From assembly GCA_964557755.1 (NCBI GenBank), contig CAZLBJ010000229.1, positions 1 through 25,175 of the forward strand: DNA of 25,175 nucleotides. Direction: 5' to 3'. The notes below the pieces were generated by a model. That model was not told the DNA's origin, ran no database searches, and was given only the letters and a program-made list of their open reading frames with translations. A program made the translations under genes and the position numbers. This document shows, in pieces, positions 1 through 25,175 of the stretch (within the stretch, counting starts at the first letter, position 1; each line of letters begins with the position of its first letter). The DNA is from an uncultured Thermoanaerobaculia bacterium (GTDB lineage Bacteria > Acidobacteriota > Thermoanaerobaculia > Multivoradales > JBCCEF01).

Positions 1-1186
<1,186 letters not shown>

Positions 1187-1190
<4 letters not shown>

Positions 1191-2881
1191 CGTCTCGTCC
1201 TCCGGGCCGGCGCCGGAGCGCCGGGCTCAGGGTGGCCGCCGTCGAGGGCGGGGTCGGGCTGTGGGCGGCGCGGCAGCCGCAGGCGGAAGGTGGTGCCACG
1301 GCCGGGCGCGGAGTCGACCTCGATCGTGCCGCCGTGGCGCTGCACGATGCCGTAGACCACGGCGAGGCCGAGGCCGACGCCGCTCTCCGCGTTCTTGGTC
1401 GAGAAGAAGGGCTCGAAGATGCGGCCCTGCACCTCCGGCGGGATGCCGACGCCGGTGTCGCGGATCGTCACCTCGACCGCCTGCGCGTCGCTGGAGAGCA
1501 GCACCTCGAGCTCGCCGCCGCGGTGGCCGTCGGCGGTCATCGCCTCGACGGCGTTGACCATCAGCGCCACCAGCGCCTGCTCGACCTGGCCGGCGTCGGC
1601 GATCATCGTCGGGTCGCCCTTGAGCATCTCGCAGTAGAGGTGGACGTCGCTCATCTCGAGGTGGTGGCGGACCAGCATCAGGCTGCGCTCGACCACCTCG
1701 TTGAGGTCGGTGGGCGCCATCGCGCCGTCGCCGGTGCGGCGTGCGAAGAGCAGCAGGTTCTGCACGATGCCGCCGCAGCGGCTGCACTCCTGCTGCAGGA
1801 AGCGCAGGTAGCCCGCCAGTTCCTCGCGCGTCTCGGCCGGCAGCTCCGGGTGGGCGGCGAGCTCGCGCTCGACCAGCCGCGCGTAGGTCAACATCGAGCT
1901 GATCGGGTTGTTGAGCTCGTGGGCGACGGTGGCGGAGAGCTTGCCCAGCGACGCCATCTTCTCCATGTGCACCACCTGGCGCTGGGTGCGCTGCAGCTCC
2001 TCGGACTTCTGCACCACCTTGTCCTCGAGCTTGCGCGACCAGTCGGCGAGCTCGTTGCGCGCCGCCTGCAGCTCGCCGGCCATGGAGTTGAAGGCGCCCG
2101 CCAGGTGCGCCAGCTCGTGGTCGCCGGCGACCACGATGCGGGTGTCGAGCTCGCCGTGGGCGATGCGGTCGGTGCCCTCGTGCAGGCGGTCCACGGGGCG
2201 CAGCACGACGCGGTTGACGAAGCCCGCCGACACCAGCCCGGTGATCAGCATCAGCGCCCCCATCGTCCACAGCGTCCGCCCCTTCGAGCGGTCGAGCGTC
2301 TCCTCGAGCGGCTGCAGCGAGACCTCGACCTCGAGGACGCCGAGCTTGCCCTCCTCGGCCTGCGAGCGGTGGCAGCCGGCGGAGGCGCAGTCGGGCTCGT
2401 TGGCGATCACCGAGACGTGGCGCAGCACCGGCACCGCGGCGTCGCGGCCGGCGCGGGCCAGCTCCATCGCCGCCACCGGCAGGCCGGCGTCGTCCGTCTC
2501 GCCCGGCAGGTGGCAGGCGACGCACGGGGCCTCGCTGAGCGCGGCGCGGCCGCCGATGTCGGCCGGGTGCGACGACATCGCCACCGTGCCGCCCATGTCG
2601 TAGATGCGGATCGCCGTCACGCTCGCGTCGCGGCCCAGGTTCTCGATGATGCTCTGCACCTGGTCCTTGCGGTTGAGCAGCATGCCGTCGTGGGTGGCGC
2701 GCTCGATCAGGCCGGCGCAGCGCTGCGCGTCGGTGCGCACCAGGGCGGTGAACTGCTCCTCGACGGCGCGCACGTTGAACCACGCGTACACCGCCAGCAC
2801 GGCGATGATGGTGACCAGCAGGGGGACCAGGAGGCGGGTGCTCAGCGACCCGAGCCCCGCGCGGAAGCGGCGGGTGGGCAT
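1187..2881 (-). CDS. Membrane sensor histidine kinase (TM - extracytoplasmic sensor with CxxCH - TM - HAMP - HisKA - HATPase), 564 aa
   Basis: True start is ATG 2881 (MPTRRF) with RBS GGAGGGG, inside track ORF 1187..4102. It has two TM helices, a HAMP domain (LRPVDRL...ELAHLAGAFNSM), H-box AHELNNP, N-box NAVEAM, DTGVGI, FEPFFSTK and GVGLGL. The sensor contains CVACH and CASAGCH. Confidence 0.95.
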
Positions 2882-3000
2882 GTCGGCCCCTCCGAAGTCC
2901 CGACGGAGGTTGTGCGGCCCGGAAGGATCCCGGTCCGCGGAGTGGGCCACCGGGAGAGCGCCGGTGGTCGGGACCGTCTCGACGGTAGCACAAAGGGGGC

Positions 3001-3037
3001 TGTGGGGAAACACCACGCGGTGTGGAATTTCTCGGCG
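3001..3037 (+). promoter_or_regulatory. Putative tandem enhancer (UAS) sites for a sigma-54 activator
   Basis: TGTGGGGAAACACCACG (3001) and TGTGGAATTTCTCGGCG (3021), 20 bp apart. The second matches 12/14 of the TGYCGAR-N3-YTCGRCA consensus seen at 4195/4216. Confidence 0.45.
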
Positions 3038-3138
3038 GTGAAAGGTGCCGCGTGTGAGCACGGGGAGGGCGGGTCCGGCGCCGAGAAATCCGCGCCGCGG
3101 CGGGGGATTCGCGGTGGCGGCGGCATCCAGCCGGCGGC

Positions 3139-3154
3139 GGGCTCCCGGCTTGCA
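3139..3154 (+). promoter_or_regulatory. Putative sigma-54 (-24/-12) promoter
   Basis: GGGCTCCCGGCTTGCA: GG(3140-41)-N10-GC(3152-53) with TTGCA, about 60 nt upstream of ATG 3216. Confidence 0.5.
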
Positions 3155-3215
3155 GCCGCAGCAGGGTGGCGGCGGGCGCGAGCGACGCTCCGCCGGCCGA
3201 GCGAGGAGGACGCCG

Positions 3216-4193
3216 ATGCACGCGACGAGCGAGGCTCCATCCGAGCGGCTGCCCTGCATCTGGATGACCGCCGGCCTGGTGCGCTGGCGGCTCTGCGACC
3301 GCGAGTACGACTGCGACCACTGCCCGTTGGACGCGGCGCTGCGCGGGGTGACCGTCGAGGCGGAGGAGGCGAACCCCTCGGCGAGGGCGGAGAGCTGGGA
3401 TCGAGTGCCGGGGCCTCTGGAGGCGGCTGGCGCGCACCCCTCGGCGAGGGGGGAGGAGCGGCGTGGCGGGGGAGGGCCGCTGCAGGCGGCCGCCGCGGAC
3501 CCCTCGGCGAAGGGGGGGAGCCGGGGTGGCGCGGAGGGGCGGCTGGAAACGGGCGGGGACGGGTCGGCGCCGGCGGAGAGCGGCCGTGGCCGCGGCGGCG
3601 AAGGCCGGCGGCGGGCGCCGGGGCGGGGCGAGTTCCCCGCCGACCGGCTGTTCGGCGCGGGACACACCTGGGCGCAGGTGGTCGCGGGCGGCGTGCCGGG
3701 CCGCTTCCGGGTCGGCCTCGACGGCTTCGCCGCGGCGCTGCTGGAGGCGCCGCGCGCCGTGCGCTGCGTCGCGGCCGGCAGCCGCCTGGCGATGGGCGAC
3801 GCCGCTTGCGAGGTCGATCTCGACGGCGGCGTGCTCACTCTCGGCGCACCGCTCGCCGGCGCGGTGGTGGCCGGCAACCGGCGGTGCCAGGACGACCCCG
3901 CCCTCCTCGCCGCCGATCCGTACGGCGACGGCTGGCTGCTGGAGCTGGCCGCCGGCACGCCGGCCGTGCCGGTCGACAACGCGGCCGGCGACGGTCTGCT
4001 CGCCGCCGAGGACGCGCGGCGCCGCGCCGGCCACGACCTGCGCCGCTTCCGCCGCCGCGTCGCGCTCGAGCTACTGGCCGCCGACGATGGCGTCGGCCCC
4101 ACCCTCCCCGACGGCGGCGAGCCGGTGGTCGACCTGCGCGGCCTGCTCGGCGCCCGCCGCTACCTCGATCTCCTGCGGGAGCTGGTCCACTGA
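3216..4193 (+). CDS. GcvH-fold protein 1 lacking lipoyl lysine, with N-terminal four-Cys motif, 325 aa
   Basis: ATG 3216 with RBS GAGGAGG. N-terminal CIWMTAGLVRWRLCDREYDCDHC. GcvH-like core HTWA...VGLDGFA...APLAGAVVAGN...DPYGDGWLLEL. The lipoyl hairpin reads DLDG instead of ESVK. Confidence 0.85.
   Translation: MHATSEAPSERLPCIWMTAGLVRWRLCDREYDCDHCPLDAALRGVTVEAEEANPSARAESWDRVPGPLEAAGAHPSARGEERRGGGGPLQAAAADPSAKGGSRGGAEGRLETGGDGSAPAESGRGRGGEGRRRAPGRGEFPADRLFGAGHTWAQVVAGGVPGRFRVGLDGFAAALLEAPRAVRCVAAGSRLAMGDAACEVDLDGGVLTLGAPLAGAVVAGNRRCQDDPALLAADPYGDGWLLELAAGTPAVPVDNAAGDGLLAAEDARRRAGHDLRRFRRRVALELLAADDGVGPTLPDGGEPVVDLRGLLGARRYLDLLRELVH
3357..3521 (+). repeat. Three degenerate 63-bp (21-aa) tandem repeats in the linker of GcvH-fold protein 1
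   Basis: GCG-nAC-CCC-TCG-GCG-ARG starts at 3369, 3432 and 3495 (exact 63-nt period), encoding EAEEANPSAR / EAAGAHPSAR / QAAAADPSAK. Confidence 0.7.
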
Positions 4194-4194
4194 C

Positions 4195-4232
4195 TGTCGA
4201 ATCCTTCGACACCGGTGCCGAGGAACTCGCCA
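4195..4232 (+). promoter_or_regulatory. Tandem palindromic activator-binding sites (UAS)
   Basis: Perfect palindrome TGTCGAA-TCC-TTCGACA (4195-4211) and near-palindrome TGCCGAG-GAA-CTCGCCA (4216-4232), 21 bp apart. Confidence 0.6.
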
Positions 4233-4331
4233 GCGCCGGTGCCCAAAACCGCGAACCCACGCACATGACGAACAAGCGTAACTATCTCTCGCCGAAGGGG
4301 TTGACGGCCTCACACCACCCTGTCCAGGGCG

Positions 4332-4347
4332 TGGTGGCCGCCTTGCA
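4332..4347 (+). promoter_or_regulatory. Putative sigma-54 (-24/-12) promoter
   Basis: TGGTGGCCGCCTTGCA: GG(4333-34)-N10-GC(4345-46), about 46 nt upstream of ATG 4394 (RBS GAGGAGG). Confidence 0.55.
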
Positions 4348-4393
4348 CCCGGACGTTTGCGGGGCCACCTGAACCGGTCCCGAGGAGGTTGTC

Positions 4394-5170
4394 ATGAGCA
4401 CCAAGCCGATGAAGATCCGCGAATCCGTCTCCCTGGCGGCGCTGGGACTGTCGATCGTCGTCCTGCTGCCGCTCGTCGCCGTCGCCGCCTTCGTGCTGCG
4501 CGCCGGCCTGTTCGCCGGGGCCCTGCTGGCCGTGATGGCCGGCATGGCGACCTTCGCCGTCAGCCCCCGGTTCCGCGAGTGGCTCGGGTTTCAAGTCGAG
4601 CCCGGCCTGACCTACAACGGCCTGCGCCTGGACACCGGCGTCGCCCTCGGCGACGGCCACGCGTGGGCCCGCTTCGACGGCGGCGAGGCCACCGTCGGTG
4701 CCGACGACCTGGTGGGCGCGGTGCTCGGCCCGGTCGAACAGGTGGACCTGCCCGGTCTCGGCACCCGCGTGCGCCGCGGCGAGCCGCTGTTCCGGCTGCG
4801 CCACGGCGACCGCACGGTGGCGGTGGCGTCGCCGATCGCCGGCACCGTCGTGCACGCCAACGCCGAGCTCGCCGACTCGCCGCACCTGGTCAACGAGGCG
4901 CCGTTCGACGCCGGCTGGGCGGTGCGCCTGGGCAGCGACGACCCGCGCGCCGATCGCGAGGTGCTGCGCCGCGGCGCCAAGGCGCGGGCCTGGTTCCGCG
5001 GCGAGGTGGACGGCCTGCTGGCCGACCTGCTGCCCGCCCAGGCCGGTGCCGTGCCGGCGCTGCCCGACGGCGGCGAGCTCGTAGAGGGCCTGCACCGCTA
5101 CATCGACGACGCCACCTGGAGCCGTCTCCAGGGCCGCTTCTTCACGCCGGCGGAGCGGAGCCTTTCGTGA
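4394..5170 (+). CDS. Membrane-anchored GcvH-fold protein 2 lacking lipoyl lysine, 258 aa
   Basis: N-terminal hydrophobic hairpin (two TM). HAWA...VGADD...LPGLGTRVRRGEPL...SPIAGTVVHANAEL...VNEAPFDAGW. The lipoyl position reads RHGD. Confidence 0.88.
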   Translation: MSTKPMKIRESVSLAALGLSIVVLLPLVAVAAFVLRAGLFAGALLAVMAGMATFAVSPRFREWLGFQVEPGLTYNGLRLDTGVALGDGHAWARFDGGEATVGADDLVGAVLGPVEQVDLPGLGTRVRRGEPLFRLRHGDRTVAVASPIAGTVVHANAELADSPHLVNEAPFDAGWAVRLGSDDPRADREVLRRGAKARAWFRGEVDGLLADLLPAQAGAVPALPDGGELVEGLHRYIDDATWSRLQGRFFTPAERSLS

Positions 5171-5213
5171 GCGCCGCCACCGGGCCGAACCCAGGACCGA
5201 CAGGAGCCTGATC

Positions 5214-6164
5214 ATGGATCGTCGTGGATTCCTCAAGCTCGCCGGGGTGGTGGCGGGAGGGGCGGTGGCCGGCGACGGCCACCGCGCCGAGGCCGCCGGC
5301 ACCGCCGCCGACTCCGGTGCCGCAGACTGGGCCGTCCTCGTCGACCTCACCCGCTGCGCCGGCTGCCGCATGTGCGAGGCGGCCTGCGCCGAGGCCAACG
5401 GGCTCGCCGAGCCGGACTGGTCGGACGACTTCTCCTACGCCGCCCCCCGCCCGGTGACCGACAAGCAGTGGTCCTCGGTCAACCGCTTCGAGACCACCAA
5501 GGGCGAGGTGTTCGTCAAGCGGCAGTGCATGCACTGCCAGGTGCCCGCCTGCGCCGCCGGCTGCCTCACCAAGGCGCTGTACAAGACCGACGAAGGGCCG
5601 GTGGTGTGGGCGGCGGACCGCTGCCTCGGGTGCCGCTACTGCATGGTCTCCTGCCCCTTCGACATGGCGCGCTGCGAGTACGACTCGCCCAACCCGAAGA
5701 TCAGCAAGTGCCGGATGTGCTACGAGAAGGTGAAGGCGGAGGGCGAGGGGTCGCTGCCGGCCTGCGTCGAGAACTGCCCGAACGAGGCGCTGACCTTCGG
5801 GCCGCGCGCCGAGCTCCTGGAGGTCGCGCGCCAGCGCATCTACACCAACCCCGGCCAGTACGTGTCGCACGTCTACGGCGAGCACGAGGCGGGCGGGACC
5901 GGCTGGCTCTACATCTCGCCGGTGGCGTTCGAGGAGATCGGCTTCCGCACCGACCTCGACACCGAGCCGTACCCCGAGAAGACCCGCGGCTTCCTCACCG
6001 CCGTGCCCCTGGTGCTGGTGCTGTGGCCGGCCTTCATGATGGCGCTGCGCCGCGCCACCGTCCGCGAGGACGAGGGCGGCTCCGGCCACCCGCTGCTGGC
6101 GGCGCCCACCGTCGAACCCACCACCCCGTCCGCCACGGAGGCGAGCGATGACTACCGCAACTGA
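5214..6164 (+). CDS. Tat-exported 4Fe-4S dicluster (four-cluster) protein, HybA/HmcB/NrfC family
   Basis: Tat motif MDRRGFLK. Cys motifs CAGCRMCEAAC, CMHCQVPACAAGC, CLGCRYCMVSC and CRMC...ACVENC. C-terminal TM helix. Confidence 0.93.
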   Translation: MDRRGFLKLAGVVAGGAVAGDGHRAEAAGTAADSGAADWAVLVDLTRCAGCRMCEAACAEANGLAEPDWSDDFSYAAPRPVTDKQWSSVNRFETTKGEVFVKRQCMHCQVPACAAGCLTKALYKTDEGPVVWAADRCLGCRYCMVSCPFDMARCEYDSPNPKISKCRMCYEKVKAEGEGSLPACVENCPNEALTFGPRAELLEVARQRIYTNPGQYVSHVYGEHEAGGTGWLYISPVAFEEIGFRTDLDTEPYPEKTRGFLTAVPLVLVLWPAFMMALRRATVREDEGGSGHPLLAAPTVEPTTPSATEASDDYRN

Positions 6165-7473
6165 GCGTCCCGCCACCGGCCTGCGCCGCGAAGGCGAGCG
6201 GCTGTGGCCGTTCCTGCGCCGCGAGCTGGCGCCGCGCGGCAAGTGGCTGACCCCGTTCAACGTCGTCTCGCTGGCCATCATGGCGACGGCGGCGGTGATC
6301 CTGGTCGTCCGCTTCACCTTCGGCCTCGGCTCGGTGACCAACCTGTCCCAGGAGTTCCCGTGGGGCATCTGGAAGGGCTTCAACGTCGTCACCGGCGTCG
6401 CCTTCGCCGGCGGTGCCTACGTGCTGACCTTCATGGTCTACGTGCTGCGCATGGAGAAGTACCGGCCCATCGTCCGCGTGACGGTGCTCAACGGCTTCCT
6501 GGCGTACACCTTCTACGCCGTCGCCCTGCTGCTCGAGCTCGGGCGGCCGTGGAAGATCATGAACCCGATCCTCGGCCACGAGTTCGGCCTCACCTCGGTG
6601 CTGTTCCTGATCGCCTGGCACTTCCTGCTCTACATCATCGCGCAGCTCCTGGAGTTCCTGCCGGCGACCGCCGAGTGGCTGAACCTGCGCAAGGTGCACC
6701 GGGCGCTGTCGTGGATGACGGTGGGCACGGTGATCTTCGGCATCACCCTGTCGACGCTGCACCAGTCGGCGCTCGGCGCGCTGTTCCTGATGGCCGAGCC
6801 GAAGATCCACCCGCTGTGGTACTCGGAGCTGATCCCGACGCTGTTCTTCATCTCCAGCATCTTCGCCGGGCTCTCCCTGGTGATCCTGGAGGGGAGCCTG
6901 TCGCACCGGGTGTTCCGCGACCGCATGGGAGCGCCGCTGAAGCGTGGACACGACGACATCCTGGTCGGCCTCGGCCGCATCGCCGGCGCCGCGATGTTCG
7001 TCTACCTCTTCCTCGAGCTGCTCAAGCTCCTGCACGGCGGGTTGCTCGGGCAGATCCAGGGGCCCTGGGGCGCCTGGTACGTGGTCGAGATCGGCGTCTT
7101 CACGGCGATCCCGATGGCGCTCTTCCTGTGGGCGTCGAGCCGCCGCGACCTGCGCTGGATCCAGGTCGGTGCCGGCATGACCCTGGTGGGCATCGTGCTC
7201 AACCGCCTGAACATCTCGCTGATCGCCTTCAAGTGGTACGCGCCGGTGCACTACGTGCCGACGTGGATGGAGGTGGTGGTGGCGGCGGCGGTGATCTGCG
7301 CCGAGGTGTGGGTGTTCCGCTGGGTGATCGAGCGCATGCCGGTGCTCGGCGGCGAGCCCGCGTGGGCCGAGCACCACGAAGCACACGGCCGCGCCGCGGC
7401 CCCGGCCGCGGCACCGCGCGCCGTGCCGCAACCGATCACCGCCCGGTCGACGGCCGGCACGGTGCAGAACTGA
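6148..7473 (+). CDS. NrfD/PsrC-family polytopic membrane protein, HybB/HmcC-like
   Basis: Many hydrophobic helices. Motifs GLGSVTNLSQEFPWGIWKGF, LLELGRPW, STLHQSALG and IHPLWYS. Overlaps the Fe-S gene by 17 nt. Confidence 0.92.
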   Translation: MTTATERPATGLRREGERLWPFLRRELAPRGKWLTPFNVVSLAIMATAAVILVVRFTFGLGSVTNLSQEFPWGIWKGFNVVTGVAFAGGAYVLTFMVYVLRMEKYRPIVRVTVLNGFLAYTFYAVALLLELGRPWKIMNPILGHEFGLTSVLFLIAWHFLLYIIAQLLEFLPATAEWLNLRKVHRALSWMTVGTVIFGITLSTLHQSALGALFLMAEPKIHPLWYSELIPTLFFISSIFAGLSLVILEGSLSHRVFRDRMGAPLKRGHDDILVGLGRIAGAAMFVYLFLELLKLLHGGLLGQIQGPWGAWYVVEIGVFTAIPMALFLWASSRRDLRWIQVGAGMTLVGIVLNRLNISLIAFKWYAPVHYVPTWMEVVVAAAVICAEVWVFRWVIERMPVLGGEPAWAEHHEAHGRAAAPAAAPRAVPQPITARSTAGTVQN

Positions 7474-7483
7474 GGAGGCAGCG

Positions 7484-8239
7484 ATGGACTTCATGGCGAG
7501 CAAGGGCATCGAATACCTGATGGTGATCGGCTACCTGCTGCTCTGCATCCCCTTCTGGCTGCTGCTGCAGCGCTGGACGCGGCCGGCGATGGCGGCGGTG
7601 CCGGCGTGGGTGGGCGACCCGGTGGCGGCGATCCGCGGCTGGTTCGCCGTCCCCGACGGGCCGTCCTACCACCGCGGCCACACCTGGGCCTTGCCGGTTG
7701 CACCGGTGGAAGAGACGCTCGGCGGCGGCACCCGCTTCCGGGTCGGCGTCGACGACTTCGCGCAGCGCCTGCTCGGGCGGCCCGACGGCCTCGAGCTGCC
7801 GCGCGTCGGCGCCCGGCTGAGGGAAGGGGAGGCGGGCTTCCGCTTCCGCCTCGACGGGCGGACGGTGGACCTGCTGAGCCCGGTGGGCGGCAAGGTGGTG
7901 GCGCTCAACCCCGACGTGCTGGCCGATCCCGGCCGGGTGGGCGCCGACCCCTACGGCGGCGGCTGGCTGTTCGAGGTCGAAGCGCCGGCGGCGGCGCTGC
8001 GCAACCTGCTGCCGGCGCGGCTGGCGCGGAGCTGGATGGAGGAGACGGCGGAGGCCTTGAGCGGCCGGCTGTCGGCGGAGCTGGGGCCGGTGCTCCAGGA
8101 CGGTGGCGTGCCGGTCCCCGGCTTCGCCCGCGAGCTGTCGCCGGACCGCTGGCACGAGATCGCCGCCGAGCTCCTCCTCACCGCGCCGCCGCCGGCGGCC
8201 CCCACCGACACGGTCTCCTCGGACGCCGCCCCGCCCTAG
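7484..8239 (+). CDS. Membrane-anchored GcvH-fold protein 3 lacking lipoyl lysine, 251 aa
   Basis: RBS GAGGAGG. N-terminal TM (KGIEYLMVIGYLLLCIPFWLLL). GHTWA...VGVDDFA...LPRVGARLREGE...SPVGGKVVALN...DPYGGGWLFEV. The lipoyl position reads RLDG. Confidence 0.9.
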   Translation: MDFMASKGIEYLMVIGYLLLCIPFWLLLQRWTRPAMAAVPAWVGDPVAAIRGWFAVPDGPSYHRGHTWALPVAPVEETLGGGTRFRVGVDDFAQRLLGRPDGLELPRVGARLREGEAGFRFRLDGRTVDLLSPVGGKVVALNPDVLADPGRVGADPYGGGWLFEVEAPAAALRNLLPARLARSWMEETAEALSGRLSAELGPVLQDGGVPVPGFARELSPDRWHEIAAELLLTAPPPAAPTDTVSSDAAPP

Positions 8240-8271
8240 CACCCCACTGCAGGGCGAGACGGGGCCCCCTC

Positions 8272-8310
8272 GCGGGGGCGGAGCGATCGCGACTCCGCCC
8301 CCGCTCTTTG
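8272..8310 (+). terminator. Intrinsic terminator-like hairpin between convergent genes
   Basis: Perfect 12-bp stem GCGGGGGCGGAG/CTCCGCCCCCGC with a 9-nt loop, followed by TCTTTG. Confidence 0.65.
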
Positions 8311-8312
8311 CG

Positions 8313-9545
8313 TCAGTCCTTCTTGCGCGCCTTCTCGAAGACTTCGGCCATGGAGCCGAGTCCCGCGCCGAGGCGGCCCGCGTCGCCCGCGGCGTGCTCG
8401 GCGACCTCTTCGCGGCCGGCGGTGGCGAGGGAGGTGGCGAGGGAGAGGGAGATGCGGTGGCGCTTGGCGTCGATCTCGAGGACGCGGACCTCGACCTCCT
8501 GGCCGAGGTCGACCACCTCGCGCGGGTGGCCGACGCGGCGGTTGGCGGCCAGCTCCGAGACGTGGACCAGGCCCTCGACGCCGGGCGCGATCTCGACGAA
8601 GGCGCCGAAGGACTCGAGGCGCTTGACCAGGCCGCGGACGGTGGCGCCCGGCTTGAAGCGCTCCTTCACCGCCTCCCACGGGTCGCCGAGCAGGGCGCGG
8701 CGCGACAGCGAGATGCGCTTGCCGCCCTTGTCGCGCTCTTCGATCGCCAGCACCTTGACCTCCAGCACGTCGCCCGCGGTGATCATCGACGCCGGGTCCT
8801 CGACCCGGCCGTGCGTCAGCTCGCTGACGTGCAGCAGGCCCTCGACGCCGCCGAGGTCGACGAAGGCGCCGTAGGCGGTGACGGACGTCACCGTGCCGCG
8901 CACCACGGCGCCGGGCTGGATGCGCGCCAGCGCCTCCTCCTGGCGCTGCCGGCGCTCCTCCTCGAGCAGGTCGCGGCGGCTGAGTACCACGTCCGGGCGG
9001 CCGCCGCGGCCGGCGGCCTCGACTTTGCGCACCCGGAAGGTGAGGTTGCGGCCCACGAACTCCGCCGCGTCCTCGACGAAGGCGATGTCGAGCTGCGAGA
9101 TGGGACAGAAGGCGCGCAGCCCGGAGACGGTGACCGCCACGCCGCCCTTGACCACCTCGGCCACCGTGCCCTCGACCGGGATGCCGTGCTCGTGCGCCTG
9201 CGAGAGCTCCTGGAGGGCGAGCTGCACGTCGCCGCCGGCGCTCGACCCGCCCGGGCGCACGCGCAGCACCAGGCAGCCGCTGTCGGCGTCGCGGCCGCTG
9301 ACCAGCCCCTCCACCGTGTCGCCGACGCCGACCGTGAGGCCGCCGTCGGCGTCGAGCAGCTCGGCGGTGGCCACCACCGCGTCGGACTTGGCGCCGACGT
9401 CGACGAAGGTCTGCTCGTCGCCGATCGAGATCACCCGCCCGGAGGCGCGCTCGCCGGGCTTGGGGTCGGTGCCGGGGGCGTCCTGCCCGCTCTCGAACTC
9501 CGCCAGGATGGCCGCGAAGTCGCGGCTGTCGTCGTTCTTCGCCAT
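8313..9545 (-). CDS. S1 RNA-binding domain protein (four S1 domains; 30S ribosomal protein S1-like, probably a paralogue), 410 aa
   Basis: True start ATG 9545 (MAKNDD) within track ORF 8313..11852. Four S1 repeats, e.g. GAFVDLGGVEGLLHVSEL and GAFVEIAPGVEGLVHVSEL, plus RAFCPISQLD and ISLS. Confidence 0.9.
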   Translation of the reverse strand: MAKNDDSRDFAAILAEFESGQDAPGTDPKPGERASGRVISIGDEQTFVDVGAKSDAVVATAELLDADGGLTVGVGDTVEGLVSGRDADSGCLVLRVRPGGSSAGGDVQLALQELSQAHEHGIPVEGTVAEVVKGGVAVTVSGLRAFCPISQLDIAFVEDAAEFVGRNLTFRVRKVEAAGRGGRPDVVLSRRDLLEEERRQRQEEALARIQPGAVVRGTVTSVTAYGAFVDLGGVEGLLHVSELTHGRVEDPASMITAGDVLEVKVLAIEERDKGGKRISLSRRALLGDPWEAVKERFKPGATVRGLVKRLESFGAFVEIAPGVEGLVHVSELAANRRVGHPREVVDLGQEVEVRVLEIDAKRHRISLSLATSLATAGREEVAEHAAGDAGRLGAGLGSMAEVFEKARKKD

Positions 9546-9590
9546 GGGCCTGCGATCATAGCGCCCCCTGCTACGATGCAGGCGGCCATG
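9543..9590. promoter_or_regulatory. Symmetric bidirectional promoter with back-to-back -10 boxes
   Basis: Minus strand: GCTATGAT-CGCAGGC-CC-ATG(9545). Plus strand: TGCTACGAT-GCAGGC-GGCC-ATG(9588). No RBS on either side. Confidence 0.5.
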
Positions 9591-12581
9591 CCCCCGAAGA
9601 TCCGCGACGTCGCGGCGGTCACCACCTACGAGTCGTTGATGCCGCACCTGGTGCAGCAGGTGCTGCTGGTGGCGAGCGCCTACGACAGCTTCATCCTCGA
9701 GGAGGAGGGGCGCTTCTCCGACCGCCTGCTCGGCCAGTACCTCGAGCTCGACCTCTCCAGCCCGCCGACCTTCCAGCACGTGCCGTCGGCGCGCAAGGCG
9801 CTGCAGCAGCTGCGCCGCGACCCCTACGACCTGGTGGTGACGACGCCGCACATCTCCGACATGTCGCCGCAGCAGCTCGGCGCGGAGATCGCCGACCGCC
9901 ACCCGGGGACGCCGGTGCTGCTGCTGACCTACGACCGCGTCGACGCCCAGTCGTGGGCCGACCGCTGGGCCGAGCGCCGCCAGCCGGAGGGCATCGACAA
10001 CGTCTTCCTGTGGACCGGCGATCCGCGCCTGCTGCTGGCCATGGTGAAGGCGGTGGAGGACCGGAAGAACGTCGACCACGACACGCGCAACGGCCTGGTG
10101 CGGGTGATCATCGTGGTCGAGGACCAGCCGGCGGTCTACTCGTCGTTCCTGCCCATCATCTACTCGGAGCTGCTCGAGCAGATCCGCTCGCTGCTCGCCG
10201 ACCGCCTCAACGAGCGCGACCGCAACTACCGCATGCGCGCGCGGCCGAAGATCCTGCTGGCGCGCTCGTTCGAGGAGGGGCGGTCGCTGCTGCGGCGCTA
10301 CAAGGACTACCTGCTGGGGGTGATCTCCGACGTCCGCTTCCCGCGCCGCGGCCGCCTCGACCCGACGGCCGGCCTCGACTTCATCCAGCTGGTGCGCGAG
10401 CAGGTCCCGGACCTGCCGATCCTGCTCCACTCGCGCGAGCCCGAGCACGCCGCCACCGCCCGCGAGTTGGGGGTGGGCTTCGTCGACAAGAACTCGCCGG
10501 AGCTCTTGGGCGAGCTGCGCACCTTCATGCGCCGCAACTTCGGCTTCGGCCCCTTCGTCTTCCGCGTCGAGGGCGACGAGCAGGCGTACCGCGCCGACAC
10601 CATCCAGGAGATGCTGGAGGTGCTGCGCGAGGTGCCGGCTGCGTCGCTGCTCTACCACGCGTCGCGCAACCACGTCTCCAACTGGCTGATGGCGCGCGGC
10701 GAGTTCCCGCTGGCCATCGAGGTGCGGCCGAAGAAGGTCTCCGACTTCAAGGACGCCGAGGAGCTGCGCCGCTACCTGGTCGAAGTCTTCTCCGACTTCC
10801 TCGAGCAGCGCCAGCGCGGCCAGGTGACCGACTTCCGCGGCCGGCCGGATCCGCTGCGCCGCGACTTCCTGCGCCTCGGCCGCGGCTCGATGGGCGGCAA
10901 GGCGCGCTCGATCGCCTTCATGGCGGCGCTCAAGGCGAAGGACCAGGTGACGGAGCGCTGGCGCGAGGCGTTTCCCGGGGTCAAGGTGATCGTGCCGCGC
11001 ACGGCGGTGATCTGCACCGACGTCTTCGACCGCTTCTGCGCCCGCGGCAACCTGCGCGAGCGGGCGATGGAGGCGGAGACCGACGCCGAGGTGGCGGCGC
11101 TGTTCCTCGCCCAGCCGCTCGACTTCGAGCTCACCGCCGACCTCGCCTCGATCCTGCGCGAGGTGCGCTACCCGCTGGCGGTGCGCTCGTCGAGCCTGCT
11201 CGAGGACTCCGAGTACCAGCCGCTGGCCGGCCTCTACCGCACCTACCTGCTGCCCAACTGCTCGCCGTCGGACGAGGTGCGGCTCGAGCAGCTCTCGCGC
11301 GCCGTGCGCCTGGTCTTCGCGTCGACCTTCTTCCGCGGCCCGCGCACCTGCATGGAGGCGACCTCGCTGCGCATCGAGGAGGAGAAGATGGCGGTGATCG
11401 TCCAGCGCCTGGTGGGCCGGCGCTGGAACAGCCACTTCTACCCCCACTTCGCCGGCGTCGCCCAGTCGCACAACTACTACCCGCTGGGCCACATGCAGCC
11501 GGAGGAGGGGATCGCCACCGTGGCGCTGGGACTGGGCCACGCGGTGGTGGGCGGCGGCGCCGGCCTGCGCTTCAGCCCGCGCCACCCGCAGGTGCTGCCG
11601 CAGATGTCGTCGACCGCCGACGCGCTGCGCAACTCGCAGCGCGAGCTCTACGCGCTCGACCTCGGCGAGCCGGAGGTCGAGGTGGGGCTCGACGACCTCG
11701 GCAACCTCCTGCGCCTCGACCTCGCGGCGGCGGAGGCCGACGGCACGCTCGAGCCGGTGGGCGCCACCTACTCGCCCGACAACGACCGCATCTACGACAG
11801 CGTCCACCGCAAGGGCGTGCGGCTGGTCAACTTCGCGGGCGTCCTCAAGCACGGCCGCTTCCCGCTGGCGCCGCTGCTCGACGAGGTGCTGGAGCTCTGC
11901 CGCCAGGGCATGGGGACGCCGTGCGAGCTGGAGTTCGCGGTGTCGCTGGGCGACGGCGAGACGCCGTCGGAGCTGGCGCTGCTGCAGCTACGGCCGCTGA
12001 TCGCCCAGGGGCGCGACAAGGAGGTGGACCTCGGCCAGGCGGGCGACCGGCCGCGCCTGCTGGCCGGGCCGGCACTCGGCAACGGCGTCATCGGCGACGT
12101 GCGCGACGTCGTCTACGTCCACCCGGACCGCTTCAACACCCGCGACACGCCGGCCCTGGCACAGGCGGTGGCGAGGATGAACGAGCGGCTGGCGGCGCGC
12201 CACCGTCCCTACCTGCTGCTCGGCCCCGGCCGCTGGGGCACCGCCGACCGCTGGCTGGGCGTGCCGGTCTCCTGGAGCCAGGTGTCGGCGGCGCGGGTGA
12301 TCGTCGAGCTGGAGATGCCGGACGGCGGCGTCGACCCCTCCCAGGGCACCCACTTCTTCCACAACATCACCTCCCTGCGCATCGGCTACTTCACCATCGA
12401 CCCCGCGGCCGACGGCCAGCACGTCGACTTCGCCCGCCTGGAGGCCCTGCCGGCCGTCGAGGAGGACGGCCCCCTCCGCCACGTCGAGCTCCCGGAGCCG
12501 GCCGAGGCGTGGATCGACGGACGGAGCGGGCGGGGGGTGGTGGTGGTGGGGGAGGGGAGAGAGGACGATCGGGCGAAGTGA
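9588..12581 (+). CDS. Receiver-domain / PEP-pyruvate-binding (PPDK N-terminal ATP-grasp) protein, about 997 aa (alternative start 9576)
   Basis: Pseudo-receiver, then a receiver (VVED...ISDVRFP...LLHS...FVDK), then PPDK_N-like motifs GSMGGKARSIAF, PLAVRSSSLLED...AGLY, MAVIVQRLVG and ELEFA, with a C-terminal PSQGTHFF motif. Confidence 0.88.
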   Translation: MPPKIRDVAAVTTYESLMPHLVQQVLLVASAYDSFILEEEGRFSDRLLGQYLELDLSSPPTFQHVPSARKALQQLRRDPYDLVVTTPHISDMSPQQLGAEIADRHPGTPVLLLTYDRVDAQSWADRWAERRQPEGIDNVFLWTGDPRLLLAMVKAVEDRKNVDHDTRNGLVRVIIVVEDQPAVYSSFLPIIYSELLEQIRSLLADRLNERDRNYRMRARPKILLARSFEEGRSLLRRYKDYLLGVISDVRFPRRGRLDPTAGLDFIQLVREQVPDLPILLHSREPEHAATARELGVGFVDKNSPELLGELRTFMRRNFGFGPFVFRVEGDEQAYRADTIQEMLEVLREVPAASLLYHASRNHVSNWLMARGEFPLAIEVRPKKVSDFKDAEELRRYLVEVFSDFLEQRQRGQVTDFRGRPDPLRRDFLRLGRGSMGGKARSIAFMAALKAKDQVTERWREAFPGVKVIVPRTAVICTDVFDRFCARGNLRERAMEAETDAEVAALFLAQPLDFELTADLASILREVRYPLAVRSSSLLEDSEYQPLAGLYRTYLLPNCSPSDEVRLEQLSRAVRLVFASTFFRGPRTCMEATSLRIEEEKMAVIVQRLVGRRWNSHFYPHFAGVAQSHNYYPLGHMQPEEGIATVALGLGHAVVGGGAGLRFSPRHPQVLPQMSSTADALRNSQRELYALDLGEPEVEVGLDDLGNLLRLDLAAAEADGTLEPVGATYSPDNDRIYDSVHRKGVRLVNFAGVLKHGRFPLAPLLDEVLELCRQGMGTPCELEFAVSLGDGETPSELALLQLRPLIAQGRDKEVDLGQAGDRPRLLAGPALGNGVIGDVRDVVYVHPDRFNTRDTPALAQAVARMNERLAARHRPYLLLGPGRWGTADRWLGVPVSWSQVSAARVIVELEMPDGGVDPSQGTHFFHNITSLRIGYFTIDPAADGQHVDFARLEALPAVEEDGPLRHVELPEPAEAWIDGRSGRGVVVVGEGREDDRAK

Positions 12582-12662
12582 GCACAGGCGACCCGAGGGC
12601 GCGTAGTCGCGGCCCCGCAGCTCCCATTTGCGCCGCTCACGAGAAGCTCAATTGAACAGTCT

Positions 12663-12995
12663 TTACTCGCGTTCATCCTCGGTCGGAGGAAGAGTTCCAT
12701 GCGGGTAGTCGTTCTCATTTGAATAATAATAGACGCAAGCCGTATCGGTGCCGTCCGCTGATTGCAGTTCCGAGATCTCGTCGGCTGCGATATCGGGAGG
12801 CTCGTCGCTGGCGTTCCATATTTCGCTCAAGAAGTACTGATCAGAGAGAAGCTTCGTCCGAGCCAGTTCTCCAGCTTCGTCGGTGCTTCTCGCGTCGACT
12901 ACCCGCCAAGTGTAGGCACCTCCAGTTGTGATGTTCCCATCCTGGTTTAACAGTTTTAGGTCTTGCGCATGTAGCAGCACTGCGAATCTGGTCAT
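12663..12995 (-). CDS. Hypothetical acidic protein, possible orphan immunity protein (110 aa)
   Basis: ATG-started ORF in the low-GC tract downstream of the Rhs gene, on the same strand. Role is inferred from position only. Confidence 0.6.
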   Translation of the reverse strand: MTRFAVLLHAQDLKLLNQDGNITTGGAYTWRVVDARSTDEAGELARTKLLSDQYFLSEIWNASDEPPDIAADEISELQSADGTDTACVYYYSNENDYPHGTLPPTEDERE

Positions 12996-13028
12996 TGGTT
13001 GTGATCCATGGGCCAGTCGGCGGCAGAC

Positions 13029-13346
13029 CTAACCTTCCCGCGGTGGCTCGGGCATCTCAAGAGCGGTCAGGTCCTCGATGTCGACATCCGGCAGCTTCGC
13101 GTATTCCGTCGAGATCAGCCGCTCAAGGGGCTTCCGCAGCTCCTTGAGATGGTGTACCAAGTGAGAGTACAGCTCCACTTGGAGCTCGACCAGTGCATCG
13201 GATGCAACATCCGGCGCATTTCCAAATTGCCGATCGAGCTTCGCGAGGTGCGATCGAATGTGGTCGGCTGCCTCCAGGACGCCCTCAAGGTGGAAGGCGA
13301 CGGCACTCGACGGATCCTTTTGTCGGAGTTGTCGGAAGAAACTCAT
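13029..13346 (-). CDS. Hypothetical alpha-helical protein, possible orphan immunity protein (105 aa)
   Basis: ATG 13346 (MSFFRQL) preferred over the TTG at 13400. Low GC, co-oriented with the Rhs gene. Confidence 0.55.
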   Translation of the reverse strand: MSFFRQLRQKDPSSAVAFHLEGVLEAADHIRSHLAKLDRQFGNAPDVASDALVELQVELYSHLVHHLKELRKPLERLISTEYAKLPDVDIEDLTALEMPEPPREG

Positions 13347-13396
13347 ACCTCCACCCCCGCTCTCTTGGCAAGCTCTTGTGGAATGGGTAGGTCCGT

Positions 13397-13819
13397 TCAA
13401 AGGACCCGAAACGGACCTTCTGTTTCAAGCACCCGCCGAGTCTGTTCATGCTTCTTTTCCGTGAAGCCACCGAAGTGCTCGTAAGAGGGCTCACAGGCCA
13501 TGAGGACGACATCCCACGCAATGTCGTAGGTATCCTCATTGTCGAGAAGGATTCGCACGAGGTTACGATCGAACTCATCTACCACGGAACACTCGACAAT
13601 AGAGGTAGGAGCAGGGGCTGCCGAATCGCGAGGAGCGATTCGCGTCTCCTCCCCCTTCGAGTCCTCGTACCACCCGAGGATCACCTTCAGTGGAACGATG
13701 TACTGCGCTCCAGAATCGTAGCCGAACTGAACGCTCGTTCCGTTCTCGATGGCTGCTGCGTAGTTGAAGCGTGTGTATCCACGCTCAACGATGTCTTCGT
13801 CCTCAATCATCTCAGGCAT
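13397..13819 (-). CDS. Hypothetical protein, possible orphan immunity protein (140 aa)
   Basis: RBS AGGAG 6 nt before the ATG. Low GC. Immediately follows the Rhs relic. Confidence 0.65.
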   Translation of the reverse strand: MPEMIEDEDIVERGYTRFNYAAAIENGTSVQFGYDSGAQYIVPLKVILGWYEDSKGEETRIAPRDSAAPAPTSIVECSVVDEFDRNLVRILLDNEDTYDIAWDVVLMACEPSYEHFGGFTEKKHEQTRRVLETEGPFRVL

Positions 13820-13879
13820 TTCAACTCCTGGGTTACGCGCCCGGGACAGCCGCTTGCTCGGCAGTCGTCCTCATCGTCA

Positions 13880-14095
13880 GCCGTCGTAGCGGGGTAGGTG
13901 CCGCTCGACCAGGTGCTGCTGTCGCCGGTGGTCCTTAGCGCCGCCGGCCGCGCCATCGCCGAGGCCTCCAGCGACTGGTGGTCGACGACGCCGTTGCCGT
14001 GAGTGACGTCGGAGTACATCCCGTTGGGGTGGGCGGTGGCCAGCCACGTCCCCTACGAGGACCAGGCCCCAAATCGACCGCTGGGCGACGGTCAC
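13880..14095 (-). pseudogene. Degenerate mosaic fragment of an Rhs gene
   Basis: 13880-14047 aligns to 15933-16107 at about 90% (47-nt identical run, 9-nt deletion, 2-nt insertion). 14062-14095 aligns to 18587-18620 (25/34 nt; VTVAQRSIWGL vs MTPAQRSIWVL). Confidence 0.85.
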
Positions 14096-14110
14096 AGTCC
14101 TTTCATACGA

Positions 14111-14563
14111 CTACGTCTCCGTGCTTACCCGGCAATCCATGAGTCCTGGAGGGCTAGAGAGCAGCCTCTCTGCTTCCGCTCCATTTGCGTGGAACTCGAA
14201 CACGCCATCTTTATCTCTATCTAGCTCCAGCACCAACTCTCCCGAAGCGTCATAACGCCAATGGATATCCATAGTGCCGTTGCACTCGGAAGATTCCCAT
14301 CCTTCAACGTACCGACCATGCCAGTCCGAGAACTCTCCGGCCTCCGGTAGTCGGAACTTGCCGTCTGGTCGACCGTCACGATTTGCATCAATCCGGACAG
14401 TGCTGAGCCTACCCCATCGGTACTCATTGGTGATGAGTCCGAGCTCAGAGTGATCTTGTCGAGAGGTACGAAACATGTAACCTGCAAGTGCCACTAGGAA
14501 CAGCCCGAGCACAGACAGCGCTATCAATACGTTCTGTTTCGATGGCTTACTAAGGGCCATCAT
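14111..14563 (-). CDS. Putative cognate immunity protein, N-terminal membrane anchor, DxxxDG repeats (150 aa)
   Basis: Start ATGATG overlaps the last 11-14 nt of the Rhs gene. TM segment VLIALSVLGLFLVALAGYMF. Motifs IDANRDGRPD and LDRDKDGVFE. Low GC like the toxin tip. Confidence 0.75.
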   Translation of the reverse strand: MMALSKPSKQNVLIALSVLGLFLVALAGYMFRTSRQDHSELGLITNEYRWGRLSTVRIDANRDGRPDGKFRLPEAGEFSDWHGRYVEGWESSECNGTMDIHWRYDASGELVLELDRDKDGVFEFHANGAEAERLLSSPPGLMDCRVSTET

Positions 14564-17500
14564 TGAGAACCTCGCGCAGACTCGCTGCGTCTTCGTCAGA
14601 GAAGCTACGTACGTGGTCTCCAAGATCTTCTGCCGAGACCGGGGACTCCATCACAGTTCCCGGGGCTGCCTGATTCTCTATCGGGTTCATCAGCGAGCCG
14701 ACGGGAGCGGCGTCACCGCTGTATTTCTGGAGTGCGCCCGTAGCGTGTCCGACTTCGTGGGATGTCGCGTTGACTAGGAAGTTCATCGTAGAGCTGTCTC
14801 CATCCGGTGCTTTGGCGGTCGAGACTGTGACCCGGTCAAGACTTCGTATTCCGAAAGCTCCCTGGGCGATCGCTTTATCTTTCACCTTTACGTCGACCTT
14901 GCGATCTGATGCCTTCATCATCTTCGGCTCACCAGAGCCCTCGCTATCAAAGCTCATTACCTTGTCTACTCCGGCCGCCCTAAAAACCTCCTGAACGCCA
15001 ATCTGCAACGCCGTTCTCTGATTCTGAGTGAGGCCGGACTGTGAATAGTCATAGACTATGAACAAATCCTTGCCGTTGGGGTCGGTGAATTTGAGTGGAT
15101 TTCCTGCGACATATCCGTACCGATTGTAGCGCAGAGGCGAATCGAGCGCCGTTCGGCGATTGAGTGGGTCGATGGTCAAGTACCGCCCGTGCAACGGGTT
15201 GTAGTACCGAGCATGGTGGTAATCGAGATCATCCCCCGGCCCCGAGCTGTAGAAATCCCGCTCGTGCCCGGTGAACTTCATCGTCTCGGTGTCCTGCCCC
15301 CAGTACGTCGCCTCTTCGCCATAGGGGAAGTAGGCGTGGTAGGCCATCTGGTTTCCGAACTGGTTGGTGATCAGGCGCGGGGTGCCGAGGTGGTCGAGGT
15401 GGTAGTGGTAGGTGGTGTTGGGGCTGGGCTTGACGGCGGCGAGCAGCTTGCCGTCGGCGTAGACGTAGTCGCGTTCGACGCTCCAGCCCGAGGGGCCGGC
15501 GCGGTAGTCGCGCAGGACCTTGCCGTCGAGGTCGCGGAGCGTCCAGCGCGAGCCGGTCCAGTGGTAGCTCCACAGCCGCTCGTCGTCGGCGGTGTAGAAG
15601 AACAGCCACTCGCCGCCGCCGGAGTCGATGCGCTTTTTCACCATCCCCATGGCATCGTACTCGAAGCCGGTGCCGTTCCAGGAGGTGACGTTGCCGGCCG
15701 AGTCGTAGCCGGCGGTGGTGAGCCGGTTGTTCGCCGGGCTGACCGGGATCGAGCGACCGGCGGGGCCGGAGAGGGCCTGGATGTTGGTCAGGTTGGCGAA
15801 GGCGTCGTAGGTGTAGGCGCGGGTGTAGGTCGAGCCGCCGCCGGTCTGGCCGGTCTTCGTGGTCGCCCGGGTCAGCCTCGACACCCCATCGTAGGCGTAG
15901 TTGGCGGTGCCGATGGCGGCGACGTTGCCGGCGCCGTCGAAGCGGTAGGTGCCGCTCGACCAGTTGCTGCTCGCACCCGTGGTCCACAGCGCCGCCGGCC
16001 GCGCCATCGCCGAGGCCTCCAGCGACTGGTGGTCCGCGACGCCGTTGCCGTGGGTGACCTGGGAGTACATCCCGTTTGGATGGTAGCTGAAGGCGGTGGC
16101 CAACCACTGGCCCGTCGTCAGGTCCTGGACCGAGGCGAGGTAGCCGCGGTGGCTGGTGTTGAAGTTGTGCTGGACGCGCCGCGGCGACTGTGCCGTGCAG
16201 CCGGCGTTGGTGCACTCGGGGTAGTCGACGTAGTTGAGGTTGCCGAGGTCGCGCCAGGCGAAGCCCTGGGTGAAGCTGTCGGTCGGTGCGTCGTTGACCC
16301 ACAGCTGGGTGTCGCGCTTGGACACCGCGCCGCCGAGGCCGGCGTAGGTGTAGGTCTCGCGCGCCTGGACCTTGAACGAGTTGCCGTTGAGCACCACGTA
16401 GTGGTAGCGGTCGGCGGTCCACAGCTTGCCGCCGCGCAGGTCCGAGCCCGAGCTCCACGGCGCGTAGGTGAAGGTCTTGACCCGCCGGGTGGAGCCGCCG
16501 GCCAGCTCGTCGACCGCGGCCAGCCGCCCGGCGCGGTCGTAGGCGTAGCGCACGTCGAACGGACCGTCGAGCTTCCTGCCGGCGTTGCCCAGCGCGTCGT
16601 AGCTCAGGTAGCTGACGGTGCCGTTGCCGGAGGCGCCCTTCTCCGGGTGCTGCTCGGAGGTGAGGAAGCCGCGTTTGTCGTAGGTGAAGGTGCGCGTCTG
16701 GGTGGTGCCGTTGGAGGTCGAGGCCTGGCGCAGGCGGTTGCCGACGTCGTAGAGGTAGGTCGTCGTCACGCTCGCGCCGCCGGCGCCCGAGGGCTCGGCG
16801 ACCTTGTGGAGCCGGCCGTGCTTGTCGTAGGTCTCGACCACCTGGTAGCCGGTCTCGTAGGCGCTCGACGGACATCCCGCCGTCGACGAGCAGACGGTGT
16901 AGGCGCGCGTCGTCTGCCGCTCGCCGGCGTACCACAGCAAGATCTTGTGGCCGTTCGGGTCGTCCGGCGGCTCGATGCGCCCCGGCCGGCCGAAGGGGTC
17001 GTAGTTCTTGTACATCGTGAGCTTGCTCGGCCAGCCGAGCTGGCGCTCGGACGTCGAGTGCGTCCAGCCCATGGAATTGACCACGGTGTCCACCGTCGAC
17101 CACGAGCCGGAGGGCTCGAGCCGCTGGTCGCGCCAGAAGCGCCCGAACGGGTCGAACACCGCCTTGGCCTGGGTGAGCACCACCGAGCCGATGTTGTTGT
17201 GCTGGCGGATCAAGACCTCCGCCGGCGAGCTCGCCGACGTCGCCCGGTTGTAGGTGTAGGTGGTGCGCGCCCCGGCGCCGCTCTGCGGGATCTCGGCGGT
17301 GCGCCGGCCCGAGCTGTCGTAGGTCAGCGTCACGGTCAGGCCGTCGGCGCCGGTGACGGTCTTGGGCAGGCCGGTGGCCTGGTCCACCGTCGACTGGTAG
17401 GTCCACAGGACGTGGGCGCCCGTGCCGGTGAGCCAGCGCGAGCTCGACAGGGTGCCGTACTGGAAGGCGCTCTCGCGCCGGTAGCCGTCGCCGGACAGCG

Positions 17501-19538
17501 CCATGCCGCACAGGTCCGAGGTGGTGGAGATCGGGCCGGTGTCACCGCCGTAGTGGCGCTCGCGGAAGACGTTGCCGTTGCCGTCGCGCTCGTACCAGCG
17601 CACGACGTCCGTCGTCGAGCGCGTGGACGTGCGCAGGACGCGCTCGCGCAGCAGCGCGCCGGTGGCGGCGTCGAAGCAGTGGTACTGCCGGGCCGTGTCG
17701 GTGCCCTCGGTCTGGCTGCGCTCGGAGTAGGTGCCGAGCACCCAGGAGGCCGGGGCGCCGAGGTAGCCGCCGGAGACGGTGTTGGTGACCGCGTCGACGT
17801 TGTAGGCGCCGTTGCCGGCGTTGAAGTCGGTGAGCTCGGTGCGGCTCGCGCCGCCGGTCCAGCTCGCGTTCGTCGTCCGGTTCCGGTAGTGGCCGAGGCC
17901 GTCGAAGCCCGAGGAGTCCTCGCTGCGCCAGGCGCTGGCGTCGTCCGCGTAGAAGGTCTTGCGGCTCGCCGGCCGGCGGTTGAGGTTCTCCCACTGGTCG
18001 GGCAGGACGTGGCTGCCGTTGATGCGGTCGCGCTCATAGCGCACGTAGACCCGGCGGCGGAGGTTGGCCGGCGACTCGGCGCCGGCGTAGATCTCCTGCG
18101 ACAGGAAGCGGCCCTCGTGGCTCGCCCGCGTGGTGAACGGCAGCCCGTACTGCCAGCCGTCCCAGGTCGATGGGTTGCCGCGCCAGTGGACGTCGAAGTA
18201 GAAGCGGCTCTGGTCGCCGCTCGGGTAGGTCACCAGGGTCGAGTGCTCGAAGGCGGCCCAGTTGCTCGACGGCGTGTAGGTCCACTCGCAGCCGACCTGG
18301 CCGAAGGAAAAGCAGCCGCCCGAGCTGTTGAGCATGCGCTTGCGGCGCACCCCCGTCGACAGCGCCGCCGACAGCGTCCCCGCTCCCTGCGAACCGCCGA
18401 CGACGCGGGTCGGGAAGCTGTAGTCGCGGTACGTCCACTCGTAGGCGCCCAGGGTCGGGAGCTTCAGGGTCTTCAGCACCCCCGGCTGGTTCTCCGCCGC
18501 TGAGAGATCGGCCCCGCTGCCCTCGCTGCACGTCCCGTAGTAGCTCGGCATCGCCCACGTCGAGCTATCCGGCAGCGTGACGTCCGCCAGCACCCAGATC
18601 GACCGCTGCGCCGGCGTCATCACCCCGTCCAGGTCGTCCAGCGTGTCGAGGTCGTCGTCGTCGTAGCAGCTCTCGTCGATCGTCTTCGGCCAGTAGTGGA
18701 ATTGGTAGGTCGCCGTGCCGCCGCCGATCGCTGCCAGCACCGCGCGGTCGACCACCTTCCAGGTCGTGCCGTCGATCGTCTTGTTTGTGAAGTAGAGATC
18801 GTGGCTGCGGTGGGCGTCGGCGAAGCGCCAGTGCAGGCTGGAGACCTGGGTGATCGTCAGCCGGTTGCCGAAGGCGTCCTCGATCCACTCCGGCCGGAAC
18901 TTCGACGACCAGTGGTTGACGTCGCGGCGAAAGCTGCGCGTCGAGCCGTCCGGGAAGTCGACCTCGAACTCGGTGCCGCTGAGCTTGCGCAGCCGCAGGT
19001 AGGAGCCGTCGCGGGTGAACGCACGGTCGGAGACCGGCGTCTCGTAGTTGTGCAGCGTGTCGTAGAAGGCGTGATGCGAGCCGTCCTCGCCGAGGTAGGC
19101 CCAGCGGCCGCCGGGGTTGTCCGGGTCCACGGCGTCCATGAGCTCGCCCAGCGACACCTTCCAGCCCGGGCTGGCGTTGTAGGTGCGGTCGAGCAGCGCC
19201 ACCTTCGAGGTCACCAGCTCGTAGTTGCCGTCGGGCCCGTATTTCCTCCACGTCCGCTGCTCGAAGCGCCAGACGTTGGAGTTGTAGGTCAGCGTCAGGT
19301 TGTAGGCGAGGTTGCCGTTGGCCGAGTAGCCCGGACCCAGCGGCAGGGCCAGGGTTAGGTTGCCGTTGAACAGGTTCACCGCGTCGACCTCGCCGAACTG
19401 GTAGAGCTTCTCGGCCGAGAAGCCGCGGGCGACGTCGGGGTTCTCCTGCGCCAGGGCGGGAGTAGAAGAGATGGCGGCGGCGAGCAGCGTCGCCGCGGAC
19501 AGCAGGAAGGGGAGCGAACGGACGAAGCGCGCGCGCAT
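14550..19538 (-). CDS. Rhs/YD-repeat polymorphic toxin with Sec signal peptide and C-terminal zinc metallopeptidase (HExxH) domain, 1662 aa
   Basis: Signal peptide MRARFVRSLPFLLSAATLLAAAISSTPALA. YD repeats (YDKHGRL, YDKRGFL, YDRAGRL, YDGVSRL). Rhs core HLDHLGTPR...FTGHERD...ARYY...YVAGNPLKFTDPNG, followed by a 173-aa tip with HEVGH. Confidence 0.95.
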   Translation of the reverse strand: MRARFVRSLPFLLSAATLLAAAISSTPALAQENPDVARGFSAEKLYQFGEVDAVNLFNGNLTLALPLGPGYSANGNLAYNLTLTYNSNVWRFEQRTWRKYGPDGNYELVTSKVALLDRTYNASPGWKVSLGELMDAVDPDNPGGRWAYLGEDGSHHAFYDTLHNYETPVSDRAFTRDGSYLRLRKLSGTEFEVDFPDGSTRSFRRDVNHWSSKFRPEWIEDAFGNRLTITQVSSLHWRFADAHRSHDLYFTNKTIDGTTWKVVDRAVLAAIGGGTATYQFHYWPKTIDESCYDDDDLDTLDDLDGVMTPAQRSIWVLADVTLPDSSTWAMPSYYGTCSEGSGADLSAAENQPGVLKTLKLPTLGAYEWTYRDYSFPTRVVGGSQGAGTLSAALSTGVRRKRMLNSSGGCFSFGQVGCEWTYTPSSNWAAFEHSTLVTYPSGDQSRFYFDVHWRGNPSTWDGWQYGLPFTTRASHEGRFLSQEIYAGAESPANLRRRVYVRYERDRINGSHVLPDQWENLNRRPASRKTFYADDASAWRSEDSSGFDGLGHYRNRTTNASWTGGASRTELTDFNAGNGAYNVDAVTNTVSGGYLGAPASWVLGTYSERSQTEGTDTARQYHCFDAATGALLRERVLRTSTRSTTDVVRWYERDGNGNVFRERHYGGDTGPISTTSDLCGMALSGDGYRRESAFQYGTLSSSRWLTGTGAHVLWTYQSTVDQATGLPKTVTGADGLTVTLTYDSSGRRTAEIPQSGAGARTTYTYNRATSASSPAEVLIRQHNNIGSVVLTQAKAVFDPFGRFWRDQRLEPSGSWSTVDTVVNSMGWTHSTSERQLGWPSKLTMYKNYDPFGRPGRIEPPDDPNGHKILLWYAGERQTTRAYTVCSSTAGCPSSAYETGYQVVETYDKHGRLHKVAEPSGAGGASVTTTYLYDVGNRLRQASTSNGTTQTRTFTYDKRGFLTSEQHPEKGASGNGTVSYLSYDALGNAGRKLDGPFDVRYAYDRAGRLAAVDELAGGSTRRVKTFTYAPWSSGSDLRGGKLWTADRYHYVVLNGNSFKVQARETYTYAGLGGAVSKRDTQLWVNDAPTDSFTQGFAWRDLGNLNYVDYPECTNAGCTAQSPRRVQHNFNTSHRGYLASVQDLTTGQWLATAFSYHPNGMYSQVTHGNGVADHQSLEASAMARPAALWTTGASSNWSSGTYRFDGAGNVAAIGTANYAYDGVSRLTRATTKTGQTGGGSTYTRAYTYDAFANLTNIQALSGPAGRSIPVSPANNRLTTAGYDSAGNVTSWNGTGFEYDAMGMVKKRIDSGGGEWLFFYTADDERLWSYHWTGSRWTLRDLDGKVLRDYRAGPSGWSVERDYVYADGKLLAAVKPSPNTTYHYHLDHLGTPRLITNQFGNQMAYHAYFPYGEEATYWGQDTETMKFTGHERDFYSSGPGDDLDYHHARYYNPLHGRYLTIDPLNRRTALDSPLRYNRYGYVAGNPLKFTDPNGKDLFIVYDYSQSGLTQNQRTALQIGVQEVFRAAGVDKVMSFDSEGSGEPKMMKASDRKVDVKVKDKAIAQGAFGIRSLDRVTVSTAKAPDGDSSTMNFLVNATSHEVGHATGALQKYSGDAAPVGSLMNPIENQAAPGTVMESPVSAEDLGDHVRSFSDEDAASLREVLNDGP

Positions 19539-19541
19539 CGC

Positions 19542-20291
19542 TCAGACCTCCCCGCCGGCGTCACCGGCGCCGTCGTCGCCGCTCTCGGGCGCGTCGGCCA
19601 GCCGCTTCGCGTACACCACCAGCGTCTGCGGGTCGACGCCGACCAGCACGTCCTTCGACCGCAGCCGCTCGGGCGCCGGGCCGCTGTCGCCCAGCGCCAG
19701 CAAGCGCGTGACGTCCAGGGAGATGCGCGAGTCCGCCGCGCCGTCGGCGTCGAGGCCGCCGCCGTCGCCCAGCGCGATGCCCCAGAAGCCCACCCCCGCC
19801 TCGCCGTCCGGCCCGCTCGCCGGCCGCACCAGCAGCAGGTCGAGGAACCGCCCCTCGTGCGCCAGGAACCGCGCGTTGGCCCCCAGCCCCTGCGCCGGCA
19901 GCTCGATCCGCTCGAGCTCGTGACCCTCCGGCGCGCCCAGGGCGTACTCGCCGGTCGCGAGATCGACCACCGCCCACACCGAATGGACCATCAGCGGCTC
20001 GCCGATCTCCCAGCGCACCGCCCCTTCGGCGTCCGCCTCGAGTCGGTTCTCGATGCGCAGCGTCCGCGGGATCGCCCGCTGCCGGTCGCGGCCGAGGCCG
20101 AACACCACCACCTCGCCCTCCGGCGTCGCGCCGGAGACCAGGACCGCCGACTCCTCGAAGGCCAGCGCGGGCTCCACCTCCGGTGCCGCGGGAGCCTCGC
20201 CGGGCGCCTGGGCGCCGGCCGGCGAGGCGGCCAGGATCATGAGACAGAACACGGTGGACACACCCATGAATCGGGGGGAGAACGGCGACAT
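19542..20291 (-). CDS. Secreted hypothetical protein, putative Rhs accessory factor (249 aa)
   Basis: RBS GGAGG and signal peptide ending AGA-Q. Stop lies 3 nt before the Rhs ATG. Contains the acidic loop GDGGGLDADGAAD. Confidence 0.8.
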   Translation of the reverse strand: MSPFSPRFMGVSTVFCLMILAASPAGAQAPGEAPAAPEVEPALAFEESAVLVSGATPEGEVVVFGLGRDRQRAIPRTLRIENRLEADAEGAVRWEIGEPLMVHSVWAVVDLATGEYALGAPEGHELERIELPAQGLGANARFLAHEGRFLDLLLVRPASGPDGEAGVGFWGIALGDGGGLDADGAADSRISLDVTRLLALGDSGPAPERLRSKDVLVGVDPQTLVVYAKRLADAPESGDDGAGDAGGEV

Positions 20292-20424
20292 GAAGGAACC
20301 TCCACAGCTCGCCGGGCATCACAGCAGCACTGCACGCTCCGGCCGGGTTTACGACGTGGCGGAGGGCGTCGCCCGCCGCCGGTTTCGCAGCTCCTTCCAG
20401 CATGAGCTGCGTGAATGAGCGCGC

Positions 20425-20453
20425 TTTATATCGACCTTTGTGCACCAGGTCAA
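20425..20453 (-). promoter_or_regulatory. Sigma-70-type promoter for the accessory-Rhs-immunity operon
   Basis: TTGACC (20453-20448), N17, TATAAA (20430-20425) on the minus strand. Confidence 0.65.
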
Positions 20454-20659
20454 TCCCCGAAATACGAAACCGCCGGCTCGCTTTTCGCGCACCGGCTCAG
20501 CCGCGGTTCAGGATCGGCAGGTTGACGGGGTGGGCGCCGGCTGGCAGGCGGCGGGCTCCTGGTATGCTCGGCGGCGTCCGCGGCCCCGGTCCCGGGGCCG
20601 CTTTCCCACGCCATGCGCGTCGAACCATCCACCGGTGCCGCCGGGAGGGGACTGCCGTC

Positions 20660-21838
20660 ATGAAGACCGATCGGAAGCGTTACGTCATCGCCGGTGCGGG
20701 GGGCATCGGCACCGCCGCCGGGGTGCTGCTCGCCGTCGTCGGCCGCGAGGACTGCGACCTGGTGCTGTGGGACGCCGACCCCGCCGCGCTCAAGCGCGCC
20801 CACGACCGCCTGCCGCGCGACGGCCGGGTGCGCTCGGTGGAGGCGCTGGAGGTGCCGCGCGGCGAGGTGCCGGAGGCGTTGACGCGCACGCTGGCGGCGG
20901 CCGACATCGTGCTCGACTGCATGCCCGGGGCCGCCGCGCCGTTCGTCGCCCGCCTCGCCCTCGACCACCGCCTGCATTACGTCAACCTCACGGAGCACGT
21001 CGCCGAGACGAACCAGATCCTGGAGATGGCGCGCGGCGCGGAGACCGGCTTCGCGCTGCAGACCGGCCTGGCGCCCGGCTTCGTCAACGTCGTCGCGCTG
21101 CGCCTGTTCCACGACTTCTGCCGCGACTTCGGCGTCGACACCGTGGAGCGCATCAAGATGCGCGTCGGCGCCCTCACCTTGCACGCCCAGGCGCCGCACT
21201 TCTACGCCTTCACCTGGAGCCCGTCCGGAGTGGCCACCGAGTACCTCGAGCCGGCGGTCGTGGTGCGCGGCTTCGAGCGCACCACGCGGCCGTCGCTGAC
21301 CGAGCGCGAGACGCTGATCATCGGTGGGGTTCCCTACGAGGAGGACCTCACTTCCGGCGGCGCCGCCGACCTGCCCGACGCCCTGGCAGGCCGCGTCCGC
21401 GACCTCGATTACAAGACGCTGCGCTACCCGGGGCACTACGCCTGGGTGGCGGCGCAGGTGGCGGCGCTCGGGGCGGGCGAGGGGGGCGGGGAGAAGGACG
21501 GCGGCGCGGCGCACGGCAACGGCCGCGTGCGCGCCCTCCAGGAGGTCATGGAGCGCGAGATCCCGCGCTGCGAGGAGGACCGGGTGGTGGTCTACGCCTC
21601 GGTGCAGGGGCGCGACGAGCGCGGCGTGCCGCGGCTGCGCGAGGAGGTCCACCACGTGCTGCCGGTCGAGCTCGGCGGCGTGCGCCTGCGCGCCATCCAG
21701 ACCTCCACCGCGGCGCCGCTGGTGGAGGTCGCCCACATGCTGCTCGCCGGCGGCTACCGCGGGCCGGTGCTGCAGAGCCGCATCGACCCGTACGACTTCC
21801 TCGGCGGCCGCTTCGTCTCCCGCATCTACGGCACCTGA
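20660..21838 (+). CDS. Saccharopine dehydrogenase family oxidoreductase (lysine 6-dehydrogenase-like), 392 aa
   Basis: ATG 20660 with RBS GGGAGGGG. Rossmann motif VIAGAGGIG, plus TGLAPG, FTWSPSGVATEY and YKTLRYPGH. Confidence 0.88.
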   Translation: MKTDRKRYVIAGAGGIGTAAGVLLAVVGREDCDLVLWDADPAALKRAHDRLPRDGRVRSVEALEVPRGEVPEALTRTLAAADIVLDCMPGAAAPFVARLALDHRLHYVNLTEHVAETNQILEMARGAETGFALQTGLAPGFVNVVALRLFHDFCRDFGVDTVERIKMRVGALTLHAQAPHFYAFTWSPSGVATEYLEPAVVVRGFERTTRPSLTERETLIIGGVPYEEDLTSGGAADLPDALAGRVRDLDYKTLRYPGHYAWVAAQVAALGAGEGGGEKDGGAAHGNGRVRALQEVMEREIPRCEEDRVVVYASVQGRDERGVPRLREEVHHVLPVELGGVRLRAIQTSTAAPLVEVAHMLLAGGYRGPVLQSRIDPYDFLGGRFVSRIYGT

Positions 21839-21856
21839 GCTCGAGCCCCGGCGCCC

Positions 21857-22492
21857 CTAGCCGCCGGCCGGCAGGTAGTGGCCGTCGAAGGCCACCTTCC
21901 AACTCGCCCCCTGGTCGCGCGACATCTCCCAGGTCTGGCGCACCGAGCCGTCCGCCTGCGGCGTCCAGGTGATGCGGCTCCACGGGCGGTCGTCCTGCGG
22001 ATTGTCGGAGAGCACCATCTTGCCGTCCTCGAACCCTCCCACCAGGTAGAGCGGCTGGCCGCCGGAGTCGATCCAGGTCTGGTGCCAGCGGCCGTCGAAG
22101 CGGTCGTAGAAGCTGAGCGACGAGCCGGCGTAGGAGCCGTCGGCGGTGGTGTACTCCTCGCGCAGCGTGCAGCCGTCGAGCTGCTTGCTGATGACGTTGC
22201 GGGAGGGGCGCTTGCCGGAGTCCTCCTTGCCCCACTCGTGGACCTCCCAGGTGCCGAGCCAGAAGTCGAACTGGGCGTTCTCAGGGGCCTGGCACGAGGG
22301 CGGGGCCGGCTCGGCGGGGGCCTGCGGCTCGGCGGCGGGCGCTTCGGCCGGCGGCTGCGCGGGCGGCGGCTCGGCCGGGGGCGGCTCGTTCTGGGCCACG
22401 ATCGGCAGCGCCGCGGCCAGCGCCACGGCCAGGGTCAGGGCCAGCGCCGCCAGCCGGAGGCGATTCTCGTCGTCGGGTCTCCCTGCATGCAT
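21857..22492 (-). CDS. Secreted protein with Pro/Ala/Glu linker and probable beta-barrel (lipocalin/DUF1579-like) domain
   Basis: RBS GGAGG, signal peptide, PAE-rich linker, then C...QFDFWLGTW, WHQTWID, RITW and VRQTWEMS. The family is from recall, not a search. Confidence 0.75.
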   Translation of the reverse strand: MHAGRPDDENRLRLAALALTLAVALAAALPIVAQNEPPPAEPPPAQPPAEAPAAEPQAPAEPAPPSCQAPENAQFDFWLGTWEVHEWGKEDSGKRPSRNVISKQLDGCTLREEYTTADGSYAGSSLSFYDRFDGRWHQTWIDSGGQPLYLVGGFEDGKMVLSDNPQDDRPWSRITWTPQADGSVRQTWEMSRDQGASWKVAFDGHYLPAGG

Positions 22493-22554
22493 CGTGGGTA
22501 TCCCTCCAAAGGTCGGTGGACGGCGATCCTATCGCGCGGCGCGAGTCTACGTAT

Positions 22555-22583
22555 TTGCGCCAGTGCAGATAAGCGGATATTAT
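22555..22583 (+). promoter_or_regulatory. Sigma-70-type promoter for hydrolase operon
   Basis: TTGCGC (22555-60), N17, TATTAT (22578-83). Confidence 0.5.
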
Positions 22584-22670
22584 CCTGCGGCATTCAAGGA
22601 AGTGCGCGGCCGGGTCCGCGGGGTCCGGCCGCCTCGCATCCACTGTCGCCAGGAAAGGAGCAGCCGTCAC

Positions 22671-23678
22671 ATGCGACTCCGTCTTCTCCCGGGGCTGGCC
22701 CTCGCCGCCGCGCTGGCGCTGGCCGCGCCCCAGGCCCTCGCCCAGCCGTGCTTCATCTTCGTGCACGGCAAGCAGACCAACACCAACACCTACACCAGCT
22801 ACAGCGCCGCCCGCAGCTACTGGATCTCGGGCTCGCGCGACTTCGTCGCCACCGCCACGCGGGGCTTCGCGGCCTCGTTCTACGTCGTGGGCTACAACGG
22901 CACGCGGCCCTACTGGGACGCCCAGGCGGCCGGTGAGGTGGCCAACGAGATCGTCAACGCCACCAACGGCGGCACCGACGGCGGCGGCAACCGCTGTGCC
23001 CTGAGCTGGTCGCAAGGCGGCACCTTCTGGGTGGTGGCGCACTCGATGGGCGGGCCGGTGATGGACTTCATCCTCGGCAACAACGACGCCTCGGACCCCA
23101 ACTTCAACTTCAACGGTCCCTACTCGACGGTGGCCCAGCGCATCAGCCTGGCGATCACCCTCTCCGGCGCCCACCGCGGCTCGCAGGGGGCCGACGCCGT
23201 GTGCGCGCAGGGCAACCCGTTCTGCAACTTCATCGCCCAGTTCATCCAGAGCTGCGACGACGCCACCTGGTGGCTGCGCAGCTCGGACGACGTGCAGGTG
23301 CGGACGTTCTCGAACGCGCCGGCGCGCAACGTCTATCTGACCGGCGGCTACGAGGCGATCTTCGGCGCCTCGGCGTGCCTCTCCGGCGAGGACGACGGGG
23401 TGGTGCAGTACGCCTCGATCTACGCCTGCGGCGGCAGCGCCACGACCGGCTACGACAACTCGAACGTGTGCGGCAACGGCTTCAAGCAGGAAGCGTCCGG
23501 CTTCTTCAACCTCGACGCCGGGCACGAGAACCACGACGACATCCGCAACGACGCCGACCGCGACACGCGGCGCCAGGTGCCGAACGGCATCTGGAACTGC
23601 GGCGGCTCGCCCTGCGCCCCGAACACCCAGGTGCAGAGCGCGATGTCGAGCGCCCAGTTCGTGAGCATCCTGTGGTGA
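22671..23678 (+). CDS. Secreted alpha/beta-hydrolase (lipase/esterase-like), 335 aa
   Basis: ATG 22671 with RBS AAAGGAG. Signal peptide ending ALA-Q. Oxyanion motif FVHG, nucleophile AHSMG, probable Asp in EDDG and His in ENHDD. Ten Cys. Confidence 0.88.
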   Translation: MRLRLLPGLALAAALALAAPQALAQPCFIFVHGKQTNTNTYTSYSAARSYWISGSRDFVATATRGFAASFYVVGYNGTRPYWDAQAAGEVANEIVNATNGGTDGGGNRCALSWSQGGTFWVVAHSMGGPVMDFILGNNDASDPNFNFNGPYSTVAQRISLAITLSGAHRGSQGADAVCAQGNPFCNFIAQFIQSCDDATWWLRSSDDVQVRTFSNAPARNVYLTGGYEAIFGASACLSGEDDGVVQYASIYACGGSATTGYDNSNVCGNGFKQEASGFFNLDAGHENHDDIRNDADRDTRRQVPNGIWNCGGSPCAPNTQVQSAMSSAQFVSILW

Positions 23679-23701
23679 ACCGGCGACGAGGAGAGACGAC
23701 G

Positions 23702-24763
23702 ATGACGACGACGAAGAAGAAGGTGAACACCATCCCGATCGCCCTCGCCGCCCTGGCGCTGGGCGCCCTGCTGCTGCTGCCGGCCGCGGCGCCGCCGGCC
23801 TTCGCCCAGGCGGTCGACCTCGGCGGCGAGCCGGAGCCGCTGGCCGTGCGGGCGGCGGCGAGCTACCGCGACGCCGCCCGCTACCCCGACCATGCGCGCC
23901 CGGTGGCGCCCGGCGCTCCCGACCCGGTGCGCGCCGAGCGCACGCCGTCGCCCCAGTCGCGCGCCGGCGCCGGGCCGGACGCGCCGGTGGTCACCGTGTG
24001 GGCCGGGCAGGTGAGCTACGAGCACCCGCGGCCGGTCGACCTCTACGCGACGGTGGAGGGGCCGGGCAAGGGCGCGGGCGCTCCGGGAGCGACGCTCGAC
24101 GCCTCGTTCAGCGGCGAGGTGGTGACCGCCGGCGGCGAGCTGGTCGGTACCCTGACCTGGCGCGACGACGGCGAGGGCGCCGACCGCCGCGCCGGCGACG
24201 GCGTCCACTCGGCGCTGTTCTCGCTGCCGGCCGACGTCGACCCCGGCCTCGCCACCTCGTACGGCGTGCGGGTGACCGCGGTGACGGCGGAGGGCGAGGC
24301 GCTCACCGTCCTCGGCGGCTTCCTCTACGCCGACCCCGACGCCCGGCTCACCGGCCGCTTCCGCGACGCCGTGCGCGGCGGCAACCTGGTGATCGAAGCC
24401 GAGGTGGAGGTCGAGGCGGCCGGCCGCTTCCACCTCGCCGGTACCCTGGCCGACACGAAGGGGAGCCCGATCGGCTGGGCGCAGGCGGCGGCGCGGCTCG
24501 AGCCGGGCACGCACTGGCTTGAGCTGTCGTTCTACGGCCTGATGTTCCACGAGCGGGGCGCCGCCGGGCCGTTCCGGCTGGTCTCCGCGGCGCTGTCGAC
24601 CACCACCGCGATGCCCAACGCGCTCAACGACCTGGTCGAGGACGCGCACCGCACGCGGGCGTACCCCTTGGCCCGCTTCACCGGCCGCCCCTTCGGCAAC
24701 CCCGGCCTGCTGCAGGCCGCCGAGCGGCTGGAGGCGGCGGGGAAGCCCGGCGGCGGGCGCTAG
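23702..24763 (+). CDS. Secreted partner protein with choice-of-anchor-X-like motif and Ig-like C-terminal domain, 353 aa
   Basis: ATG 23702 with RBS GAGGAG. Signal peptide ending AFA-Q. Motif WRDDGEGADRRAGDGVHS. Beta-rich C-terminus (LVIEAEVEV...GRFHLAGTL...LSFYG...GPFRL). Confidence 0.78.
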   Translation: MTTTKKKVNTIPIALAALALGALLLLPAAAPPAFAQAVDLGGEPEPLAVRAAASYRDAARYPDHARPVAPGAPDPVRAERTPSPQSRAGAGPDAPVVTVWAGQVSYEHPRPVDLYATVEGPGKGAGAPGATLDASFSGEVVTAGGELVGTLTWRDDGEGADRRAGDGVHSALFSLPADVDPGLATSYGVRVTAVTAEGEALTVLGGFLYADPDARLTGRFRDAVRGGNLVIEAEVEVEAAGRFHLAGTLADTKGSPIGWAQAAARLEPGTHWLELSFYGLMFHERGAAGPFRLVSAALSTTTAMPNALNDLVEDAHRTRAYPLARFTGRPFGNPGLLQAAERLEAAGKPGGGR

Positions 24764-24789
24764 CCGGCGCGCCGCGGCCCGCCGCACCG

Positions 24790-24825
24790 ACGCCCCGTGC
24801 CGGTCCGCCGGCACGGGGCGTTTCT
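24790..24825 (+). terminator. Intrinsic terminator-like hairpin between convergent genes
   Basis: Perfect 14-bp stem ACGCCCCGTGCCGG/CCGGCACGGGGCGT with a 4-nt loop, followed by TTCT. Confidence 0.7.
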
Positions 24826-25175
24826 CTAGATGAGGCCGAGCTCGAGCTTCGCGGCGTCGGACATCATGCCCTGGCTCCACGGCGGGTCGAACACCACCTC
24901 GACGTCGGCCGCCGCCACCTCCGGCAGCGCCTCGACCCTCTCCTTGACGTCGTTGGCGATCACCGGTCCCATGCCGCAGCCGGGGGCGGTGAGGGTCATC
25001 TTGACGTCCACCCGGTAGCCGCCCTCGGCGCCGCCGTTGGCCGGCGCCACCTGGCAGCTGTAGACCAGGCCGAGATCGACGATGTTGACCGGGATCTCCG
25101 GGTCGAACACCGTGCGCAACTGCTCCCAGACGCGCTCCTCGAGGTCGCCGCCGGCGCTCGCCGCCGCCGCCGACC
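24826..25175 (-). CDS. sufT: Fe-S cluster assembly protein SufT (DUF59/PaaD-like), 5' end outside the window
   Basis: VWEQLRTVFDPEIPVNIVDLGLVY...MTLTAPGCGMG...FDPPWSQGMMSDAAKLELG. The frame stays open to the window edge. Confidence 0.85.
   Translation of the reverse strand, partial: SAAAASAGGDLEERVWEQLRTVFDPEIPVNIVDLGLVYSCQVAPANGGAEGGYRVDVKMTLTAPGCGMGPVIANDVKERVEALPEVAAADVEVVFDPPWSQGMMSDAAKLELGLI

What the first reader, a model, noticed from the sequence alone, without database searches (positions are those of the whole stretch)
3216..8239. Three lipoyl-less GcvH-fold proteins wrapped around an enzyme-less HybAB/HmcBC-like redox module
Seen: the gene order is GcvH-like / GcvH-like / Tat 4x[4Fe-4S] / NrfD-type membrane protein / GcvH-like, ending at a terminator. 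Aligned to canonical GEPFGVVESVKAASDIYAP, the lipoyl Lys is replaced by G, D and G. Two of the three are membrane-anchored, probably with the domain in the cytoplasm (positive-inside rule). No gcvP/T, lipoate ligase, hydrogenase, molybdoenzyme or multiheme cytochrome is in the operon. Established: GcvH, LbpA (sHdr) and GcvH-L all work through a lipoylated Lys, and HybAB/HmcBC normally wire a catalytic subunit to the quinone pool. Inference: an uncharacterised membrane complex in which the lipoyl fold has been repurposed (scaffold, adaptor or sensor) to couple a quinone-linked redox module to cytoplasmic partners.
Basis: partly seen in the sequence, partly recalled or inferred. Interest (0 to 1): 0.82.

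Follow-up and report, generated by a model that had tools for sequence, protein, structure and literature searches.

The report
Lipoyl-less GcvH proteins on Hmc-like module
A conserved, unstudied gene set joins a quinone-linked iron-sulfur/membrane protein pair to three GcvH-shaped proteins that have lost their lipoate-carrying lysine. The whole set is controlled by a neighbouring haem-containing sensor kinase, which suggests the GcvH fold has been reused as a signalling or adaptor domain.

Summary
Window 3216-8239 encodes GcvH-like G1, GcvH-like G2, a Tat 4x[4Fe-4S] HmcB/HybA-like protein, an HmcC/HybB-like NrfD protein and GcvH-like G3. The lipoyl Lys is replaced by G, D and G, and only 8 of 352 related domains carry a Lys there. 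G2 and G3 are membrane-anchored with the domain in the cytoplasm.

A divergent two-component system (1-2881, minus strand) encodes a kinase with CxxCH and Cx4CH haem motifs in its periplasmic loop, plus an NtrC-type sigma-54 activator. A -24/-12 element (3139-3154) precedes G1 here and in all 7 related loci examined.

In Holophagaceae and Thermoanaerobaculia the same kinase sits in FeS-NrfD-kinase-[receiver domain fused to a G2-type GcvH domain]. Other relatives fuse G3 to a tetrahaem cytochrome, or replace it with a small membrane protein plus a 12-18-haem cytochrome.

Best reading: an Hmc/Cbc-like quinone-to-periplasmic-cytochrome module under redox-sensing sigma-54 control, with lipoyl-less GcvH domains as cytoplasmic regulatory or adaptor subunits. 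No paper describing it was found. What the domains bind is inferred, not shown.

The parts
1..1190 (-). NtrC-type sigma-54 activator (receiver + sigma-54 AAA+ with GAFTGA + AAA lid). The 3' end with the HTH is cut by the contig end. Its ATG overlaps the kinase stop codon (ATGA).
   Evidence: Translation. Pfam Response_reg 1.8e-33, Sigma54_activat 3e-70, AAA_lid_14 1.4e-23. The same gene follows the kinase in related loci.
1187..2881 (-). Sensor histidine kinase, 564 aa: TM1 (17-35), a periplasmic loop of about 168 aa with CVACH (120-124) and CASAGCH (165-171), TM2 (204-222), then HAMP, HisKA and HATPase_c.
   Evidence: Pfam HAMP, HisKA and HATPase_c. Hydropathy. CxxCH plus Cx4CH, 41-43 residues apart, in all 13 HK reading frames long enough to include the periplasmic loop, in both locus classes. 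Both motifs are invariant in alignment A5.
3139..3154 (+). Sigma-54-type -24/-12 promoter element GGGCTCCCGGCTTGCA, 62 nt upstream of the G1 start codon.
   Evidence: GG-N10-GC with TTGCA. An equivalent element (for example TGGCGCTTGCCTTGCA, TGGCTCCCGACTTGCT) lies upstream of G1 in all 7 other class-A loci examined. This is a consensus-level match and was not tested functionally.
3216..4193 (+). G1: soluble lipoyl-less GcvH-fold protein. It has an N-terminal 4-Cys motif (C14, C27, C33, C36: CIWMTAGLVRWRLCDREYDCDHCPLDAAL), a low-complexity linker that includes a 63-bp x 2.8 in-frame tandem repeat (3369-3545), a GcvH domain and a C-terminal helical extension of about 70 aa.
   Evidence: Pfam GCV_H 2e-9. 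The Cys motif is conserved in all class-A loci, and C27, C33 and C36 are invariant in A4. In the AF2 model the GcvH domain and extension have pLDDT above 90 and the Cys motif has low pLDDT. Tandem repeat. The family search returned 258 clusters.
4394..5170 (+). G2: lipoyl-less GcvH-fold protein with two N-terminal hydrophobic segments (probably a hairpin) and the family-specific C-terminal extension (ARxWFRxEVDRLL ... LPDGGxLV ... IDDxxW).
   Evidence: Pfam GCV_H 5.8e-18. Family alignment A2. AF2 and Foldseek. Hydropathy. The G2-type domain is the one fused to the receiver domain in class-B loci.
5214..6164 (+). Tat-exported 4x[4Fe-4S] protein with a C-terminal TM anchor (HmcB/HybA-like).
   Evidence: The twin-arginine signal MDRRGFLK and four Cys clusters are readable in the sequence. 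Pfam Fer4_11. NCBIfam HmcB 310 bits (cutoff 420) and HybA 200 bits (cutoff 263). The closest solved relative is FdnH, 1kqf_B.
6148..7473 (+). NrfD-family integral membrane protein (HmcC/HybB-like), haem-free and quinone-interacting by homology. Its start overlaps the FeS gene by 17 nt.
   Evidence: Pfam NrfD 1.8e-13. NCBIfam HmcC 352 bits over positions 2-374 of 376 (cutoff 550) and HybB 240 bits. Multiple TM peaks.
7484..8239 (+). G3: a single N-terminal TM helix carrying the conserved motif MDFMASKGIEYLMVIGYLLL, then a lipoyl-less GcvH domain and the C-terminal extension.
   Evidence: Pfam GCV_H 2.5e-11. The TM motif is conserved in G3 orthologues and occurs as a stand-alone small ORF after NrfD in L011, L057 and L090. 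It is fused to a tetrahaem cytochrome in L020.
8272..8304 (.). GC-rich hairpin between the convergent G3 and S1-domain genes. It is a probable bidirectional terminator with a weak U-tract.
   Evidence: RNA fold of 8236-8320: -44.1 kcal/mol, z = -2.26. Not called by the consensus scan.

Best explanation
The locus is one regulatory and bioenergetic unit with three parts.

1. Sensor. A membrane kinase whose periplasmic loop carries two c-type haem attachment motifs senses periplasmic, cytochrome-pool or quinone-pool redox state (inferred). It phosphorylates an NtrC-type activator (inferred from gene pairing).

2. Promoter. The activator fires a sigma-54 promoter in front of G1-G2-FeS-NrfD-G3. The promoter motif is shown; its activation is inferred.

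3. Output. The FeS/NrfD pair is an Hmc/Cbc-type module that moves electrons between the membrane quinone pool and periplasmic haem proteins (by homology). In sister loci the cytochrome is encoded in the operon. Here it is either encoded elsewhere or is the kinase's own haem domain.

The three GcvH-fold proteins do not carry lipoate. They are cytoplasm-facing, non-catalytic protein-binding domains.
- G3 is a fixed subunit of the FeS/NrfD module, held by its conserved TM helix.
- G2 is the effector end of the signalling pathway. In Holophagaceae it is physically fused to the kinase's receiver domain.
- G1 is a soluble partner with a 4-Cys metal site.

I propose that the three domains assemble on the cytoplasmic face of NrfD and tune the module there, for example by acting on its proton path or turnover. 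Alternatively they feed its state back to the kinase pathway. In the window, control would be by induced expression. In Holophagaceae it would be by phosphorylation.
For: Domain identities.

Loss of the Lys across the family: 8 of 352 domains carry it. The fold is intact. The residue after the Lys-equivalent position (R140 in G2) is at least 90% conserved, which suggests the hairpin tip is still a functional surface.

Conserved synteny: divergent kinase plus sigma-54 regulator with G1/G2 (+FeS/NrfD/G3) in Acidobacteriota, Gemmatimonadales, Phycisphaerales and unclassified MAGs.

Reciprocal survey seeded with the kinase sensor domain: 23 of 36 loci with enough upstream DNA have G1/G2. Of 17 such loci with at least 3 kb upstream, 14 have the FeS protein.

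Sigma-54 element upstream of G1 in 8 of 8 loci.

Linking fusions and variants:
- TM-receiver-GcvH in an FeS-NrfD-kinase-RR operon. It forms more than 120 clusters in Geothrix/Holophagaceae, including a cultured strain.
- Tetrahaem cytochrome-TM-GcvH.
- The G3 TM motif as a stand-alone ORF after NrfD, followed by a 12-18-haem c3/c7-type cytochrome.
- Three, or two, tandem lipoyl-less GcvH domains in a single polypeptide (P0232, P0276). This is consistent with several such domains acting together.

Regulatory precedent: in Geobacter the cbcBA quinone oxidoreductase operon has a sigma-54 promoter and a divergent sigma-54 response regulator, BccR, and is induced at low redox potential (bioRxiv 10.1101/2021.04.15.440034).

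NrfD subunits have a cytoplasm-facing proton path (PMC13059093).
Against: - No physical interaction, phosphotransfer, haem attachment or promoter activity has been shown. Every functional arrow is inferred from synteny and fusions.
- TCS+G1+G2 occurs without adjacent FeS/NrfD/G3 (L002, L007, L019; 3 of 17). The target of G1/G2 therefore need not be NrfD.
- 13 of 36 kinase-seeded loci have no GcvH-like gene nearby.
- Holophagaceae lack G1 and G3, and their FeS protein has no Tat signal. That complicates a single topology model.
- G2 and G3 have no conserved Cys in the domain, so a redox role is unlikely. That says nothing positive about what they bind.
- The AF2 model shows the G2 N-terminus as one long helix, so the hairpin topology is inferred from hydropathy and charge only.
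Confidence: 0.42

Rival explanations
1. Sensor-wire model. The FeS/NrfD pair is not a respiratory enzyme but the input device of the kinase. It equilibrates the kinase's periplasmic haems with the quinone pool, so that the two-component system reads quinone redox state. The GcvH-like proteins are scaffolds that hold the kinase and the wire together.
For: In the window the kinase's di-haem loop is the only haem protein encoded next to a module that normally needs a periplasmic cytochrome partner. In class-B loci FeS, NrfD, kinase and receiver-GcvH form one operon with no other output.
Against: In class-A loci the FeS/NrfD genes sit behind the sigma-54 promoter, so they are outputs of the system. 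Many variants encode large multihaem cytochromes typical of electron-transfer complexes. The kinase occurs with G1/G2 but without FeS/NrfD nearby.
Confidence: 0.2
2. The GcvH-like proteins are still carriers. They would hold a different covalent or tightly bound group (on the conserved hairpin, or on G1's Cys motif) and shuttle it to or from an unidentified cytoplasmic enzyme, in analogy to LbpA in sHdr systems or DsrC with DsrMKJOP.
For: The hairpin region stays conserved. G1 has an invariant 4-Cys motif. A relative fuses three lipoyl-less GcvH domains to a GlcD-like FAD oxidase plus an HdrD-like Fe-S/CCG domain. lipA lies next to the receiver-GcvH gene in Geothrix.
Against: There is no Lys at the tip in 98% of domains. 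G2 has no Cys at all, and G3 has one, in the TM helix. No ligase, transferase or cytoplasmic oxidoreductase is conserved in the loci. NrfD has no haem to carry electrons across the membrane (established for the family). The lipA adjacency is convergent, sits among housekeeping genes and is seen only within one family.
Confidence: 0.1
3. The GcvH-like proteins are assembly or maturation chaperones for the FeS/NrfD complex (or for the haem kinase), and are not part of the working machine.
For: They are accessory-sized, non-catalytic, co-transcribed and membrane-tethered.
Against: A phospho-receiver fused to a chaperone domain is hard to rationalise. The G3 TM helix is replaced in relatives by a stand-alone small subunit and can be fused to a cytochrome, which points to a structural subunit. 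G1/G2 also occur without FeS/NrfD.
Confidence: 0.08
4. This is an ordinary HybAB/HmcBC pair whose catalytic partner (hydrogenase, cytochrome or molybdoenzyme) is encoded elsewhere, and the GcvH-like genes are unrelated neighbours.
For: The FeS and NrfD proteins are clear HmcB/C and HybA/B homologues. The contig is only 25 kb, so the rest of the genome is unseen.
Against: The five-gene order recurs in several named lineages and in many metagenomes. Gene fusions tie GcvH domains to the module and to its kinase. Scores are below the equivalog cutoffs for both HmcBC and HybAB.
Confidence: 0.05

Closest known systems
Hmc complex (HmcABCDEF) of Desulfovibrio and related Tmc/Nhc/Ohc complexes
   Same: A Tat 4x[4Fe-4S] HmcB-like protein and an HmcC-like NrfD protein are the best NCBIfam matches. 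L057's NrfD reaches 495 of 550 bits. Sister loci add a small TM subunit and a 12-18-haem c3-type cytochrome, with partial matches to the HmcA, TmcA and 9-haem cytochrome models.
   Different: There is no HmcE (cytochrome b) or HmcF (HdrD-like), so no route for electrons across the membrane. The cytoplasmic side is occupied by lipoyl-less GcvH-fold proteins instead. The window variant has no cytochrome subunit. Scores are below the equivalog cutoffs. The hosts are Acidobacteriota, Gemmatimonadota and Planctomycetota, not sulfate reducers.
HybA/HybB of E. coli hydrogenase-2
   Same: Second-best family matches. Same architecture: a tail-anchored Tat FeS protein plus a haem-free NrfD-type quinone subunit.
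   Different: No hydrogenase structural or maturation genes are present. Scores are below cutoff (200 vs 263, and 240 vs 450 bits).
Geobacter cbcBA operon with its divergent sigma-54 response regulator BccR (also the Cbc-type quinone oxidoreductase clusters)
   Same: An inner-membrane quinone-linked electron-transfer module sits behind a sigma-54 promoter and is divergently transcribed from an RpoN-dependent response regulator. The Geobacter operon begins with hypothetical proteins and is induced by low redox potential.
   Different: CbcBA is a di-haem b / seven-haem c cytochrome pair, not FeS/NrfD. The Geobacter papers do not report GcvH-like genes there: GSU0597 and GSU3489 are listed only as hypothetical, and I could not test their sequences. 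Here the kinase is adjacent and itself carries haem motifs.
GcvH, LbpA (sHdr) and GcvH-L lipoyl carrier proteins
   Same: The same fold, with TM 0.84-0.92 to solved H-proteins and GcvH-L, and the Pfam GCV_H domain.
   Different: There is no lipoyl Lys and no P/T/L proteins, Hdr genes, ligases or SirTM/macrodomain genes. There are added TM anchors, a C-terminal extension of about 70 aa with no Pfam match and, in G1, a 4-Cys motif. Scores are 47-60 bits against a cutoff of about 116 for the GcvH equivalog.
Cofactor-less barrel-sandwich-hybrid domains of membrane redox complexes (RnfC_N, NqrA_N)
   Same: A lipoyl/biotinyl-like fold without a swinging arm, inside membrane-bound quinone-linked or ion-motive redox complexes. 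Relatives of the family give marginal or below-cutoff Pfam matches to RnfC_N and NQRA_N.
   Different: Those domains belong to large catalytic subunits. Here the domains are small separate proteins, are closer to GcvH than to RnfC/NqrA, and are tied to two-component signalling.
Periplasmic haem-c sensor domains of Geobacter chemoreceptors (Pfam PF21563, Mcp40H-20_sensor)
   Same: A periplasmic sensor loop between two TM helices, followed by HAMP, with a covalent haem motif. There is a weak match for the Geothrix kinase (E = 1.9e-4).
   Different: The match is below the Pfam cutoff, and there is no match for the window kinase. This kinase has two motifs (CxxCH plus Cx4CH). The output is a kinase, not a chemoreceptor.

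Membership tests
GcvH (glycine cleavage H protein; PF01597 / TIGR00527) | H-protein fold | tested here: met
   Pfam GCV_H is above its cutoff for G1, G2 and G3. The AF2 model of G2 matches 1onl, 1htp and 3a8i with target-normalised TM 0.88-0.92.
GcvH (glycine cleavage H protein; PF01597 / TIGR00527) | Lipoyl-accepting Lys at the hairpin tip | tested here: not met
   The position is G, D and G in the window proteins. Lys is present in only 8 of 352 family domains.
GcvH (glycine cleavage H protein; PF01597 / TIGR00527) | Score above the curated equivalog cutoff | tested here: not met
   TIGR00527 gives 34-60 bits against a cutoff of 115.9. NF002270 gives 47-60 bits against 117.
GcvH (glycine cleavage H protein; PF01597 / TIGR00527) | Association with gcvP/gcvT/lpd or lipoate ligases | tested here: not met
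   None is present in the window or in the related loci. The only nearby lipoate gene is a convergent lipA in Geothrix.
HmcB/HmcC (NF045715 / NF045714) | Tat-exported 4x[4Fe-4S] protein plus NrfD-family membrane protein | tested here: met
   Twin-arginine signal and four Cys clusters. Pfam Fer4_11 and NrfD. HmcB and HmcC are the best NCBIfam matches.
HmcB/HmcC (NF045715 / NF045714) | Equivalog score cutoff | tested here: not met
   310 bits against 420 for HmcB, and 352 bits against 550 for HmcC.
HmcB/HmcC (NF045715 / NF045714) | Co-encoded HmcA (16-haem cytochrome) and HmcD, HmcE, HmcF | tested here: not met
   All are absent from the window. Relatives have a multihaem cytochrome and a small TM protein but never a cytochrome b or an HdrD-like subunit.
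HybA/HybB (hydrogenase-2 membrane module) | Equivalog score and adjacent hydrogenase genes | tested here: not met
   200 bits against 263, and 240 bits against 450. There are no hydrogenase genes in the window or in related loci.
NtrC-type two-component system driving a sigma-54 promoter | Receiver plus sigma-54 AAA+ domain with GAFTGA, and a cognate HisKA/HATPase kinase | tested here: met
NtrC-type two-component system driving a sigma-54 promoter | C-terminal HTH DNA-binding domain | not testable with these tools
   The contig ends inside the gene. Orthologues carry HTH_8.
NtrC-type two-component system driving a sigma-54 promoter | -24 GG / -12 GC promoter at the target operon | tested here: met
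   GGGCTCCCGGCTTGCA at 3139-3154, with equivalents in 7 of 7 other class-A loci. This is sequence-level evidence only.
Haem-c periplasmic sensor domains (PF21563-like) | CxxCH in a periplasmic loop between two TM helices | tested here: met
   CVACH and CASAGCH lie between TM 17-35 and TM 204-222. Both motifs are invariant in A5.
Haem-c periplasmic sensor domains (PF21563-like) | Significant match to the family model | tested here: not met
   No Pfam or PDB match for the window sensor. The Geothrix kinase gives only E = 1.9e-4, 22 bits against a cutoff of 27.
Haem-c periplasmic sensor domains (PF21563-like) | Covalently bound haem | not testable with these tools
   This needs haem staining or spectroscopy of the expressed protein.
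LbpA / sHdr lipoate-binding proteins | Lipoyl Lys, hdr-like genes and dedicated lipoate ligase | tested here: not met
   No hdr or ligase genes are present.

The most novel reading that the evidence does not exclude
The lipoyl-less GcvH domain with its C-terminal extension is a previously unrecognised signalling domain. It would act as the output of a phospho-relay (receiver-GcvH in Holophagaceae, and sigma-54-induced free-standing copies elsewhere) and dock onto the cytoplasmic face of an NrfD-type quinone module. There it would switch the module's proton coupling or activity. That would be post-translational control of respiratory efficiency by a two-component system that senses periplasmic redox state through its own haems.
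Probability: 0.25. Interest if true: 0.85.

Novelty: new variant of a known kind. Interest (0 to 1): 0.68.

Why it matters
NrfD/FeS 'dimeric redox modules' are a core unit of anaerobic respiration. How their activity and coupling are regulated is largely unknown.

This locus defines a large family: 850 clusters at 50% identity with E <= 1e-30. It spans several named lineages (Acidobacteriota, Gemmatimonadales, Phycisphaerales). In it, such a module is genetically and physically (by fusion) tied to a haem-bearing sensor kinase and to GcvH-fold domains that cannot be lipoylated.

If the proposal holds, three things follow.
- It adds a new output domain to the catalogue of response regulators.
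- It shows a new fate for one of the oldest cofactor-carrier folds.
- It gives a testable handle on redox-dependent control of quinone-linked electron transfer in soil and sediment Acidobacteriota, including cultured Fe(III)-reducing Geothrix.

It also flags hundreds of database entries that some sources label 'glycine cleavage system H protein' and that are almost certainly mis-annotated.

Tried and rejected
- Exact look-up of the window NrfD protein found nothing.
A 12-sequence subset worked.
- My first Pfam calls used wrong frames, for the regulator and for the 9.5-12.6 kb gene. Both were corrected later.
- A strict TGGCAC-N5-TTGC search missed the promoter, which has 2 mismatches. It was found by GG-N10-GC scoring and by conservation.
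- Pfam at E <= 10 and PDB sequence searches found nothing for the G1 Cys motif, for the C-terminal extensions, or for the window kinase sensor loop. No solved relative was found for the NrfD protein by sequence.
- AlphaFold2 could not model the G1 Cys motif (pLDDT 35-64).
- The consensus terminator and promoter scan found nothing in 2800-8500.
- Seven of the eight literature searches found no paper on this gene set: GcvH with NrfD/HmcB, GcvH with histidine kinase, GcvH-like with membrane-anchored, NrfD redox modules, response-regulator GCV_H output, Geothrix with NrfD, and GSU0597. The eighth retrieved the Geobacter cbcBA/BccR work used as the regulatory precedent.
- I considered whether the Geobacter cbcBA-operon hypothetical proteins are GcvH-like. 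The papers call them only 'hypothetical', and I had no search left to test their sequences.
- Taxonomy of the window could not be established. Cluster members carry no organism names.
- Pseudogenised or decaying GcvH paralogues were rejected. There are three distinct, deeply conserved orthologous groups with family-specific motifs.
- A defence-system or mobile-element reading was not pursued, because nothing in the locus suggested it.

Full report
**1. What is in the window**

The window has about 72% G+C. It appears to be a whole 25,175-bp contig from a metagenome-type assembly. Between 3216 and 8239 lie five co-directional genes with short gaps or overlaps:
- G1, 3216-4193, 325 aa.
- G2, 4394-5170, 258 aa.
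- An Fe-S protein, 5214-6164, 316 aa.
- An NrfD-family protein, 6148-7473, 441 aa, overlapping the Fe-S gene by 17 nt.
- G3, 7484-8239, 251 aa.

Pfam assigns GCV_H to G1, G2 and G3 (E = 2e-9, 5.8e-18 and 2.5e-11, all above the gathering score). It assigns Fer4_11 plus a TAT signal to the Fe-S protein and NrfD to the membrane protein. NCBIfam ranks HmcB and HmcC first and HybA and HybB second. All are below the equivalog cutoffs: 310 vs 420, 352 vs 550, 200 vs 263 and 240 vs 450 bits.

The Fe-S protein has MDRRGFLK, four Cys clusters and a C-terminal TM helix.

A GC-rich hairpin (8272-8304) separates G3 from a convergent S1-domain gene. It has only a three-U tail, and the consensus scan does not call it.

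**2. The lipoyl lysine is gone, in the window and in the family**

The Lys of E. coli GcvH (ESVKAAS; sequence supplied from memory) aligns with G in G1, D in G2 and G in G3. An independent HMM alignment gives the same result.

Across 352 domain instances from three searches, only 8 have Lys in that column.

The fold itself is intact. The AlphaFold2 model of G2 (33-sequence alignment) has pLDDT 89. It matches solved H-proteins with target-normalised TM 0.88-0.92 and rmsd 1.3-1.7 A. The G1 domain is also confident.

The proteins share a C-terminal extension of about 70 residues (W-F-R-x-E-V-D ... L-P-D-G-G ... I-D-D-x-x-W) that has no Pfam match.

The residue just after the former Lys position is at least 90% conserved as Arg in the G2 family. 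I infer that the hairpin tip is still under selection.

G1, G2 and G3 are three separate orthologous groups, not recent duplicates.

**3. Topology**

Hydropathy gives no TM segment in G1, two adjacent hydrophobic segments in G2 and one in G3.

Two fusions in relatives settle the sidedness:
- L020 encodes signal peptide-tetrahaem cytochrome c-TM-GcvH(G3 type). This places the G3 N-terminus outside and the domain inside.
- The Holophagaceae and Thermoanaerobaculia proteins are TM-receiver-GcvH. A receiver domain must be cytoplasmic.

**4.

Two genes lie on the minus strand:
- 1187-2881 encodes a histidine kinase (HAMP, HisKA, HATPase_c). Its 168-residue periplasmic loop carries CVACH and CASAGCH.
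- 1-1190 encodes an NtrC-type activator: receiver, sigma-54 AAA+ with GAFTGA, and lid. It is cut by the contig end.

The two haem-attachment motifs are present, 41-43 residues apart, in all 13 kinase reading frames long enough to include the periplasmic loop. They are invariant in the sensor alignment.

A -24/-12 element (GGGCTCCCGGCTTGCA, 3139-3154) lies 62 nt upstream of G1. An equivalent element was found upstream of G1 in all seven other loci examined.

The operon is therefore, in all likelihood, the sigma-54 target of this two-component system.

**5. Related loci**

*Seeded with G2* *and with G1*.

Class-A loci have [regulator <- kinase] | G1 G2 FeS NrfD G3. They come from Acidobacteriota, Phycisphaerales, an unclassified bacterial chromosome and several metagenomes.
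- Some loci have only kinase/regulator plus G1 plus G2 (L002/L003, the Gemmatimonadales locus L007, and L019).
- A Peptidase_M54 gene often follows the regulator.

Class-B loci (Geothrix, Holophagaceae, Thermoanaerobaculia) have FeS-NrfD-kinase-[TM-receiver-GcvH] on one strand.
- The fused domain is closest to G2.
- This fusion protein forms more than 120 clusters at 90% identity. One is in the complete genome of the cultured Geothrix sp. 21YS21S-4, between groESL and lipA.

*Seeded reciprocally with the kinase sensor domain* in metagenomes.
- 23 of 36 class-A-like loci with at least 1.2 kb upstream carry G1/G2.
- Of 17 loci with G1/G2 and at least 3 kb upstream, 14 carry the Fe-S protein.
- Every class-B locus with enough sequence has FeS-NrfD upstream and receiver-GcvH downstream.
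- 13 loci have no GcvH-like gene. Several of these have other ORFs upstream instead, including a Tat-signal protein in L030 and L061.

**6. G3 belongs to the FeS/NrfD module, and the module is Hmc-like**

The G3 N-terminal motif (F-x-x-[TS]-K-G-I-E-Y-L plus a TM helix) is conserved. It also occurs as a stand-alone 40-70-residue ORF directly after NrfD in L011, L057 and L090.

In the variants that lack G3 (L008, L042, L057, L065, L090), a cytochrome with 12-18 CxxCH motifs lies downstream of NrfD, preceded by such a small ORF in L057 and L090. Its domains are of c3, c7 and paired-CxxCH type, and it partly matches the HmcA, TmcA and nine-haem models. L057's NrfD scores 495 of 550 bits against HmcC. 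L011 and L021 also encode multihaem cytochromes.

The ancestral unit therefore looks like HmcA/B/C/D without HmcE/F. The window variant has no cytochrome gene, and its small subunit is fused to a GcvH-like domain.

NrfD proteins have no haem (established for the family). Without a cytochrome b there is no obvious path for electrons to the cytoplasm. G2 has no Cys at all, and G3 has only one, in the TM helix. I conclude that the GcvH-like domains are not redox carriers.

**7. Family size and other architectures**

A profile search of 1.84 billion representatives found 850 proteins at E <= 1e-30. Two architectures stand out:
- P0276 has the G3-type TM helix plus two tandem GcvH-like domains.
- P0232 has three tandem lipoyl-less GcvH domains fused to a GlcD-like FAD oxidase and an HdrD-like Fe-S/CCG domain. 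It is encoded next to another two-component system and a UbiA gene.

Three domains in one chain parallel the three separate proteins here. This is consistent with several domains working as one assembly (inference).

**8. Mechanism**

*Shown:* the domain content, the loss of Lys, the topology-defining fusions, the conserved synteny with a haem-motif kinase, the sigma-54 regulator and its promoter motif, the receiver-GcvH fusion and the cytochrome-containing variants.

*Inferred:*
- The kinase senses periplasmic or quinone-pool redox state through its haems.
- It induces an Hmc/Cbc-like module (class A) or directly controls one by phosphorylation (class B).
- The GcvH-fold domains are cytoplasmic regulatory or adaptor subunits. 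G3 is anchored in the module, G2 is the pathway's effector and G1 is a soluble metal-binding partner.

NrfD subunits take up or release protons through a cytoplasm-facing path (PMC13059093; PMC6303296). That path is a plausible point of action, but this is speculation.

The closest regulatory precedent is Geobacter cbcBA with BccR. There a sigma-54 operon for a quinone oxidoreductase is induced at low potential and divergently transcribed from its sigma-54 response regulator.

The main rival is that FeS/NrfD is the kinase's input wire rather than its output. The two readings are not exclusive.

**9. Novelty**

I found no paper on this gene set. Where sources give the proteins a name, it is 'glycine cleavage system H protein', 'response regulator' or 'CheY-like'.

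The parts are known kinds: an NrfD/FeS module, a sigma-54 two-component system and the H-protein fold. Their combination, and the use of a lipoyl-less H-protein fold as a signalling or adaptor domain, are new.

I rate it a new variant of a known kind. There is a real chance that the domain function is categorically new.

**10. Limits**

- Nothing here is biochemical.
- The organism is unidentified.
- The contig ends inside the regulator gene.
- The G2 hairpin topology, haem attachment, promoter function and all protein contacts are predictions.
- The Holophagaceae Fe-S protein lacks a Tat signal, which no model here explains.

Noticed in passing
window 3369-3545: An in-frame 63-bp tandem repeat (2.8 copies, 76% matches) sits inside the G1 linker. 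It gives a repeated ~21-residue Pro/Ser/Ala/Arg/Gly-rich unit and explains why the window's G1 is 325 aa against about 243 aa in most orthologues.
   Followed up: partly
window 14550-19538 (-), 14111-14623 (-), GC dip at 13000-15000: A 1662-aa RHS/YD-repeat protein with a signal peptide and a divergent C-terminal end. It is followed by a small membrane-protein ORF, in a region where G+C falls from about 0.72 to 0.56-0.60. This looks like a polymorphic-toxin locus with a swapped toxin tip and an immunity gene.
   Followed up: partly
window 9576-12581 (+): A 1001-aa protein with a PPDK_N (PEP/pyruvate-binding) domain and a weak, probably degenerate, N-terminal receiver-like region. It lies next to a convergent four-S1-domain protein at 8313-9620.
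   Followed up: no
L013 10514-11437 (-); L024 11158-12042 (-): In Geothrix, the lipoyl synthase gene lipA lies immediately downstream of the receiver-GcvH gene and convergent to it. That GcvH domain has no tip Lys, although most Holophagaceae copies keep a Lys three residues earlier (LFTLKG..G). This may be coincidence within one family.
   Followed up: partly
L010, L013, L016, L015 (FeS gene starts): The Fe-S proteins of Holophagaceae and one Thermoanaerobaculales locus start directly at the first cluster (MGMGLLFDATRCIGCGAC) with an in-frame stop just upstream. They therefore have no Tat signal, yet keep the C-terminal TM helix. L011 and L008 do have Tat signals. Export by hitch-hiking or an inverted orientation is unresolved.
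   Followed up: partly
L022 3234-7409 (protein P0232): A 1391-aa protein with three tandem lipoyl-less GcvH domains, a GlcD-like FAD oxidase domain and an HdrD-like Fer4_8 plus 2x CCG domain. It is encoded after a PAS/GAF kinase and an OmpR-type regulator, and before a UbiA prenyltransferase.
   Followed up: partly
L001 5235-5780, L002 5014-5571, L019 3872-4405, L020 3874-4476: A Peptidase_M54 (archaemetzincin-like) gene follows the sigma-54 regulator in four class-A loci. The window ends before this position.
   Followed up: no
L030 4974-6470 (-), L061 6282-7856 (-): Some loci have the same haem-motif kinase and sigma-54 regulator but no GcvH-like genes. Upstream they carry instead a ~500-aa protein with a Tat-like signal (RREFLG...) and a small membrane protein. 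This may be an alternative target operon of the same sensor.
   Followed up: no
L021 9273-12470: A variant with kinase/regulator plus G1, then a 469-aa Tat Fe-S protein with a hydrophobic C-terminal region, small ORFs and a multihaem cytochrome, but no recognisable G2, NrfD or G3. The contig may carry frameshifts. Similar G1+FeS-only patterns occur in L028, L052, L059 and L085.
   Followed up: no
L011 8530-10546: The Thermoanaerobaculia locus encodes two receiver-GcvH proteins in tandem. One is soluble and lacks the C-terminal extension. The other is TM-anchored and has it. They are followed by a five-haem cytochrome, a Tat Fe-S protein, NrfD and a 40-aa G3-TM-like ORF.
   Followed up: partly

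Follow-up and report, generated by a model that had tools for sequence, protein, structure and literature searches.

The 249-aa secreted protein (hereafter the accessory protein) and the Rhs/YD toxin encoded next to each other in the window, the whole analysed stretch of 25,175 nucleotides, formed a conserved pair. An accessory homologue was located directly upstream of a homologue of the window Rhs protein in 26 of 27 informative loci, a linkage far beyond chance. Where an organism was named, the locus belonged to the Acidobacteriota in every case (22/22), most often to the Thermoanaerobaculia, and the window locus was most likely a chromosomal polymorphic-toxin operon of this phylum (Thermoanaerobaculia-like), in a host that would be diderm, as judged from the homologues. 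The preliminary description had proposed that the Rhs toxin has a dedicated secreted partner, and the neighbourhood check bore this out and extended it to the whole family. It had also proposed a distinct two-protein export or delivery route, of which co-inheritance and tight coupling were the only part to gain support. Our preferred reading, which we hold tentatively and place a little short of even, is that the small protein binds the Rhs cocoon in the periplasm, caps or assembles it and remains attached.

Open reading frame analysis gave three tightly coupled minus-strand genes in the order accessory protein, Rhs/YD toxin and immunity candidate (Table 1); the frames and the two signal-peptide proteins were as previously described. 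The TGA stop codon of the accessory gene was followed after 3 nt by the Rhs ATG, with GGAGG 5' of it, and the ATG of the immunity candidate (14563) was situated 14 nt within the end of the Rhs gene. Since the next gene upstream (20402..21838(+)) was divergent, the operon must begin at the promoter-like candidate (20425..20453(-)), which was passed over in a consensus scan (its second hexamer ends in A). The accessory and Rhs genes shared a frame in the window, with one stop and one codon between them. Read-through or an ancestral fusion was considered and rejected; relatives showed other frames and overlaps, and the shared frame was therefore a coincidence. Pfam scans of all other credible genes in the window detected no PAAR, VgrG, DUF1795/Eag, WXG100, TcA or SpvB, in agreement with the earlier statement that PAAR, VgrG, EagR, WXG and TcA were missing. 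The products of these remaining genes were limited to regulators, redox enzymes and metabolic enzymes.

Table 1. Features of the toxin locus and its flank, in window coordinates
Feature	Position	Strand	Basis
Promoter-like TTGACC-17 nt-TATAAA	20425..20453	-	Candidate, read from the sequence upstream of the accessory gene
Accessory gene, 249 aa, secreted tandem beta-sandwich of an unnamed family	19542..20291	-	ORF, AlphaFold2
Accessory signal peptide, aa 1-27 (...LMILAASPAGA, then QAP; no lipobox)	20211..20291	-	Direct reading
Rhs/YD toxin gene, 1662 aa	14550..19538	-	ORF; RHS_repeat and TIGR03696 matches
Rhs signal peptide, aa 1-30	19449..19538	-	A-L-A cleavage motif before Q, without twin arginine; read directly
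Conserved mature N-terminus of the Rhs clade	19329..19448	-	Alignment and 27 loci
B-like cocoon part, aa 31 to about 1189	15972..19448	-	AlphaFold2, Foldseek, split relatives
C-like cocoon part, aa about 1190-1489	15072..15971	-	TIGR03696 and split relatives
Rhs-associated core, aa 1403-1489, ending DPNG	15072..15332	-	TIGR03696
Variable C-terminal toxin domain, aa 1490-1662, HEVGH motif	14553..15071	-	Weak Pfam match, homologues
Immunity candidate, 150 aa, N-terminal membrane anchor, DxDxDG-like motifs	14111..14563	-	Sequence reading
Relic copy of the Rhs B/C junction, codons about 1145-1202	13880..14047	-	Nucleotide and tblastn comparison
Orphan immunity-like gene, 140 aa, in a low-GC island	13397..13819	-	Pairwise match

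The linkage persisted down to about 28-35% identity, with order, strand and coupling conserved. Within 10 kb on each side, the accessory and Rhs families were the sole conserved gene families (26 loci). Where genes were called, the spacing from accessory stop to Rhs start lay between a 1-4 nt overlap and a 10 nt gap outside the window; the exception was a 44-nt overlap in one locus (L002), in which the gene call is uncertain. Pairwise identities of the accessory and Rhs proteins were correlated (r = 0.92, 105 pairs; r = 0.56 without close pairs), and paralogous modules within one genome had diverged together (44% and 38% identity). Such co-divergence is equally expected from plain co-inheritance of neighbouring genes. 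In one locus (L018), the module had been duplicated as a unit, and since both copies were identical they were uninformative on cognate specificity.

The two proteins might have no functional partnership at all, the upstream gene being a leader for coupling or regulation, or encoding an unrelated secreted protein carried along by a mobile Rhs module. One member of the Rhs clade (L035/L036) indeed had no accessory gene within 6 kb upstream, and an accessory-like domain occurred without Rhs in L031, fused to Calx-beta repeats. We nevertheless regard this explanation as very unlikely, given the conserved arrangement in 26 of 27 loci and an accessory protein that was well conserved, confidently folded and equipped with invariant residues. 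Its family comprised 1670 representative clusters (approximately 1700 at 50% identity), and the best 150 of these were uniform in length (165-270 aa).

The presence of Sec signals in both proteins was judged from the sequence by a positive n-region, a hydrophobic core and an A-x-A cleavage motif. Read in this way, the Rhs N-terminus was a class-I Sec signal (MRARFVRS, LPFLLSAATLLAAAI, SSTPALA, with cleavage before QE), and every partner Rhs of the related loci had an equivalent hydrophobic leader ending in A-x-A before Q. A few relatives carried R-R in the n-region; for those, Tat export is possible. The Rhs protein contained exactly ten Cys (291, 337, 409, 417, 621, 677, 883, 889, 1109 and 1114), among them the three close pairs listed in the preliminary description (GCFSFGQVGC, CSSTAGC and CTNAGC). 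In 19 of 20 aligned Rhs homologues C621 and C677 were both Cys, and never was one found alone, which fits a conserved disulfide.

Pfam RHS_repeat (PF05593) matched the Rhs protein with an E-value of 1e-11, and the NCBIfam Rhs-associated core TIGR03696 matched aa 1403-1489 (E 4e-13). The core ended in ...GNPLKFTDPNG, followed by KD, fitting the PxxxxDPxG core pattern with a variable toxin behind it; homology with the closest relative (L001) stopped where the core ends. A sequence search of the whole Rhs protein against the PDB gave no match, and a fold search was needed instead. The AlphaFold2 model of aa 31-1100 (pLDDT 84) consisted nearly entirely of beta-hairpins. Foldseek retrieved T6SS Rhs cores, teneurins and Tc BC with it (E 1e-30 to 1e-15), and the best query TM-score, 0.58, was with TcdB2-TccC3 (6h6g). 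The B-like part was modelled as a continuous YD-repeat beta-shell that begins directly behind the signal peptide, at mature residue 20-30, and showed no distinct domain of the plug, propeller or adaptor kind. By its predicted architecture, the Rhs protein behaves like a fused TcB-TcC-like cocoon. The earlier statement that a TcB module is missing held for the sequence but less so for the architecture.

The mature N-terminus in front of the shell was conserved. It read Q-E-N-P-D-V-A-R-G-F ... G-E-V-D-A-V-N-L-F-N-G-N-L in the window and followed the clade consensus Q-x-HPN-x-ARGF...D-x-VNLFNGNL, a motif kept across the 27 loci. Pfam, NCBIfam and PDB sequence searches matched no known secretion adaptor at the Rhs N-terminus, which leaves standing the earlier view that no recognisable delivery machine is encoded nearby, now for the family as a whole. 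The first 20 mature residues were modelled with low AlphaFold confidence (pLDDT 29 and 53), as expected if the segment needs a partner, and we regard this stretch as a candidate partner-binding or sorting segment.

In five relatives (L010, L022, L027, L028 and L030), the cocoon was split in the manner of TcB and TcC, and both proteins had their own signal peptide. The split point corresponded to aa 1190 of the window Rhs protein, which is the fused form. The B-like proteins aligned to window aa 12-1190 and the separate C-like proteins (L010, L022, L027 and L028) to aa 1172/1192-1490; the C part was approximately 600 aa long and contained core and toxin. The separate C-like proteins extend further at the N-terminus; a subtilisin-propeptide (I9)-like domain was considered there and dropped, as Pfam gave no match. 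The B part of split relatives carried tails with adhesion domains (Ig_7, fn3, PA14 and N_BRCA1_IG), suggesting that the particle works outside the cell.

The window accessory protein had no Pfam or NCBIfam match, and Pfam matched none of 78 family members either; 13 homologues were close. A hydrophobic N-terminal signal was found in 73 of these 78 members and a lipobox in none (0/78). AlphaFold2 predicted an all-beta protein of two domains (pLDDT 82, pTM 0.76). Foldseek searches of PDB and BFVD returned generic Ig, FN3 and MG-domain matches with E-values of 1e-3 or weaker and low TM-scores, with no specific likeness to a plug, a teneurin FN-plug or a PapD-type chaperone. The accessory profile matched PDB sequences only through spurious armadillo repeats. 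A loop with the motif DGGxxDxDG (aa 176-184) was invariant and may bind calcium. Neither the accessory family nor the split cocoon of the Sec type seems to have been described before.

Pilus chaperones share a general plan, a periplasmic protein of about 22 kDa with two Ig-like domains, and T6SS Rhs toxins need dedicated Eag-family chaperones. Both precedents count in favour of a transient periplasmic chaperone, which would hold the unfolded Rhs protein or its N-terminal segment, aid closure of the cocoon and then be released. Accessory and Rhs share a compartment, their genes are tightly coupled, and the conserved, poorly modelled N-terminal segment of Rhs could serve as a handle. However, the 78 accessory members gave no match to PapD_N, PapD_C or any other chaperone family, and the top 50 Foldseek matches contained no PapD-like structure and no teneurin or TLP chain. 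The invariant loop and the Calx-beta fusion suggest an extracellular, calcium-rich setting instead. Each module also retained its own accessory protein, paralogues of which diverged with their Rhs, as expected of a specific partner, although a specific chaperone would be compatible with this too. We consider a transient chaperone rather unlikely.

The accessory protein might alternatively be an export or display factor that serves in outer-membrane passage, as a tether or as a receptor-binding subunit, comparable at the operon level to the pairs MafA-MafB of Neisseria and SitB-SitA of Myxococcus. No other conserved neighbour would qualify for this job, the adhesion domains of relatives place the particle outside the cell, and the repeats fused to the accessory-like domain of L031 are of the adhesin type. 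The mafA-mafB-mafI loci of Neisseria, which code for a secreted accessory, a signal-peptide polymorphic toxin and an immunity protein, have the same gene order, and vesicles have been proposed for secretion (PMC4436062). The likeness to Maf is limited to gene order: the sequences are unrelated, MafB carries DUF1020 but lacks a cocoon, and MafA functions as an adhesin. Against such a role, the accessory protein was a soluble sandwich with no lipobox, no predicted beta-barrel or amphipathic anchor and no obvious membrane seat. The adhesion domains, where present, were situated on the Rhs protein itself and the accessory protein was still retained, so receptor binding is not obviously its job. 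We judge an export or display factor to be unlikely.

Among the closest known systems, the Tc BC proteins (such as TcdB2-TccC3 and YenB-YenC) are likewise a big YD-repeat cocoon that encloses a C-terminal toxin cut off by the Rhs-associated core; the split relatives share their division, with a long B part and with core and toxin on the C part. In contrast to Tc, Pfam detected no SpvB, TcdB_toxin_midN or FG-GAP propeller in the window Rhs protein, and the secondary structure of the model contained no separate propeller. A linked gene for TcA, the injection subunit of about 2500 aa, was absent from the window and, in 26 loci, from the flanking 10 kb on both sides. Each subunit here had a Sec signal peptide; Tc subunits lack one and exit by a lysis-type system (PMC13018210). 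Immunity genes and nuclease toxins suggest, unlike in Tc, that bacteria are the targets. The T6SS Rhs proteins (RhsA, Tse5, RhsP and Tse15) share the YD cocoon and the core, gave the top Foldseek E-values and have dedicated small helpers as well. They differ in being cytoplasmic, with a PAAR, VgrG-binding or clade domain, an internal N-terminal plug and cytoplasmic Eag/DUF1795 helpers, none of which was found here; neither vgrG nor an Eag chaperone gene was a conserved neighbour in the 26 loci. The window Rhs shell was also approximately 40% longer than that of T6SS Rhs.

The preliminary description had placed Sec-signal YD toxins such as WapA in Gram-positives; Rhs toxins of Gram-negatives with a signal peptide as their only trafficking signal had in fact been listed before (PMC3482391; PMC13018210). 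Zhang et al. 2012 placed RHS among 'T2SS/Sec-dependent' toxins 'in all bacteria', and their table gives '-' under signature neighbouring genes for that class (PMC3482391). Raoelijaona et al. 2026 described teneurin-like toxins (TLPs), Sec-targeted YD-shell toxins of Gram-negatives and Gram-positives, including Myxococcota and Acidobacteriota, with polymorphic C-termini, immunity genes, beta-sandwich domains upstream of the shell and 'no obvious delivery machinery' (PMC13018210). A TLP has, by definition, FN-plug and NHL propeller on one chain with the YD shell, and in Gram-negatives it is a predicted lipoprotein (PMC13018210). In the window Rhs protein, in contrast, neither NHL nor fn3 was detected (Pfam, model), and its signal was class I rather than that of a lipoprotein. 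The sole beta-sandwich module here was a separate protein; its tandem fold raises the possibility of a detached FN-plug/TTR module, though it showed neither specific structural similarity nor a sequence match to teneurins. WapA of Bacillus subtilis likewise has a signal peptide as its only trafficking signal and combines RHS repeats and a core with a variable toxin, its gene being followed by one for immunity (PMC4436062); unlike the window protein, it is wall-anchored in a single-membrane bacterium and has no dedicated upstream partner.

In our preferred reading, that of a stably attached periplasmic partner, the three genes would be co-transcribed and translationally coupled, and the Rhs and accessory proteins would each pass Sec unfolded and have their signal peptides removed. 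Under the oxidising conditions of the periplasm, the Rhs protein would fold into a disulfide-stabilised cocoon of the TcB-TcC type, enclosing the C-terminal metallopeptidase toxin following self-cleavage at the DPNG core. The accessory protein would act as a cognate, stoichiometric partner, binding most plausibly at the mature N-terminus or at the N-terminal opening, where plug and propeller are missing, and would stay on the exported particle as a cap or assembly subunit. A membrane-anchored immunity protein would shield the producer's own envelope. Outer-membrane passage and target entry would depend on functions encoded elsewhere, on vesicles or on lysis. A folded cocoon this big would be a large load for a type II secretin, and no candidate for the outer-membrane step was found. 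Of this scheme, the gene anatomy, signal sequences, linkage across the family, cocoon fold, polymorphic toxins and split variants come from the data; that the two proteins form a complex, where on the cocoon they would meet, the role as a cap and all of export and delivery are our inference.

A bolder version of this idea, which we think improbable as it stands, is a 'mini-Tc', in which the accessory protein and the Sec-exported B-C cocoon would make up a self-contained particle. The 22-kDa protein would seal the N-terminal opening and trigger release on target contact, the gatekeeper job done elsewhere by TcA, the TcB propeller or the T6SS spike. If true, this would be a separate Rhs delivery route that needs no secretion machine and is widespread in Acidobacteriota. 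How cocoon toxins without T6SS or TcA exit and enter their targets is an open question stated in the 2026 TLP paper (PMC13018210). The locus offers a handle on it, a small, soluble, well-folded partner that is nearly always encoded beside one clade of Sec-exported cocoons, together with natural material in the form of fused and split cocoons, some bearing adhesion tails and others not. The accessory family is large and lacks a Pfam family, in a phylum that dominates soils and has hardly been studied for antagonism. If a complex forms, it could reveal how an Rhs cocoon closes and opens without an in-chain plug.

The C-terminal domains varied among loci, one being Tox-REase-7, and in the window the GC content fell at the toxin domain. 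This domain gave a weak match to Reprolysin_2 only (E 0.015) and none in the PDB. Its four homologues were each situated at the end of an RHS protein; in the HEVGH motif, both His and downstream residues were invariant, with Glu in 4/5. By the HExxH motif alone, the toxin is probably a zinc metallopeptidase. The overlapping 150-aa reading frame had no family match in Pfam or NCBIfam; an immunity role is suggested by its place in the locus, the one seen in other polymorphic toxin systems. Downstream of it, the relic of the Rhs B/C junction was 85% identical to the intact Rhs gene over 177 nt (84% amino-acid identity by tblastn) and also matched the L001 junction (77%), as would fit an incoming toxin cassette having displaced the former C-terminus. 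Behind the closest Rhs homologue lies a gene (L001 13444-14436) whose C-terminal part was matched by the orphan gene beyond the relic with 25% identity (E 2e-7, pairwise).

The G+C content of the window was 72%, and real genes were told from numerous spurious long open reading frames (ORFs) by their third-position GC. The tight gene triplet proposed in the preliminary description, a signal-peptide protein (the accessory protein) followed by a signal-peptide Rhs protein and an immunity candidate, was confirmed by ORF and sequence reading. Three nucleotides separated the end of the accessory gene from the Rhs ATG, with a GGAGG upstream of the latter, and the start of the immunity ORF overlapped the Rhs stop codon by 14 nt. 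Since the neighbouring upstream gene, encoding a saccharopine-dehydrogenase-like protein, was divergent, the accessory gene was taken as the start of the operon. The accessory and Rhs ORFs were in the same reading frame (window 19538–19544), with only a TGA and one codon (GCG) between them. Read-through from one into the other was considered, and the shared frame is probably coincidental because relatives have other frames or overlaps. It was also confirmed that none of the credible window genes encoded PAAR, VgrG, Eag, WXG or TcA; those remaining were regulatory or metabolic genes.

Features of the window, with positions where assigned
Feature	Position	Strand	Details
Accessory gene	19542..20291	minus	249 aa
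Rhs gene	14550..19538	minus	1662 aa; RHS_repeat E 1e-11; TIGR03696 at aa 1403-1489
Immunity candidate ORF	ATG 14563 to 14111	minus	150 aa; consecutive with Rhs
Putative promoter	20453..20425	minus	TTGACC-17-TATAAA; read from the sequence, left uncounted by the consensus scan
Low-GC island	12600-15100		GC 0.56-0.60 vs ~0.72 elsewhere; holds toxin domain, immunity gene and three small minus-strand ORFs
Copy of Rhs B/C junction	13880-14047	minus	177 nt, 85% identical to Rhs codons ~1145-1202; just downstream of immunity gene
Small island ORF	13397-13819	minus	140 aa
Small island ORF	13029-13400	minus	
Small island ORF	12663-12995	minus	
Two GCV_H-like proteins on either side of a Fer4/NrfD pair	4394-8239	plus	four-gene cluster
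Receiver-PPDK_N protein	8103-12581	plus	long frame
Sigma-54 activator			
Histidine kinase			
Saccharopine-dehydrogenase-like protein			divergent from accessory gene
DUF4785 protein			
Fe-S assembly protein			

A scan for the accessory protein in one genome per GTDB species yielded 22 loci, all in Acidobacteriota metagenome-assembled genomes (MAGs) and mostly in Thermoanaerobaculia; single genomes carried as many as three copies. Complete Acidobacteriota genomes with the module include OY969112.1 and CAVWLA01. Six metagenomic contigs brought the comparison to 28 distinct loci, one contig stopping at the accessory gene. A homologue of the window Rhs lay directly downstream on the same strand in 26 of the remaining 27 loci, the downstream gene having been inspected in approximately 30 loci of a family with 1670 representatives. 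The linkage of accessory homologues to signal-peptide Rhs genes, put forward in the preliminary description, was thereby borne out by the neighbourhood analysis. The Rhs alignments began right behind the signal peptide, near residue 30 of the window protein. Where genes were called, the spacing ranged from an overlap of a few nucleotides to a gap of 10 nt, except in locus L002 (an uncertain 44-nt overlap). All-against-all ORF clustering identified the accessory and Rhs families as the only conserved ones within 10 kb on each side. Searching from the Rhs side, the accessory gene was present upstream in two of three further loci (L032, L034); no accessory gene was found within 6 kb upstream of the distant clade member in L035/L036. 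This Rhs (L035 6001–10131; signal peptide, HPNLARG motif, 29% identity) had integrase and IS91-type transposase genes nearby.

Pairwise identities of accessory and Rhs proteins were correlated (r = 0.92, 105 pairs; r = 0.56 without close pairs), and paralogous modules in one genome had diverged jointly (44% identity for the accessory protein, 38% for Rhs). From these comparisons, the two genes appear to form a unit that was inherited, duplicated and diversified together. Co-variation alone is no proof of contact, and the accessory protein might be a mere conserved neighbour of Rhs, which we consider improbable. In L018 (9980–20620), the module was present as a tandem duplicate, and over the available region the identity between copies was 100% and 99.8%. 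Three near-identical metagenomic contigs (L007, L008, L009) carried the same accessory gene; in L007 and L008 the downstream Rhs was broken into two, and in L009 two minus-strand genes between the accessory gene and the Rhs remainder suggest an insertion or rearrangement. In L032/L033 (3993–9537), the accessory gene preceded an Rhs gene interrupted near residue 497. Because the interruption was identical in two assemblies, this Rhs is either a pseudogene or a real split. It carried an Ntox28 toxin with a HEAT-repeat immunity candidate downstream, and the locus lay between PKS and NRPS genes.

A word-indexed search identified 13 close relatives of the accessory protein. At E ≤ 1e-3, the profile built from these matched 1670 clusters among 1.84 billion representatives, of which 1397 also passed E ≤ 1e-10. 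The 150 top-ranking matches of the 1670 were all stand-alone proteins of 165–270 aa. An N-terminal hydrophobic leader was present in 73 of 78 sampled members, and none of the 78 had a lipobox or matched a Pfam family. The model of the accessory protein was all-beta, with two sandwich domains (approximately aa 41–120 and 140–232; pLDDT 82, pTM 0.76). Foldseek returned only generic matches (E 1e-3 or weaker, low TM-scores), among them MG domains of complement and alpha-2-macroglobulin, FN3 tandems, RbmA and antibody Fabs. The invariant loop DGGxxDxDG (D176, G177, D181, D183) resembles a calcium site and may be one. A distant accessory-like domain (28% identity) was fused to at least three Calx-beta domains in L031 (34–1950), with no Rhs nearby; the N-terminus of this protein was cut by the contig start.

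By direct reading, the N-termini of the accessory protein and the window Rhs are class-I signal peptides (a charged n-region, a hydrophobic core of ~15 residues, and A-x-A followed by Q), and neither protein contained a lipobox. In all partner Rhs proteins, a signal peptide preceded a mature N-terminus of conserved sequence (Q-x-HPN-x-ARGF...D-x-VNLFNGNL). Despite their conservation, its first 20 residues received low model confidence (pLDDT 29 and 53). The ten cysteines of the window Rhs, including three close pairs, were exactly as first quoted. Of 20 aligned homologues, 19 had both C621 and C677 and none had just one of them, a pairing consistent with a conserved disulfide bond and with extracytoplasmic folding. 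The model of residues 31–1100 was a nearly unbroken run of beta-hairpins (pLDDT 84, pTM 0.80). Its best Foldseek E-values were to T6SS Rhs cores, teneurins and one bacterial teneurin-like protein, and it superposed best on TcdB2-TccC3, a large Tc cocoon (query TM-score 0.58). Judged by the secondary structure of the model, no plug domain, propeller or adaptor appears to precede the Rhs shell. The core terminated in GNPLKFTDPNG and was followed by a C-terminal domain of 173 aa with an HEVGH motif.

In five of 16 full-length loci (L010, L022, L027, L028, L030), the large gene lacked the core motif, and a second gene, often overlapping it by 4 nt, came next. The latter encoded a signal peptide of its own, the end of the shell, the Rhs core and the toxin; its product was 555–650 aa long in the four loci where it was complete, the contig ending inside the gene in L030. 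The products, here called B-like and C-like after TcB and TcC, aligned to residues 12–1190 and 1172/1192–1490 of the window Rhs, respectively. It follows that the window gene represents a two-part cocoon in fused form, joined near residue 1190. The C-like proteins had an additional 45–170 aa after the signal peptide, without a family match. The B-like proteins extended by 360–715 aa containing Ig_7/Ig_3, fn3, PA14 and four N_BRCA1_IG domains, which are typical extracellular binding modules. These adhesion tails suggest that the particle acts outside the cell.

The C-terminal domains of Rhs varied between loci, as did the small genes that followed; one domain was the nuclease Tox-REase-7, whose target is cytoplasmic. 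The toxin domain of the window had only four homologues, each at the end of an RHS protein; both histidines of its HExxH motif were invariant and the glutamate was present in four of five sequences. Homology to the nearest Rhs relative (L001, 74% identity) ceased exactly at the core end, and GC fell from ~0.70 to 0.58 across the toxin domain, the immunity gene and the next 2 kb. Together with these observations, the copy of the B/C junction fits the classical model of C-terminal displacement, in which an incoming junction-core-toxin-immunity cassette moved the old end downstream, and looks like a relic of that event. The largest of the small island ORFs was weakly similar to the gene after the L001 Rhs (25% identity, E 2e-7) and, because of this resemblance, is a candidate for an orphan immunity gene; neither of the others had a match.

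Signal-peptide RHS toxins have been classed as 'T2SS/Sec-dependent' and found 'in all bacteria', with no signature neighbouring gene given for the class (Zhang et al. 2012, PMC3482391). Its studied example, WapA, is from a single-membrane bacterium (PMC4436062). A 2026 study reported Sec-targeted teneurin-like YD-shell toxins from six phyla including Acidobacteriota, with a delivery mechanism unknown according to the authors; these proteins have an FN-plug and an NHL propeller within the same chain (PMC13018210). In contrast, the window Rhs clade has neither. The nearest system by architecture is Tc BC, from which the clade differs in having no TcA, no propeller and a Sec signal on each subunit. 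A full-text literature search returned no description of either the accessory family or a split cocoon of the Sec type, an absence that is not conclusive. We classified the operon as a Sec-class Rhs polymorphic toxin with a dedicated, previously undescribed partner family and a Tc-like split. By operon logic, the nearest system is mafA-mafB-mafI, and the accessory protein could be an export, tether or receptor factor similar to MafA or SitB, which seems rather doubtful.

That the accessory protein and Rhs form a new delivery route, as put forward in the preliminary description, is still a hypothesis. We tentatively favour the following mechanism as a whole. Each protein would pass the inner membrane unfolded through Sec. 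Rhs would fold and form its disulfides in the periplasm, cleave itself at the core and enclose the toxin, a probable metallopeptidase, whose target would be periplasmic. The accessory protein would be a cognate, stoichiometric partner in complex with Rhs, binding the conserved N-terminal segment or the plug-less N-terminal opening, and would remain on the cocoon as a cap or assembly subunit. A purely transient role, as a folding chaperone, appears unlikely. In the favoured mechanism, a membrane-anchored immunity protein would guard the envelopes of producer and kin cells; the immunity candidate had DxDxDG-like motifs of a kind typical for exported proteins (a weak match). The pairing of accessory protein and Rhs is of interest and open to direct testing.

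Elsewhere in the window, the four-gene cluster opened with a GCV_H-like protein of 258 aa and closed with another of 251 aa; between them came a 4Fe-4S dicluster protein and an NrfD-type membrane protein. Lipoyl-carrier-like proteins on either side of a membrane quinol-type redox module are a non-standard arrangement. The true gene within the neighbouring long frame probably starts at ~9600 and encodes a receiver domain fused to PPDK_N (PEP-utilising, ATP-binding); its antisense ORFs, like the frame's upstream half, resemble GC-driven artefacts.
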